In this document: piece after piece, positions 1 to 64,000 of the stretch
Position numbering within the stretch: the stretch's first letter is position 1
How the letters are laid out: each line of letters starts with the position of its first letter
DNA from: Patescibacteria group bacterium
Lineage (GTDB): Bacteria; Omnitrophota; Gorgyraeia; Gygaellales; Profunditerraquicolaceae
Assembly: GCA_035506195.1 (NCBI GenBank)
Contig: DATJPV010000023.1
Location: 1,050 to 65,049 of the forward strand
DNA length: 64,000 nucleotides
Direction: 5' to 3'
Position numbers and translations under genes: made by a program
The notes under the pieces: model-generated
What the model saw: the letters and a program-made list of their open reading frames with translations, nothing else
Told to the model about the DNA's origin: nothing
Databases searched by the model: none

Positions 1-511
1 TGTACGGCAACTGTACGGCCGCCGCGTGAGCCCCTAATTTAGTATGCATCTGGGACAGGGCCTCAAAGAAATTGCTGCCGATCCTGTCCAGCTTATTAAC
101 GAATGCGATCCGGGGGACGCCGTAGCGGTCAGCCTGCCGCCAGACGGTTTCGGATTGCGGCTCGACTCCCCCTACCCCGCAAAAAACGGCCACTGCGCCG
201 TCCAATACCTTAAGGGACCTTTCGACCTCTACGGTAAAATCCACGTGGCCGGGAGTATCGATAATGTTGATGCTGCAATCCCTCCAGCTGCAGGTAGTAC
301 AGGCGGCGGTGATCGTGATCCCCCGCTCCTGCTCCTGGACCATCCAGTCCATAGTTGCCGTTCCCTCGTCGACTTCGCCGATCTTGTATGTCCGTCCGGT
401 ATAATATAACATGCGTTCTGTAGTGGTAGTCTTACCCGCGTCAATGTGGGCAATTATACCTATGTTTCGTATTTTGTCCAGCGCAATTTTACGTTTCACG
501 CTTGCTGCCAT
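1..511 (-). CDS. fusA: elongation factor G, N-terminal portion (gene runs off window start)
   Basis: Minus-strand ATG at 511 translates to [39 protein letters not shown]...[10 protein letters not shown] (G1/G3 GTPase motifs). The frame stays open to position 1. It follows rpsL-rpsG as in the str operon. Absent from the ORF track because no stop lies in the window. Confidence 0.9.
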
Positions 512-525
512 CGGTTCACCCGTGA

Positions 526-996
526 TTACCATCTAAAGTGTGCGAACGCCTTATTAGCTTCGGCCATTTTATGCGTATCGTCACGTTTCTTTATGGCAGA
601 ACCTTCGCCCCTGTATGCCGCAGCGATCTCTTCCGCAAGCTTCTCTTCCATGGCCTTGCCTTTTTTGGTCCTGGCAAAATCCCTGATCCAGCGCAGGGCG
701 ATGGACGTACCGCGCTCCTGCCTTACTTCAACCGGGACCTGGTAGGTGGCGCCGCCTACGCGGCGAGGCTTGACCTCCAGGCGGGGCCGGGCATTGTCGA
801 TGGCCTTATAGAAGATCTTCAGGGGATCGGACTCATTAAGCTGCTTTTGCAATACTGCAAAAGCGCCATAGACGATCCTCTCGGCAATCGCCTTCTTGCC
901 CTGGTCCATGACCATGTTGATGAACTTTCCTACGACGGGGCTGTTGAATTTAGGGTCAGAGACAACTTTTCTTTCCTGTGCTTTTCTTCTTCTCAT
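526..996 (-). CDS. rpsG: 30S ribosomal protein S7
   Basis: 156 aa ORF with S7 hallmarks (DPKFNSPVV...[17 protein letters not shown]). Lies between rpsL and fusA. Confidence 0.95.
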
Positions 997-1012
997 GAGT
1001 AGGTCCTACTCC

Positions 1013-1411
1013 TTATTTGGCTTTCGCAGGTGCCGCGCTTTCTTTGGGGCGCTTGGCGCCGTATTTTGAGCGCGATTTCTTCCTTTGGTTTACGCCTGCA
1101 GCATCGAGAGTGCCGCGCACAATATGATAACGCACGCCGGGCAGGTCCTTCACGCGGCCGCCTCTGACCAATACGATGGAATGCTCCTGCAGGTTATGGC
1201 CTTCGCCGGGAATATAAGCCGTGACTTCAATACCGGTAGTCAGGCGCACCCTGGCAATCTTTCTTAAGGCGGAGTTCGGTTTTTTGGGCGTCATGGTACG
1301 GACTTGCAAACACACCCCTCTTCTCTGGGGGCATGCCTTAAGGGCCGGTGCCTTCGTCTTTTTCTTCTTTGAGATCCTGCCGATCCTGATGAGTTGTGTG
1401 ATAGTTGGCAT
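1013..1411 (-). CDS. rpsL: 30S ribosomal protein S12
   Basis: 132 aa; MPTITQLIR...[10 protein letters not shown]...[19 protein letters not shown], typical S12. Confidence 0.95.
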
Positions 1412-1423
1412 AGGTAATAATCC

Positions 1424-4400
1424 TTAGGCTTTTTCCGCCGTCGTCAGCTCCTCTTCCTTGGGTTCATCTTTCTGCGCCTTTGCCTCCCTGACTAATTCGA
1501 TCTCGCGGTGCGTGCGAAAACCGGTCCCCGCCGGGATCAAGTGCCCGACGATAACGTTCTCTTTCAGGCCGAAAAGTTCGTCGCGCTTGCCTGAGGCAGC
1601 GGCATCGGTAAGTACGCGGGTAGTTTCCTGAAAGCTGGCCGCGGAAATGAAGCTTTCCGTGGTCAACGATGCTTTCGTAATACCCAATAACAGCGGCGTG
1701 GCCAACGCGGGTTTACCGCCTTTTTTAATAATCCGCAGGTTCTCCTTCTGAAATCTCCATTTATCTACCTGTTGGGTAGCCAGGAATTCCGTATCGCCCG
1801 CGTCTTCTATTTTTACTTTTTTAAGCATCTGCCTGATGATCAGCTCGATATGTTTGTCGTTGATGCGCACACCCTGCAGGCGGTATACTTCCTGCACCTC
1901 GTTGACCAGGTATTCCTGCAGGACCTTGTCGCCGCAGACCCTCAAGATATCCTGTAAAACTACCGGGCCGTCGGTGAGCTGCTGGCCGGCAACGACCTTA
2001 TCGCCTTTATAGACGTTGGGGTGCTTGCCGTGCGGAATCGCGTACTCTCTCTGCATGCCGGTGGGCGACTTGACGATAATAACGCGCTGCCCTTTCTTGG
2101 ACTCTCCGAATTCCACGAAACCATCGATTTCGCTGATGATCGCCGGGTCCTTGGGCCGACGCGCCTCGAACAACTCCGCCACGCGAGGAAGACCGCCGGT
2201 GATGTCCCTGGTCTTACCCACCAAGCGCGGAGTCTTGGCCAGAAGATCGCCGGCCTCAACCCGCTGCCCGTCCTTGACCAGGATGTGCGCGCCTATGGAA
2301 ATCGGATAAATACCCAGCACTTCTTCCTTATCATCCAGGATGAGTATCTGCGGATGGAATTCCTGTTTATGTTCGACCACTACGCGTTCGGTCAACTTGG
2401 TAACCGGGTTGAGCTCTTCGCGAATGGTTATCTCGTCTTTCAAATCTTCGTATTTCACCCGGCCGCCTACTTCGGTCAGAATGGGCGAGGTGTACGGATC
2501 CCAGCGGATGAACGCAATGCCCTTGGCCACCTCTTCCCCTTCGGGCAAGCTGATGAAGGAACCCTGCGGTACCGGATAACGCTCTAATTCCCTGCCTTGC
2601 TTATCATTGATACTGATGGACCCGTTCCTGTTCAGAACGACGAACTCTTTATTCTTGGCGGTAACGCGCAGGCCGTGGTACTTGATGACGCCTTTGTTCT
2701 TTGCCTTGATAAAGGATTGCGCAACGATTCTGGAAGCGGTACCGCCGATATGGAAGGTCCTCATGGTCAGCTGGGTCCCGGGTTCGCCGATGCTCTGTGC
2801 GGCGATGACACCGACCGATTCTCCTACCTCTACGATCCTTCCGGAACCTAAGTTCCTGCCGTAACATTTGCAACAGACGCCCCGGCCGGATTCACAGGTA
2901 AGGACGCTGCGGATACGTATCTTTTCTATGCCCAGCCTTTCGATCATCTCGGCTTTTTCTTCCGTAATCTCCGACCCCTGCTCGACAATGACGGTATCGG
3001 TAATAATGTCTACGATGTTATCCAGCGCGACCCTTCCGACGATGCGGTCCTTGAGACTGACCACCACTTCGTCGCCTTCGATGATCGCGGCTACGGTGAT
3101 GCCGTTAAGCGTGCCGCAGTCGTCTTCGACCACAATGACTTCCTGAGCTACGTCTACGAGCCTGCGGGTCAGGTAACCCGCATCTGCCGTCTTAAGCGCG
3201 GTATCAGCCAGACCTTTGCGTGCGCCGTGGGTAGAAATAAAATACTCCAACACCGTCAGCCCTTCGCGGAAATTTGCAGTAATGGGGTTTTCGATGATCT
3301 CGCCCGAAGGCTTGGCCATCAGACCGCGCATCCCTGCCAGCTGTCTTACCTGCAGGCGGGAACCTCGCGCGCCGGAGTCAGCCATCAAAAAGATCGGATT
3401 AAAAGGCTCCATCTCCTTGAAGAGAAGATCCGCAACGCGGTCGGTGGTATGCGTCCAGACGTCGATAACTTTATTATATCTTTCCCTGTCGGTAATGATG
3501 CCCCGGCGGTATTGTTCTTCGACCTTGGAGACCTCGGCCTTGGCTTCCTTTAAAACGTCGGCTTTGGCTGCGGGGATCTTCATATCGTCGATAGCAATGG
3601 ACATGCCGCCGTAGGTGGCAAACTGAAAACCTAATTTCTTGATATCATCTAAGAGCTCAATGGTACGGGTGTGGCCGAAGCGCTTATAACAATCCGCGAC
3701 AACCTCCCCGACCGTCTTTTTGTTCATTTCTTTGTTCACGAAACCGAATTCTTCCGGCAAGACCTGATTGAAGATCACCCGGCCGACAGTCGTCGTCACC
3801 ATCTGGCGTTCGTTACTGAGGTTTTTTTCCTCCAGGTCATATACCTTATACAACCGCAGGTTGATCTTTGCGTGCAGCTCGACTTCTTTATCTTCGTAGG
3901 CGATCAAAACCTCATCGGCGCCGCTGAAGGTCTTATTCTCCCCTTTGACGCCTGGTTTGATCTTGGTCAGATAGGAAACTCCGAGGATGATATCCTGCGT
4001 AGGGCTGACGATGGGGCGGCCATCGGCAGGAGAAAAAACGTTATTGCTGGCAAGCATCAGGATTTTTGCCTCCAGCTGAGACTCCAGCGAAAGCGGCACG
4101 TGTACGGCCATCTGATCGCCGTCGAAATCCGCGTTGAAGGCGGTACACACCAACGGATGGATCTTAATAGACTTTCCTTCGATCAGGACCGGCTGGAACG
4201 CCTGGATACCCAAACGGTGCAGGGTCGGAGCGCGGTTAAGCAGGACAGGATGGTCTTTAATGACTTCGTCCAGTATGTCCCAGACCTCGATCTTGCCGCG
4301 TTCCACCATGCGGCGCGCGCCCTTGATCGTATGCACGAAACCTTTTTCCCTTAACTTCTTGATGATGAACGGCTCGAACAGTTCCAGGGCCATCTGCTTA

Positions 4401-5491
4401 GGAAGGCCGCACTCATGCAACTTCAGATCCGGGCCGACCACAATAACGGAGCGCCCGGAATAATCCACGCGCTTACCCAGAAGATTCTGTCTGAAACGGC
4501 CCTGTTTGCCCTTAAGCATATCCGAAAGCGATTTTAGCGGCCGGTTATTCGCGCCCATGACCGCCCTGCCGTGCCTGCCGTTATCAAGCAGCGCATCCAC
4601 CGCTTCCTGGAGCATACGTTTTTCATTGCGGATAATGATCTCGGGGGCATTCAACTCCATCAGTTTCTTAAGGCGGTTATTACGGTTAATGACGCGGCGA
4701 TAGAGGTCATTGAGGTCGGAAGTGGCGAAGCGGCCTCCGTCCAGGGGGACCAGGGGCCTTAAATCCGGAGGTATCACCGGCAGGATCTCCAATACCATCC
4801 ATTCGGGCTTGTTGCCGGAAGCCTTGAAGTCTTCGATGATCTTCAAGGTCTTAAGGGCCTTGCGGTTGCCTAAGGCATCCTTGGATTTCTCCAGGTCGCG
4901 GCGCAATTTACGGCAGACGCTGTCAAACTCCAGCTCCTTGAGCATCTCCTGAACCGCTTCTGCTCCGATCTTTGCCTTGAAGTTTGCCCCGTATTTATTC
5001 AATGCCTCCTGGTATTTCTCTTCGTTTAAGAGCTCTCTCTTCTTGAGCGGCGTGTTGCCGGGGTCAACGACGACATACTCCTCGTAGTAAATCACTTTTT
5101 CCAGGTCCCGCAAGGTCATATCAAGCATCGCCGACAGGCGCGAAGGAACTGCCTTAAAAAACCAGATATGCGTAACCGGCGTTGCCAACTCGATATGGCC
5201 CATACGCTCGCGCCTGACCGAAGAGCGGTCCACGATCACCCCGCAGCGGTCGCAGGTGATGCCTTTGAACTTTATACCTTTATATTTACCGCAATTGCAT
5301 TCCCAGTCGCGCACCGGGCCGAAAATCTTTTCGCAGAACAATCCGTCCTTTTCGGGCTTGAGGGTACGGTAATTGATCGTCTCGGCCTTCTTGACTTCCC
5401 CCTTAGACCAGGATTTAATGATCTGGGAGGAGGCAATCTTGATCGCGATACTATCAAACAGGATTATTTCTTTAATCTCTTTTTCTTCCAT
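1424..5491 (-). CDS. rpoC: DNA-directed RNA polymerase subunit beta'
   Basis: 1355 aa; zinc-finger CNCGKYKG...[18 protein letters not shown] catalytic motif. Lies 12 nt upstream of rpsL. Confidence 0.97.
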
Positions 5492-5492
5492 A

Positions 5493-8400
5493 TTATTTAG
5501 TCTTCTCCGTCCGGATATCCAGACCCAAACCCTGCAATTCTTTCACCAGAACGTTGAACGATTCGGGTGTACCGTGAGTGAGCCGCTGTTCGCCTTTCAC
5601 AATCGCTTCATAGATGCGGGTTCTTCCAGAGACATCATCGCTTTTGACGGTAAGCATTTCCTGCAGCGTAAACGCAGCGCCATAAGCCTCCAACGCCCAA
5701 ACTTCCATTTCCCCCAGCCTCTGGCCGCCGAATTGGGCCTTGCCGCCGAGGGGCTGCTGGGTAACCAGGGAATAGGGGCCGATAGAACGGGCGTGGATCT
5801 TCTCGTCGACCAAATGCACCAGTTTCATGATATAAATATAGCCGACGGTAATCTGCTGGTCGAACTGTTCGCCGTTATAGCCGTCGTGCAGCGTCACTTT
5901 TCCGTTTTCCGGCAGGCCTGCCTTCTTGAGCATTTCCTTGATCTCTTCTTCGGTGGCGCCGTCAAATACGGGGGTGTCCACTGCAAGGTTAAGCATTTTA
6001 GCCGCCCAGCCAAGATGGGTCTCCAGGATCTGGCCGACATTCATACGCGAAGGAACGCCCAGGGGGTTCAAGACGACATCGATAGGAGTGCCGTCTGCCA
6101 GGTACGGCATATCTTCTTCGGGCAGGATCCTGGCCACCACGCCCTTGTTCCCGTGCCTTCCGGCCAATTTGTCGCCTTCGGCAAGCTTGCGCTTGGTGGC
6201 GATATACACTACCACTCTCTTGAGAACACCGGGAGGCAGCTCATCGCCGCGCCTGACCTTTTCGATCTCCTGCTGCTGTTCTGCCAACAACTCCTGGACC
6301 TGCTCGTCAAAAGAAGAGGCCAACATCTTTGCCTCTTCGTTATCGCTGAAATCTATCTTTTCCACCTTGCCCTTATCCACGCCCAGAAGCTGGCTTAAGC
6401 GGGTGATCTTTTCCGTCTGCACGAACTCTATTTCCTGTTTATAGTAGGCCTTAAGCTCACGGATCTTGGCCAATTCCTTGGTCTTTTCTTCCTTGGTCTT
6501 TCTGCCGCGGTCCTTGCGGGCGAATACGTGCACATCGACGACAAAGCCTTCCACGCCCGGCGGAACGGTCAAGGAAGTATCCCGCACATCGGAAGCCTTT
6601 TCGCCGAATATTGCCCTCAGGAGCCTCTCCTCCGGGGAAAGTTCGGATTCAGTCTTCGGGGTTACTTTGCCGACCAGGATATCGCCCGGCCCGACCTCTG
6701 CGCCGATACGGATAATGCCTGTCTCATCGAGGTTGCGCAGGGCATCTTCGCTTACGTTGGGGATATCGCGGGTCACTTCTTCGTTGCCCAGGCGCGTTTC
6801 GGTCGCCTCGATCTCGAATTCCTCTACGTGGATCGAAGTGAGCATATCTTCCCTGACGACCCGCTCGCTTACCAGGATGGCGTCTTCAAAGTTGCATCCG
6901 CGCCACGGCATGAATGCGCACAACAAGTTCCTTCCCAGGGCGAGTTCCCCGCCCCTGGTACATACGCCGTCAGCGATCACCTCGCCCTTGTCCACGTGGT
7001 CGCCCACCTTGACCAGCGGTTTCTGGTTCAGGCAGGTATCGGCGTTGGTGCGCAAAAATTTCTTGAGATGGTAGATCGACTTACCGATCACGATCGAAGA
7101 GGCATCTACGCTGGTCACCTTTCCGGAGTCCGTGGCTACGACAACGGTGCCGGAATCACGGGCGACCTTGGCTTCCATGGCGGTGCCTACCAAGGGGGAT
7201 TCACACACCATCAAAGGAACTGCCTGCCGTTGCATGTTTGAACCCATGAGCGCGCGGTTGGCATCGTCATGCTCTAAGAAGGGGATCAGCGAGGCAGCCA
7301 CTGAAACCAGCTGTTTAGGAGAAACGTCCATGTATTCGACCTGTTTGGCGGAAACCTTGACGTAATCGCTCTTGTGACGGCAGGCCACTTCCTTCTCGAC
7401 AAAATAGCCCTCGCTATCCAGAGGGACATTTGCCTGCGCGATCACTTTGTCTTCTTCGATGTCGGCGGTCAAATATTCGATCTTACGGGTCACGCGGCCT
7501 TCCTCGACTTTTCTGTAGGGGGTCTCGAGCAGCCCCAGGGAATTAACCTGGGCATAGGTGCTCAAAGACGCGATCAAGCCGATGTTCGGGCCTTCGGGCG
7601 TTTCTATGGGGCATATCCTGCCGTAATGGGACGTATGGATGTCCCTGACCTCAAAGCCGGCACGCTCGCGCGAAAGGCCTCCGGGACCCAGGGCGCTGAG
7701 CCTGCGCTTGTGGGTCATCTCGGCCAAGGGATTAACCTGGTCCATGAACTGCGAAAGCTGGCTGCGGGAGAAGAAATCCCTGATCTGGTTGGAAAGCAGT
7801 TTTGAATTGATCAAATAATGCACGCTTAAGTTGCTGAAGTCCCCCAGTATGCTTAAACGCTCCCGTATGGAGCGCTCCACCCTGGACAGGCCGATGCGGA
7901 TCTGGTTCTGTACCAATTCTCCGACGGTCTTGACGCGGCGGTTACCCAGGTGGTCGATATCGTCGATCTTGCCGACGCCTTCGTGCAGCTTGATCAAATA
8001 TTCCATGACCTTAATGACGGTGGATGAATCCAGGATCCTTTTTTCAACCGACACATCCATGTCTAATTTTCTGTTCAGGATAAAGCGCCCCACCCTTTCC
8101 AGGTCATAACGGGCGGGGTCAAAAAATAATCTATAGAATAAAGCCTCGGCTGCCTCTTTGGTAACCGGCTCTGTCGGCCGCATCTTGCGGTAAAAATCAA
8201 GATAGGCCTCTTCCTTGTTCTTGGTATAGTCTTTTTTAAGGGTATTGTGGATTTCTTTGTATTCCGAACTAAAGGCGGAAAGGATCTCCTGGTCGGTTGA
8301 GAAACCCAGGATCCTCAAGAGCTGGGTGGCGGGAAAGTTCCGGCGCCTGTCCACATAGGCGATGATGGTCTCGGACAAGTCGTATTTGAATTCAAGCCAG

Positions 8401-8897
8401 GCGCCCCGGTACGGGATGATGCGGCCGTGGAAAATCTTTTTGCCTGTGGGGTGGCTCTCCTCTTCGAAGGAAACGCCCGGAGAACGCTGCAGCTGGCACA
8501 CGACCACGCGTTCATCGCCGTTGATAATGAATGTGCCGGTATCGGTCATCAGCGGGATCTCGCCGAAATAGGCGTCCTGCTCTCTGGTCTCGTGGGGCGT
8601 GGTAAGCCTGAATTTTACTTTAAGGGCGGAGGCATAGGTAAGCGCGCGGCGTTTGCACTCCGCAAGGTCATATTTTGATTTACCGAGCGTATAGCTGATG
8701 AACTCCAACTTTACCGAACGGTTGGAGTCTTCGATCGGGAAGACCTCTTCAAAGACCTCCTGCAAACCGATAGACTTACGCTCCTGGGACGGGACGTCTA
8801 CCTGCAAGAACTCACGGTAAGACTCAAGTTGCAGATCCAGGAGATTCGGCAAATCGTAGATTTCTTTTAGCTTGGCAAAATTTTTACGCTTATTCAT
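5493..8897 (-). CDS. rpoB: DNA-directed RNA polymerase subunit beta
   Basis: 1134 aa; conserved rpoB blocks ([39 protein letters not shown]). Stops 1 nt before the rpoC start. Confidence 0.97.
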
Positions 8898-8942
8898 GTA
8901 AGGTCGACCTTTTGTAGAACCCGCAAGGTTTTTTCGATACGC

Positions 8943-9338
8943 TTACTTTAACTCAACGGTGGCCCCGGCAGCTTCGAGCTTCTTCTTCATGTCTTCGGCT
9001 TCCTCTTTCGGAACGCCGTCTTTAATCGGTTTGGGGGCACCATCTACCAGGTCTTTGGCTTCCTTCAAGCCGAGGCTGGTCATCGTGCGGACTTCCTTGA
9101 TGACGGCGATCTTGTTGGCGCCGGCGCTCGTCAGGACCACGGTAAAAGCGGTCTTCTCTTCCGCGGCCGGTGCGGCGGCTCCTGCGGCGGCTCCTGCGGT
9201 CGCAGGCCCGGCAGCCATCATCGCAACGCTTGCCTTCACGTCGAATTTCTCCTCCAGGGCCTTAACCAAATCCGAAAGCTCAAGGACGGTCATGCCCTCG
9301 ATCGACTTGATTAATTCTTCTAATTTTTCACTTGCCAT
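8943..9338 (-). CDS. rplL: 50S ribosomal protein L7/L12
   Basis: 131 aa; alanine-rich hinge and C-terminal domain [23 protein letters not shown]. Confidence 0.95.
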
Positions 9339-9349
9339 AGCTCCTCCTT

Positions 9350-9877
9350 TTAACTACCTTTTTTTTGTTTGATTTGGTCAAGACAGATAACCAGTTTTTG
9401 CAATGTATTATGCAACACCATCACGAAGCCGGTGATCGGTGATTTTATCGCAATGACCGCCCGCGTCCTGAGCGTTTCTTTTGACGGCAGCTTTGAAATC
9501 GCCTCGATATCCTTGGTTTCCAGGAATTTATCCTGAAGCAGGCCGCCGGCCAGTTTAAGCTTATCGTGGTCTTTGGAAAAATTGAATAGCACACGCGAGG
9601 CCTCTACCGGCTCTTCCGGGATAAACACCAGGCCGCAGGGGCCTTCGATCGCCTTTACTATCGCCTCCACGCCGGTATCCTTCAGGGCGCGCCTGGCAAC
9701 GGAATTTTTGACCACAAAGACGTCGGCATGCGAGGCCTTCAACGACTGACGCAGGGCCGTGATATCGGGACTGGAAAGACCGGAATACTTAAGAATGAAA
9801 ACGGTGCCTGATTTCTTCAGGTACGCCTTAATGCGGTTTTCGGATATTTCTTTCACTAACAAACCGATCTTTTTCAT
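9350..9877 (-). CDS. rplJ: 50S ribosomal protein L10
   Basis: 175 aa. Position between rplA and rplL and an L10-like sequence. 4-nt overlap with rplA. Confidence 0.9.
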
Positions 9878-10554
9878 ATCACAAGCCTCAAGCCGGGATT
9901 CATAGTAGCCGAAATGAACATGCTCTTTACAAACTTGCCCTTGACGGAGGACGGTTTTGCTTCGGTCAGTGCCTCGATGACGCGGGAGGCGTTATCGTAC
10001 AGTTTGTCATCGTCAAAGGAGACCTTTCCCACCGACAGATGCACTCCGCCTTGTTTATCTACGCGGAACTCAACCTTTCCCTTCTTTACGTCTTGGATAG
10101 CCTTGGCGATATCATTGGTGACGGTGCCTGTTTTCGGGCTGGGCATCAACCCCCGGGGCCCCAGGACCTTGCCCAGGCGGCTTAGGTCTTTCATCATGTC
10201 GGGAGTGGCGATCGCACAATCAAAATCAAGGAACCCGCCGGCTACTTTCTCGATCAATTCGGTGCCGCCGACGTAATCCGCCTGCGCTTCCTGTGCGGCC
10301 CGTTCGTGCTCGCCTTTGCAGAACACCGCAACCCTGATCTTCTTGCCGGTACCGTGGGGAAGGACAACCGTGCCGCGGACCATCTGATCCGACTTCTTGG
10401 GGTCCACGTTAAGATTGAAATGGAGGTCTACCGCGCTGTCAAATTTGACGACGGGGATTTTTTTGAGCGCAGCGATCGCCTCCTTCAGTTCGTAGGTCTT
10501 ATCCCTGTCTACCTGTTTTTCGGCTTCTTTATACCGCTTGCTGCGCTGTCTCAT
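9874..10554 (-). CDS. rplA: 50S ribosomal protein L1
   Basis: 226 aa; L1 blocks ([29 protein letters not shown]). Confidence 0.95.
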
Positions 10555-10558
10555 CGCA

Positions 10559-10984
10559 TTAACCCTCTACGGAAATGCCCATGCTGCGGGCGGTACCGGT
10601 AATAATCTTTAACGCCTGCTCCATATCGGAGGTATTCAAGTCTTTCATCTTCAGCTTGGCGATCTCTTCTGCTTGCTGGCGGGTTACCGTACCGATCTTC
10701 TCTTTGCCGGCAATACCGGAAGCCTTCGCCAGATTAGCCGCCCTCTTCAGGAGCACCGATGAAGGAGGGCTCTTGATGATGAACGTAAAAGTCCGGTCCT
10801 CAAAAACGCTGATGACTACCGGCAGGATGAGGCCATCCCTGCCCTTGGTTTGGTCGTTGAACTGTTTGCAGAACTGCATGATATTTACGCCGTGCTGGCC
10901 GAGGGCCGGGCCTACGGGAGGAGCGGGGTTTGCCTGTCCGGCGGGCACGTGTAATCTGATTTGCGCGGTTACTTTCTTAGCCAT
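10559..10984 (-). CDS. rplK: 50S ribosomal protein L11
   Basis: 141 aa; [30 protein letters not shown], typical L11. Confidence 0.95.
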
Positions 10985-10986
10985 CG

Positions 10987-11514
10987 TTATACCTTCTCTA
11001 CCTGCCAGTATTCCAGCTCTACGGGCGTAGACCTGCCGAAGATGGAAACACTGACCTTTATTTTTCCTTTTTCCGGGTGCACCTCATCGATAGTCCCGTT
11101 AAAGTTCACGAACGGGCCGTCGATCACCCTTACCTGCTCGCCCTTATCGAAGATGATCTTCGGGCTGGGCTTGACGTTGGTCTCCTGGGATTTCTTGAGG
11201 ATACTGTCGATCTCGGTTTGCGGCAGCGGCATGGGCTTCTTTCCCAAGCCGATAAAGCCGGTCACCCCGGGCGTGGTCTTTACTAAAAGGTAGCTTTGTT
11301 CATTAAGTTCCATCTCCACCAGCAGATACCCGGGGAAAAATTTTCTTTCCGATATGCGCTTTTTGCCGGAACGAATCTCTGAGATTTGTTCGGTGGGGAT
11401 CACTACCTTATTGACAAATTCCTGGGCACTTTGTGCGGCAATCCTGTTTTCCAGCAATGCCTTTACTTTATCCTCTGCGCCAGTCTGTGTATGAACGACG
11501 TACCAGCTTTTCAT
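10987..11514 (-). CDS. nusG: transcription termination/antitermination factor NusG
   Basis: 175 aa; NGN domain ([14 protein letters not shown]) and KOW motif ([21 protein letters not shown]). Lies between secE and rplK. Confidence 0.93.
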
Positions 11515-11702
11515 CTAAACAAGACACTCAATCCTTTGGAGAGCACAAGGTCGATAACGCCAATGAAGATCGCCATAATAAAGGTAAACGCGATGACGAC
11601 GCCCGTAGAGCCAACCAACTCCTCCCTGGTCGACCAGGCTACCTTCCCCAGCTCTTGCTTGACTTCTTTTATGAACGTGATCGGCTTTTGCAGCATGCTC
11701 AT
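11511..11702 (-). CDS. secE: preprotein translocase subunit SecE
   Basis: 63 aa single-TM protein upstream of nusG (KVAWSTREELVGSTGVVIAFTFIMAIFIGVIDL). Confidence 0.85.
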   Translation of the reverse strand: MSMLQKPITFIKEVKQELGKVAWSTREELVGSTGVVIAFTFIMAIFIGVIDLVLSKGLSVLFR

Positions 11703-11736
11703 TTCTATACGATGATTCCTTCTGCTTTCGTTACTA

Positions 11737-11807
11737 CAGGAGCGGCAGGAGTCGAACCTGCAGTAACGGTTTTGGAGACCGTTGGTTTGCCATTAACCGA
11801 CGCTCCT
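11737..11807 (-). tRNA. trnW: tRNA-Trp (anticodon CCA)
   Basis: Reverse complement AGGAGCGTCGGTTAATGGCAAACCAACGGTCTCCAAAACCGTTACTGCAGGTTCGACTCCTGCCGCTCCTG folds as a cloverleaf with anticodon loop CT-CCA-AA and T-loop GGTTCGACTCC. Canonical position upstream of secE. CCA is not encoded. Confidence 0.9.
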
Positions 11808-11855
11808 ATGAACTATGTATCCGAACCACTGCAATCAAACAGCACAAAGGAAAAA

Positions 11856-12005
11856 CTACTTTATTTCTTTGTGGGGCGTGTGTTTCCGGTCAAACCTGCA
11901 AAACTTGCTGATTTCAAATTTATCCTGATGTTTCTTTTTATTCTTGGTTGTCGTATAATTCCGGTTCTTACAGGTCGTGCATTCTAAGGTGATGATTTCG
12001 CGCAT
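11856..12005 (-). CDS. rpmG: 50S ribosomal protein L33 (C4 zinc-ribbon type)
   Basis: A 49-aa ORF missed by the >=60 aa track. Translation is [49 protein letters not shown], which matches the L33 CxxC...CxxxR pattern. AGGA lies 9 nt upstream. Classic rpmG-tRNA-Trp-secE-nusG arrangement. Confidence 0.82.
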
Positions 12006-12114
12006 GTTTTTATCCTAGTTATCCCTGCGCTTAATCGCTTGAAGATTGCTACGCAATCTTCTGCACAAGCGCGTTATGAATTCTCATCTACTTAAGAACT
12101 ATAAGAGAATTCTA

Positions 12115-12187
12115 AGCTGGAGACGGGAATTGAACCCGTGACCCCGTCCTTACCAAGGACGTGCTCTACCAACTGAGCTACTCCAGC
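12115..12187 (-). tRNA. trnT: tRNA-Thr (anticodon GGT)
   Basis: Reverse complement GCTGGAGTAGCTCAGTTGGTAGAGCACGTCCTTGGTAAGGACGGGGTCACGGGTTCAATTCCCGTCTCCAGCT. Anticodon loop TT-GGT-AA, 7-bp acceptor stem, no encoded CCA. Confidence 0.9.
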
Positions 12188-12331
12188 ATGCTGTCACAGG
12201 TTCGTTCTTCATCCTTAGTTTCTTGAGCGAACAAAAGTACTCCTGATGAAGAATTTAGGTAAAATTCTCTTTTTGTCTTCTACCTAGTTAAATAGGGAGA
12301 AATCTGAATTTGGGGATTATGTAAAAAGGTA

Positions 12332-12360
12332 AGTATATACGAAGAAGAAGAAATTGTCAA
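12332..12360 (-). promoter_or_regulatory. sigma70-type promoter (TTGACA-17-TATACT) upstream of tRNA-Thr
   Basis: Minus strand reads AAAAAAAAGG-TTGACA-ATTTCTTCTTCTTCGTA-TATACT. An A-tract lies upstream (UP-like). The predicted transcript start is about 135 nt before the tRNA 5' end. Confidence 0.5.
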
Positions 12361-12379
12361 CCTTTTTTTTAAATATTTT

Positions 12380-13165
12380 TCAGCTGGATGCCAGGTATAT
12401 GAATTCCTCAAGGCTCAATTGCTCCGGGCGCACGCCGTGATCATGACGGAAGGCCCTGAAAAAATGCTCCAGTTTCTGACGGCAAACTACGCCGGCGAGG
12501 CTGTTGCGTAAAGTCTTTCTCCTCTGATTGAATGCCGCGCGGATGATTTTGAAAAGCAGGCGTTCATCGATATGGGCCTGGCCGGGATACGGACGGGGCC
12601 GTATGTGCAAGAAACAGGAATCGATCTTCGGTGCCGGCCGGAAACAGCTACGCGTAATGTAAAACATTATTTTGGGTTCGGCATGATAGCGGACAAAACA
12701 ACTTAAACTGCCGTATTCCTTGGAGCCGGCAGCAGAGCAAACCCTGCGGCCGAATTCTTTCTGGACGGTAATATAGATATCCGAGACAAGGTCGCGGTAT
12801 TGCAAAAGGTTTTCGATGATCGGCGTGCTTATGTAATACGGGATATTCCCGATGACCTTTATCTTCGTGCCTGAACCGCCGATCTCTTTTTTAAGATCGA
12901 GCTTCAAGACGTCCCGGTTGACGATTACCAGATTAGAGGCTTCTTTGCACTCCTCTTTTACGATAGCCGCTAGCGCCGGGTCGAGTTCGACGGCATAGAC
13001 TTTCGCTGCCTGGGCGGCCAGCATGCGGGTCAGCTCCCCCCTGCCCGCGCCGATCTCCACCAGCACATCAGAAGGGTGGATCTGGCAGGCAGAAACGATC
13101 TTCCTGCGGATGTTGGCGTCGATAAGAAAATTTTGGCCTAGTCTTTTTTTTGGTTTAGGGTGCAT
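12380..13165 (-). CDS. rsmA: 16S rRNA (adenine1518/1519-N6)-dimethyltransferase
   Basis: 261 aa; RLGQNFLID, SAM-binding VLEIGAGRGELT, NIPYYISTPII. 28-nt overlap with pdxA, so the start may be slightly later. Confidence 0.9.
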   Translation of the reverse strand: MHPKPKKRLGQNFLIDANIRRKIVSACQIHPSDVLVEIGAGRGELTRMLAAQAAKVYAVELDPALAAIVKEECKEASNLVIVNRDVLKLDLKKEIGGSGTKIKVIGNIPYYISTPIIENLLQYRDLVSDIYITVQKEFGRRVCSAAGSKEYGSLSCFVRYHAEPKIMFYITRSCFRPAPKIDSCFLHIRPRPYPGQAHIDERLLFKIIRAAFNQRRKTLRNSLAGVVCRQKLEHFFRAFRHDHGVRPEQLSLEEFIYLASS

Positions 13166-14121
13166 TGTATGGCGGTTTTGATTGCGGCAATTAAGGAATC
13201 CGGGCAGGCCAAGGGCCTGCCGGCGATATCGAACGCCGTGCCGTGTAACGGAGACGTCCTTACAAAAGGCAACCCCAGCGTCATGTTAACGCCTTCATGG
13301 GGCGTAGAAAGTTTCAGGGGTATAAGCGCCTGGTCGTGATACATGGCGATAACGCAATCATACTCCCCTTTCCGGGCGGCGGCAATAGCCACATCCGCAG
13401 GCTCGGGCCCGGCCAGATTGGCAATGCTGCGCTGCAGTTGTTTAACCACCGGCGCAATGACCGCACGCTCCTCCCCGCCGAGCAGGCCGTTATCGGAAGC
13501 ATGGGGATTCAAGCCGCAGACAACGATCCGGGGGGAAGGTATGCCAAACAGGCTCTTTAGCGCCTCAGCCGAAATGCGGATTACCGTGCGCACATAGTTT
13601 GCTTCGATTGCCTCCGGCACGCCTCTTATGGGGAGGTGGCGCGTTACCAGCCCGATCTTAAGATGCCGGTTGAGCAGCATCATCACATAATCTTTTACGG
13701 CAGTGCGCGCGGCAAGGTACTCGGTATGCCCCGAAAATCCCCCGTATCCCGCGCGGCTCACCGCCTCCTTCGAGATCGGGCAGGTAACCAGGCAATCCAG
13801 CTGCCCGGCGCCGAGCATCTCCAGGGCCGCATCCAGGTATTCGATAGAAGCCTTTCCATGTGCGGCCCTGATGCGGCCGAATGCGAATGTTTTCTTGCGG
13901 ACATTCGCCAGATCGATGAAATTGGCGCCGTATACGGGCTTCCTGCCGAAAGATGCCCGGTCGAAAACCCACCTGTCCCCTATAACGACAAACTGCGCCT
14001 TCCCTTTTAATGCCTCCAGCGCACGCGCAGTAATGTAGGGGCCTATCCCGGCGGGGTCTCCGATGGTAATGCCGACCCTAAGGTTAGAAGATCTTGATAT
14101 AGGCTTTCTGTTTGAGCTCAT
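13138..14121 (-). CDS. pdxA: 4-hydroxythreonine-4-phosphate dehydrogenase
   Basis: 327 aa; PdxA motifs (ITIGDPAGIGPYI, GFSGHTEYLA, CGLNPHASDNG). surA-pdxA-rsmA order as in enterobacteria. Confidence 0.9.
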   Translation of the reverse strand: MSSNRKPISRSSNLRVGITIGDPAGIGPYITARALEALKGKAQFVVIGDRWVFDRASFGRKPVYGANFIDLANVRKKTFAFGRIRAAHGKASIEYLDAALEMLGAGQLDCLVTCPISKEAVSRAGYGGFSGHTEYLAARTAVKDYVMMLLNRHLKIGLVTRHLPIRGVPEAIEANYVRTVIRISAEALKSLFGIPSPRIVVCGLNPHASDNGLLGGEERAVIAPVVKQLQRSIANLAGPEPADVAIAAARKGEYDCVIAMYHDQALIPLKLSTPHEGVNMTLGLPFVRTSPLHGTAFDIAGRPLACPDSLIAAIKTAIQCTLNQKKD

Positions 14122-14998
14122 CTACGAACGAACTTAGCTTTTCTTGCATTTTCCTGTCGAAAAGGAAGGCGTAAATGCGTTCCTGGACTTCGGGAAGGGC
14201 TTGCTGTTTTGGCGGGATAATCGCATTGACTTTGAAGATATAGTATTTCTTTTCGATTTCCACGGGCCCGGCTATTTCGTTGAGGCCCGTTTTGAAAACA
14301 ATATCCTCGATCTCTTTTTTTAGTTGTCCGCCCTTAAGCGCGCTCATTGTATTGACGCTTACGCTGTCTGATTGCACGGACCCCGAGTTTTTAAGTTTTT
14401 GAAAAGCCTCATCCGCGGCATGCGCATCTTCGGTGACCACGGTATCGAAGCGCCTCTCCTCCGGGACCGCAAATTCCGCGATGTGCTGCTGATAGAATTC
14501 GGTCACCTCGGCCGGCTTGACCGTAATGCGGTTCTTGATTTGCGAGTCGATAAAATAATACATTATCATCTGCTCTTTGATCTTTGATTCTACATCCGCG
14601 ATAGTCAGCCCCTGCTTGGTCAGGGCCTCCTGAAACTGGCCGTCCGAGGCGTAGCGGTGCTTGATCTCGTTTATCCTGCTGGTTACCCTGTTGGGATCGA
14701 GTTTCAAGTTGCTCTTCCTGGCCTCCTGAACGATGAGGCGGTCCTCGATCAGTTTCTCCAAGAGGTCCTTCTTCATCGAATCCAGCTTTGCCTCAAGCTC
14801 CCGGCCCTGGTATTCGGTTTGATATTGCATGCGCGTAAAACTGATAAAATCGTTAAGGTCCTTGACGGTAATAACATCCTTATTGACGATCGCGGCAATC
14901 TTGTCTTCGGCAAAGACAAAACTCTGCCGAGCCATCCCTCCGGATAGAAACACACACGCAACCAGGATCATCAAGCCTAAGTTTCCGTATTTTTTCAT
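14084..14998 (-). CDS. surA: periplasmic chaperone / peptidyl-prolyl isomerase, SurA-like
   Basis: 304 aa. Signal peptide, SurA N-terminal-like region and one PpiC-type rotamase region. Located upstream of pdxA. Confidence 0.7.
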   Translation of the reverse strand: MKKYGNLGLMILVACVFLSGGMARQSFVFAEDKIAAIVNKDVITVKDLNDFISFTRMQYQTEYQGRELEAKLDSMKKDLLEKLIEDRLIVQEARKSNLKLDPNRVTSRINEIKHRYASDGQFQEALTKQGLTIADVESKIKEQMIMYYFIDSQIKNRITVKPAEVTEFYQQHIAEFAVPEERRFDTVVTEDAHAADEAFQKLKNSGSVQSDSVSVNTMSALKGGQLKKEIEDIVFKTGLNEIAGPVEIEKKYYIFKVNAIIPPKQQALPEVQERIYAFLFDRKMQEKLSSFVDELKQKAYIKIF

Positions 14999-15000
14999 TT

Positions 15001-16902
15001 TTAGGATCCTTTAGTGATGCCGATCTTGTTGAAATTACTGATCGCCTCTTTCAAAAGGCGACAGTACAGGTCGAATCCGACCGCAGAAATAAAACCGTGC
15101 TGCTGGATCCCCAGGAGATTTCCCGCCCCTCTCATTTCCAGGTCCTCCATAGCGATCCTGAAACCCGAGCCCAGCGCCGAGTGCTCCTGGATGGCGCTCA
15201 AGCGCTTCCTGGCATCGCTGTCGATAGGGTCGTTCTTGGGGATCATAAAATACGCATACGCAGGACGGTCGAACCTGCCGACCCTGCCGCGTAGTTGATG
15301 CAGGTCGGAAAGGCCGAAAGTGTGGGCGTTATTCACGATGATCGTATTAGCGTTGGGCATATCGATACCGGATTCGATAATCATGGTACACAGCAGCACA
15401 TCGACCTTGCCGCTTAAGAATTCAAGCATCACCGCCTCAAGGACCCGCGCAGGCATCTGTCCGTGCGCAACCGCGATCTTAACGCCGGCAGGCAGTATCC
15501 GTAAGATCCTTTCGTGGATTTTCTCGATATTCTGGACCCGGTTGTGCAGAAAGTACACCTGCCCCTTGCGTTTCAGCTCTCGGGTGATTGCCTGGCGGAT
15601 CAAATCTTCATCATATTCTACCACAATACTTTTTATGGGCAACCTATTTTGTGGCGGGGTATTAAGGAGTGACAGGTCACGGGCGCCCATAAGGCTCATG
15701 TATAACGTACGCGGGATAGGCGTGGCAGTCAGCGTCAGTACATCCGCCATAAGCCTCATTCCTTTCAGTTTTTCTTTGGCCCTGACGCCGAATCTTTGCT
15801 CCTCATCGATGATCACCAGGCCCAGGTTCTTGAAGCTCACATCGGCCGACAAGAGCCGATGGGTGCCGATGACGATATCGACCGTACCGTTCTTAAGGCC
15901 TTCGATGATGGAATCCTGCTGGGCCTTGGTCTTGAAACGGGACAACATCTCTACCTCGACGGGAAAATCCTTCAAGCGCTGAGTAAAATTCTGGTAATGC
16001 TGTTCCGCCAGGATCGTCGTAGGCACCAGATACGCCACTTGCCTGTTGTCCATCACCGCTTTAAAGGCGGCGCGCATGGCTACTTCGGTTTTGCCGTATC
16101 CGACGTCGCCGCATAAAAGCCGGTCCATGGGCTTGGCGGATTCCATGTCGGCCTTGACCTCTTGGGTTACCTTGGATTGATCCGGCGTTTCGCTGTAAGG
16201 AAACGTTGCCTCGAATTGGGCCTGCCACGGGGTATCCTGCGCATAGGAAAAACCGGATACCGTCATGCGCATAGCCTGTAGCGATAGCAACTCCCAGGCA
16301 AGTTTTTGCACGCCCTTCTTGACGGTCTCCTTGAGCCGGCCCCACTCCTTTGAACCCAGGCGGCTAAGCCGGGGCCTGCGCGCCTGAAAGGCGACATACT
16401 TTTGCAGCAGGTGTATCTCTTCGACCGGCACATAGAGTTTTTCCTGCCGGTCGTATTCTATAACCAGGTGGTCTTTCCGGCCCAGGCTCGTCTGGAGTTT
16501 ATCCAGGCCGAGGAACCGGCCGATGCCGTGCTGGGTATGTACGACGTAGTCGCCCAGCTGCAGATCGACAAAACTGTCGATGGGGAAATCTTCCCGGAAG
16601 GTAGAGGTCTTAAGCGGGTGGCTTTCCTTAAAGGGCAGGATGATCACCATTTGATGGGACCAGAGGGCATTGCCGTCTGAAGGATCGAAGGTCTTCAGCG
16701 CGACAACCGCATCCCCGTCCAGCTCAATACGGATGGGCAGCTCAAAGGTAGAAGGAAATATGTCCAGGATACCGCCCCGGCGGGCAAAATCGCCCTCCTG
16801 GAGGACGCGCTCCTGCCTTTTATAGCCGAATGCAACGAGGATAGAGCAGGCCTCTTCAAGATCGACCGCGCCGCCTGCGTATATTTTGAGGGATTTAAAC
16901 AT
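15001..16902 (-). CDS. mfd: transcription-repair coupling factor, short form (RNAP-interacting domain plus translocase only)
   Basis: The track ORF (to 17073) runs across the upstream terminator. The true start is ATG 16902 (MFKSLKIYAGG). 633 aa with the Mfd RNAP-interaction domain LGDYVVHTQHGIGRFLGL and SF2 motifs (GDVGYGKTEVA, DEEQRFG, TATPIPRT, HQLRGRVGR). It lacks the UvrB-homology N-terminal domains D1-D2 and the C-terminal D7. Confidence 0.85.
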   Translation of the reverse strand: MFKSLKIYAGGAVDLEEACSILVAFGYKRQERVLQEGDFARRGGILDIFPSTFELPIRIELDGDAVVALKTFDPSDGNALWSHQMVIILPFKESHPLKTSTFREDFPIDSFVDLQLGDYVVHTQHGIGRFLGLDKLQTSLGRKDHLVIEYDRQEKLYVPVEEIHLLQKYVAFQARRPRLSRLGSKEWGRLKETVKKGVQKLAWELLSLQAMRMTVSGFSYAQDTPWQAQFEATFPYSETPDQSKVTQEVKADMESAKPMDRLLCGDVGYGKTEVAMRAAFKAVMDNRQVAYLVPTTILAEQHYQNFTQRLKDFPVEVEMLSRFKTKAQQDSIIEGLKNGTVDIVIGTHRLLSADVSFKNLGLVIIDEEQRFGVRAKEKLKGMRLMADVLTLTATPIPRTLYMSLMGARDLSLLNTPPQNRLPIKSIVVEYDEDLIRQAITRELKRKGQVYFLHNRVQNIEKIHERILRILPAGVKIAVAHGQMPARVLEAVMLEFLSGKVDVLLCTMIIESGIDMPNANTIIVNNAHTFGLSDLHQLRGRVGRFDRPAYAYFMIPKNDPIDSDARKRLSAIQEHSALGSGFRIAMEDLEMRGAGNLLGIQQHGFISAVGFDLYCRLLKEAISNFNKIGITKGS

Positions 16903-16916
16903 GCGGATAATAAATA

Positions 16917-16981
16917 AAACCGGGGACGTTTCTGGTTTTTCAGCAGCACGCACGAAAAACCCGAAACGTCCCCGGTTTTTT
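16917..16981 (-). terminator. intrinsic terminator-like hairpin between secDF and mfd
   Basis: 17-bp inverted repeat AAAACCGGGGACGTTTC ... GAAACGTCCCCGGTTTT with a 29-nt loop. T-rich tracts follow it on both strands (TTTTATTTATTAT on minus, TTTTTT on plus). Confidence 0.5.
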
Positions 16982-16985
16982 ACGA

Positions 16986-19202
16986 CTAGACCCGATGCGG
17001 CGTCTTCCCTGTGCCCTTGCTCCACGCCAACACCAATGGCGAGGCGATGTAGACGGTGGAATACGCACCGCAAATGAAACCGACAAAAAGCGCAAACGCG
17101 AAATTACTCAAGACCTCCCCGCCGAAGAAAAATATCGCGACAACGACGAAAAGCGTTACCCCCGTCGTCAGGATCGTCCTGGACATGCACTGGTTTACGC
17201 TTAAATTAATAAGATCATAAAGGCTCATTTTTCTCATCGACCGGGCATTCTCCCTGACGCGGTCATAGATAACAATGGTATCGTTGATCGAATAACCGGC
17301 GATGGTCAGAAAGGCCGTCACGCTCAACAGGTCTATTTCTCTGCCGGTAAGGCTCATCATACCCAGGGCTACCAGCACATCGTGGAACAAGGCGATGATG
17401 CCCGCGACGGCAAAATTCAAATGCTTGAAACGGAATCCTACATACACCAGGATCCCCGCCATCGACCAGATAATCGCCTGGATGGCTTTGCCTTTGAGGT
17501 GCTTGCCTGCGACCGGGCCCACATGTTCGATGCGCAGTATCTGGATATCCTGGCCGGGAAAGGCCTCTTTTAATTTCGCGGTAAGTACCTGGTTCCTGTC
17601 CTCCGAGGTCCTGATCAAAAGGACGCGCGGGTTATCCTTGAACTGCTGGAGGGATACGTCGCTAAGATTCAGGCCCTTTATTATCTGTCGTACGGCGTCG
17701 ATGGGCGGCGGGGTCTTGAAACTATACTCCTGAAGCTGTCCGCCGGAAAAATCGATCCCGTAGGCCTTGTGGCCCTTCATGAAGAAAGAAGTCAGCCCTA
17801 CGACGGTGATCAGTATCGACAGCGCGTAGAATATCCGCCGCTTGCTGATGTAATCCAGCTTCGGTTCTTTGATCAACCTGAACATCGGCAGCGATTTGAC
17901 GAGGTTATAATCCAGAAGGATCTCGAAGATCGTGCGCGTTACGACGATGGCGGTGAACATGCTCACCGTAAGACCGATGGTCAAGGTCACGGCAAAACCT
18001 CGGATAGGGCCGGTGCCGAACTGGAACAAAAGGAGCGCGGCGATCAAAGTAGTAAGGTTGGAATCAAGGATCGCACTGAAGGCCCGGTTATACCCGTTGG
18101 CGATGGCCGCGCGCAAGGTCTTGCCCAGAGCGACCTCTTCGCGGATACGCTCATTAATGAGGACATTGGCGTCGACTGCCATGCCCAGCGACAGCGCGAT
18201 ACCGGCGATACCGGGCAGCGTCAAGGTAGCCGAGATCCCCGGGAAAAAATGAGGCAGCATCCCTAAGACACCCAGGGTCATCAGCAGGTTAAGCATGAGC
18301 GCGATATCCGAGATAACGCCGGCCAAAAGATAATAGCACGCCATAAAAACGAGGACTATCCCGGTACCGATGATGCTGGCGCGGACACCCTTGTTGATGG
18401 AATCCTGTCCCAGGAGCGGGCCGATGGTCCGCTCTTCCTCGATGTACATCGGGGCAGGTAACGCGCCGACCCTTAACACCAACGCCAGGTCCTGCGCCTG
18501 GGGCACGTCAAAATGACCGGTAATGACCGCTTCTCCGGAAGGGATCGCTTCCTTGATACGCGGAGCGGATTGCACTTTGCCGTCAAGGACAATCGCCAGC
18601 CTCTTGCCTACGTTGGCGGCGGTTATCTCGGCGAACTTCTTGGCGCCTTCGGCATTGAATTCCAGGCCGACCACGGGCTCATTAAAACCGCCCTGGCTGA
18701 AACGTACGCTTGCGTTAACGATCTTGTCGCCGGTCAAGGCCGCCGCCTTCTCCAGCAACAGCGGCTCATGGTCCTCTTGGGAGTACTTTAGCTCATACCC
18801 CTCCGGAGGGTTGCCTTCAATGGCAAGTTTAAGCTTGTCGGCATCCGGGGATACAAGCTTGAATTCCAATAACGCGGTCTTGCCGATAAGGTCTATCGCG
18901 CGCTCTCTGTCGGTGACCCCCGGCAATTGCACGACTATCTCGTCGGCCCCCTGCTTCTGGATCGAGGCCTCCCGGACTCCGAACTCGTCAATCCGGTTAC
19001 GGATCACTTCCAGCGCCCGATCCGCAGCCTCTTCCTTTGCCTTTTCCGAAAGGTGGGCGGTATCAACTTTAAGCAACAGGTGCATCCCGCCTTGTAAGTC
19101 AAGGCCTAAGTTGATCCGCTTTTGCAAAGGGAATGAAAAGTAGCCGCAGAGCAGGCATACCCCCAGAATCGCGATTGCTTTTAAGAAAAGTTTTTTTGTC
19201 AT
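16986..19202 (-). CDS. secDF: protein translocase subunit SecDF (SecD-SecF fusion)
   Basis: 738 aa. SecD periplasmic and TM bundle followed in-frame by a SecF-like second TM bundle (two RND-like 6-TM halves). Confidence 0.88.
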   Translation of the reverse strand: MTKKLFLKAIAILGVCLLCGYFSFPLQKRINLGLDLQGGMHLLLKVDTAHLSEKAKEEAADRALEVIRNRIDEFGVREASIQKQGADEIVVQLPGVTDRERAIDLIGKTALLEFKLVSPDADKLKLAIEGNPPEGYELKYSQEDHEPLLLEKAAALTGDKIVNASVRFSQGGFNEPVVGLEFNAEGAKKFAEITAANVGKRLAIVLDGKVQSAPRIKEAIPSGEAVITGHFDVPQAQDLALVLRVGALPAPMYIEEERTIGPLLGQDSINKGVRASIIGTGIVLVFMACYYLLAGVISDIALMLNLLMTLGVLGMLPHFFPGISATLTLPGIAGIALSLGMAVDANVLINERIREEVALGKTLRAAIANGYNRAFSAILDSNLTTLIAALLLFQFGTGPIRGFAVTLTIGLTVSMFTAIVVTRTIFEILLDYNLVKSLPMFRLIKEPKLDYISKRRIFYALSILITVVGLTSFFMKGHKAYGIDFSGGQLQEYSFKTPPPIDAVRQIIKGLNLSDVSLQQFKDNPRVLLIRTSEDRNQVLTAKLKEAFPGQDIQILRIEHVGPVAGKHLKGKAIQAIIWSMAGILVYVGFRFKHLNFAVAGIIALFHDVLVALGMMSLTGREIDLLSVTAFLTIAGYSINDTIVIYDRVRENARSMRKMSLYDLINLSVNQCMSRTILTTGVTLFVVVAIFFFGGEVLSNFAFALFVGFICGAYSTVYIASPLVLAWSKGTGKTPHRV

Positions 19203-19204
19203 AG

Positions 19205-19501
19205 CTAGGCTCCCGGGTTCTCGCTCTGGGCCTTCTTGCGATAGGCGATAGCACTTTTTTCCACTTCGATCTTCACGTTTTCATCGATCCGTACGATCAA
19301 AGTCTTTTCTTTGACGTTAACGATAGTCCCGTGGATGCCTCCGGAAGTTACGACTTCGTCGTTCTTGTTGAGGTTGGAGATCATCGTCGCGTGCTCTTTC
19401 TCCTTTTGCCGTTGAGGGCGAAAGATGAGGAAATAGAAAATAATAAACACAAAAACCAGCGGTATCGCATTAACGAACCCTGCGAGTTGTTGGTTAGGCA
19501 T
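19205..19501 (-). CDS. yajC: preprotein translocase subunit YajC
   Basis: 98 aa; single TM plus IFRPQRQKEKEH...DEVVTSGGIHGTIV, typical YajC. Directly upstream of secDF. Confidence 0.88.
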   Translation of the reverse strand: MPNQQLAGFVNAIPLVFVFIIFYFLIFRPQRQKEKEHATMISNLNKNDEVVTSGGIHGTIVNVKEKTLIVRIDENVKIEVEKSAIAYRKKAQSENPGA

Positions 19502-19748
19502 GAGCCACCTCCTTCGATGCCTTTTTTATTATGTGCTTGACCGTCTCGGAGGGCTGGGCGCCTTTTTTGAGCCAAAATTCCACTCGTTCACGCTTGATCT
19601 TGGTAGCGCCTTTCAAGGGACTATAAAATCCCAGCTCTTCGATAACGCTGGAGTCGCGGCCGCTGGTCTCGTTAAAAACCGAGATACGAAAATGCGGGTC
19701 TTTTTTGGGGTTCTTGCCTATCCTTCTTAAACGTATGCGTACTGCCAT
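19494..19748 (-). CDS. rpsP: 30S ribosomal protein S16
   Basis: 84 aa; MAVRIRLRRIGKNPKKDPHFRI...GFYSPL...EFWLKKGAQPSETV matches the S16 pattern. Confidence 0.85.
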   Translation of the reverse strand: MAVRIRLRRIGKNPKKDPHFRISVFNETSGRDSSVIEELGFYSPLKGATKIKRERVEFWLKKGAQPSETVKHIIKKASKEVAHA

Positions 19749-19763
19749 TGTGTGGTTCCTCCT

Positions 19764-21254
19764 TTATTGTGTAATTGCCTCTACTAAGGCCTTGGCCTTA
19801 TTCACCGATTCGCGATGCTCCTTTGCGGGAACGGAATCCGCAACGATGCCGGCTCCCGCCTGGATGTAGGCGACGCCGTCTTTTATCGCGATGGTCCTGA
19901 TGGTGATGCACGTATCCATGTTATGCGAAAAACTGAAATACCCGACGCAGCCTGCGTATATCGAACGCCTATCCGGCTCCAACTCGTCGATGATCTCCAT
20001 GGCGCGGATCTTCGGGCTGCCGGATACGGTACCGGCAGGAAAACAGGCGCGCAGGACATCATACGCATCGTAGCGGCGCTCCAGATGCCCCCTGACTTCG
20101 CTTACCAGGTGCATTACATGCGAGTACCTTTCCACGGCCATGAATTCGCTTACTTCGACCTGGCCGGGCTTACATACCCTGCCTAAGTCATTCCTACCCA
20201 GGTCAACCAGCATAAGGTGCTCCGCCCTTTCCTTGGTGTCATGCAACAATTGCTGCTCCAGCAGGCGGTCCTCTTCTTCGCTCTTGCCCCGGGGCCTTGT
20301 GCCGGCTATGGGGCGGGTCTGGACCAGCCCGTCTTCGCAACGAACCAGCATCTCGGGAGAAGTCCCGATGAGAACTACGTCTTTAAATTGTAAAAAGAAC
20401 ATATAGGGCGAAGGATTAAGGCTGCGTACATTCCGGTAGATGTCGAACGGCTGTTTTTGCAGCTTAAGCCGGAACCGCTGCGACAGCACTACCTGGATGA
20501 TATCCCCTCTTTTTATGTAAGCCTTTGCCTTGGTGACGATAGAGGCGAAATCGGACTTGGTGAAATTCGAACTTATGCGTAAGGGCTTGGCTGCGGGCCC
20601 TTGTTTTCTTGCGTGCGCGACCGCGCTTTTGTCGAAAGCCTGCTGGATCGATTCGATCTTGGCGCAGGCCTTACGGTAGATCCGGGACTTTTGCGCCCGG
20701 GAAAGGGGCTTCTGCGTGCCCTGCGGAAGCATCGCATTTGCGACGATCTTTATGGTATGATTGACGTGGTCAAAAATCAGTATAGTGTCGGTAAGAATGA
20801 AGATCGAATCGGGCAATCCCAGGGTATCGGGATTCTTATCGGGAAGCTCTTCGAAGAACCTGACCATGTCGTAGCCGATATACCCTACAAAGCCTCCGTA
20901 AAACCGCGGCAGCCCTTTGACCGGTACCGTCTTAAACCCCTTCATGATCTTTTTTATTTCATCCAGGGGGTCGGTACCGGTGGTAAAGCGGACGGTGCGC
21001 GCCTGCGGATAACACAATTCGATATTCCGGCCCTTGCTCTTGAATACCAGCGCCGGAGCGCTGCCCAAGAATGAATACCGGGCAATCTTTTCCTGACCTT
21101 CCACGGACTCCAGCAAAAAGGCATAATCAGACTTTTTTGTTTTCAGGAATGCCGAAACCGGCGTATCCAGGTCCGCATTTATTTCCTTATATATAGGAAT
21201 AATGTTGCCTTTACGGCACAGCTGCAAAAAATCTTTCAGGCAAGGATAGCACAT
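19764..21254 (-). CDS. anthranilate/aminodeoxychorismate synthase component I (TrpE/PabB family)
   Basis: 496 aa; LLES motif and chorismate-binding C-terminal region (PYMFF, GTSPEMLV, IAGTRPRG, GAGIVADS). I cannot separate TrpE from PabB from the sequence alone. Confidence 0.8.
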   Translation of the reverse strand: MCYPCLKDFLQLCRKGNIIPIYKEINADLDTPVSAFLKTKKSDYAFLLESVEGQEKIARYSFLGSAPALVFKSKGRNIELCYPQARTVRFTTGTDPLDEIKKIMKGFKTVPVKGLPRFYGGFVGYIGYDMVRFFEELPDKNPDTLGLPDSIFILTDTILIFDHVNHTIKIVANAMLPQGTQKPLSRAQKSRIYRKACAKIESIQQAFDKSAVAHARKQGPAAKPLRISSNFTKSDFASIVTKAKAYIKRGDIIQVVLSQRFRLKLQKQPFDIYRNVRSLNPSPYMFFLQFKDVVLIGTSPEMLVRCEDGLVQTRPIAGTRPRGKSEEEDRLLEQQLLHDTKERAEHLMLVDLGRNDLGRVCKPGQVEVSEFMAVERYSHVMHLVSEVRGHLERRYDAYDVLRACFPAGTVSGSPKIRAMEIIDELEPDRRSIYAGCVGYFSFSHNMDTCITIRTIAIKDGVAYIQAGAGIVADSVPAKEHRESVNKAKALVEAITQ

Positions 21255-21262
21255 CTGTCTTC

Positions 21263-21598
21263 CTACGCGATCCTCCTATAGAAACATGAACGGCTGCCGG
21301 TGTGGCATGCGGCTCCCACTTGCCGTACCTTGATCAGCAACGCATCCATATCGCAATCGTAAGCGATGGACTTGACAAACTGATAGTGCCCGGAGGTGAG
21401 CCCTTTAACCCAGTATTCTTTCCTTGAGCGCGACCAAAAACAGGTCTTGCCGGACCGGATGGTACGCCGCAGGGATTCCGCGTTCATATACGCCACCATC
21501 AGGACATCGCGATTCTTGTAGTCCTGGATGATCGCCGGGATGAGCCCCTTGCGGTCAAACTTTAATGTGTTAATCGCAAACTTCGGTTTTTTGCTCAT
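21263..21598 (-). CDS. hisI: phosphoribosyl-AMP cyclohydrolase
   Basis: 111 aa; LIPAIIQD...MVAYMN...WSRSR...[10 protein letters not shown]...CHTGSRSCF. Monofunctional, with no HisE fused. Confidence 0.88.
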
Positions 21599-22350
21599 AA
21601 TCGCACTGCAACCCCTCTCTTGGCAAGGTACTCCTTTACGTCTTGCACGGAATATTCCTGATAATGAAAAATAGAAGCAGCCAGGCCTGCGCTGGCCTGT
21701 CCATCGGTCAATACCTGGTAGAAATGCTCCACTGTCCCGGCCCCTCCCGAGGCAATCACCGGAATAGCCACGGAGGCGGCCACTGCCCTGGTAAGCGCAA
21801 GGTCATAACCGTCTTTGGTGCCGTCATAGTCCATACTGGTCAAGAGTATCTCTCCGGCACCCAGGCCTGCGGCTTGCCGGGCCCATTGCAGCGCATCCAG
21901 GCCGGTCGGGGTCCTGCCGCCGTTGATGTATACCTCCCAGGAATCCCGGTTCTTCTTCGCATCGATAGCCGCCACAATGCACTGGCTGCCGAATCGCTTT
22001 GAAGAAGAGGCGATCAGATCCGGGTCCTTTACCGCTGCGGTATTGATGGAAACCTTATCCGCCCCGGCGTTCAGCAGGTCCCGGATGTCTTCGATGCCGC
22101 GGATGCCGCCGCCCACAGTAAAGGGCATATAGATATTTACCGCGATCTCTTCAACCAGCGCAATCAGGGTTTTACGCTGCTGGAAGCTGGCGGTAATATC
22201 CAGGAATACCAGCTCATCGGCCTTCTGCCGGTCATAGGCCTTTGCGACTTCAACCGGATCCCCGGCATCCCGCAACCCTAAAAACTTGACGCCCTTTACG
22301 ACCCGGCCATCCTTAATATCCAAACACGGGATAATGCGTTTGGTAAGCAC
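21595..22350 (-). CDS. hisF: imidazole glycerol phosphate synthase cyclase subunit
   Basis: 251 aa; TIM-barrel HisF motifs ([33 protein letters not shown]). Confidence 0.92.
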
Positions 22351-22356
22351 GTGATA

Positions 22357-22821
22357 TTATTTAACTTTCTGATAAAGGTACTTCTGCAGGGCGTTCCAAG
22401 TGCGTTTGCCTGCCTTGCCGTCGACATGCAAGCCGTTATCCTTCTGGAATGCCTTTATGGCGTTACGGGTCTGCTTGCCCCCCTTGCCGTCGATCGGACC
22501 CGGGTCATAACCGGCATTCTTTAATGCGATCTGGACATGCTTCATGGTAGGCCGCGACTTTACTTCGGGAACCACTTTTTCCGCGACGGCCTGCTGGTCC
22601 GCTACTTTGGCCTGAGCAACCGTGTTTGCCTTATTCAATTCATCTTTTAAACCGTTGATCTCTTCGTCCTTAGACTGAAGCTGCGTTTCCATGACCGAGA
22701 TCTGATTGCGTAGCCCCTGGACCTCGAGGTCCTTCTGTTTCCGGGCGGTTGCACAGCCGCTTAACATTCCTACCACCGATACCAGCGCAAAGAGCGCCAC
22801 TAGTTTCCTTGCCATCAACAC
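22357..22821 (-). CDS. lipoprotein with coiled-coil and C-terminal peptidoglycan-binding (PG_binding_1-like) domain
   Basis: 154 aa. Signal peptide with lipobox LSGC, coiled-coil segment, then VQIALKNAGYDPGPIDGKGGKQTRNAIKAFQKDNGLHVDGKAGKRTWNAL, which matches PGRP-type PG-binding repeats. Inserted between hisF and hisA. Confidence 0.7.
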   Translation of the reverse strand: MLMARKLVALFALVSVVGMLSGCATARKQKDLEVQGLRNQISVMETQLQSKDEEINGLKDELNKANTVAQAKVADQQAVAEKVVPEVKSRPTMKHVQIALKNAGYDPGPIDGKGGKQTRNAIKAFQKDNGLHVDGKAGKRTWNALQKYLYQKVK

Positions 22822-22835
22822 TCCTCCTTTTTGAT

Positions 22836-23555
22836 TTATCCTAACTTCAATGCCTGGGTTAACGTAAATTTTCCCTCATACAACGCTTTGCCCACGATCA
22901 CTCCGGTAAGGCCGGCCTTTTCCAGGACCTTAAGCCGCCTGATATCGTCAAGGGAAGAGACCCCGCCGGAAGCAATAATGCGTAATCCCGTCTCCTTAAG
23001 GAGGTTCTTTATCCCCTGGATGCTTGGCCCTTTCAGGGTGCCGTCTTTCAATACGTCGGTATAGACCATGTGGGTAAAGCCTATCGCCTTGATGAGCGCG
23101 GCAAACTGCATGATGTCGACAGCGCCCCGGTTCGACTGCCAGCCCTTGATCAGCACCAAACCGTCCTTGGCATCAGCACTGATGAGGACGCGGTCTTTGA
23201 ATACCTTGAAGATCCTTTTGAGGAAACCGGCGTCTTCGACAGCCTTTGTCCCCACGATGACCTTGCTGACCCCGTATTCCAAGGCCGTCCTGATAGTCTC
23301 GGCCGTGCGCACCCCTCCGCCGAACTGCACCGGAACGCCCGCCTCCCGGACAATGGCCTTAACCAGGTGCAAGTTCTTGGGTGTGCCGGTAAAAGCCCCG
23401 TCGAGGTCAACCACGTGCAGCAGCTGCGCGCCAAGGCGCGCCCAGTGTGTGGCGGTTTTAACGGGGTCATGCGAATAGATCTTTTTATCAAGCCTGCCCT
23501 GGACAAACCTGACCACGCAACCGTCCTGTATGTCTACTGCCGGAATAATTAACAC
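22836..23555 (-). CDS. hisA: ProFAR isomerase
   Basis: 239 aa; IIPAVDIQDGCVVR...GGGVRT...SGGVSSLDD. Confidence 0.9.
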   Translation of the reverse strand: MLIIPAVDIQDGCVVRFVQGRLDKKIYSHDPVKTATHWARLGAQLLHVVDLDGAFTGTPKNLHLVKAIVREAGVPVQFGGGVRTAETIRTALEYGVSKVIVGTKAVEDAGFLKRIFKVFKDRVLISADAKDGLVLIKGWQSNRGAVDIMQFAALIKAIGFTHMVYTDVLKDGTLKGPSIQGIKNLLKETGLRIIASGGVSSLDDIRRLKVLEKAGLTGVIVGKALYEGKFTLTQALKLG

Positions 23556-24160
23556 AGGTTAACGAAATTCTTTAACATAGTAAGACCGGTATCCTGACTT
23601 TTCTCCGGATGGAACTGCACGCCGTACACATTATTCTTCCAGACGACCGAAGCAAACGCTATCCCGTAATCGGTGCGGGTGGCGACATCCTGCTGATCCT
23701 GGGGCTCGGGATAATACGAGTGGCAAAAATAGACAAACGCCCCCTCGGCTATATCCCGCAGCAAGGGGCAGGCGGCTTTCTTGACGGAAAGCTGGTTCCA
23801 TCCCATGTGCGGCACTTTCAAATCCGCATCTTGCGCAAAACGTTTAACCGCGCCCTTCAGTAACCCTAAGCCTTTCGATGTCCTGGCTTCCTGGCTTTCC
23901 TGGAAAAGCAGCTGCATCCCCAGGCAGATACCCAGGAAGGACTTGCCCGCGGCAACCTGCTCTTTGATCGCTTCAATGAGGCCTCGCTTCTCTAACTCGG
24001 CCATGGCATCGTCAAAGGCGCCGACCCCGGGAAGCACGATCTTGTCTGCGGCAGCGATATCGGCCGGCCTGTTGGTCACCGTTGTGGCTGCCGACATGCG
24101 CTCCAACGCCTTCTGAACGCTGTGGATGTTGCCCATGCCGTAGTCAATGATCGCGATCAT
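23549..24160 (-). CDS. hisH: imidazole glycerol phosphate synthase glutaminase subunit
   Basis: The track ORF is N-extended. The conserved start MIAIIDYGMGNIHSV is ATG 24160, 1 nt after the hisB stop. Class I GATase (CLGMQ, FHPE). Confidence 0.88.
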   Translation of the reverse strand: MIAIIDYGMGNIHSVQKALERMSAATTVTNRPADIAAADKIVLPGVGAFDDAMAELEKRGLIEAIKEQVAAGKSFLGICLGMQLLFQESQEARTSKGLGLLKGAVKRFAQDADLKVPHMGWNQLSVKKAACPLLRDIAEGAFVYFCHSYYPEPQDQQDVATRTDYGIAFASVVWKNNVYGVQFHPEKSQDTGLTMLKNFVNLC

Positions 24161-24161
24161 C

Positions 24162-24767
24162 CTAGTCGATAACCCCTTTGGTTGAAGGGACCCCTTTCCT
24201 TCGGGGATCGATCTGCGTGGCTTGATCAAGGGCCAGCCCCAAAGCTTTGAAGATCGGCTCCAATGTCGTATGCAGATCGGGGCTGATAGGCTCGACCATG
24301 ATATTGACGTTGGCGCCCAGGTGCTTGGCGAAAGCGTCAAATAAATGCTCGGCATCGGCAAAGCTGTAACCGTCCTGCGTCTTGGGAGAAGCCAGGCCCT
24401 TGCTTGTCTTTAAGATGTAGTAACCCCTGCCGCTGATATCTACGCTGACGTTTGCGACCACCTCTTCCATGGGCACCGCCGCAGAACCAAACCTGCGGAT
24501 GCCTTTCTTTTCACTCAGCGCTTTCTTAAAAGCCTCGCCCAGGACCAGACCTACATCTTCGTTGGTGTGGTGGATGTCAACCTTGAGGTCGCCCTTGGCG
24601 CAGATACGCAAATCAAATAATCCGTGGAATGCAAAAAGCTCAAGCAGATGATCAAGCATGCCGATGCCGGTGTCGATCTTCGCTTTCCCGTCACCGTCAA
24701 CAGCCAAGGTAACCGTAATATCGGTCTCCCTGGTTTTTCTCTTGATGGTTGCAACGCGTTTTTTCAT
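24162..24767 (-). CDS. hisB: imidazoleglycerol-phosphate dehydratase (monofunctional)
   Basis: 201 aa; IGPD motifs (DTGIGMLDHLLE, HHTNEDVG). Confidence 0.92.
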   Translation of the reverse strand: MKKRVATIKRKTRETDITVTLAVDGDGKAKIDTGIGMLDHLLELFAFHGLFDLRICAKGDLKVDIHHTNEDVGLVLGEAFKKALSEKKGIRRFGSAAVPMEEVVANVSVDISGRGYYILKTSKGLASPKTQDGYSFADAEHLFDAFAKHLGANVNIMVEPISPDLHTTLEPIFKALGLALDQATQIDPRRKGVPSTKGVID

Positions 24768-24784
24768 GGGGCGCCCTCTCCGGT

Positions 24785-26011
24785 TTATTTGAACCTGGCT
24801 TTTACTGAATCAAGATGCCTGGCTAAGCCCTCGATCCCGGCTATTTTTTCCAGCGGCTCCTTGATCCTTTCCAGTGCCTTCTTGGAATAACTAATTATAT
24901 GGTTACTTTTGATAAAGTCAAGGGCAGAAAGTCCCGAGAAAAACCGCGCAGTACCGGATGTCGGCAGCACATGGCTTGGCCCGGCGACATAATCTCCTAC
25001 CGCAGCCGGGCTATAAGGGCCCAGGAAGATGGCGCCTGCGTTCCTTATCCCTTTGACCAGCCGCTGCGGATTGTGCACAAGGATCTCCAGGTGTTCGGGG
25101 GCGATCTTGTTCGAGATCCCTACGGCCTGTTCGAGGTTCTCGGTCAAAATGATGAAACCGTCGATACCGTCCATGCGGGATTTGACTTCCCTGGCCAGGC
25201 TCTTGGAATTAGTGATCAAGATGGCCAAACCGCGCGCATGCTCTGCCTGCGCCTTCAGGTCGGCAACGATGAAATCGGGGTCGCTGTAACGGCTGGCGAT
25301 AACGACCAATTCGGTCGGACCGGCGATCATGTCGATATCGACATATCCGAATACCTGGCGCTTAGCCTCGGTCACATAGATGTTGCCGGGGCCGACGATC
25401 TTATCGACCCTGGGGATGGTTTTGGTCCCGTACGCCAGGGCGGCGATAGCCTGGGCGCCTCCCGCCCGATAAATCTCATCGACCTTCAGGAGGTCTGCGA
25501 TAACCAGGATATGGGGATTGATCCGGCCGGTCTCATCCGGGGGGCTGACCAGCACGATCTTTTTTACCCCGGCGATCTTCGCCGGCAGCACGGTCATATA
25601 CACCGATGACACCAGGGGCGCCGTACCTGCGGGGATATACACCCCGATTTTTTCCAGGGGCGTATAATTTTCCCCCAGCATGACGCCGTCTTGGCCTTTC
25701 ATCCTCCAGGATTTCTTGATGGTCCGGCGGTAGAATTGAGTCACATTCTCGATGATGACCTTGAGGCTGGAGACGAAATTGGGGCTGATATTCTGATAGG
25801 CGCCGCTTATCTCGATCTGGGAAACCTTTAACTGCTTGGGGGCCAGGCGGACCCGGTCAAACTTCTTGGTGTACTTCAAAACCGCCTCATCCCCTAAGAC
25901 CCTGACATCCTCGATGATACGCTTGACTTTCTCCGTCACCCGTTTAGAGCGGACGAACTGGCGGCAATATATTTTTTCAAGCTGGGGGCTCGTTGAACGT
26001 ATGATTTTCAT
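24785..26011 (-). CDS. hisD: histidinol dehydrogenase
   Basis: 408 aa; HisD blocks (GVYIPAGTAPLVSSV, IAGPTE, QAEHARG, GDYVAGPSHVLPT). Confidence 0.92.
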   Translation of the reverse strand: MKIIRSTSPQLEKIYCRQFVRSKRVTEKVKRIIEDVRVLGDEAVLKYTKKFDRVRLAPKQLKVSQIEISGAYQNISPNFVSSLKVIIENVTQFYRRTIKKSWRMKGQDGVMLGENYTPLEKIGVYIPAGTAPLVSSVYMTVLPAKIAGVKKIVLVSPPDETGRINPHILVIADLLKVDEIYRAGGAQAIAALAYGTKTIPRVDKIVGPGNIYVTEAKRQVFGYVDIDMIAGPTELVVIASRYSDPDFIVADLKAQAEHARGLAILITNSKSLAREVKSRMDGIDGFIILTENLEQAVGISNKIAPEHLEILVHNPQRLVKGIRNAGAIFLGPYSPAAVGDYVAGPSHVLPTSGTARFFSGLSALDFIKSNHIISYSKKALERIKEPLEKIAGIEGLARHLDSVKARFK

Positions 26012-28632
26012 AGGCTAACCTGGCTGATAGCGCGTGTGAGCTTCTCGAGGGCTTTGTTGAGATTTTCCGGCTTGCTCCCCCCTGCCTGAGCGAAATCTTT
26101 CCTGCCTCCGCCGCTGCCTCCTATTTCGGAAGCAACCTCCTTTATGAGCTTGGAGGCATCGATACCTTTGGCGCACAGGTCCTGCGTAACCGCAATAACT
26201 ACGCATGCCTGACGGTCGTTCCCGGAAGTACCGACAAAGATGGCGTTACTGGTTTTGGCTTTTACCAGATCCGCAGCCTTCCTTAATACGTCCATCTGCG
26301 CGTCTTTATAGTCTTTCGTGATCAACTGCAGCCCGTTGATATCTTGCCCCTCCTTGATAACGCTATCAATGGAGTTCTTTAGCGCCTCGCCCTTAAGCGC
26401 ATCCAGCTGTTTTTCTATCGCCCTGATCCTGGCCAGGCGTTTTTCCAATTCCCCGTAGGCGTTCTCAATCGGCACGCCCAGAAGCGCGGCGATATCGGCC
26501 AGGGACTGCTCTTCTTCCTTGACCAGCCTATACGCCGCGTCTGCCGTCACCGCCTCTATCCTTCTTACGCCGCTGGCTACCGAGCCTTCCTGGGTTATCT
26601 TGAATAAACCGATCTGGCCCGTATGGCTCAGGTGGGTGCCTCCGCAGAATTCCTTGGAAACGTCTCCTACCGATACTATGCGCACCTTGTCATCGTATTT
26701 TTCTCCGAAAAAAGCCAGGGCGCCGCTTTTTCTTGCCTCGGCCAAAGCAAGCTCCGTAACGCAAAGGCCTTGGTCACGGATGACTTCTTTATTTACCAGT
26801 TCTTCGATCCTGTCTAATTCCGGCTGGCTAACGTCTTTAAAATGCGTAAAATCAAAACGCAACCTGTCCTGCGCCACCAGGGACCCCTGCTGCTGCACAT
26901 GGTCGCCCAGGACCTTGCGCAAGGCTGCCTGCAAAAGATGCGTGGCGGTGTGGTTACGCGCTACTGCCAGCCTGCGTTCGACGTCTATTTCCGCCGACAC
27001 GGTATCCGACTTTTTGAAAGCGCCTTGCGCCACCCTGCCGATATGGACGATCACTTTATCCGATTTCCTGGTGTCGAGCACCTCAAACACATTCGGGCCG
27101 TTTATCAGGCGGCCCGTATCGCCGACCTGTCCTCCTGACTCGGCGTAAAAGCAGCTCCGGTCCAGGACCACCCGGGCCTCTTCCCCTTTCTGGATGAGTT
27201 GGGCCTCGCCGGGATCCTTGAGGATCTTCAGGATCCTGGCCTCCTGAACGTACGCATCGTAACCGGTAAACTGCGTTTCCTTAACGCCCAGGTCCAGGTC
27301 TTTTATATCAAAGACGTCGCCTTTCATGTTGCTTTGCGATTTTGAACGCTGCTTTTGTTCGTCAAGCTCCCGGTCGAATGCATCTTCGGAAACCGCTATG
27401 CCGCGTGCCGCCAGCCAGTCCTTCGTTAATTCGAAGGGGATCCCGTATGTATCATACAACTGGAAGGCAACCAGGCCGACCTGGCGGGAAGCAGAGGCTC
27501 CGGTAAAACCGCGGAATTTCTCCTCGAACAGGGCCGCGCTTGAATCCAGCGTCGCCAGAAAACCCTTTTCTTCCGACAGGATGACCTCGGCGATATTTTC
27601 ACGGCGACCGACCAACTCAGGATACGGGTCTTTCATAATGTCTGCCAGGATCGGCACGAGCTTGTATAAAAAAGGTTTCTTGAACCCCAAGGAGCGCAAG
27701 GAAAGCGAGCTCTTGCGAATGAGCTTTCGGATGACATAGCCTCTGCCTTCGTTTGAAGGCAGGACGCCGTCGTATATCGCAAAGACCACTGCGCGCAGGT
27801 GATCGGCAACGGCATACGTGTATTCTTTGCTCTGAGGGGCCTCTTTCTTCGAACCGCCCTCGATTTCCTTGAGGAGCGGCCGGAACAAATCGGTCTCGAA
27901 GTTATTCGGCACCCCCTGCATTACCGCTGCCAGCCTCTCCAGCCCCATCCCGGTATCGATGTTCTTCTGCGGCAAAGGTTCCAAGGCGCCACCCTCCCGG
28001 CGGTTGAATTGAGTAAAGACAAGATTCCATACCTCGAAGAATCTTCCGCAATCGCAGCCGGGGTTGCAGTCGGCTTTTCCGCAGCCCACCTCTTTGCCGC
28101 GGTCAAAAAAGATCTCCGAACACGGGCCGCAGGGGCCGTTGGGGCCCTTCTCTTTTGCTTCCGACGGCCAGAAGTTGTGCGTATCCCCCAGCCGGATAAT
28201 CCTGGCCGCAGGGACCCTGACCGCATCCCTCCAGATCGCATACGCCTCATCATCGTCTTTGTACACCGAGACCCACAGCTGCTCCGGGGGGACTTTCAGT
28301 TCCTGCGTGAGAAATTCCCACGCCCAGGCAATCGCCTCTGCCTTGAAATAATCCCCGAAAGAGAAATTACCGAGCATTTCAAAGAAGGTATGGTGCCCGC
28401 GGGTCTTGCCTACCTTATCCAGATCATCCGTGCGCAGGCACCGCTGGGACGAAGCAGCGCGGGTGTAATCGGTAATCAAGCCAAGGAACTGCTTTTTGAA
28501 CTGGTTCATCCCCGCCGGGGTAAACAGAACGGTAGGGTCCTCCCGGGGGACAAGCGAATCACTCTCTACGATCCGGTGGCCTTTGGAGGCAAAGAACTCA
28601 AGGAATTTTTTTCTAAGGGCGTCTGCGGTCAT
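26008..28632 (-). CDS. alaS: alanine--tRNA ligase
   Basis: 874 aa; class II core (FTPAGMNQFK, FFEMLGNFSFGDYFK), editing domain HxxxH...CGGTH, C-terminal DHHA1-like. Confidence 0.95.
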   Translation of the reverse strand: MTADALRKKFLEFFASKGHRIVESDSLVPREDPTVLFTPAGMNQFKKQFLGLITDYTRAASSQRCLRTDDLDKVGKTRGHHTFFEMLGNFSFGDYFKAEAIAWAWEFLTQELKVPPEQLWVSVYKDDDEAYAIWRDAVRVPAARIIRLGDTHNFWPSEAKEKGPNGPCGPCSEIFFDRGKEVGCGKADCNPGCDCGRFFEVWNLVFTQFNRREGGALEPLPQKNIDTGMGLERLAAVMQGVPNNFETDLFRPLLKEIEGGSKKEAPQSKEYTYAVADHLRAVVFAIYDGVLPSNEGRGYVIRKLIRKSSLSLRSLGFKKPFLYKLVPILADIMKDPYPELVGRRENIAEVILSEEKGFLATLDSSAALFEEKFRGFTGASASRQVGLVAFQLYDTYGIPFELTKDWLAARGIAVSEDAFDRELDEQKQRSKSQSNMKGDVFDIKDLDLGVKETQFTGYDAYVQEARILKILKDPGEAQLIQKGEEARVVLDRSCFYAESGGQVGDTGRLINGPNVFEVLDTRKSDKVIVHIGRVAQGAFKKSDTVSAEIDVERRLAVARNHTATHLLQAALRKVLGDHVQQQGSLVAQDRLRFDFTHFKDVSQPELDRIEELVNKEVIRDQGLCVTELALAEARKSGALAFFGEKYDDKVRIVSVGDVSKEFCGGTHLSHTGQIGLFKITQEGSVASGVRRIEAVTADAAYRLVKEEEQSLADIAALLGVPIENAYGELEKRLARIRAIEKQLDALKGEALKNSIDSVIKEGQDINGLQLITKDYKDAQMDVLRKAADLVKAKTSNAIFVGTSGNDRQACVVIAVTQDLCAKGIDASKLIKEVASEIGGSGGGRKDFAQAGGSKPENLNKALEKLTRAISQVSL

Positions 28633-29102
28633 GAATCAAGTTTTGAAATGGCCTCAACAATTGCATCGGACGAAAATCCGCGGCGTACAAGGGAGGAAAA
28701 GATGCGCCTTTTGGCTTGCTGGGGATCGAGCCCCTTCAGTTTCCCGGATTTTTCCCGGACAAGTCTTTCGACGATCGCCTCTTCCGAATACTCTTCTTTG
28801 ACCCTGCCGATCTGGCGATCGATGATATCGCTATCGATGCCCTTCAGCCTTAATTCCACGCGCAATCTGCGCAGTCCCAACGGCTTTTTGATACGGGACG
28901 CGATCCAGGCGCGGGCGAACTCATCGTCATCGAGAAAGCCCTTTTCTTTCAGGAAAGAAACGACCTGTGCAATCGTCTGGCGGTCGAACTTCTTGGCCTC
29001 CAGGCGCCGGGATATCTCTGCTTCGCTGCGCATCCTGAATTTAAGCAAGAGGAAGGCGTAGCGTTTTGCCTTCTGGAGCGCGGGCGAATCCTGTTTATTC
29101 AC
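28629..29102 (-). CDS. recX: regulatory protein RecX
   Basis: 157 aa three-repeat helical protein (RYAFLLLKFRMRSEAEISRRL...DDDEFARAWIASR). Upstream of alaS as in many bacteria. Confidence 0.8.
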   Translation of the reverse strand: MNKQDSPALQKAKRYAFLLLKFRMRSEAEISRRLEAKKFDRQTIAQVVSFLKEKGFLDDDEFARAWIASRIKKPLGLRRLRVELRLKGIDSDIIDRQIGRVKEEYSEEAIVERLVREKSGKLKGLDPQQAKRRIFSSLVRRGFSSDAIVEAISKLDS

Positions 29103-30558
29103 CTGTTTTTACCACGCAGAAGCCGCGGTTGGTCTTAATCAGCACATCACCGCGCGCTTCCGAGGTCAACCGCGCGTAATCGCCGAGGTTGGCTACCGGC
29201 TGATTATTGATCTGGCGGATGATATCCCCGCTCATGAGCCCGGCATCGTCTGCAGGGCTGCCCGAGGCGACTTCCGAGATTACCACTCCGGAGGCATCCT
29301 CCAGGTTAAAATGCCTGGCTACATCGGGGGTGATCTCCTGCACCCGCAACCCCCGCCATACGCCTTCAGGCGCAGACGTCATTTTCTCTATATTCTGAGG
29401 CCGCTCTCCGATCTCGACGGAGATGGAAACTTCTTTTTTATTCCGGATGACCGTAACTGTCGTTTTCTTGCCGACGTCGGTTTTGCCCACGGCATTGAGC
29501 AATTCACGGACGCTGGCGATAGGTTGATTGGCAAGGCGGACGATCACATCTGCGTCCTTGATGCCGGCTTTCTGTGCCGGCCCGTTCTTGACTACGCCGG
29601 CGACCAAGGCTCCCTTTTTCTCGGTAAGCCCAAATTGCTTTGCCAAATCGTCATTGAGGTCCTGGACGGTCACCCCCAGCCAGCCATACAATATTTTCTT
29701 GCCTTCGATCAGGCGGGCAATGATCCTCTTGGCGGTATTGCTGGGAATGGCAAAACCGATGCCTTGATAGCCGCCGCTGGTAGAGAATATCGCCACGTTG
29801 ATCCCTACTATTTCTCCTTTAAGGTTCACCAGGGGCCCGCCGGAATTTCCGGGATTTATCGCCGCGTCAGTTTGAATGAGGTCCCCGTAATCCCGGTCAT
29901 TGGGCATGGCCTTGCCTAATGAACGGTGCAGCGCGCTGATCACGCCCGCCGTCACGGTAGGTTCGGGGTTCTGGAGCGCAAAACCGAAAGGATTACCGAT
30001 CGCCACTACCCACTGCCCGATCTTTGCGCTATCGGAATCCCCGAGGGCGGCCACGGGCAGGTTACGGGCATTGACCTTAACCACGGCCAGGTCGGAACGG
30101 GAATCCTGCCCCTTGATCTCCCCCTTGAACTCTCTGCCATCGGGCAGGGTTACGGTAATCTTATCCGCCCCGTCAACCACGTGCTCATTGGTAAGGATAT
30201 AACCTTCGGGGTCGATAATCACCCCCGAGCCAAGGCCTACCTGTTTATACTCCTGGTCGGGCATGTTACGGAAATAATCGCCGAAGAAACGACGCAGAAA
30301 TTCATCATCGCCAAAGGGGGATTGGGCGCCCGGGGGGACGTTGAAATAAAACCTCCTGCCTGCCGGGGCTTTATCGGTATGCTCCGTACTGATCGAAACC
30401 ACTGCCTTGCCTACGGTACGGGCTACTTCGATTACGCCGTTCTCTAAACTAGGCTGCTCCCCTTGCGATGGCGCCGGGGGCACCTGGCCCTGTGCTGACG
30501 AAAAGACGCTTAACCGCATGACCAAAACCAAAGCAAAAAATGCGATTTTTCTTTTCAT
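29095..30558 (-). CDS. htrA: periplasmic serine endoprotease DegP/HtrA family (trypsin domain plus two PDZ domains)
   Basis: 487 aa; signal peptide, catalytic-triad context (TNEHVV...[11 protein letters not shown]...GNSGGPLVN), two PDZ-like regions. Confidence 0.9.
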
Positions 30559-30574
30559 GGCTGTGCCTCCAACA

Positions 30575-31636
30575 CTATTTTTCCGCCTTCTCTTCTTTCT
30601 GGTCTATCTCAAGCGCGCCGGCGCTGATCTTCTTGCGGACTTCTTTCTCGATATCATCCTGAAGCTTGGGTTTTTCTTTAAGCAGCTTGATCGCTCCGTC
30701 CCTGCCCTGGCTGAGCTTTTCATTCTGAAAAGAAAGCCACGATCCGGATTTTTCCAGCACTCCCAGGCTAATCGCCGCATCGATAACGCATCCGGTTTTG
30801 GCGATCCCCTCGGCATGCAGGATCTCGAATTCTGCCTCTTTGAAAGGCGGGGCTATCTTGTTCTTGACGACCCTGGCCCGCACACGGTTGCCGATCACCA
30901 TCTCCCCGGACTTCAAGGTAGCGATCTTACGCAGGTCAAGCCTTACCGAAGCATAGAACTTGAGCGCCCGGCCGCCGGGCGTGGTTTCGGGAGAGCCGAA
31001 CATGACGCCGATCTTCTCTCTGATCTGATTAATAAAAATGACACAGGTTCGCGATTTACTGATCGCGCCGGTCAGCTTCCGGAGCGCCTGCGACATCAGC
31101 CTTGCCTGTAAGCCGACATGAGCATCCCCCATCTCTCCTTCGATCTCGGCGCGAGGCGTAAGCGCTGCCACCGAATCGATAACGACCATGTCTACGGCAT
31201 TGGAACGCACCAGCGTTTCGGCAATTTCCAGGGCCTGCTCGCCTGTGTCCGGCTGGGAGATCAAGAGCTCATCCAGATTGACCCCGATAATCTTGGCATA
31301 TGTCGAATCGAAGGCATGCTCTGCATCGATAAACGCAGCCACCCCTCCTTTTTTCTGGATCTCTCTGATAACCGTTAAAGTAAGCGTTGTCTTTCCTGAA
31401 GCCTCGGGACCAAAAACTTCGATAACCCTGCCCCTCGGCAGGCCTCCTATGCCTAAAGCCCAATCCAGCGTAAGGGCGCCGGTAGGGATGGCTTCGACAT
31501 CGGCCTTCACGTGGCTGCCCAACTTCATGATCGAGCCTTTCCCGAACTGCTTCTCGATCTGGGTAAGGGCCAGCTCCAGGGCCTTTCTGCGGTCAGAAAG
31601 ATCTTTTGTTTCCTCTTTTTTCTTTTCTATAACCAT
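30575..31636 (-). CDS. recA: recombinase RecA
   Basis: 353 aa; Walker [14 protein letters not shown]1/L2 loops, [14 protein letters not shown]. Confidence 0.96.
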
Positions 31637-31683
31637 TGCAACCTCCGATGTTGAACGCTGTTTTGTGTGTAATCGAGAAAATA

Positions 31684-31712
31684 ATTATAGCTTAGCCTGA
31701 TTTGGCTGTCAA
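31684..31712 (-). promoter_or_regulatory. consensus sigma70 promoter upstream of recA (TTGACA-17-TATAAT)
   Basis: Minus strand reads TTGACA-GCCAAATCAGGCTAAGC-TATAAT. A roughly 40-nt leader ends in GGAGGTTGCA-ATG. Confidence 0.55.
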
Positions 31713-31771
31713 ACAAAATCCTCCTTTCTACTACAATAGACGCAAAAAGGAGGAAAATCTAACTCTCTTAC

Positions 31772-32986
31772 CTATATAGAACCTATGATCGAGCCACCGG
31801 AAAGCGCGGCCAACTTAACCGGGATAAGCTGGTTTGCCAGGTTACGGTTGGCTTTAGCCAAGACCTTGAGGTAATTGCCGGTATGGCCCTCCCAGAAACC
31901 GCGCTTAGCGCAAGATCGCCCCTCAAAAAGCACCTGCACTGTCTTGCCCAAAAAACGGCTGCGATAACGCACCGAGCAATCATCGGCTACCTGATTGACG
32001 CGCTCGATGCGCCGCTGCATTTCTGACGGCTCCAGCAGCCGATACTGCCGGCGCGCAGCTTGCGTCCCGGGCCTTTGCGAAAAAGGAAACACGTGCACCT
32101 TCAACGGCATGCTTACCTTGACCGTTGCGAGGGTATGCTGAAAGCATGCCTGCGTCTCCGCGGGAAAACCCACCAGCACATCGGTAGTAATGGCGATATC
32201 CGGTACGCGCCTGCGGATCATGCGTATCAGTTGCAAAAAATCACCGGCAGTATAAGCGCGGTTCATTGCCTCCAGCACCTCATCATCTCCGCTTTGTAAA
32301 GGGATGTGCAGGTGCTTACATAGTTTTTTTGAGCTCTTTAAAAGCCGGATCAGGCCTTCGGAAACGTCATTTACTTCTATGGAGCTCAACCTGAGGCGCA
32401 GGATCCCGGGGACCTCTTCGAGCTTACGGATAAGCGCAACCAAATCCGTCCGGCCGGAAGCGTCTTTACCATAGGAGCCCAGGCAGATGCCCGTCAAGAC
32501 GATCTCCCGGAAACCGCTTGCGGCCAAGGCAGACGCCTCGGCGCATATCGCATGCGCAGGCCGGCTGCGGGATCGCCCCCTGACCAGAGGGACTTTGCAA
32601 TAAGAACAAAAATTATTGCAACCGTCTTGTATTTTCAAAAATGCGCGGGTCCTGCCGGCAAAGGTGGTAATGCCATCGGGGAAAAAGGCCTTACTAATGA
32701 TGCAACGGACGCCTTTGATGCGGGAAAGCGCGGATGCGTCTTTTTTAACCAGGCAGCCGGTAACCAGGACTCCTGCGCGCGGATTGCGGCGGATGCATTG
32801 GCGGATCACCGCCTTGGATTTGCGGTCCGCGGCGGAAGTCACGGTGCAGGTGTTGATTACACAAAAATCGGCGGGCCTGCCGTTGTCGATAACGCGAAAA
32901 CCCGCACGGATAAAACGCTCTCTAATACTTTGCGTATCATACTGGTTTGCTTTACAGCCTAAAGTGAAGAACTTAACCGTTTTCAT
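31772..32986 (-). CDS. MiaB/RimO-family radical SAM methylthiotransferase (MtaB-like)
   Basis: 404 aa. N-terminal MTTase domain with Cys triad (LGCKANQYD...NTCTVT...GCL), radical SAM CNNFCSYC, C-terminal TRAM-like region. Confidence 0.8.
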   Translation of the reverse strand: MKTVKFFTLGCKANQYDTQSIRERFIRAGFRVIDNGRPADFCVINTCTVTSAADRKSKAVIRQCIRRNPRAGVLVTGCLVKKDASALSRIKGVRCIISKAFFPDGITTFAGRTRAFLKIQDGCNNFCSYCKVPLVRGRSRSRPAHAICAEASALAASGFREIVLTGICLGSYGKDASGRTDLVALIRKLEEVPGILRLRLSSIEVNDVSEGLIRLLKSSKKLCKHLHIPLQSGDDEVLEAMNRAYTAGDFLQLIRMIRRRVPDIAITTDVLVGFPAETQACFQHTLATVKVSMPLKVHVFPFSQRPGTQAARRQYRLLEPSEMQRRIERVNQVADDCSVRYRSRFLGKTVQVLFEGRSCAKRGFWEGHTGNYLKVLAKANRNLANQLIPVKLAALSGGSIIGSI

Positions 32987-33707
32987 ATACAGTAATGCAG
33001 GCGGCCACGCTCAAGGCTGCGGTATCGACCCGCAACACCAGTTCTCCCAGGGAAATGCCGATGAACCCGCATTCGGCGGCGCGGGCAACCTCTTGCCGGC
33101 TGAAGTCGCCTTCCGGGCCGATACATACAATGATGCTGCGGTATCTCTGCGCGCTCAAGGCGCTTTTCAGAGAACGCCGGCTGCCGAAGAGCGAGCCGAT
33201 CAATTTAAGGTCATACTCGCCGGCCAACGCAAAAACTTTTTCCATATTCATGATCGGCTCCACAACCGGGACGGTGTTGCGCTGGCTTTGCTTTGCCGCT
33301 TCCAGCGCAATCTTTTGCCAGCGGGAAAGCCTCTGGAGCTTTTTGCGTTCATCGAGCCTAACCACAACGCGTTCGCTTTCCAGCGGTATGATACGGTCCA
33401 CGCCAAGCTGGGTGAGCTTATCTACGATTTCATCCATCTTGGCCTTTTTAGGGATAGCACAGGCAATAGCCAGGCTGTACGCCTTGGCCTTACGGTGCAG
33501 AAGCCTCTCTTTTATATCCAAGAGCACGGCTTTCTTGGAAATACTGCGAATACCGCAAAGATATTCATTGCGCTCTTCGTCGAACGCCACGATCGTATCT
33601 CCTGTCTCCAGATGCAGCACGTCCTGGATATGATGGATCTGCGCTGCGTCGTGTATGCTGATCTGAGCGGATGATATTTGTTTTGACGAAACTAAACACC
33701 GGTGCAT
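32973..33707 (-). CDS. rsmE: 16S rRNA (uracil1498-N3)-methyltransferase
   Basis: 244 aa; RsmE/SPOUT knot motifs (HHIQDVLHL, VCIGPEGDFS, LGELVLRVDTAA). Confidence 0.82.
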   Translation of the reverse strand: MHRCLVSSKQISSAQISIHDAAQIHHIQDVLHLETGDTIVAFDEERNEYLCGIRSISKKAVLLDIKERLLHRKAKAYSLAIACAIPKKAKMDEIVDKLTQLGVDRIIPLESERVVVRLDERKKLQRLSRWQKIALEAAKQSQRNTVPVVEPIMNMEKVFALAGEYDLKLIGSLFGSRRSLKSALSAQRYRSIIVCIGPEGDFSRQEVARAAECGFIGISLGELVLRVDTAALSVAACITVYENG

Positions 33708-33711
33708 TCTC

Positions 33712-34368
33712 TCACCTATACGCTTTCATTATCACCTGGATCCCTAGAACTGCGATCACCAAACCGCAGCTCGTTCGCAACAGCCGCACATAGATAGCCG
33801 GCCCCCTGCGCAGCCAGGCCGGGATACATCCTGCCAGCGCTACCAGTACGATAAGCACGGATACGCACGTCCCTGCACCGAACGCCAGACCGTAGCAGAA
33901 GGCCTGTGCCCATGTTTTCGATACCAACCCCACATACGAAAGCACGGCAAACAAGGGGGCGCAAGGGGATATCCCCAGGACCAACCCCAGTAAGAGAGCG
34001 CTGGGGTAACCCTTTTGCAGAAAATGAGCTTCGAACATGCGACAGACTGGCCAGGCCAAATCCTTCCCCAGCGCCATGAGTACCCCTATTACGGCAATGA
34101 ACGCGCCTCCGGCAATCGCCGCATATCTGGCGATGCTGCCGCAGGCTCCTTCGAACACAAAGCTACCCGCAAAGAATACGGCGATACTCAAGCCCGCATA
34201 TACCGCCATGCGGCCGGCGCAAAACTGGGCATAAAAAGCCAGGGCCCCGGTAACGTTCTTGCGGGTGCCGGCAACATACGATACCAGTATCGGCCCGCAA
34301 CTGGCCGCGCAGGGACCACAGCCTAACAACAAACCGGTAACGAAAAGATTCGCAATAAGGGGGAACAC
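33712..34368 (-). CDS. Cys-rich polytopic membrane protein, CcdA/DsbD-transmembrane-region-like (tentative)
   Basis: 218 aa, about 6 TM. Cys motifs inside the first TM segments (LLGCGPCAASCGPIL; LGISPCAPLF) resemble thiol-disulfide transporter/CcdA-like proteins. Family assignment from memory only. Confidence 0.4.
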   Translation of the reverse strand: MFPLIANLFVTGLLLGCGPCAASCGPILVSYVAGTRKNVTGALAFYAQFCAGRMAVYAGLSIAVFFAGSFVFEGACGSIARYAAIAGGAFIAVIGVLMALGKDLAWPVCRMFEAHFLQKGYPSALLLGLVLGISPCAPLFAVLSYVGLVSKTWAQAFCYGLAFGAGTCVSVLIVLVALAGCIPAWLRRGPAIYVRLLRTSCGLVIAVLGIQVIMKAYR

Positions 34369-34370
34369 CG

Positions 34371-35888
34371 CTAGGGCTCTTTTTCGGAGAAGACCGTAGC
34401 CGTAAACACATAAAGCTCGGTAGCTTTTTCTTTCCAGGCGTCGGGGGAAAGCCCTGCCTTATGGCTGCAGAGCGCAGAGAGGAATTCCTCCTTTGACCAG
34501 CCGGTTTCTGCGGCCACCTGGGGCAGGAACACGCCGCTACGGTATCCGCGCTTTACCAATACGCCGTGGGTCCCGAGCTTTATTTCATCGACGGAAGAAA
34601 CCCGCTGGAGAGGAGAAAGTACCGAAATCTCTATCTCGGCATCCTTAAGCTCTGCCGGCTGAAGGGGCGGGAAACGCGGATCCCCCACTGCCGACTCGAC
34701 GGCCATATCCCTTATCGTCAGGTATAACGGCTGATTGCCGACGAGATTACCGATGCAGCCGCGCAGCTGGCCATGCTCGTGCAAGGTTACAAAGGCGCCG
34801 TGCGCCTTGGACAGGACCGGATCGTCTTCAACAAGCTCCATGCGCTTGCCGGTTTTTAAATATGCTTCTATCGAGGCGCGGGCGATCTCCAGAAGCCTTT
34901 TTTTCTGGTTAGTGTTGAGCATCTGCGCTCCCCTTTCCTGTGGTTGGTCGATGGCACAGCTGGAGTAACCCACGGTCCAGATACCCTTGATCTTTCTTCC
35001 GGTCACCACCGCGGAATTCGTGTAGTGCAGGACCTCAAGCGTTTCGTGCCCCAGCGACTTGGCCAGATCAAGCACGGTGACAACCGGAAAACCTCCGCAT
35101 AGCTGGGCTTTTTCCTCGCGCAAGCCATAGTATAATCCCAATACGTCCATATTCCTTAAATACACCAGGGTCTGCCTGTCCGCGGCCTCCGCGGCCTCAT
35201 AGTCGTAACCGTGATACATATCGCTGGAAGCGACCACCAGCACATCTTCGCGCGTGCCTATCGCCTCCTTCAAGAGACTGGCAAGCTTACGGCAGACGGC
35301 AAGAGTACAGTCCCCCATAACTATCGGCACGACCTTGAATTCGGAAAGCGACCGCTGAAGAAATGGCAGCTGTACCTCCACGGAATGCTCCTGCTCAAAT
35401 GCCGCCGGCAGAAAGGTAATCGCGCCGTCCTGATTAAGGAGCCTCTGGGCAAATTGCGCATCGACTTCGACATCGCCCAGGGGCGTCCGGAATGCCCCCT
35501 GGGGATATACAGACACCGCATCAAACCCAAAACGATGGCTTGGGCCGATCACCACGACTGTCCGGTACGGCTTGCCCTTGATCAGCTTGTACGCGTATGC
35601 AGCGGTCTGGCCGGAATATCCGTATCCGGCATGCGGACAGACCAACGCAATGACCGGGCCGGACATCGGTTTAGGCTGCGCTGCCGCAAGGAACCCGTCG
35701 ACCATCGAACGCAGCTGCTGGGGGTTATCAGGATAGAACGCGCCGGCGACGTTCGGCTCTTTGATATCGGACGCAGCGCAATTCCCCTGCGCCAAGGAAC
35801 CAAAGAGCATAGCGACAGTTACGATGATTACTTTAATTCCAGACGCCTGCGATCTTTTCTCCGCAAAATTTACATTTTCCATCGACAA
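34371..35888 (-). CDS. AmmeMemoRadiSam system fusion protein: MEMO1-like (protein B) N-terminal domain plus AMMECR1 (protein A) C-terminal domain, with N-terminal signal peptide
   Basis: 505 aa. The Memo region carries VAGAFYPDNP...CPHAGYGYSG...SSDMYHG. The AMMECR1 region carries GAFVTLHEHGQLRGCIGN. The start is TTG 35888 (or ATG 35882) after GGAGGTGA. The first 38 aa MSMENVNFAEKRSQASGIK-VIIVTVAMLFGSLA-QGN look like a signal peptide. It overlaps the rSAM gene end by 56 nt. Confidence 0.85.
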   Translation of the reverse strand: MSMENVNFAEKRSQASGIKVIIVTVAMLFGSLAQGNCAASDIKEPNVAGAFYPDNPQQLRSMVDGFLAAAQPKPMSGPVIALVCPHAGYGYSGQTAAYAYKLIKGKPYRTVVVIGPSHRFGFDAVSVYPQGAFRTPLGDVEVDAQFAQRLLNQDGAITFLPAAFEQEHSVEVQLPFLQRSLSEFKVVPIVMGDCTLAVCRKLASLLKEAIGTREDVLVVASSDMYHGYDYEAAEAADRQTLVYLRNMDVLGLYYGLREEKAQLCGGFPVVTVLDLAKSLGHETLEVLHYTNSAVVTGRKIKGIWTVGYSSCAIDQPQERGAQMLNTNQKKRLLEIARASIEAYLKTGKRMELVEDDPVLSKAHGAFVTLHEHGQLRGCIGNLVGNQPLYLTIRDMAVESAVGDPRFPPLQPAELKDAEIEISVLSPLQRVSSVDEIKLGTHGVLVKRGYRSGVFLPQVAAETGWSKEEFLSALCSHKAGLSPDAWKEKATELYVFTATVFSEKEP

Positions 35889-36936
35889 TATTCACCTCCA
35901 GCACAATATACCCCGAACGCCTGATCAAGACCTTGTTGCAGGCAGGACAATACGTCTGCTCCGCCGGATGAGGGGATATATTTCCTATATACACGTACTT
36001 GAGCCCGCAGTCAAGCGCAATATCCCTGGCCTTTTCCAGGGCGCTTACCGGCGTCGGGTTCAACGCAGCCAGTTTATACAAAGGGAAAAAGCGGGAAAAG
36101 TGCAACGGCGTATCCGCGCCCAGGTTATCCTTGATCCAGCGGCACATGGCGATGAGTGTCTGACTGTCATCGTTAAACCCCGGGACGATCAGGTTGGTAA
36201 CCTCCAGGTGCACCCCGGCTTTTTTTATGGCTTTTAACGTCTCCAGGACCGGCCCAAGCGTAGCGTCGGAAAACCGGGCGTAGTAATCATCGCTGAATCC
36301 CTTCAGGTCGATGTTCGCCGCATCCAGATACGGAAGGAGCTGCTCCAGCGGCTCTTTGTTGATATAACCGGCGGAGTGCATCATGTTGCGTATCCCCTGC
36401 TTCTTGGCCAGCTTCGCAGTCTCCAGCATATATTCATAAAATATGGTCGGCTCAGTGTAGGTATAGGCGATGGTCGGGCTGCCCGCCTCCTTGACCCTGC
36501 GCACCAGTTCTTCGGGCGATACGTCCAGAGAACTGACCTCCTCGGGCTTGCGCTGGGAGATCTCCCAGTTTTGGCAAAATTTACAGCGCAGGTTGCACCC
36601 CGCCGTGGCGATGGAATAGGCGGCGGTGCCGGGCAGAAAATGAAACAGGGGCTTTTTTTCGATCGGATCGATGTGCACGGCGACGGGCCGGGAGTATACA
36701 AGCGTATACAGCGTGCCGTTACGGTTCTCCCTTACACCGCAGAAACCGCGCCTGCCTTCGGTAATCAGGCAGTTGCGCGGACACAAATGGCACTGGACGG
36801 CCCTGTCTTTAAGTTTCTCATAAAAAAGGGCTTCTTTGAGGGTCGTTGCGGCGGTTAACCGAGGAAGCGCAATGCAGGCCCCCAAGAGGACCCAAAGGAA
36901 GGCAAAAAGGCAAGCCGCTCTTATGGCATGCTTCAT
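35833..36936 (-). CDS. AmmeMemoRadiSam system radical SAM enzyme
   Basis: 367 aa. Conserved EALFYEKL...VQCHLCPRNC and the radical SAM cluster motif CNLRCKFCQNW. N-terminal hydrophobic segment AACLFAFLWVLLGACIAL. The ATG lies 15 nt after the tRNA-Ala 3' end with no SD. Confidence 0.85.
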   Translation of the reverse strand: MKHAIRAACLFAFLWVLLGACIALPRLTAATTLKEALFYEKLKDRAVQCHLCPRNCLITEGRRGFCGVRENRNGTLYTLVYSRPVAVHIDPIEKKPLFHFLPGTAAYSIATAGCNLRCKFCQNWEISQRKPEEVSSLDVSPEELVRRVKEAGSPTIAYTYTEPTIFYEYMLETAKLAKKQGIRNMMHSAGYINKEPLEQLLPYLDAANIDLKGFSDDYYARFSDATLGPVLETLKAIKKAGVHLEVTNLIVPGFNDDSQTLIAMCRWIKDNLGADTPLHFSRFFPLYKLAALNPTPVSALEKARDIALDCGLKYVYIGNISPHPAEQTYCPACNKVLIRRSGYIVLEVNIVDGKCKFCGEKIAGVWN

Positions 36937-36951
36937 GGGCAGGGATAAAAG

Positions 36952-37024
36952 TGGAGCAGATGGGATTCGAACCCACGGCCTTCGCGATGCGAACGCGACG
37001 CTCTCCCAGCTGAGCTACTGCCCC
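36952..37024 (-). tRNA. trnA: tRNA-Ala (anticodon CGC)
   Basis: Reverse complement GGGGCAGTAGCTCAGCTGGGAGAGCGTCGCGTTCGCATCGCGAAGGCCGTGGGTTCGAATCCCATCTGCTCCA. G3:U70 Ala identity pair, anticodon loop TT-CGC-AT, no encoded CCA. Confidence 0.9.
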
Positions 37025-37090
37025 AAAAGGTTGTTGTCTAGCTGTATCTTTTGGGACGTCCCCGTAGGGGGCTGCCCGAAAATATTATCC

Positions 37091-37119
37091 ACTTTACCAC
37101 ACTTTTCTGATTTTCGCAA
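37091..37119 (-). promoter_or_regulatory. possible promoter for tRNA-Ala / rSAM transcript (TTGCGA-17-TGGTAAAGT, extended -10)
   Basis: Minus strand reads TTGCGA-AAATCAGAAAAGTGTGG-TAAAGT with TG at -15/-14. A GC-rich palindrome GGGACGTCCCCGTAGGGGGCTGCCC (37048-37072) lies in the predicted leader. Confidence 0.25.
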
Positions 37120-37133
37120 ATCAAAAGGCGGGG

Positions 37134-37760
37134 TTAGTTTGCCGACACCGATGGCATGCGAATGCGCGAAAAAAGCCTGATGCTCGGATTTTTGGGGCTA
37201 CCGCACGCATCAGGGTTACCGTCCGGATCCCAGCAGGCGGTTACCTGTATTTCCAGCGTATCCGCAGACGGATTCAAAACATATGTCGGCTGAGCCGGAT
37301 CGTTGCCAAAATCAGGGCTGATCTTTTTTTGAGTAATCACCTCATATACGCCCGGGGCGGTAGTAAGGTCCGGATAATACCAGACTTCGTAATTCGGCGC
37401 GGACCGGTAACGATAGGCGATCTGCCTGTCGGCAGGAGAGGCATCCCTGCGGCCATTACCGTTATAATCGATCCATACGGTCATCGTCGTGTCTCCGCCG
37501 ATGGTGGTCATTGCTATCGGAGGGTTGATCGTATCCCCTATCGCTCCGCCCCTGTCGCTTGAACCTACGATACTGCGGGTTATGTGCCCTACCAAAAATG
37601 AAGCCTCCTGCTGCACCTGGGCGCGCCGCATCGAAATGAGCAGATGACCGTAGCAAAAGCTATCGATCATCGCAAAAGCGCCGACAATGATCGACATCAG
37701 AACCAGACTTATGATAAGCTCGATAAGCGTAAGGGATTTAAGGTGTCGGAGGGGGCTCAT
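37134..37760 (-). CDS. minor pilin / pseudopilin with prepilin-type N-terminal helix
   Basis: 208 aa. N-terminus HLKS-LTLIELIISLVLMSIIVGAF (E at +5 of the putative mature end), followed by a variable domain. Confidence 0.65.
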   Translation of the reverse strand: MSPLRHLKSLTLIELIISLVLMSIIVGAFAMIDSFCYGHLLISMRRAQVQQEASFLVGHITRSIVGSSDRGGAIGDTINPPIAMTTIGGDTTMTVWIDYNGNGRRDASPADRQIAYRYRSAPNYEVWYYPDLTTAPGVYEVITQKKISPDFGNDPAQPTYVLNPSADTLEIQVTACWDPDGNPDACGSPKNPSIRLFSRIRMPSVSAN

Positions 37761-38103
37761 TCCACGTAATGGTAACTTTTACTTTTTTCAAGTGGGAATT
37801 CCCGACCCAGGCGCTCACATCAGCCGTACTGTATGCCGGGGTATAGGTAATGGGGGGCACCTGCAGGGCGCCCGGGCATCCGGTACCTGCGGTGAGGCAA
37901 TTACTGCCCCAGGTAGCCTGATTGACGTCTGCCTGCAAAGGGTCCAGAAAATACCTTCCCAGCTCTCCGCCGGCGCTACGGCTGCGGCTATGGAGCAGGC
38001 TGCGCCTGCCGGTTATGAAAACGCTGGACATCCCGGCGAGCACCAGCGCAAGCAATATTGCCGCTACCAATACCTCAATCAAGCTCACGGCCCTTTTACT
38101 CAT
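37738..38103 (-). CDS. minor pilin / pseudopilin
   Basis: 121 aa. N-terminus MSKRA-VSLIEVLVAAILLALVLAG (E+5). 23-nt overlap with the downstream pilin gene. Confidence 0.6.
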   Translation of the reverse strand: MSKRAVSLIEVLVAAILLALVLAGMSSVFITGRRSLLHSRSRSAGGELGRYFLDPLQADVNQATWGSNCLTAGTGCPGALQVPPITYTPAYSTADVSAWVGNSHLKKVKVTITWNEPPPTP

Positions 38104-38124
38104 ACAGAAACTTAAAAGAAGCCC

Positions 38125-38523
38125 TTACCATGACCCGTCGCAGGCATACGGCTCTTCCGTGGAAGCGCTTTGATTCGTGCACCAGACATGGTTGGTTTTC
38201 GTAACGCGCTGCGCCTTACCGATAAAGGCGTTAGGGGAAGTAGTAACGTTATCGACTTTATAATTCCATCGCGATCCCGCCTGCGGCAACATAAGGTTAA
38301 GCAGGGAGTTGACCGTAGTGTTGTCGGCGGCGGCGACATAAGCCCCGATTTCCATTTTGTAGATTCTTTCAGCCGACTGGATAAGCTTCAAATTGGCGAT
38401 GGCCTCTTTATCCAAGACAGCTTCTCGGTGCGCGGTATATTGGGCTACGCCGATAGTAGCCAAGACACCGATAATGACAAGCACTACCATTGTTTCCATT
38501 AAGGTGAAGCCCTTAATCTTCAT
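38125..38523 (-). CDS. GspG/PilA-like pseudopilin (type IVa prepilin leader MKIKG|FTLMET)
   Basis: 132 aa; G-1/F+1/E+5 signature, TLMETMVVLVIIGVLATIGV helix. The start codon directly abuts the T-tract of the upstream terminator, with no SD. Confidence 0.75.
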   Translation of the reverse strand: MKIKGFTLMETMVVLVIIGVLATIGVAQYTAHREAVLDKEAIANLKLIQSAERIYKMEIGAYVAAADNTTVNSLLNLMLPQAGSRWNYKVDNVTTSPNAFIGKAQRVTKTNHVWCTNQSASTEEPYACDGSW

Positions 38524-38524
38524 A

Positions 38525-38575
38525 TAAAAAAATGACAGTCCTTATTGCGTGCCTACGCACGCAATAAGGACTGTC
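38525..38575 (-). terminator. rho-independent terminator after the major pilin gene
   Basis: Perfect 19-bp stem GACAGTCCTTATTGCGTGC / GCACGCAATAAGGACTGTC with a 4-nt loop, followed on the minus strand by TTTTTTT. Confidence 0.8.
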
Positions 38576-38595
38576 TCCGAGCTTGCACAAAACAA

Positions 38596-39024
38596 TTAAT
38601 AACCGCCAGATCCTCCCCACGTATCAACACCCGTGCTCAGGACCGATGTCAACTGGACGTCTCCAGCAGTTGATGCCTGCGGGAGTTTTCCACCAGCTGT
38701 ACAACGTGTTGCTACGCCGGTAACGTTTGTTGCAGCCGAAGTTACCGAATAGCTGAACCAATGCGAGGCGCGGCAAGCGCTGGGAATCTGATCGGCATTG
38801 GTACCGATATGGGCAGTAGAAGCCCCGGTTCCAAAACTGGCGGTGCTACCGAATTCCAAATAATATCCCGCCGATAGCTTCCTGATGTCGCCCAAAATAG
38901 CCTTGGCTTCTGCACCACGAGATTTCTCGATCATTCTGGCATATTGCGTGAAACCGAGGATCGCCAACACGCCCAAAATGATAATAACTACGATCAACTC
39001 GAGCAACGTAAAACCTTTTTTCAT
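38596..39024 (-). CDS. pilA: major type IVa pilin (PilA-like)
   Basis: The track ORF is N-extended. ATG 39024 follows AAAAGGAGGAGACAAC. MKKG|FTLLELIVVIIILGVLAILGF prepilin signature. 142 aa. Flanked by its own consensus promoter and a strong terminator. Confidence 0.85.
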   Translation of the reverse strand: MKKGFTLLELIVVIIILGVLAILGFTQYARMIEKSRGAEAKAILGDIRKLSAGYYLEFGSTASFGTGASTAHIGTNADQIPSACRASHWFSYSVTSAATNVTGVATRCTAGGKLPQASTAGDVQLTSVLSTGVDTWGGSGGY

Positions 39025-39167
39025 GTTGTCTCCTCCTTTTTTATTATTAAACCTGTGATTCATTTGATTCATTTTTTGTTTCTCGGAAAATTTTGATTTC
39101 GGTTATAGATGTGCTGCCTGTATCTATAGAGCCTGCCTTTACCACCCCCTTTCATGCTTCTGTTCAA

Positions 39168-39196
39168 ACTATATCACAAAATACCAATGCTGTCAA
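39168..39196 (-). promoter_or_regulatory. consensus sigma70 promoter with extended -10 for the major pilin (TTGACA-17-TGATATAGT)
   Basis: Minus strand reads TTGACA-GCATTGGTATTTTGTGA-TATAGT. It begins about 20 nt after the pilC stop. The predicted leader is about 135 nt. Confidence 0.55.
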
Positions 39197-39214
39197 CAAG
39201 TTAGCAAAGAATTA

Positions 39215-40456
39215 CTATGACCCTCCGATCTTGGAAATCTGGAAGATAGGCAAGAACATCCCAACGACCATAACGCCGATAACCAGACCCATGAAAATAA
39301 GCATGAGCGGTTCGAACATCGCGGTAAACCTCGTCAAGAACGTCTCGACGTACTCTTGATAAAACGTATTTACTTTTTTGAACATCTGCGATAGCTCGCC
39401 GATCTCTTCTCCGATCGAAACCATCTGGACGAACATCGGCTCGAAAAAACCGCTTTTCTCCAGCGGCTGGCTCAGGGGTTTGCCTTCCCGCACGTCGTCT
39501 TTTATTTTGCGGATGATGTCTCCGACGATCAGATTACCGACGCTGCGTTCGGCGATCTCAAGAGAATAAAGGATAGGCACGCCGCTTTCAACCAGCGTAG
39601 ACATCTCTGATGAGAACCTTTCCAGTATGAGCGCATGAAAAAATTCACCCAACACCGGCATGTCGAACTTAAAACGCTCCCACTGACGCCGCCCGTCGCC
39701 GCTGCGCGTGTATCTCCGGAAAAGAAAGAACAGGACCACAGAGCCTCCTATGCCGACCAACAAATAGTGCCTGAGAAAACTACTCACCGAAAGAAGTATC
39801 TTGGTGAGCGCAGGCAGCTCGACGTTGAACCCTTTGAATAATTCGGCAAACGTAGGAATAATTTTGACCGATAAAAACAAAAGCGCCCCTAAACCGGCAA
39901 CGGTAAGTATGACAGGATAGACTAACGCGGAAACCACCTTCCGCCTAAAGGCTTCCATCCTCTCCAGGTAATTTGCGAGGCGGCTCAATATGATTGCCAA
40001 GTTTCCGGAAGCCTCACCGCTCTCTACGAGGTTAACCCATAATTCGTTAAACACCTTAGGGTGTTTTGCCATCGTTTCATGAAGGCTGATACCGGCCTCC
40101 ATGTTGCGCTGTAGGTCTCTCATTACCACCTGGAGCTTGCGGCTGGAAACCTGCTGCGAAATAATATCGAGGCTCTTTAAGATCGTCACGCCCGCGCCGA
40201 GCAATGTCGCCAATTGGCGGCAAAAAAGCGTCAGGTCCTCATCCTTGATCCCTGAATGCTGCGGCCTGAATTTCTCCTTCTGCTGCCCGGGCTCTTTAAA
40301 GGCCGGCGCGCCTTCTTTGGGCTCCGAAAGAATGCTGACGACTATCAGATCCTTTGCCTGAAGCCTGCCGACGACCTCTTCCTGCGATGAGGCTTCTTCT
40401 ACGCCGGTTATTTTCTTACCGGTGACATCCCTGGCGGTATAAAAGAATCTTGGCAT
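39215..40456 (-). CDS. pilC: type IV pilus inner-membrane platform protein PilC/GspF family
   Basis: 413 aa. Two T2SSF repeats, each with 3 TM. N-terminus MPRFFYTARDVTGKKITG. Confidence 0.9.
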   Translation of the reverse strand: MPRFFYTARDVTGKKITGVEEASSQEEVVGRLQAKDLIVVSILSEPKEGAPAFKEPGQQKEKFRPQHSGIKDEDLTLFCRQLATLLGAGVTILKSLDIISQQVSSRKLQVVMRDLQRNMEAGISLHETMAKHPKVFNELWVNLVESGEASGNLAIILSRLANYLERMEAFRRKVVSALVYPVILTVAGLGALLFLSVKIIPTFAELFKGFNVELPALTKILLSVSSFLRHYLLVGIGGSVVLFFLFRRYTRSGDGRRQWERFKFDMPVLGEFFHALILERFSSEMSTLVESGVPILYSLEIAERSVGNLIVGDIIRKIKDDVREGKPLSQPLEKSGFFEPMFVQMVSIGEEIGELSQMFKKVNTFYQEYVETFLTRFTAMFEPLMLIFMGLVIGVMVVGMFLPIFQISKIGGS

Positions 40457-42183
40457 TAATCGGACCCCAACGTAACCGAGAGGGCCTCTTCCAATGAGGT
40501 GAGGCCGTCTTCGACCTTTTTAATTGCCGATTCATACAGTGTTTGCATCCCGTTGTCCCGGGCAACATCCCTGACCCGCTGGAAAGAAGCCCTTTGGTTG
40601 ATCAGGTCCCGTATGGTGTCATTGACTATCATGACCTCGGAGATACAGGCCCTGCCTTTATACCCGAGTTGATTGCACTTGGCGCACCCTTTCGAGCGGT
40701 ATATTAATTCGGTCTTGAGTTTTATGCTCTTGAGCTGTTCGGTAGTAGGCTCATAGGCTTCTTTGCAGTCCGGGCAAAGTTTGCGCAGTAATCTCTGGGC
40801 CACGACCAACAGCAGCGAAGGGGCAATCAGATACGACTCGATACCGATGTCCATAAGGCGCGTTACCGCAGAAGCGGCGTCATTGGTATGCAGAGTGCTT
40901 AATACCAAATGCCCGGTTAACGCCGAACGGATACAGATCTGTGCGGTCTCTAAGTCCCTGACCTCCCCCACCAGCATGATATCCGGGTCCTGGCGTAAAA
41001 AACTTCGCAGGGCGCTGGCAAAAGTCAGGCCTATCTCCGGCTTGACTTGAACCTGGTTGATGCCATCCAGCTTATATTCAACGGGGTCTTCGATGGTGAT
41101 GATGTTTTTCGTGGGGCTCTTTATTTCATTAAGGATCGCATAAAGGGTAGTGGTCTTGCCGCTTCCCGTAGGGCCGGTCAGAAAGATCAGCCCGTAGGGC
41201 ATATTTATCTCCCGGCGTATCTTATCGAGCTGCTTGGAATCAAAACCCATCTGCCCTAGATCCAGGACCACGGAACTGCGGTCCAGTATTCTTAAGACCG
41301 CCTTTTCTCCGTAGATCGTCGGGACGGTAGAAACTCTCAAGTCAATCGGCCGGTCCTCCACCTTGACGAGGAACGCCCCGTCCTGCGGCAGGCGTTTTTC
41401 GGCGATATCCAGCTTACTGAGGATCTTGATACGGGAAACGATCGGTAAATGCAGGTGCCGGGCAGGAGGAGGTATTTCGTACAGCTTGCCATCGATGCGG
41501 TAACGCAGGGATATCTTGTCTTTGAAGGGTTCGATATGTATGTCGGACGCCCTTTCATCGATCGCCTGCCTGATGATCAGATCCACCAATTTTACGACCG
41601 GCGCCTCTTCGGCGCGCGCGATGAGCTTGTCCAGGCTCAGCTCTTGGTCCGGCGGCTCGCCGCTATCCTCTATTTCCTGCGCCGAAGGCAGATCATAGGA
41701 GGCCTCGACCGCCTGTTCCAGCATCTTTGACTTACCGTAAAATTCTTCAATTGCCCGGGTCAGGTCGGATTTAGTAGCGATTACCGGGTTGATCTCGCAG
41801 CCGGTAAGTTTTTTCAAGTTGTCGATAAGGATGAGGTCGAGCGGATCGGCCATGGCCACCGTCAGCGACCGGAGCGTGCGCGATAGGGGAAGCACCAGGT
41901 TCTTGAGGGCAAAATCCTGCGGGATAAAATGCTCCAGGTCCTGATCCGTTGCCGGGCGCAGCATACCGGTGCCCAGAGAAAAATAAGGTATGCCCAGCTG
42001 CTTTCCGAGCACCGCCACGAGCTTGTCTTCCTTGACGATGCCCAGTTTTATGAGAAGCTCTCCCAGGCGGCCGCCCTCCTGCCTCTGGACGCTGATCGCC
42101 TTCTCAAGCTGCGCCTCGGAGACGATGCCTTCCTTTACTAAAAGCTCGCCTAGTTTTAAATATTTCTCTTTGTTATGCGGCAT
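40456..42183 (-). CDS. pilB: type IV pilus assembly ATPase PilB/GspE family
   Basis: 575 aa. N-terminal GSPII_E_N-like domain, Walker A LTGPTGSGKTTTLYA, tetracysteine CPDC...CAKC motif. Confidence 0.9.
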   Translation of the reverse strand: MPHNKEKYLKLGELLVKEGIVSEAQLEKAISVQRQEGGRLGELLIKLGIVKEDKLVAVLGKQLGIPYFSLGTGMLRPATDQDLEHFIPQDFALKNLVLPLSRTLRSLTVAMADPLDLILIDNLKKLTGCEINPVIATKSDLTRAIEEFYGKSKMLEQAVEASYDLPSAQEIEDSGEPPDQELSLDKLIARAEEAPVVKLVDLIIRQAIDERASDIHIEPFKDKISLRYRIDGKLYEIPPPARHLHLPIVSRIKILSKLDIAEKRLPQDGAFLVKVEDRPIDLRVSTVPTIYGEKAVLRILDRSSVVLDLGQMGFDSKQLDKIRREINMPYGLIFLTGPTGSGKTTTLYAILNEIKSPTKNIITIEDPVEYKLDGINQVQVKPEIGLTFASALRSFLRQDPDIMLVGEVRDLETAQICIRSALTGHLVLSTLHTNDAASAVTRLMDIGIESYLIAPSLLLVVAQRLLRKLCPDCKEAYEPTTEQLKSIKLKTELIYRSKGCAKCNQLGYKGRACISEVMIVNDTIRDLINQRASFQRVRDVARDNGMQTLYESAIKKVEDGLTSLEEALSVTLGSD

Positions 42184-42196
42184 GTGTCCTTAGGGA

Positions 42197-43744
42197 TTAC
42201 TGCCACTTTTCGATATTATCCAGGCTCGAATTTATAAGCGACCGGCGGTCGCCCCGTGCCCCCGTGCCCTGCTCTCTTTCGGGAAGCGCAATCTCCCCTG
42301 CCTTGACAAGCTCCATGTTGGAATCCTTGATGATGTGGGGCGTGATAAACACCAGAAGTTCCCTATCCAAATCGATAGACTGATTCTTGTGCCGGAATAA
42401 TGCGCCCATGATGGGGATATCCCCCAGGAAAGGCACTTTTTTACTGACTATCTCCTTATCCGTATGGATCAAGCCTCCGACCACCACCGTGTCTCCGTCC
42501 TTGACCTTAACGATGGATTTGCTGGCCCTGACCTCGGCATCTGCCTGCGTGGCGGCCAAGGGGCTGACGGAAGTAACGCTCGACTTGGGGTTGATCACCA
42601 TGGTGATCTCGCCGGTTTCCGGGTTGACCTGGGGAGTGACTCTTAAATAAATACCCACCCCTTCGGGGGTAAGCTTAAGGTCTGTCGACCGTATATATTC
42701 GGTAGCGGTCGATTGGCCGGCGCTCGTAGAGTTGGTAGTCTCCTTCTTGCCCACCACCTCGTCTCGGGTGATGGAGATCTCCGCGGTTTCGTTGTTCAAA
42801 GTCAACAGCTTCGGCCGGGCCAAATATTTCACGTCGTTCTGCGTATGCAGAAGGTCCATGACTATCTGGTATGATGCGCTCGTGCCGTCTAGCTTAGATG
42901 TGTTAAGGCTTATGGATCCGGCCCCGCTTGTCGTGCTGCCGCCGGTGCCGGTTCCGGTTGAGCTGTCGAAATTACTCCATTTTCCGAAAGGAAACGGGAA
43001 CCGCGTAGGGGCGGTGGCACCGGTCAATACCATCGTAAACGGCGACTGGCTGTATTCAAACCCCATCTTATCAACCACGTTCTTGGAGACATCCAGGATC
43101 TCGACTTCAATGAGTACCTGAGAAACGGGGACATCCAATAAAGCAATGGTCTTCTCGATCAAAGGCATGCGGCTGGGTACCTCGGTAACTACCAGGCTGT
43201 TCGTGCGGTAATCCTCGATCACCGAGCCCTGAGCAGAAAGAAGTTTCTGGATGGTATTGGTAAGGCAGGCGGTATCTTTTTCTTTGTTGGCGGCGCCGGC
43301 ATTCATGCCCGTCACGCTGACCTGCGACATTTCCTGCCTGACTGCGGATGTCACCACCGAAGCATGCTTCAGAGGGAACACCTTGGTGACCGTGTCTGCC
43401 TGAGGCTTACCCCAGTCCTTGACTACGATGATATTTGATTCCTCATACAAGTCATAGGAAAGGTTATTGGCTTTAAAGAGCTTATCTACCACCTCCTTGA
43501 GCGGCACATTATCCAGGAAAAGGGTGATCTTGCGGTCCTGGACCGCTTCGGAAGCGATGAAATTAAAGCCCGACTGAACGGAAAGTATCTTAAGCACATC
43601 CTTCAGGCTGGCGTTCTGAAAATCCATGGACACGTTTATCGCGGACACGTCGGAGAACGCGTCTACCGCCGCCTCCAGCCGCGGAAACGCTATCATCGTA
43701 AAAAGAGCCGCTGCTATTGCCACGCTCCTAATGTTCTTTCTCAT
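42197..43744 (-). CDS. pilQ: secretin (PilQ/GspD family)
   Basis: 515 aa. Signal peptide, N-domains, and a C-terminal secretin domain (VVVGGLIHTDKEIVSKKVPFLGDIPIMGALFRHKN...LLVFITPHII). Confidence 0.88.
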   Translation of the reverse strand: MRKNIRSVAIAAALFTMIAFPRLEAAVDAFSDVSAINVSMDFQNASLKDVLKILSVQSGFNFIASEAVQDRKITLFLDNVPLKEVVDKLFKANNLSYDLYEESNIIVVKDWGKPQADTVTKVFPLKHASVVTSAVRQEMSQVSVTGMNAGAANKEKDTACLTNTIQKLLSAQGSVIEDYRTNSLVVTEVPSRMPLIEKTIALLDVPVSQVLIEVEILDVSKNVVDKMGFEYSQSPFTMVLTGATAPTRFPFPFGKWSNFDSSTGTGTGGSTTSGAGSISLNTSKLDGTSASYQIVMDLLHTQNDVKYLARPKLLTLNNETAEISITRDEVVGKKETTNSTSAGQSTATEYIRSTDLKLTPEGVGIYLRVTPQVNPETGEITMVINPKSSVTSVSPLAATQADAEVRASKSIVKVKDGDTVVVGGLIHTDKEIVSKKVPFLGDIPIMGALFRHKNQSIDLDRELLVFITPHIIKDSNMELVKAGEIALPEREQGTGARGDRRSLINSSLDNIEKWQ

Positions 43745-44264
43745 CAGTTCCTCCTTTTGCTTTACGCGCTATATGTGCTAAGCTTGCCTGAGTAGGAGAA
43801 AGCACGTCATAGGTACGATTATTAAATGATACGGTTATGCCGTCTTTATTGATCGTTTCGACCCGGACCTTGTCCTCGGCGTTGGGCCCTCCTACCACTA
43901 TGGTGTCCCCCGCCTTGGCTACCTGTCCGTTGACGATTACCTGAGGAAATTTGCCGCCCCACATAATGCCTTCAATGGTCACGTTCGGCAAAGGCTTATC
44001 GACTTTCTCGTCTTTCTTTGTTTCGACGACCGGCTGCTCGTTCTTGCGGATACGCGCCCGAAAAGGATCCTTGAGGCCTTCTGCCTTATACGTCAGCGCT
44101 GCCTGGTCGGCTGCCGGGGGAGCCGGGTTGGCGGCAGTTTTTTCCGCTGGCAAGAAACGTTTGGTGTCTTGCGCAAACGATTCCGCCCCTGCCCCCGTAA
44201 CGATCACCGGGACAGCCACGCAACACACCGCCAATAGCGTCTTAAGCCGGTTATGCATCGTCAA
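43728..44264 (-). CDS. PilP-like periplasmic pilus-assembly protein (tentative)
   Basis: 178 aa. Signal peptide, Pro/Ala-rich linker, C-terminal beta-rich domain. Position between pilO and the secretin. Confidence 0.45.
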   Translation of the reverse strand: MTMHNRLKTLLAVCCVAVPVIVTGAGAESFAQDTKRFLPAEKTAANPAPPAADQAALTYKAEGLKDPFRARIRKNEQPVVETKKDEKVDKPLPNVTIEGIMWGGKFPQVIVNGQVAKAGDTIVVGGPNAEDKVRVETINKDGITVSFNNRTYDVLSPTQASLAHIARKAKGGTDEKEH

Positions 44265-44791
44265 TTCTGAAAGAGTAGGGTGGAAATGGTCATTTTCACG
44301 GTCAGTTTTTCGACCAGTTTTTCTCCCTGCAAAAATTCCTGGGGCTTCATCTCCAGCAGATCGACCGAAAACACGCTCGGGTGGCTTTCAAGCTTACTGA
44401 TGAACTTGCCGAGGGCGTGGTAGCTGTCGACCGACACCATGAGCTCAAAAGGGTATTTCGTATAGAGATTAAAGGTGGCCTGTTCCGCCGGCCTGATGGA
44501 AATAATACGTACGGAGTTCTCCTTGGCCACGGCGGCAATCGTATTGAGGGACGTATTCATATCCTTGCCGTTGACGGTTTTCTTCAAAGCGCTTATTTTC
44601 TGGTCGATGGCAGTGATCTCTTCAAGGACGACGTTCTTTTTCTCTTCGCTTGTTGCTTTTTCCTTTAGGGCGGCTATTTTCTTGTTTTGCGCATCATAAA
44701 TCCGGAAGGAAAGGAATAGCGCAAGCACCACCAGCGCCACATTGATGATGGTGTTTTTATACTTCGTAATCTGATCGAGCCCTTCTATCAT
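44261..44791 (-). CDS. pilO: PilO-like pilus-assembly protein
   Basis: 176 aa. N-terminal TM, coiled coil, C-terminal domain. Position after pilMN. Confidence 0.6.
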   Translation of the reverse strand: MIEGLDQITKYKNTIINVALVVLALFLSFRIYDAQNKKIAALKEKATSEEKKNVVLEEITAIDQKISALKKTVNGKDMNTSLNTIAAVAKENSVRIISIRPAEQATFNLYTKYPFELMVSVDSYHALGKFISKLESHPSVFSVDLLEMKPQEFLQGEKLVEKLTVKMTISTLLFQN

Positions 44792-44800
44792 GCGTACCCC

Positions 44801-46372
44801 TTAGTTGGGAGAGAACCCCGTACACGAGATCGCGAATTTTGTCGCCGGGACCTCTTCCATTTCTTCGCGGACGATAGACGTGATGCTGATATCCTTAAAA
44901 TATTTGCTGAATGCCGGATTAGCCCTTAAGGCGGCAATAAAAATGTTAACTGCTTCAAATTCCTTTTCGCCATCCTTCAGGTAGGCCTCTCCTTCCAGCA
45001 CGACGGAAACCTTGTTCTCTTCTTTCGTAAAAGCGAAATTTGTCAGCCAGACCCCATCCGGAAGCAGGCTGGGGATAATCTGGAGCTGATCGGTCAGATA
45101 GAGCCGTTTACGCACGAGGCTGTCCATGGCATCCAGCCTCTTTTTAAACTCCGTGCTTACGCCCTTTAAGTCTTCATAGGGGATATTGGGATTTACCGCC
45201 GACACCTGCGGCCGGGCATTCAGGATCCTGTTGAGCTGCTGCTGCAACGGCTGTAGCTGGTAGTAGCCGTAACCGAACACTCCCATGCACAGCAGGATAC
45301 ATCCGATGACGACGCGGGAATCGAGCTTAAAATCAGCTAGGGAGGCAAGCGAAAATTTCTCCGCCGGGGCAGGAACGCCGGGCTCCTTGGCGGTCCTGGT
45401 CTTTGCCCTGGCTGCCAACAGGTCGATTTTGGGGGCGATCTTGACTTTCTTTGCCAAAGAGCAGCCGTAACTTTTCAGGAAGCTCATGCTAAACGCTATA
45501 TCCCGTCCGGTAAAGGGAGCGGTTTCCGCGAACCTGACCGCCAATCCTATTTCCTTGATCAAGGCCTCCAGGTCTGCCCGGGAATCTTCGCTGGCGATGA
45601 CAAAGGTCTTCTCGATATTTTTCGTCGGAAATTTCCGGTCATAATAATCCAAAGAAATGCGGATCTCCGTCTTGAGCTTCTCCAAAATGGTAGCTAGGTC
45701 TATCTTTTCGGTCTGCCCCAGCTCATCCGGCCTGCCGATAAGAGTGATATCGCGGCTGAACAACGGAAAACCGTTATCCAAAACTACGAAATTAACTTCG
45801 TTTTCCTCCTGGAAATCCATACTCATGATCCCGATGGTCCCCTTGTTGCTCATCCTTCCCAGGTCGGTCACTTGCAAAAAACGCAATATGCTGAACATCG
45901 AATACTCAATAGTATTGATTTTGATATCCAGTTGGCTCAAGATCGCTAGGTACTTGCTCAGGACTTCCTTCTTTATGCCGACAAAGAGGATCAGGTTCTT
46001 ATGGCTGCTGCGGTCAAATTGAATCTGGTAGGCCGCGACCAGGTCTTCGACCTTGAATGGTATATATTTCTTCGCCTCGAACATCACGGCCCCGCCCATT
46101 TCTTCGGAAGGCAATGCCGGCAGTTCAAAAGTACGTATGATCAAGTCCCTGCCGGAAAGGGCGATGGAGGCCTCTTGACTGTCGATCTTATGCGCGCGCA
46201 AGGCGTCTTTAAAAAGCGCTACCATCTTAAGTTCGTCAGGCACCTTCTCTTCAAATTCGGGGCCCGAGACGGAAGCGCGGGGTACCTGAATGTTATTCAA
46301 GACCTTCTTGCCGTCAGACTCCAGGATCGTGATGATCTTCGGGCCAAAATAGATTCCAAGCGAATTTTTCAT
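44801..46372 (-). CDS. pilMN: PilM-PilN fusion protein (actin-like ATPase domain plus TM/periplasmic PilN domain)
   Basis: 523 aa. The first ~330 aa are a PilM/FtsA-like fold. A TM segment VIGCILLCMGVFGYGYY follows at ~aa 375, then a PilN-like periplasmic region. Confidence 0.8.
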   Translation of the reverse strand: MKNSLGIYFGPKIITILESDGKKVLNNIQVPRASVSGPEFEEKVPDELKMVALFKDALRAHKIDSQEASIALSGRDLIIRTFELPALPSEEMGGAVMFEAKKYIPFKVEDLVAAYQIQFDRSSHKNLILFVGIKKEVLSKYLAILSQLDIKINTIEYSMFSILRFLQVTDLGRMSNKGTIGIMSMDFQEENEVNFVVLDNGFPLFSRDITLIGRPDELGQTEKIDLATILEKLKTEIRISLDYYDRKFPTKNIEKTFVIASEDSRADLEALIKEIGLAVRFAETAPFTGRDIAFSMSFLKSYGCSLAKKVKIAPKIDLLAARAKTRTAKEPGVPAPAEKFSLASLADFKLDSRVVIGCILLCMGVFGYGYYQLQPLQQQLNRILNARPQVSAVNPNIPYEDLKGVSTEFKKRLDAMDSLVRKRLYLTDQLQIIPSLLPDGVWLTNFAFTKEENKVSVVLEGEAYLKDGEKEFEAVNIFIAALRANPAFSKYFKDISITSIVREEMEEVPATKFAISCTGFSPN

Positions 46373-46560
46373 TGTCCTTCCCCGGGTTGCGACAGACGCC
46401 TGCGGCTCTTAAGCCAGGCATCTATATCCCGCCTGTCAAATCTCCATACTCCGCCTACTTTGATACCGGAAATTTTGCGCTGGGAAAGCCAGTTGTAGAT
46501 AGTCTGCTTGCGTAACCGCAGATAATCTGCCAACTCATCGATATCCATCAATCTCGACAT
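46369..46560 (-). CDS. excisionase/MerR-superfamily helix-turn-helix DNA-binding protein, first gene of the pil operon
   Basis: 63 aa; DIDELADYLRLRKQTIYNWLSQRKISGIKVGGVWRFDRRDIDAWL matches the excisionase-family HTH pattern. Its stop overlaps the pilMN start (ATGA). Confidence 0.75.
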   Translation of the reverse strand: MSRLMDIDELADYLRLRKQTIYNWLSQRKISGIKVGGVWRFDRRDIDAWLKSRRRLSQPGEGQ

Positions 46561-46599
46561 GAAGCTTTACCTTTCTTTACGTAAAACACAACCGTGTTA

Positions 46600-46667
46600 A
46601 TTAGAACATAAAAGTTTACTTTTGTCAACTATTTTTTTACTTAAACTTACTTAAACTTACTTAGATT
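46600..46667 (-). promoter_or_regulatory. AT-rich promoter region with TTGACA box and 10-bp direct repeats (TTACTTAAAC x2.8) upstream of the HTH/pil operon
   Basis: Minus strand reads ...AAGTAAGTTTAAGTAAGTTTAAGTAAAAAAATAG-TTGACA-AAAGTAAACTTTTATGT-TCTAAT. The repeats at 46638-46667 sit just upstream of the -35. Confidence 0.4.
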
Positions 46668-46742
46668 TAAATTTCGTTATTATAACTAATTGCAACTATA
46701 GATGTTAGATAGAGGCTTTTAAGGAAGGGGAAGGTTTAAATA

Positions 46743-47111
46743 TTAAAGTTGAAACTGGTAGTTGATATCGACAGTGATGACTTTGGCGTTCGGCACGCCG
46801 GAGACGGGGGTACCAATAGCGGGAGCATCGGCAATATTAATGTCTACGCGATAGGGGATATCGCTGTCATTAGCGGTACAGCCGGAAGCGCAGAGAGTAC
46901 GATTGCCTGTGCCCCAGTTCAAATACCGCAACCCATCGATTGCCAGATTTATACCGGCAATCCCTGCGTAATAGGCACGCGCTCTTTCTATGCGATGGCT
47001 GGTAATCCGGGATTGGTTGGAAACAAGGTTGGCAACAATGAATGCCAGAGTTAACACCGTTATAAGCATGGCTATTACAACCGTTAACGCCGCAGCCTTG
47101 CGAGTACGCAT
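46743..47111 (-). CDS. PilX-N-like minor pilin / pilus-associated protein (tentative)
   Basis: 122 aa. N-terminal hydrophobic helix RKAAALTVVIAMLITVLTLAFIVANL followed by RARAYYAGIAG, reminiscent of PilX/GspK N-domains. No E+5. Confidence 0.4.
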   Translation of the reverse strand: MRTRKAAALTVVIAMLITVLTLAFIVANLVSNQSRITSHRIERARAYYAGIAGINLAIDGLRYLNWGTGNRTLCASGCTANDSDIPYRVDINIADAPAIGTPVSGVPNAKVITVDINYQFQL

Positions 47112-47114
47112 ATG

Positions 47115-47321
47115 TCAGACGTACCTTCTCAGGCTTACCTTATAATCGGCTTCGGTTTGCTGCAGCACCACATGCCCTTCCCTGGCAAGCCACCCCAAGC
47201 TCATCAATACGGTGTCGCGCGGTTTTTCAATCCCCGAAACCAACGCTGAAAGCGTAACCTCACCGTGCTGGTCTAAAAAGTGCCAGATATCGCCTGCAAC
47301 AATACCTATCTCTGTAATCAT
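47115..47321 (-). CDS. small winged-helix-like protein (hypothetical)
   Basis: 68 aa. Helix-turn-helix-plus-wing pattern (GEVTLSALVSGIEKPRDTVLMSLGWLAREGHVVL...YKVSL). Own promoter and strong SD AGGGAGGG. Its stop lies 3 nt before the PilX-like start. Confidence 0.45.
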   Translation of the reverse strand: MITEIGIVAGDIWHFLDQHGEVTLSALVSGIEKPRDTVLMSLGWLAREGHVVLQQTEADYKVSLRRYV

Positions 47322-47341
47322 CGTTATCCCTCCCTATAATT

Positions 47342-47370
47342 ATTTTATAGATAACCCTATGTGCTGTCAA
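47342..47370 (-). promoter_or_regulatory. sigma70-type promoter (TTGACA-17-TAAAAT) for the winged-helix gene
   Basis: Minus strand reads TTGACA-GCACATAGGGTTATCTA-TAAAAT, then TATAGGGAGGGATAACG-ATG. Confidence 0.5.
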
Positions 47371-47399
47371 CTGTTTTTATAGGCTGCCCCCCGGCTAGG

Positions 47400-47621
47400 C
47401 TATTTTTTGTTGTAACTGCCGCAGCGGGGACAGACCGAAATAACGTCTTCCTTTGTGTTTACGTACGTATACGTACAGACGGAACAAAACCAAATAAAGC
47501 GGGAATCCAGGGACAGGTCTTTGTCTTTCTGCTTTTTTTCGAACAACCACGCCAGGAACACGCACACTAAGAATAAGAGCGTTGACAACGCGATAGCCAC
47601 GGAAAAATCGATGCTGATCAT
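47400..47621 (-). CDS. small membrane protein with C-terminal zinc-ribbon (hypothetical)
   Basis: 73 aa. One TM (VAIALSTLLFLVCVFLAWLF), then CSVC...13 residues...CPRC. Confidence 0.5.
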   Translation of the reverse strand: MISIDFSVAIALSTLLFLVCVFLAWLFEKKQKDKDLSLDSRFIWFCSVCTYTYVNTKEDVISVCPRCGSYNKK

Positions 47622-47625
47622 ACGA

Positions 47626-48261
47626 TTATTTCTGAGGAGACAGCTCTATTTTGACCGTCTGCCACGCATCCAGGGGAAGGTTTCTTTGCTGCATAAAAAG
47701 GTAACGGCCCAGATATCGCATGGTCAACAGGTCCGCTTCCAGATTGCCGGATGATATCTTTCTCTTGACGATCAATGCGTTGGTCTTCGAATCGGCAGGG
47801 GATGCCTTCCTAAACATAAGTTCGATATGCACCGCTTGTCGATCCTTGAAATAAAGCGAAAAATTATGCGGCAGAGGCGGATAAAACATGAGTACCGCGC
47901 CTTTTTTGACGGGAGGCGCAGAAGACGCAAGGGACTCGACATATGAAATTTTATCAGCGTTTAAAGACGCCGGCATTGCGTGCGGCTTGACGTAATAATC
48001 GTACGCGCCGGCCATCCGTTGATCAGGCTGACGCAAAAGCCTGGTGTCCGGCTCTGGCGACGGCAATAGCATCTTTAGCGAAGATGGTTTTACCCGGGGG
48101 GCGCGCAGAAAATCAGCGGGTAACCATGACCCCCAGAAAGAAACAGCGGTATAGTTTGCCTTGGGCAGGACGGGATTGAAGGACAGGTTAAAAACTCCCA
48201 GGAGGGTGATATGGCTTAACAAGGAAATAAAAACGCTTTTTTTAAAAAGTTGGCTCATTGC
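47626..48261 (-). CDS. membrane-anchored periplasmic protein downstream of exbBD (possible TonB/TolA-like partner; hypothetical)
   Basis: The track ORF starts at 48309. ATG 48261 (MSQLFKKSVFISLLSHITLLGVF) reduces the overlap with exbD to 7 nt. Single N-terminal TM, Pro-rich stretch. No recognisable TonB C-terminal domain. Confidence 0.35.
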   Translation of the reverse strand, partial: AMSQLFKKSVFISLLSHITLLGVFNLSFNPVLPKANYTAVSFWGSWLPADFLRAPRVKPSSLKMLLPSPEPDTRLLRQPDQRMAGAYDYYVKPHAMPASLNADKISYVESLASSAPPVKKGAVLMFYPPLPHNFSLYFKDRQAVHIELMFRKASPADSKTNALIVKRKISSGNLEADLLTMRYLGRYLFMQQRNLPLDAWQTVKIELSPQK

Positions 48262-48659
48262 TCTTGATTGGTCGCTATGTTGACGTGGCTGACGTTGAGC
48301 TGGCGGCACATATCCCAGACCTGCACCGCTGCCCCCAGTGATGTGCGTTTATCCGCTTTGATGAGGACGGACACATCCCGCTTAGCCACCTGCCGCAAGA
48401 GGCCCTCCAGTTCCTGGGCAGTCATGGCTTTGCCGTTGACATAGATGACGTTCTCGGCGGAGATGGCGATATCGATATTATCATATTTGACGACTTCGCT
48501 GGTGACCGCCTTAGGCAAATGTATCGCAATGCCCGGCTGCATGACAAAACTGGAAGTAAGCATGAAAAAAATCAACAGCAGGAATACCATATCGATGAGC
48601 GGGGCAATGTCTATTTGTTTGAGACCATGCTCAAGCTCCACATGCCGCTTGAAACGCAT
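48255..48659 (-). CDS. exbD: ExbD/TolR family biopolymer transport protein
   Basis: 134 aa; IDIAPLIDMVFLLLIFFM TM plus periplasmic domain, typical ExbD/TolR. Confidence 0.85.
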   Translation of the reverse strand: MRFKRHVELEHGLKQIDIAPLIDMVFLLLIFFMLTSSFVMQPGIAIHLPKAVTSEVVKYDNIDIAISAENVIYVNGKAMTAQELEGLLRQVAKRDVSVLIKADKRTSLGAAVQVWDMCRQLNVSHVNIATNQEQ

Positions 48660-48667
48660 GTATCCTC

Positions 48668-49300
48668 CTACTCCGTAAGGAAGTTGACCAATTCTGTCGC
48701 TGCTTTTTCCATTTCCAGGATCAGGGTATTGATCCGGCTCACCAAATAATTATAGGCTACAAACGTGGGTATCGCCACGATCAAGCCGGCTACGGTCGTC
48801 AGTAGCGCCTCCCAGATACCCCCTGCCAGGTCGCCGGGAGAAACGGGGTGAAAACTGGTAGCCTTAGCCTGAATGACCTGGAAACACCTGACCATCCCGG
48901 TCACTGTCCCCAATAAGCCGAGCAGCGGCGATATGTGCGCAATGGTAGCCAGGGCGGTAAGGTTCTTCTCAAGCTTCGGCACCTCATACAGGGAGGCATC
49001 TTCGATCGCCTCCTTTATCTGGGGACGAGGCCTGTCGTATTTGAGGATACCTGCCTTGAGTATGTGCGAGATCGGACTTTTGGTCTTATCGCAGGTTGCC
49101 AGCGCCTCTTTTATCTGGTGATGTTTCATCTTATCCAGGATCGTCGCCAGAAACTCAGCCGTATCTATCCTTATCTTGTGCAGGTACCAGAACTTATCCA
49201 AGATTATCGCCATGGCAAAGATCGAACAAAACAGTATCGGCCACATTACCGGCCCGCCTGCAAGAAACGTCTGCCACAACCCCATCTTGTACAAATCCAT
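48668..49300 (-). CDS. exbB: MotA/TolQ/ExbB proton-channel family protein
   Basis: 210 aa. 3 TM with the conserved ISPLLGLLGTVTGM...AL.TT..GL segment. Confidence 0.85.
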   Translation of the reverse strand: MDLYKMGLWQTFLAGGPVMWPILFCSIFAMAIILDKFWYLHKIRIDTAEFLATILDKMKHHQIKEALATCDKTKSPISHILKAGILKYDRPRPQIKEAIEDASLYEVPKLEKNLTALATIAHISPLLGLLGTVTGMVRCFQVIQAKATSFHPVSPGDLAGGIWEALLTTVAGLIVAIPTFVAYNYLVSRINTLILEMEKAATELVNFLTE

Positions 49301-49301
49301 C

Positions 49302-51770
49302 TTATCCGCCTCCCTTGAGTTTCTGCGCGCCTATCGAATCTATCCGCTCCTGGGCGTATTTCGATTCCGGAGCGCCCATCGCAACGATCTTCTGGTAAAT
49401 CGTAAGTGCCTCCGGGAAATTCCCCTTGCTTTCGTAGATCGAAGCCACCCTCAATAAGGACCTAACGTTCAAATCGCCGTTATCGGGATACAGGTAGGTC
49501 ACCTGCAGATATTCCTGGATCGCTTCATCCGTTTTGCCCTGGGCCTCTCTGGTCTCGGCGATCTTGAACTGAAGGTGCGCCATTTCCTTCACCGGAACCA
49601 GATCCAGGCTTTTACGGTAAAACGCCACTGCATCGTCGTATTTTCCGATTTTGCGGTAAGACTCGGCGATCTTGGGATAAATCAGGTGCGCAAGGTTCGC
49701 ATACTCCTTCAGGACGTCTTGATAGGTACCCAGCGCCAGTTCCATCTGGTTCTGTTTCGCATAGATATCGGCGACGGCAATCAAGGCGGTAGCGGCAAGA
49801 TCGGATTTGGCCTGCTCCCTGACCTTATTGAAGTTGTCCAGCGCCGCCTGGTAGTCGGATTCCTCTTCGTAGATAGAGCCAAGCGCATAGCGGGCATCCG
49901 GCAGAAGGCTGCTATCGGGGAAATCTTTTATCAAAGATAAGAAATACTGCTTTGCCTGTTCTGCATCGTTGTGCCGGTAATAATACTCTCCTAGCCACCA
50001 GATAACCTCCGGGGTAAGCGTTGAAGAAGGATACTTGTCCCGCAGGAGCTTGAACCTTGCCATCGCCTCTTTTTCGTTGCCTGTCTGGTAATAGCAGTCG
50101 GCAATTTCATATTCCGATTTCTGCACCAATTCTGTGTCATTCGGATAGTTCTTGATGATCTCTTTGAAGACCTCGATCGCAGCGGGGAAATCCCCCAGAT
50201 TGAAAAGACTGGTCCCGCACAGGTATGCGGCCTGAGACTTAAGCTTGCTATCCTTGAATTCCCGGGGGAATCTTTCGAAGACTTCCCGACTGGCTTTGTA
50301 ATCTTCGCTTTGAAAATAGCTTAAGCCCAAAGCATAGGAAGCCTCATCAAGAAGTTTCGACTGAGGGAAATTGGTTTTCAAGCTCTGGAATGCGAGGATC
50401 GCGCCCGGATAGTTGCCTGATTTTAGCATCGTCAGCCCCAGCTGATATTGCACGTAATCGCCATACAGGCTGTCTGAATAATCTTTTAGTATCCCATCGT
50501 AGGTCTCGATGGCCTTGGGATAGTCGCCGGCATCCTGATAGGCATCCCCTATTTGGCAGAGGGTGGTGATCTTAATAATCTTGTCTTCGGTGCGCTGGGC
50601 CAGTTTTTGAAATTCTTCTATCGCTTTTTTGAACTCCCCCTCCTTTAGAAAAACCCAGGCCAGACCGTAATGCATCTTATCCACTATCTCGCGGGGCACT
50701 GTGCCGGGAGTCTTCTCCAGCGCCAGGGTATAAATATCTACGGCCTCTTTGTAGTTTCCCGCGTTGTAGAGTACATCGGCTTTGCCCAGATACGCCTGGC
50801 TTAAGACCACCGGATCCGAGGTCGCCGTGATGAGTTCCTCATACAAGGACTTTGCCGCCTCAAGCTGCTTGGTCTCAACCGCCAATATCGCCTTACCCAG
50901 AAGCAGCACCTCGCGGCTTGCCTTTTCCAAGGAGTCGGGGACAACGCCGGCAAACTCAGTCTCGCTTTCCTGGTAGCGCTTGAGCTTCAAGTAAGCCCAC
51001 CCCTTCCCCAGCTGCGAAAGGGAGTGCATCCGTTCATCCTTGGTGCTCAGGATGGCCTTGGCATACTCGTCTATCGACTCATTGAAATTATTCATGTAGT
51101 AATCTGCTTCGGCCAGGTAAAAATACAGGTAGGAAACTTTAGCGGTATCCTTGACATACGTCTTCAGGTACGCCACCGCACTCTCTTTCAACGCCGCATA
51201 TTCCTTGAGATTATAAAGACACTCGATGATCTTGAATTGCGCGTCCTGCACCAGGGCGTCTTTAGGAAAGCGGTTTTCTACGTTTTTGAAATTCGCCAGG
51301 GCGTCCGCAAAAGACTGTTCCTGGAACAGGCACCAGCCAAGGGAATAATATGCGGCCGCCAGATACGAAGACTGCGGAAAATTATCGATGATCTTCTTGT
51401 AGTATTCGGCGGCCTTGGAAAAGTTGTTGCCCCGGAAGTGCACCTCGGCGATCCAATAGTCAACCGCATCCTGAATATCCTTGGCAGCCGGCTGATTCTG
51501 AAGCCCTTCGAACTTGGCCAGGGCCTCCAGGAATTTCCCCTGATGGAAATAGCACTGCCCGGTAAGCAGGCTCGCCTGAGCTGCTAATGTCGAAGCCGGA
51601 TAATTGCTCATAAACCGGTCCAACAACTGCAGGCTCACATCGTAGAAGCCGTCGGCAAAGGCCTTGCGGGCGACAAAAAATGCCTCCTGCTCCTTGGATT
51701 CCTGAGCATACGAGGCACCCATGATCAGTGTTGCGCAAATAATAAGAAGGGAAATGATTCTAACCAGCAT
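49302..51770 (-). CDS. large secreted tetratricopeptide-repeat protein
   Basis: 822 aa. Signal peptide (cleavage near SYA-QE) followed by >15 TPR-like repeats throughout. Confidence 0.7.
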   Translation of the reverse strand: MLVRIISLLIICATLIMGASYAQESKEQEAFFVARKAFADGFYDVSLQLLDRFMSNYPASTLAAQASLLTGQCYFHQGKFLEALAKFEGLQNQPAAKDIQDAVDYWIAEVHFRGNNFSKAAEYYKKIIDNFPQSSYLAAAYYSLGWCLFQEQSFADALANFKNVENRFPKDALVQDAQFKIIECLYNLKEYAALKESAVAYLKTYVKDTAKVSYLYFYLAEADYYMNNFNESIDEYAKAILSTKDERMHSLSQLGKGWAYLKLKRYQESETEFAGVVPDSLEKASREVLLLGKAILAVETKQLEAAKSLYEELITATSDPVVLSQAYLGKADVLYNAGNYKEAVDIYTLALEKTPGTVPREIVDKMHYGLAWVFLKEGEFKKAIEEFQKLAQRTEDKIIKITTLCQIGDAYQDAGDYPKAIETYDGILKDYSDSLYGDYVQYQLGLTMLKSGNYPGAILAFQSLKTNFPQSKLLDEASYALGLSYFQSEDYKASREVFERFPREFKDSKLKSQAAYLCGTSLFNLGDFPAAIEVFKEIIKNYPNDTELVQKSEYEIADCYYQTGNEKEAMARFKLLRDKYPSSTLTPEVIWWLGEYYYRHNDAEQAKQYFLSLIKDFPDSSLLPDARYALGSIYEEESDYQAALDNFNKVREQAKSDLAATALIAVADIYAKQNQMELALGTYQDVLKEYANLAHLIYPKIAESYRKIGKYDDAVAFYRKSLDLVPVKEMAHLQFKIAETREAQGKTDEAIQEYLQVTYLYPDNGDLNVRSLLRVASIYESKGNFPEALTIYQKIVAMGAPESKYAQERIDSIGAQKLKGGG

Positions 51771-51796
51771 AATCAGTGTATCCTACCACAGGGTAT

Positions 51797-54589
51797 CTAG
51801 CCGTTCAATACCTTTTTCAGGAACACGGCGGTATAGGAATCACGGTTATCGAGTATTTCTTCGGGAGCCCCGCTTGCCACCACCTGCCCGCCCCTGTCTC
51901 CGCCCTCCGGCCCCAAGTCAATGAGATAGTCGGCGCATTTGACCACCTCCAGGTTATGCTCGATGACCACAACGGTATTGCCTTTATCCACCAGCCTCTG
52001 GAGTACCGACAAAAGCTTTTCCACATCGGCAAAATGCAAACCCGTGGTCGGTTCGTCTAAAATATAAAGCGTCTTGCCGGTGGCGCGCTTGCTCAGCTCC
52101 GCGGAAAGCTTGACCCGCTGGGCCTCGCCGCCGGAAAGAGTAGTGGCGGATTGCCCCAATTGCATATACCCCAGCCCTACGTCATAAAGCGTCATCAGCG
52201 TATTCCTGATGCCGGGGATGTTACTGAATAAACCCATCGCCTCTTCGATGGTCATCTCAAGAACGTCGGCGATGGACTTGCCTTTATAACAGACCTCAAG
52301 CGTCGCCTCGTTAAAGCGCCTGCCCTTGCAGATATCGCACTTGACGTAGACATCCGGCAGGAAATGCATCTCTATTTTTTTAATCCCGTCCCCGCCGCAG
52401 GCTTCGCAACGCCCGCCTTTGACATTGAAGGAAAACCTCCCCGGCTTGTAGCCGTGCATCCGCGCTTCCGGTATCTTGCTGAAGAGGTCCCTGATATGGC
52501 TGTATATGCCCGTGTAGGTAGCAGGGTTGGAGCGAGGGGTCCTGCCGATGGGAGATTGATCAACTTCAATGACCTTATCGATATATTCGGCGCCGACCAG
52601 CTTCTGGTAAAGGCCGGGCTTCTCTTTTGCTTTATACAATCTCTGCATAAGGCTGCGATACAGAATCTCATCGACCAGGGTGGATTTTCCCGACCCCGAG
52701 ACTCCCGTCACGCATACGAATACCCCCAGGGGAAACTTGACGTCGATATTCTTAAGATTATGTTCCCGCGCCCCCTTGATCTCCAGAACCTTCTTCTGGT
52801 CATGCGGCCTTCTCTGTGCCGGCACCGGGATACGCAATTGTTTCCTCAGGTACCGGGCAGTAAGCGACTGCTGATTCTGCAGCAGGTCCGCCCGGGAGCC
52901 CGCAAAGACCACTTCTCCGCCGTGCCTGCCGGCGCCAGGGCCTAAATCCACGATGAAATCCGCGGTCATGATGGTTGATTCATCGTGCTCCACTATGATC
53001 AACGTATTACCGAGGTCCCGCAGGGTCTTTAAAGTCTGGATAAGCTTGACGTTATCCCGGGGGTGCAGGCCGATACTAGGCTCATCGAGGATATACAGCA
53101 CCCCTACCAACCCGGACCCCACCTGCGTAGCCAGGCGTATCCGCTGCGCCTCTCCTCCGGAAAGCGTCGAGCTTCTCCTGTCGAGCGTCAAATAATCAAG
53201 CCCGACGTCGATACAGAATTGCAGGCGCTGTAAGATCTCCTTGAGCACCTGATGCGCGATGAGCTTCTGTTTCTCGGATAATGAAAGGCGGCCGAAAAAA
53301 TCACGCGCTTGTTTTATCGGCATCCGAGATGCCTCGTGGATATTCTTGCCGTTGACGGTCACGGCAAGGCTTTCTTTTTTGAGCCGCGCGCCGCCGCAGG
53401 TAGGGCAAGGAAGGCTCGACATGAACCTGGATATCTCTTCTTTCAGGTAATCGCTGTCGGTCTGGCGGAAGAGCCTTTCCAGGTGCGGTAGCACTCCTTC
53501 AAAAGGCTTACCCCCTACCTCAACGTCGGTACCGTACAGAATGGCCTTTTGCACCTGACGGCTCAGCTTTTTAAAAGGAGTATCCAGGTCAAAGCCCATC
53601 TGGTGCGCAAGCTCGCGGATAAGCCAGCGATAATACAGGATGTAGCCCTTACCTCCGCGCTTCCAGGCTTCGATCGCCCCCTCATTGATCGTCTTATTCT
53701 TATCCGGCACGATGAAATCCGGATCGAATTCAAGCTTAGTCCCCAAGCCGTGGCAGTCGGGGCAGGCCCCGTAGGGGGAATTGAACGAGAATATGCGGGG
53801 TTCGACTTCCGGGTAGCTGATGCCGCACTGGGCGCAGGCATATTGTTCGCTAAAAACCAGATCGCGCTCCCGGACGTGGACAATGACGATGCCCTTGCCT
53901 GTTTTTAGCGCCGTCTCAACGGAATCGGTAAGGCGCTTCTTGATCTCGGGTTTAATGCTTAAACGGTCGACAACGACCTCGATATTGTGGACCTTGTATT
54001 TCTGGAGCTTTATCTTATCCGGCAGCTCATATATGCGGCCATCGATGCGGCAGCGCACAAAGCCTGCCTTCTGGATCTGGTTCAATATATCCCGGTACTC
54101 CCCTTTCCTGCCCCGGACCAGCGGCGCCAAAACCTGGATATCGCTTGCCGGCGGTAATGCCATGATCCGTTCAACGATCTCCTGCACGCTCTGCCGCTCT
54201 ATGGGCTGGCCGCACCGGTAGCAGGCGATACTCCCAACGCGGGCGTAAAGGAGCCGCAGGTAATCGTAGATCTCCGTCTGCGTGGCCACGGTAGAGCGGG
54301 GATTGCCTCCGGCCGTCCTCTGCTCGATGGCGATTGCCGGCGACAGGCCCTCGATGTATTCGACGTCAGGCTTCTGCAGCTGCTCTAAAAACTGGCGCGC
54401 GTACGCCGACAGGCTTTCCACATAGCGCCTCTGCCCTTCGGCATAAATAGTATCAAAGGCAAGGCTGGATTTGCCGGAGCCGGAAAGTCCGGTAACGACA
54501 ATAAGCTTATTACGGGGCAGCTTCAGATTTATATTTTTGAGGTTGTGTTCTTTGGCGCCTTTTATGACTATATATTCTTCCATGTGCAA
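51797..54589 (-). CDS. uvrA: excinuclease ABC subunit A
   Basis: 930 aa. Two ABC modules ([20 protein letters not shown]) and zinc fingers (CPDC...CGG, CEAC...C). Confidence 0.96.
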
Positions 54590-54594
54590 AGGAT

Positions 54595-56418
54595 TTATGG
54601 TACGGCGTTCAATGCCTGCCAGGCCTTATCGGCGTTATCGTATTGTTTGAGCTTTTCATAGATCACCGCCAGGTTGTAGAGCGCCCGTCGGTCAGACGGG
54701 TCCAGCGCACGCGCAGCCTTCAACGCCCGCACTGCCTGAGGATAGACCTGTAATTTTCCGAAGGAGATGCCCGCAAGTATGTACATCTGGGGCGTAGGGC
54801 CGGCGGCGAGTTCCTTACCGATTATTCCCAGCGCCTGGCTGAATTCGCCTAAGCGCATGAGCGCAATGATCTCTTTCTCCTTCGGAGAGAATGCGGGGTC
54901 AAGCTCATCCTTGAAGACCTGCCCCTGTTCCTGCGCCAGAAGTTTCAGGCGGCGGTTGGCCTGCCAGTAAAAATAATCCCGCTCCAGCGCTGCCGCATAA
55001 GCCCGACGGGCCCGATCATACTGTTTCATCGCCCGATAAATATCCCCAAGCTGTATATAGGTGACCAGGTTTTCCGGTTCGCGCCGCGCCGACTGCCTGG
55101 CTTCGGCCAAGGCTTGCGCATAGAAGCCCCGCTGGGCCAAGGCAGATATTAAGAACGACCGGGTAATAAAGCTTACGGAGGGCTCCATCAGGGCCAGATT
55201 ACGGCGATAGAACGGAAGCTCCTGCCTCCAGCCACCGGCGTTGGCGAAGGTAGAAAACCCATACCCGCATACAAGGGCAGCCGACAGTATGAGCAGGACG
55301 GTCATGCTGCGTATCCGCAGGAGCAGGTATGCGGCTACCAGGAAAACCCCCCATGATGCCAGGTACACCCAATGCTCTTCGGCCGCCAGTGACCCCGGGA
55401 ATTTATACATAAATCTTATTAGATACGACAGCATCAGGATGAACCAGGTGATCCCGGTAAAGACCGCATACTTTCTTTTTTTAAAAGCGAAAATGGTTAT
55501 CGCCGTCAGCGCTACCGCTAGGACTACTGCCGCAAAGGCCCCAGCTGACCAGTATCCCGATACCGGCTTGATCATGCGCAATACATGCAGCCCCTGCGGA
55601 GCGATCAGGAGGCTGAGGTATTCGCGGATAACGCTCCAAAAATTAAGTACGTCTCGCCCGATCCCGTAGCCGCCCTGCGGGGCTATCCAGACGGGGACAA
55701 GCACGGTAAGCCGCAAGGTAATATAGAGGGCGAAAAGGCTGGCAAAGGATATGCAATGAGACACTAGCGACCCCCTCGGGACTTTCGCTTTCATCCCGAT
55801 ACAGGCGATATACAAAGGAATAAGCGCAAGGAAGCCCGCCTCCCGGGATAATAGCGCACAGGCAAAACTGGCCAGAGAAAGCAAGTAATATGTTTTCTTC
55901 GAAGAAGCCGCATATGCGCTATAGGATAGCAGGCTCAGCAAGACCCATACCGCCAACAGCAGTTCGCCGCGGTCGGCGATATAACAGACTGTCTCGGTAT
56001 GCAGGGGGTGTACGCAGAACAAAAGCGCGCTCAATAATGCCAGCGAAAAACTTGAAAACACGCGATACACAAGGGCAAACCCCAGGAACGTGACCAAGGC
56101 ATGAATAAGGACGTTCGTCAGATGGTAGCCTGCCGGATTCAGCTTCCAGATGTGGTATTCCAAGGCGTACGACAGGCTCATCAGGGGCCGGTAATATTTG
56201 TACCCTTCGTCGAATACGGAAAATTTGAACAGGTCGGTGGAAAAAAGCAGCGGCGCCTTATGCCAGTCTTTGATGAGCTCGTTCTGGACTATCAGGAATT
56301 TATCGTCGGCGACAAAGTCTCCGCGCAACACCTGGCAATACAGGACGACGGCGAGGAACAAAAAAAACAAAAAAATATAAATACCGGGTATGTTCTTTTT
56401 CATCTGTGTTAAAAACAC
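54595..56418 (-). CDS. TMTC-like polytopic membrane protein with C-terminal TPR repeats (GT39/PMT-related putative glycosyltransferase)
   Basis: 607 aa. About 11 TM in the N-terminal 400 aa ([17 protein letters not shown]...). The C-terminal ~180 aa hold 4-5 TPRs. The track start is GTG 56418, with an alternative ATG at 56403. Confidence 0.6.
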
Positions 56419-56458
56419 TGCCCTCTAACGATGAACCGCAGTACACAATTAGAGGGCA
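56419..56458 (-). terminator. hairpin (10-bp stem, 20-nt loop) followed by a T-tract between the mini-protein gene and the TMTC-like gene
   Basis: TGCCCTCTAA ...20 nt... TTAGAGGGCA, then GTGTTTTTAACAC on the minus strand. It abuts the TMTC-like start codon. Possible terminator or attenuator. Confidence 0.4.
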
Positions 56459-56478
56459 GGATTTTCTACCTTACTGTC

Positions 56479-56730
56479 TTATCTCTTTTTCTTTTTGCCG
56501 CCTCTTTTCATCTTGGCGCAGGACACGTCGCCTTTTTTGTCGATGAAATAGAGATAGCCCTCTTTCCTCTTGATGCCTAACTTCACGAGTTTTTTAGGGC
56601 TGCCGCCTTTTTTGCCGGCTCTGGCCATCTTGGCGCAGGACACGTCGCCCTGCTTATCAAGATAGTAAAGATACCCCTTTTCTCTCTTGACACCTGCCTT
56701 CGCTACTTTCTCTGCCATGTTATTCTTCAC
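56479..56730 (-). CDS. small basic protein built from two tandem ~35-aa repeats (hypothetical)
   Basis: 83 aa. Repeats AGVKREKGYLYYLDKQGDVSCAKMARAGKKGG / LGIKRKEGYLYFIDKKGDVSCAKMKRGGKKKK. The DNA repeat CATCTTGGCGCAGGACACGTCGCC occurs twice, about 107 nt apart. Strong SD GGAGGTGAAGAATAAC-ATG. Confidence 0.6.
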   Translation of the reverse strand: MKNNMAEKVAKAGVKREKGYLYYLDKQGDVSCAKMARAGKKGGSPKKLVKLGIKRKEGYLYFIDKKGDVSCAKMKRGGKKKKR

Positions 56731-56759
56731 CTCCTTCCCTCACTTGTTTAGTGACACGT

Positions 56760-57587
56760 CTATGTTCCGATATGCAACGGATACGCAATCTGCCTGACGC
56801 AGGCGATTGCCGATAAAACCGCCAGATAACTGGTTTTAGGATTAGCGGGATGAATGACATTTTCAGTCCGTACCGTCATCGTGCCGGCATCGGATTCTAT
56901 ATCTATCTGGTGGGTATTTTTAGATACCCTCGGCGAAGCAACGATGCGCACCCTGGTCTTGGCCGGCCCGATACCGGCGATACTCAAAATCGCAGCCACG
57001 TTGATATTCTGCGGGAAAGCTTTTATGGCGGCGTTGGCGCTGCCCTCGAAGAGCACGGCATCTTTCTTGATAGCTGCCAGGTCGATACGGGCACTGTGCA
57101 CATAGGCTACGCCGCGGAATGCCCGCGGCGGTTTTGTCGTAGTCAGGGTGACCTTTTTTATCTTGCCGCAGGCGCAGGCCTTCAGGCCGTCAAGGCCGCA
57201 TACCGCCCCCGAAGGGATAAAGATGCGGCATCCGCGCTCCTGCGCTAAGGCAATCAGTTCTTTATAGCCCTCGATGATCCCGCCGACGCTCATGATCATG
57301 ATATCGCGCGATGCGCGCAGCGTTTTTTCGGCAATGGCATACGCCGCACCGGCAGCAGCTGCTTCAATGATCAGATCCGAACGCGCAATCAGCGCCTCCA
57401 GGCTTGCTACCGCAAGCCTGCTCCTGCCGCAGGCCTTCGCCAGGAGAGCGGCCCTTGCGTTGTCCGTATCGTACACACCGCATAGCGCCCCTCGCGCAGG
57501 AAAGTATTCGGCGATATATTTTGCCAGCGAAGAACCGATAGCGCCGCATCCTGCTATTCCTATCTTTATTGTGCAGGCTCCCCTCAC
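56760..57587 (-). CDS. nadX: L-aspartate dehydrogenase
   Basis: 275 aa. N-terminal Rossmann IGIAGCGAIGS and NadX/DUF108-like C-terminal region. Confidence 0.7.
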   Translation of the reverse strand: MRGACTIKIGIAGCGAIGSSLAKYIAEYFPARGALCGVYDTDNARAALLAKACGRSRLAVASLEALIARSDLIIEAAAAGAAYAIAEKTLRASRDIMIMSVGGIIEGYKELIALAQERGCRIFIPSGAVCGLDGLKACACGKIKKVTLTTTKPPRAFRGVAYVHSARIDLAAIKKDAVLFEGSANAAIKAFPQNINVAAILSIAGIGPAKTRVRIVASPRVSKNTHQIDIESDAGTMTVRTENVIHPANPKTSYLAVLSAIACVRQIAYPLHIGT

Positions 57588-57591
57588 GTAT

Positions 57592-58437
57592 CTATCCTTT
57601 CAACTGGGCATTGTCGATGAGTCTGGTCTTGCCGATCCAGACCGCCAGGGCAAGCAGCGCCCCGCCTCTTATTTTCTTGACCGGTACCAGTCCGGAGGCA
57701 TCAACCAGCGTAATATAATCTATTTTTGACGGCTTGGCCGCCGCTACTATGTGCCGCACGCGCCTGAGGATGACATCGGCATCCCTGACCCCGGCATTGA
57801 CCAGCGCCTTCGCTTCGCCAATCCCCTGCGAAAGCGCAACCGCGCTCTTTCTTTCTCGCAAGTTAAGATACCGGTTCCGGGAACTTAATGCCAGGCCGTC
57901 CTTTTCGCGCACGATCGGCATCACCCTGATCTTGACGGCCAGATTCAGATCCGCGGCGATCCTGCGGATAATGAGCGCCTGCTGGGCATCTTTCTGCCCG
58001 AAATAGGCCACCGTCGGCCGCACGATGTTGAACAACTTGGTAACGACAGTTGCCACGCCCCGGAAATGCCCGGGCCGGAATGCTCCGCAAAGCCGCTGGC
58101 CAAGGTCCGCAGCCTCCACAAACGTCCCGTAACCTGCCGGGTACATCTGTTGCGCCGAAGGCAAAAAAATGAAATCGACGCCTGCCTTGCGGCATAGCCG
58201 GGCGTCGGCCGCCAGATCGCGGGGGTAACGGCTGAAATCCTCGTGCGCGCCGAATTGGGTCGGATTGACGAAGATGCTGACCACCACCCGCTCGTTTTCC
58301 CGGCGTGCCCGGCGGATAAGGCTCATGTGCCCCTCATGAAGCGCACCCATCGTCGGCACGAATCCCGTCGTACGAGCCTGGCGTAAAAGCTTCTCCGAAA
58401 TGGCCGACATATGCCTGACGCTGCGGATGATCTTCAT
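57592..58437 (-). CDS. panC: pantoate--beta-alanine ligase
   Basis: 281 aa; VPTMGALHEGHMSL, VSIFVNPTQF, PanC signature. Confidence 0.92.
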   Translation of the reverse strand: MKIIRSVRHMSAISEKLLRQARTTGFVPTMGALHEGHMSLIRRARRENERVVVSIFVNPTQFGAHEDFSRYPRDLAADARLCRKAGVDFIFLPSAQQMYPAGYGTFVEAADLGQRLCGAFRPGHFRGVATVVTKLFNIVRPTVAYFGQKDAQQALIIRRIAADLNLAVKIRVMPIVREKDGLALSSRNRYLNLRERKSAVALSQGIGEAKALVNAGVRDADVILRRVRHIVAAAKPSKIDYITLVDASGLVPVKKIRGGALLALAVWIGKTRLIDNAQLKG

Positions 58438-58838
58438 ATGACCTCTAGAAGCGGCTTAAGCACAAACGGCCGCTCAAACATCCTCGGGTGAGGGATGGTC
58501 AGCTGCGCGGCAGTAATGACCCTGGCGTCATAGAGCAAAATATCCAGATCAATGACCCGGGGCCCCCAACGGACGGTCTTGACCCTGCCTATTTTTTTCT
58601 CGATCGCCTTCAACTTCTTAAGCAGCGCAAAAGGAGAAAAACAAGTCTGAATCTTCAGCGCGGCATTCAAAAAATCCCCCTGAAGCAAGGGCCCGCCCAC
58701 GGCTTTGGTCCTGATGGGGCGCGACATCTTTATAATACGGGTGCCTGCCAAAGCGTTTATTTTTTGCACTGCCGCTACGATATGCCGGCGCCGATCCCCC
58801 AGGTTAGAACCGATGCTCAAATAACAAATAGCCATCAA
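58434..58838 (-). CDS. folK: 2-amino-4-hydroxy-6-hydroxymethyldihydropteridine diphosphokinase
   Basis: 134 aa; YLSIGSNLGDR...GPRVIDLDILLY, HPPK motifs. Confidence 0.88.
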   Translation of the reverse strand: MMAICYLSIGSNLGDRRRHIVAAVQKINALAGTRIIKMSRPIRTKAVGGPLLQGDFLNAALKIQTCFSPFALLKKLKAIEKKIGRVKTVRWGPRVIDLDILLYDARVITAAQLTIPHPRMFERPFVLKPLLEVI

Positions 58839-59995
58839 AGAATTTTCCGTAAACGCTCAGTCGCTTCTTTGATCCTTTCCTTAGATACGGTCAGCGCCAT
58901 GCGTATGTAGTTTTTGCCGTATGCTCCGAAACCCACGCCGGGAGTAACCACGATATTCGCCCTTTCAAGCAATAGCGAAGCGAATGTGAGGGAATTCGTC
59001 TTTTTGGGGGTCTTGAGCCAGAGATAAAAGGTGGCTTTGGGCGTATTGACGCAGAAACCCAACGAGTGCAGCCCCGTCACCAGCACATCCCGGCGCTCCT
59101 GATACAGCGCGCACATGTTCCGGATGTGCTCCTGAGGCCCCTGGAGGGCGGCAAGGCCGGCAATCTGCACCGCGGAAAATATCCCCGAATCGATATTGGA
59201 CTTTACCTTGGCGAGTGCTGCGACCAATTGTCCGTTACCGCAGGCCCAGCCGACGCGCCAACCGGTCATATTATATGTTTTGGACAGCGAATGGAATTCG
59301 ATCACGGTATCCCTGGCGCCCTCCAGCTCCAGGAGGCTGGATGGACGGTATCCGTCATATGCTATTTCGGAATATGCCAGATCCGAAATAATAATGAGCT
59401 TGTGCTTTTTCGCAAACGCGATAAGCTGGCAGTAAAAATCATTTTCCGCGACCGCGGAGGTAGGATTATTGGGGTAATTGACGTAGATAAGCCTGGCCTT
59501 CCTGCAGACAGCCGTAGGTATTTTTTTCAGGTCAGGCAAAAAACCGTTTTCTTCCCGCAGGCCCATTAGATACGGTTTCCCCCCGGCAAAAATGGTCCCG
59601 CCTTTATAGGGCGGATAGCACGGATCAGGCACGAGAGCATAATCGCCTGCGTTGAGCAACGCCAGCGGCAGGTGGGCAATGCCTTCTTTGGAGCCGATAA
59701 GCGGAATGATTTCGGTGTCCGGATTCAACGTCACCCCGAAACGGTTTTTATACCAGGCGGCCATCGCCTGGCGCAATGCGGGCATGCCTTGATCCAGGGC
59801 ATAGCGATGGTGCGCGGGGTCGCGGGCCGCCCCACAGAGGCTTTCGACAATATGGGCGGGCGTAGGCTGATCAGGATCCCCGATACCCAGGTCAATAATA
59901 TCCCTGCCTTCCTGCCTGGCTTTTCTTTTGGCCTTATCGATCTCGACGAATAAATACGGCGGTAAGCTCTGTAATCTTCCAGAAACCTTAAACAT
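58835..59995 (-). CDS. dapL: LL-diaminopimelate aminotransferase-like class I aminotransferase
   Basis: 386 aa; LPPYLFVEID, IGDPD, SLSKTYNMTGWRVG (PLP-lysine context). Adjacent to dapB and dapA. Confidence 0.7.
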   Translation of the reverse strand: MFKVSGRLQSLPPYLFVEIDKAKRKARQEGRDIIDLGIGDPDQPTPAHIVESLCGAARDPAHHRYALDQGMPALRQAMAAWYKNRFGVTLNPDTEIIPLIGSKEGIAHLPLALLNAGDYALVPDPCYPPYKGGTIFAGGKPYLMGLREENGFLPDLKKIPTAVCRKARLIYVNYPNNPTSAVAENDFYCQLIAFAKKHKLIIISDLAYSEIAYDGYRPSSLLELEGARDTVIEFHSLSKTYNMTGWRVGWACGNGQLVAALAKVKSNIDSGIFSAVQIAGLAALQGPQEHIRNMCALYQERRDVLVTGLHSLGFCVNTPKATFYLWLKTPKKTNSLTFASLLLERANIVVTPGVGFGAYGKNYIRMALTVSKERIKEATERLRKIL

Positions 59996-60007
59996 ACGTT
60001 AACCTCG

Positions 60008-60724
60008 CTATGGTTTTGTGAGCACGTCCTGCATGGAATACAACCCCGCAGGTTTTCCAAAAAGCCATTTTGCCGCCCTCAGGGCGCCTAGGGCGAACAA
60101 GTCGCGCGAATGCGCCTGATGCTTGATCTCGATGCGCTCGGAGTTCCCGCAAAAAATAATCGTGTGATCCCCGACGATATCGCCCAGGCGTATGGCATGT
60201 ACCGGGATCTGCCTTTTTGTGGCTTCGGTCAAGACCTCGCCGAACTTCCTGGCCGTGCCCGAGGGAGAATCCTTCTTGGCCTGGTGATGCGCCTCTACGA
60301 TCTCGATGCGATAGTCGGGACCGAGCCTTTTCGCCAGCTCCGGCAGCATTGAGAATAAAACATTGACGCCGACCGACATATTGGGAGAGAATACAACCGG
60401 AACCGCATGCGAGGCCTCTTCTACTTTTTTGAGTTGCTGATCGTTAAGGCTGGTGGTCCCCAGCACAAGAGCCTTCTTGTACCTGGCCACATAGTCAAGG
60501 TTGGCTTCCGTTGCTTCAGGGACGGTGAAATCCACAAAGACATCCACCAGAAACAGCCCGTCCGAATTAGAGGATATCTTGATCTTGCCCAAGTCCTTGC
60601 CGATCGCCGGGGTCCCTTTCTTCTCCAATGCCAAGGCAATTTCGAAGTCCTTATCCTGAGAAGCCAGTTCAAAAATACGCCTGCCCATTCGACCGCATAC
60701 GCCGCTGATCCCTAGCTTGATCAT
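60008..60724 (-). CDS. dapB: 4-hydroxy-tetrahydrodipicolinate reductase
   Basis: 238 aa; KLGISGVCGRMG Rossmann, EAHHQAKKDSPSGTA motif. Confidence 0.92.
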   Translation of the reverse strand: MIKLGISGVCGRMGRRIFELASQDKDFEIALALEKKGTPAIGKDLGKIKISSNSDGLFLVDVFVDFTVPEATEANLDYVARYKKALVLGTTSLNDQQLKKVEEASHAVPVVFSPNMSVGVNVLFSMLPELAKRLGPDYRIEIVEAHHQAKKDSPSGTARKFGEVLTEATKRQIPVHAIRLGDIVGDHTIIFCGNSERIEIKHQAHSRDLFALGALRAAKWLFGKPAGLYSMQDVLTKP

Positions 60725-63291
60725 TTCCGCTGCTCCTGTGTTGAGTTACCCCAGTTAATTTTATATAAGTAAATCGTGGTATGCCCCGGCTCCTGCTGAC
60801 GCGCGTCTAATTGGAAATACTTCAGGCCCCTGCCCTGTAAAAAATACAACTTGAAAAAGAGAGTTTCCGTCAGAGGGGCGGTGCAGAGCGTCGCCTTATA
60901 GTTATCCGCCTCCTGGAAGAACAAAACCGCATAGTCCGCATTGCCCTGGCTATTGATCGTTTCCTTGAGGGTTTTTTCCGTTGCCCAGATGACTTTTCCC
61001 GCGGTTATCCAGCTGCCCGTTGTTTCGTCTCGGAAATAGGCGGCTGTTTTTTCCCGGTCTACAACTATGCCGTTATCGAACAGGATGATCTTACGGTTAT
61101 CCTGAGGGACGGGCTGCTGCGCGTAGTTTGTATAGAAGCGGTACACCGAGGTAGTCAGGAGCCCGGCGGCTTCGCTGGTATCGGTAAAAAGGAACCGGCG
61201 GTACAGCGTTTCGGCATCCTTGACGGAATAACCGAAATTCTGTTGCGCGTATTGCAGGAACGGGGCTTTCTGCCGACGCAGGCGAGAGAACTCCTGCCAC
61301 AATGCACCCAGGGAAAAATCGCGGTTGGCCATCCAGCTCAAAGCCCAAAGGTAGCCGATCATGTCGTTGTTAAGCATCAGGTATGCGTTCCGGGGAGACG
61401 CATAGAGAAAACCTGCGATCTGATCGCGCCTGTCTTTATCCTGGACATAACGGGCCAGAAGGCCCATGCCCTCTTCTTTTTTGCAGGCCACCAGACGGTT
61501 AAGCAGCTCCAGGGTCTTCAGCTTGTCGTTACCCATGGCGCGGCACAGTTCTTCGAATGCCTTATTGCCGGCCAGGTCTATCATGCGCAGTATGCCTTGA
61601 GCCTCTTCTTCGCTGCGCGCAAACAGCGCCCGAGAGAACCAGTAGGGAACGGCGTGGCTCTGCCAATGCGGGTCCTCGATGGTGGCGCGCCTGCCAAGGG
61701 TCATGATCCAATCGCCCTCCCACCAGTATGCGTTGATAATGGAATCAGCGGGGGTTTCCTGGCGCATATGAAGGAACATCTTCTCCCAGGTATCGTTTAT
61801 CGACGCATGGTAATGCATGGTATATGCCCGGGACACCGGTATCGCCGTCAATGCCAGAAAGGCCAAGCCCAGCGCCATCCGGTATGCTCGCCTGCCCTGG
61901 CACAGGCGCGCATATACTATATCCAGGCAGGCGCATAACGACAACACCAGAGGTGCGGCCAAAAACAAAAGGAACCTGTGCCCGAAATGGGACAACGCCA
62001 GCGACGCCAATAGCCAAACGAACACCACGGAGAATATACACTGCCTCTGCCTAAAATCGTGGAATATCCGCTGGTAATGCGTCAGAAAGAGGATACCGAC
62101 TATCCCTCCATACAGCACAACCGACCCTCCTGAAGTAGCCAGCATATCTATGACGCTGGCGCGCTTTAATTCCGCAACGGTAAACAAAGGATAAGGCCAA
62201 AAATTATCCAGCGATAAGCCTTGGCGCAGGGCCAAATATACGAAAGGCTCTTGTACCGCCCGATGCAGCACTGCGCGCCCGGAAATGGCCCATACGGAAA
62301 CCAGGGATACAGCCAAAAACAGGCCAACCTCCCAGAGTGCATGGGTAATCCGCGCAACAAGCGGCTCCTTTTTGTCGTAGCTGACGACACCGAGCTTATA
62401 GAACAGAAAACCCGCGCACAGGATATAAAACCAAAGCCACCAGCTCGACCACAGGGAGGAATATATCCCGATCAGGATGCCCGCCAGGGCCAAAAGGAGA
62501 AACCGGGGCCGGCCCTTTTCTTTAAAGGCGTGCGCCAGGACCGCGGTAGTAAGCAGCGGCATACATAGATTATAGATATCGGTATCAAACCAGCCGTAAC
62601 CGGACCTGGCCATGACAATGGGGGCAAGGCCGAAAAAGATACTGGCGATGAAACTTCCCATGCAGGAAAGCCCGAACAGGCCGCACAGATAAAAGAAAGA
62701 GACGATCAATACGGGAGAAAGCACCACTGGCGCAAGCCCCAGGGCGCCTATAAGCGACAATTTATCGTTCAAAAAATGCATCGCCTTGTAAAGATAGACG
62801 CTGATATAGAAATGCAGCCTTATGGATTCGACGGCATCCCCCCGCGGGGCAAACTCCAAGTCATCATACTCCCGGTTCTGTCTGATCGAGGTACCGAATC
62901 TGCCCGTGTCCAGATACGTCTGCGCACGGCGCGCCCAGCGGTACGCATCGGTTTCCAGGAGATAGGGCCAGCCGTCCTTATCCCGCAGGTAGTCCTTCAT
63001 TTCCTGGCTCTTATTGCGGATGGCCTGTTCTATTTTCGCGGAGTTGCTCTGGGCATACGCATCGAATGCGCTCTTCTTGATTCTTTGCACGGCAGGCTCG
63101 GTAGGGCGTTGCGGGTAGTCGGCGGATATCTGTTGGTCCAAGGCAGACTGGAGATCGGCATATACCCATTGCCGCGCGGCCCTGTCGATATCCCGCAGAA
63201 AAAAATTATTCAGACGGAAATAGGCATTGACGGCTATGGACGCTGCCAGCAAAACCACGCATATCGGGATCGCGTATTTCTGATTAGTCAT
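60721..63291 (-). CDS. STT3/AglB/PglB-family oligosaccharyltransferase homologue (tentative), polytopic membrane protein with large C-terminal domain
   Basis: 856 aa. TM1 then ETDAYRWARRAQTYLDTG (resembles the STT3 DxYxxxRxxE...G loop-1 motif), about 12 further TM, then YWWEGDW (WWDYG-like) at the start of a ~330-aa soluble C-terminal domain. Confidence 0.45.
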   Translation of the reverse strand: MTNQKYAIPICVVLLAASIAVNAYFRLNNFFLRDIDRAARQWVYADLQSALDQQISADYPQRPTEPAVQRIKKSAFDAYAQSNSAKIEQAIRNKSQEMKDYLRDKDGWPYLLETDAYRWARRAQTYLDTGRFGTSIRQNREYDDLEFAPRGDAVESIRLHFYISVYLYKAMHFLNDKLSLIGALGLAPVVLSPVLIVSFFYLCGLFGLSCMGSFIASIFFGLAPIVMARSGYGWFDTDIYNLCMPLLTTAVLAHAFKEKGRPRFLLLALAGILIGIYSSLWSSWWLWFYILCAGFLFYKLGVVSYDKKEPLVARITHALWEVGLFLAVSLVSVWAISGRAVLHRAVQEPFVYLALRQGLSLDNFWPYPLFTVAELKRASVIDMLATSGGSVVLYGGIVGILFLTHYQRIFHDFRQRQCIFSVVFVWLLASLALSHFGHRFLLFLAAPLVLSLCACLDIVYARLCQGRRAYRMALGLAFLALTAIPVSRAYTMHYHASINDTWEKMFLHMRQETPADSIINAYWWEGDWIMTLGRRATIEDPHWQSHAVPYWFSRALFARSEEEAQGILRMIDLAGNKAFEELCRAMGNDKLKTLELLNRLVACKKEEGMGLLARYVQDKDRRDQIAGFLYASPRNAYLMLNNDMIGYLWALSWMANRDFSLGALWQEFSRLRRQKAPFLQYAQQNFGYSVKDAETLYRRFLFTDTSEAAGLLTTSVYRFYTNYAQQPVPQDNRKIILFDNGIVVDREKTAAYFRDETTGSWITAGKVIWATEKTLKETINSQGNADYAVLFFQEADNYKATLCTAPLTETLFFKLYFLQGRGLKYFQLDARQQEPGHTTIYLYKINWGNSTQEQRK

Positions 63292-63301
63292 CCGGAACGC
63301 C

Positions 63302-64000
63302 TTATAATAAGCCGTAATCTTTCAAGGATTTCTTCAGCTTCTCCGTATTTTCTTCTGACATCGCGGACATCGGCAGCCTTAATTCGGGCGCGCACAAACC
63401 CAGTATCCCCATTGCGGTCTTAACGGGTATGGGGTTTGTCTCGATAAACATGGCCCTTATCAAAGGCAGGAGCCGGTAATGTATCTGCTGGGCCTTGGCG
63501 ATATTGCCTCTCTCAAACTCTGCCACCAGCTCTGCAGTGTCTTTGGGCACGATATTCGCTACGACCGAAATCACGCCGGTGCCTCCGATAGCAAGCACGG
63601 GCAGGGTCAGGCCGTCATCCCCCGACAAAAGATCAAACCCCGGCACAGACAAGGCTTTAACCCGGGACATCTGCTCAAGGTTCCCGGATGCCTCTTTGAT
63701 GCCCACGATATTCTTACACTCCCTGGCCAGGCGGGCTACGGTTTCCGGCTCGATGTTGACGCCGGTACGCGAAGCAATGTTATAGAGTACCAACGGTATA
63801 TCTGCGGCTTCGGCAATGGCCTTAAAATGTTCATAGAGGCCTTTCTGGGTGGGCCGGTTATAATACGGGGCCACCTGCAAAGAGGCATCGGCTCCGGATG
63901 CGGCCGCATGCTTCGTAAGCATGACTGCCTCTGCGGTAGAATTTGAGCCGGTCCCGGCGATAACCGGCACTCTTTTACGGGTCTGCTCGATAGTAATCTC
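63302..64000 (-). CDS. dapA: 4-hydroxy-tetrahydrodipicolinate synthase, C-terminal part (gene continues past window end)
   Basis: The frame is open from 64000 to the stop at 63302. IPVIAGTGSNSTAEA...YYNRPTQKGLYEHF...LYNIASRTG match the DapA TIM-barrel. The N-terminal ~60 aa lie outside the window. Confidence 0.9.
   Translation of the reverse strand, partial: EITIEQTRKRVPVIAGTGSNSTAEAVMLTKHAAASGADASLQVAPYYNRPTQKGLYEHFKAIAEAADIPLVLYNIASRTGVNIEPETVARLARECKNIVGIKEASGNLEQMSRVKALSVPGFDLLSGDDGLTLPVLAIGGTGVISVVANIVPKDTAELVAEFERGNIAKAQQIHYRLLPLIRAMFIETNPIPVKTAMGILGLCAPELRLPMSAMSEENTEKLKKSLKDYGLL

Follow-up and report, generated by a model that had tools for sequence, protein, structure and literature searches.

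An STT3-family gene with degenerate Ser/Thr-pocket motifs inserted between dapA and dapB in Omnitrophota

The dapA-dapB insertion and its surroundings

The window, meaning the whole 64-kb stretch of DNA that was analyzed, contains an ORF of 856 aa with an ATG start (60721..63291, from the ORF list; this and all features below are on the minus strand). Its product is already annotated as an “STT3 domain-containing protein.” Upstream of this STT3-type gene lies dapA (4-hydroxy-tetrahydrodipicolinate synthase; 63302..64000, clipped by the window edge; TIGR00674, 292.8 bits), and downstream are dapB (4-hydroxy-tetrahydrodipicolinate reductase; 60008..60724; TIGR00036, 222.9 bits) and dapL (LL-diaminopimelate aminotransferase; 58835..59995; NF006756, 592.6 bits); the identities of all three were confirmed with Pfam and NCBIfam. 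The dapA TAA stop codon is followed by 10 nt and then by the ATG of the STT3-type ORF, whose own TGA shares 4 nt with the dapB ATG (ATGA), with a GGAG 9 nt upstream. An earlier note on this DNA had described the same 10-nt gap and 4-nt overlap, and the coordinates and junction letters bear it out. The STT3-type gene is likely to share a transcript with dapA and dapB, with translational coupling to dapB, as an accessory insert in a housekeeping operon.

Comparison with related genomes places this arrangement in context. The conserved backbone is dapA-[STT3]-dapB-dapL-folK-panC-AspDH, and the order with an STT3-type gene in the dap cluster is kept in ~15 loci. In 73 of 77 close relatives, dapA and dapB are adjacent with no insert. 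Hence, the STT3-type gene is an accessory insertion, in agreement with the earlier note, and its role is dispensable. The gene falls in a monophyletic Omnitrophota clade, 24 members of which were compared with 153 other members of the family. Two clade members, L005 and L006, sit outside the dap cluster. The nearest relatives outside Omnitrophota are proteins of Woesearchaeota, and other relatives are located between queA and tgt or in an island of pilin and glycosyltransferase genes. Both one ancient insertion followed by losses and lateral exchange fit the DapB+DapL tree, whose backbone is short, and co-divergence of the STT3-type gene with its flanks showed no correlation beyond recent pairs.

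The canonical STT3 genes of Omnitrophota have a different setting: they come after pilin genes and before a GT2 gene, a PMT_2 gene, a radical-SAM gene, and a second GT2 gene. The window contains a type IV pilus operon (37134..43744; secretin, PilB, PilC, and four pilins, from Pfam and pilin N-termini) that is orthologous to the one directly before the STT3-GT2 island in L025 and L030. PilB is 76%–78% and PilC 65% identical to the proteins of those relatives, in which STT3 comes after the fourth pilin. Where relatives have the STT3/GT2/PMT_2 island, the window has only tRNA-Ala(cgc) (36951..37024, ARAGORN) and no island. No island homologues were found by tblastn in the 64-kb window, nor were any glycan-assembly genes (initiating transferase, glycosyltransferases, flippase) found within it, consistent with the earlier claim that the STT3-type gene lies outside any glycan-biosynthesis island.

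The earlier note had paired the STT3-type gene with a second candidate transferase, a TM+TPR protein (54595..56418). The description of this protein as TMTC-like holds: PMT/TMTC-like features were found, namely a GT-C membrane domain, a loop-1 DD/DE (here an invariant DD motif, 56302..56307), a PMT-family HMM match, and C-terminal TPRs. The protein itself gave no PMT-family Pfam match at E ≤ 1 and, in contrast to TMTC/PMT protein O-mannosyltransferases, it has no MIR domain. The TM+TPR gene adjoins STT3 in the sister clade and in L006. Nonetheless, the two do not form a fixed pair, because the presence of the TM+TPR gene and of the STT3 insertion vary independently (Fisher p = 1); the TM+TPR gene is an independent accessory gene.

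Family, fold, and catalytic residues

The 856-aa protein is a genuine STT3/AglB/PglB homologue (GT-C, CAZy GT66). Residues 94–458 match the Pfam STT3 family PF02516 with 85.4 bits against a GA of 24.5 (E = 7.7e-24), and PF02516 is matched by all 17 clade members searched. An AF2 model, built on a 10-sequence alignment to which a second, word-indexed homologue search with alignment brought no further sequences, has a pLDDT of 80 and a pTM of 0.75. In the model, TM1 is followed by a periplasmic loop that is helical and then by ~12 more TM helices; the C-terminal domain measures ~360 aa. The earlier note had read this order of elements from the sequence. The top 19 Foldseek matches are all PglB, AglB, or STT3 (PglB 5ogl, E = 1e-18), and the model also matches the isolated PglB C-terminal domain (3aag, E = 4e-7). 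ArnT (1e-3) and PMT (above 0.01) rank far below the oligosaccharyltransferases. The Foldseek ranking and the PF02516 match together rule out YfhO, ArnT, and DUF2723 as identities, and the outcome that the earlier note had set as a refutation of its assignment, namely another fold and no STT3 match, was not what these results gave.

A phmmer search of the 856-aa protein against PDB sequences gave nothing useful, whereas a 54-sequence family profile did match. NCBIfam had no model for the protein. The curated C-terminal core family PF21436 (STT3-PglB_core), in line with the search for a C-terminal domain that had been proposed as a check, gave no match at E ≤ 1; in the clade it recognizes just 3 of 17 members, compared with 28 of 32 other family members.

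The residues expected at the catalytic centre are in place. The loop-1 segment noticed earlier, T114-D115-A-Y-R118-W-A-R121-R122 (62926..62952, placed by profile alignment), lies in EL1. D115 is the first catalytic Asp (PglB D56, Stt3/AglB D47); it aligns with AglB D47 and STT3A D49 in a profile-to-PDB alignment and is present in 24/24 clade members. Canonical enzymes use this Asp for contact with the acceptor carboxamide as well (PMC7226087). Fixation of R118 and R122 is new to the clade (100% and 96%, against 3% and 6% elsewhere). The second acidic, metal-binding motif in EL2, for which a DxD had been sought, is D236-T-D238 (62578..62586). It aligns with GFNDHH of AglB and SYDNE of STT3A, its PglB counterpart is D154/D156, and both Asp residues occur in 24/24 clade members. 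Conservation picks out T371-V-A-E374 (62170..62181) in EL5, which we take to be the TIxE-type motif of PglB. E374 occurs in 24/24 clade members and 151/153 relatives elsewhere, and its position in EL5 suggests that it may be equivalent to PglB E319; EL5 has low confidence in the AF2 model, as expected of a flexible loop. Lastly, R439 (61975..61977; 23/24 in the clade, 153/153 elsewhere), aligned with the NRF segment of AglB and the VRL segment of STT3A, is the counterpart of PglB R375 and Stt3 R404, two residues that bind the pyrophosphate of the donor (PMC7226087).

The Ser/Thr pocket and selection on the clade

Canonical oligosaccharyltransferases read the +2 Ser/Thr of the acceptor with a pocket that has two signature motifs. 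The WWD of WWDYG/WWDXG hydrogen-bonds the Ser/Thr (PMC7226087, PMC2952790, PMC11407970), and the DK motif (DXXKXXX[MI]) or MI motif (MXXIXXX[IVW]) supplies a Lys or Ile (PMC3703281). Both WWDYG and the DK/MI residue are treated as universal and essential in these enzymes (PMC2952790, PMC3703281). The sequence YWWEGDW is indeed present at residues 522–528, but the earlier reading of WWEGDW as WWDYG-like was off by one in register. The aligned counterpart is Y522-W523-W524-E525-G526 (61714..61728), in which the first Trp has become Tyr and the Asp has become Trp. The invariant G526-D527 anchors this register, on which MAFFT alignments, the profile-to-PDB alignment, and hhalign agree. W523 and G526-D527 hardly vary. 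Of the WWD motif, only 3/24 clade members retain the first Trp and 12/24 the Asp, each against 153/153 in the rest of the family, and at position 525 Glu is found in 8/24. The DK/MI counterpart is similarly degenerate. At M644-I-G-Y647-L-W-A-L651 (61339..61362, sequence alignment), where the family consensus is M-x-x-K-x-x-x-W, the alignment puts Tyr (Y647) at the Lys position, so that the DK signature that was to be checked appears to be missing. The Lys is found in 0/24 clade members against 143/153 elsewhere, with Ile in about 6–7 of the 24.

The three pocket positions hold 8, 8, and at least 8 different residues within the clade and are near-invariant in the 153 relatives; freedom from constraint is limited to this monophyletic clade. 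The Fisher p values for pocket loss (2e-12 to 2e-24) overstate the significance, since kin sequences are treated as independent. Given the degenerate WWDYG and DK/MI motifs and the missing PF21436 match, the 856-aa protein cannot be classified as a canonical N-X-S/T oligosaccharyltransferase. To judge from its motifs, it has probably kept the catalytic centre, lost the pocket that reads N-X-Ser/Thr, and glycosylates in a non-standard way. The clade itself is not uniform: P0015 has WWDYG, and L004 has YWDYG with M-x-x-I. Since half of the members keep the Asp and a few are near-canonical, the clade may be functionally mixed.

Is this pattern one of decay? The STT3-type gene diverges fast (~38% identity, against ~73% for its flanks), and one relative, L032, may carry a frameshifted copy. 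However, the L032 contig has a coverage of only 1.2x, so the frameshifts may be assembly errors, and intact ORFs of 845–903 aa are found across the clade. Measured against L001, dN/dS is 0.14 over the whole gene and 0.12 in the C-terminal domain; FolK, PanC, and AspDH, encoded nearby, have similar values. This level indicates that the gene is not decaying. The clade has also gained residues of its own (R118, R122, E155, R356, F364, M530, and T537), and such gains speak for a remodelled protein, not a decaying one. The change in the pocket motifs coincides with loss of the GT2/PMT_2/pilin island context.

Acceptor specificity and comparison with known systems

What is the likely function of the protein? 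We give roughly even odds to a functional STT3-family enzyme whose remodelled pocket lets it move a glycan to periplasmic or surface proteins with relaxed or altered site specificity. [quoted passage not shown] Second, the donor and catalytic machinery (EL1 Asp, DxD, EL5 Glu, and pyrophosphate-binding Arg) appears intact, and for this reason the enzyme most likely still uses a polyprenyl-diphosphate-linked glycan with a divalent metal. Third, the +2 Ser/Thr pocket would have been remodelled, with WWD replaced by Y-W-W, the DK/MI residue by Tyr, and new Arg residues placed by the catalytic Asp. Another proposal, which we put forward tentatively, adds a history: a selectively maintained STT3/AglB-fold clade may have given up the Ser/Thr pocket, kept the catalytic centre, and adopted a different rule for acceptors (Asn glycosylation that needs no sequon, or else another acceptor class) after leaving the pilin-glycosylation island for a housekeeping operon.

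It is rather unlikely that the protein is an ordinary N-X-S/T oligosaccharyltransferase that builds its pocket from other residues, with W523-W524-E525 shifted by one and Tyr or Ile standing in for Lys. The intact fold and catalytic residues are consistent with this, as are the near-invariance of W523 and G526-D527, the Glu525 found in a third of the clade, and the members in which the DK/MI residue is Ile, the residue of the PglB MI motif. The WWDYG loop has been described as plastic (PMC3703281), and the pilins encoded in the window carry N-X-S/T sites, although they are too few for informative sequon counts. On the other hand, free variation at the pocket positions is not expected under selection for the same pocket, PF21436 fails for 14 of 17 clade members, and mutating WWD or the Lys/Ile lowers activity or abolishes it (PMC3703281, PMC2952790).

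A reading without protein glycosylation, in which the lipid-linked glycan is hydrolysed to free oligosaccharide or moved to a lipid or cell-wall acceptor, seems improbable to us. It would explain why donor-side residues are conserved and peptide-reading residues are not, an anionic acceptor might bind to the new Arg residues next to D115, and linkage to pilin genes has been lost. Yet D115, which contacts the acceptor in canonical enzymes, is kept, the whole C-terminal domain is under purifying selection (ω 0.12), and the gene has no linked pathway that might supply a non-protein acceptor. PglB is itself able to release free oligosaccharides, a point in favour of hydrolysis, but this release also needs WWDYG, a point against it.

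There is very little probability that the loss of an ancestral glycosylation island left the gene behind as a decaying or non-catalytic remnant, such as a scaffold or pseudoenzyme. Its dispensability in most relatives, its fast divergence, the possible frameshifts in L032, and the disappearance of the GT2 neighbours are all compatible with a remnant; the intact ORFs, the low dN/dS, and the low coverage of L032 are not in its favour, and near-invariance of all five catalytic and donor-binding residues would serve no need of a scaffold. We rejected, as the least probable reading of all, a role in meso-DAP or peptidoglycan synthesis that would account for the position of the gene, such as action on undecaprenyl-diphosphate-linked lipid II: tight co-transcription, coupling to dapB, and the order kept in ~15 loci would suit such a role, but most close relatives do without the insert, the operon combines diverse housekeeping genes, including the unrelated folK, panC, and aspartate dehydrogenase genes, and relatives of the gene occur at queA-tgt, in the pilin/glycosyltransferase island, and, in L005 and L006, elsewhere.

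The comparison matters in several ways. First, with its catalytic residues under purifying selection and its pocket residues drifting, the clade offers a natural experiment on the encoding of acceptor specificity in this enzyme family. Second, glycoengineering might draw on the clade for oligosaccharyltransferases whose site preferences are relaxed or new. Third, many Omnitrophota carry an archaeal-type AglB beside type IV pilin genes, which predicts that their pilins are N-glycosylated; a literature search on oligosaccharyltransferases or N-glycosylation in Omnitrophota found nothing relevant. Because the finding is computational, the organisms are uncultured, and the STT3 domain was already annotated, its importance rests on experimental follow-up.

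How does the protein compare with known oligosaccharyltransferases? Among solved structures, the best profile match is archaeal AglB of the Lys (DK) type (Archaeoglobus fulgidus AglB-L, PDB 3waj/7e9s; 3waj, E = 5.5e-30). AglB-L and the AglB-like proteins of Woesearchaeota share with the 856-aa protein the 13-TM plus C-terminal domain layout, the EL1 Asp, the second acidic motif, and the Arg. The 856-aa protein differs from AglB-L in having Trp for the WWD Asp and Tyr for the Lys and in not matching PF21436, and it is a bacterial protein encoded inside a dap operon, whereas AglB-L is archaeal. The best structural match is Campylobacter lari PglB (PDB 3rce/5ogl/6gxc; Foldseek E = 1e-18, target TM-score 0.69–0.70). 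Both are single-subunit bacterial proteins that spell the D-x-D motif DTD, but they are only 12%–13% identical. PglB has WWDYG and the MI motif and is encoded in the pgl glycan-assembly cluster; the 856-aa protein has an extra helical EL1 insert of ~70 aa and a larger C-terminal domain. The canonical STT3 proteins of Omnitrophota (L025, L030, P0008, and P0009) belong to the same family and phylum, have ~830–870 aa, and can be aligned end to end with the 856-aa protein (hhalign probability 100%, 843 columns). Their genomes are closely related to that of the window (PilB 76%–78% identical), yet the STT3 proteins are only ~25% identical, and the canonical ones keep WWD[YF]G and M-x-x-K-x-x-x-W and match PF21436, whereas the 856-aa protein does not.

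An STT3-like gene inserted in a housekeeping operon

The STT3-like gene (60721..63291) lies on the minus strand, as do nearly all real genes in the window, and encodes 856 aa from an ATG start. An earlier note placed this ORF between dapA and dapB, and its coordinates and length match exactly; the flanking genes it named, dapA, dapB and the LL-diaminopimelate aminotransferase gene, were all confirmed. The dapA stop codon (TAA) is separated by 10 nt from the ATG of the STT3-like gene, whose TGA stop and the dapB start codon share the sequence ATGA. A GGAG lies 9 nt upstream of the dapB ATG, within the STT3-like coding sequence, and neither junction has a promoter-like or terminator-like site above chance.

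The protein is an STT3/AglB homologue, as had been proposed. PF02516 (Pfam STT3) matches residues 94-458 with 85.4 bits (cut-off 24.5). In an AlphaFold2 model based on a 10-sequence alignment (pLDDT 80, pTM 0.75), TM1 is followed by a helical periplasmic insert and ~12 more TM helices; EL5 is disordered, and the C-terminal domain is α/β-plus-β. The model's best Foldseek match in the PDB is PglB (5ogl; E=1e-18, target TM-score 0.69), with AglB and the STT3 proteins of yeast and human next; PglB's C-terminal domain on its own is matched too, and DPY19, AftA, ArnT and PMTs rank far lower. A family profile built from 54 sequences matches AglB (E=5.5e-30), STT3A (4.9e-25) and PglB (5.8e-21), aligning D115 with AglB D47 and STT3A D49, D236-x-D238 with the second acidic motif, R439 with the conserved Arg, and residues 522-526 with WWDYG. 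A YfhO-, ArnT- or DUF2723-like fold, or a protein lacking an STT3 match, was considered and rejected. The homology was rightly recognised in the earlier note and is in outline already annotated, the existing NCBI label being “STT3 domain-containing protein”. The NCBI label of the source contig, “Patescibacteria group bacterium”, is probably wrong, because every close relative of its DapB, UvrA, PilB and STT3 whose organism is given in the title comes from a Candidatus Omnitrophota MAG, except one locus (L006) labelled uncultured Planctomycetia.

A DapB scan covered 80 loci, 77-86% identical to the window DapB. In 73 of the 77 informative loci, dapA and dapB lie next to each other, 11-225 nt apart; the STT3-like gene is therefore a true insertion, and dispensable. 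The order dapA-STT3-dapB-dapL-folK-panC-AspDH is found in the window, in related loci L001, L002, L004, L007-L012 and L032, and in four metagenome loci. STT3-bearing loci are scattered on a DapB+DapL tree and include its three deepest branches; tentatively, on a tree with a short backbone, there was an old insertion and then many losses. STT3 proteins of inserted loci are ~38% identical to one another regardless of flank divergence (median flank identity 73%; Spearman 0.005 versus STT3 identity). The L032 copy of STT3 (8001-10455), also placed between dapA and dapB, is broken over three reading frames, either a pseudogene or an assembly error in a contig with only ~1.2x coverage.

This backbone also varies at a second place, the interval from AspDH to uvrA. 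Across L040-L119 and L001-L012 it measures 353 to 2423 nt and is either empty or occupied by one of two kinds of gene: a TM+TPR GT-C, whose identity to the window's is 27-32% or 100%, or an unrelated ~400-aa ORF. The window's TM+TPR protein (54595..56418, minus strand) is a PMT/TMTC-like GT-C. Pfam gives it TPR matches only, but homologues 40-47% identical exceed the PMT_2 cut-off, remoter ones exceed those of PMT and TMTC_DUF1736, and the loop 1 DD pair is invariant; “TMTC-like”, its original label, is therefore reasonable. Presence of this gene in the interval is independent of STT3 insertion (2x2 counts 1, 4, 5, 16; Fisher p=1). Beside the aspartate dehydrogenase gene across loci there is also a very basic 83-aa protein (window 56479-56730, minus strand) with two repeats, G[VI]KR[EK][KE]GYLY[YF][LI]DK[QK]GDVSCAKM. 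It is 62-95% conserved (mostly 77% or more), more so than FolK, PanC or AspDH, and nothing in Pfam, NCBIfam or the PDB matches it.

Loss of the pocket signature

In canonical oligosaccharyltransferases (OSTs), the WWDYG and DK/MI motifs contribute to the Ser/Thr pocket that reads the +2 position of N-X-S/T. WWDYG is reported to occur in all OSTs, and its mutation to abolish N-glycosylation (PMC2952790); yeast does not survive replacement of the DK/MI Lys or Ile, and elsewhere the change lowers activity (PMC3703281; PMC7226087). The window protein has TDAYRWARR at residues 114-122 and YWWEGDW at residues 522-528. Because G526-D527 is invariant, the register at the WWDYG position is fixed as Y522-W523-W524-E525-G526, correcting the earlier W-W-E reading to Y-W-W-E-G. 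This register is consistent in MAFFT alignments of 38 and 158 sequences, in a profile-to-PDB alignment, and in an hhalign profile-profile alignment (probability 100%, 843 columns). The DK/MI position is M644-I-G-Y647. Read this way, the gene is more unusual than it first seemed.

Scores in a whole-library HMMER search (2464 representatives at E≤0.001) fall steeply past ~14 sequences; together with the dap-linked loci, these group as a single 27-tip clade in a neighbour-joining tree. We compared 24 non-redundant members of this dap-linked clade with 153 from the rest of the family. Catalytic and donor-binding residues are intact: D115, D236, D238 and E374 are each present in 24/24 and near-invariant elsewhere, and R439 in 23/24 and 153/153. 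The pocket signature is lost, with the first Trp of WWD kept in 3/24 versus 153/153, the Asp in 12/24 versus 153/153, and the Lys of the DK-type motif (consensus M-x-x-K-x-x-x-W) in 0/24 versus 143/153, 7 more having Ile. Fisher p values for these contrasts range from 2e-12 to 2e-24, with independence overstated because the sequences are related. Similarly, PF21436, a curated model of the C-terminal core, recognises 3/17 members of the clade and 28/32 others. A sister clade (L029, L031, L034; proteins P0122, P0143, P0151) also has no Asp in WWD: it has WWPPG, WWCPG or WWTPG, retains the two Trp and in most cases the Lys, and has VGET in place of TVAE in EL5, an independent-looking second pocket variant.

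The gene is under purifying selection. Between the window and L001 (81% identical), the gene as a whole has a dN/dS of 0.142 and its C-terminal domain one of 0.12, compared with 0.036 (DapB), 0.108 (DapL), 0.166 (FolK), 0.192 (PanC) and 0.159 (AspDH) for operon neighbours. Residues fixed in the clade and rare elsewhere are R118 and R122, which flank the catalytic D115, and E155, R356, F364, M530 and T537; losses cluster in 521-549 and at position 647. These gains and clustered losses are the pattern expected of a remodelled acceptor site.

How might such an enzyme work? It would continue to use a polyprenyl-diphosphate-linked glycan and a metal ion, and would pass the glycan to acceptors not recognised via the canonical +2 Ser/Thr pocket. 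Alternatively, the pocket may be rebuilt from other residues. The reaction could instead be donor hydrolysis or use a non-protein acceptor; the donor-binding residues are kept and those of the pocket are not. A cell-wall role would fit the dap neighbours, but the operon mixes unrelated pathways and other relatives lie between queA and tgt, so a functional connection with DAP or peptidoglycan synthesis finds no support. Lastly, the protein could be a non-catalytic remnant, but ORFs are intact across the clade (845-903 aa) and the gene is not decaying. The distant family member P0010, a 961-aa protein from a JGI metagenome, has its STT3 C-terminus fused to a PPIC-type peptidyl-prolyl isomerase domain, which hints at glycosylation coupled with periplasmic protein folding.

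The pilin-STT3 island of relatives

Among canonical Omnitrophota clade members, 17 loci have a GT2 glycosyltransferase directly behind STT3, and further downstream come a PMT_2-type GT-C (9 loci), a B12-radical-SAM protein (8) and a second GT2 (6). In L016, L025 and L030 (islands at 5885-10496, 1-8721 plus downstream, and 2-6954 plus downstream, respectively), STT3 comes directly after PilB, PilC and a set of three or four type IV pilins, whose N-termini read GFTL[IVM]E. The order after the pilin-linked canonical AglB-like STT3 is GT2, GT2, PMT_2, B12-radical-SAM, GT2; the WWPPG-type sister clade is arranged PilB-PilC-pilins-TM+TPR-GT2-STT3.

The window has lost this context. Its orthologous pilus operon (secretin, PilB, PilC, four pilins) is 76-78% (PilB), 65% (PilC) and 30-48% (pilins) identical to those of L025/L030. 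In these relatives the STT3/GT2/PMT_2 island comes next; at exactly that position, right behind its fourth pilin, the window carries just a tRNA-Ala(cgc) gene (36951-37024, minus strand), which may mark an insertion or deletion hotspot. No homologues of island genes occur elsewhere in the 64-kb window. Nearby (34371-36936, minus strand) is a complete AmmeMemoRadiSam trio: a radical SAM enzyme (TIGR04337) and fused protein B (Memo-like) and protein A (AMMECR1). PilB is 77% identical between genomes, yet the STT3 proteins are only ~25% identical, and they differ in pocket motifs and location. No GTDB isolate had both STT3 types, a weak result given incomplete MAGs and scan patterns taken from the dap-linked clade.

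We found no published description of such an Omnitrophota pilin-glycosylation island. The nearest relatives outside Omnitrophota are Woesearchaeota proteins, and archaeal AglB N-glycosylates pilins (PMC11407970); the island predicts archaeal-type pilin N-glycosylation in a bacterial phylum.
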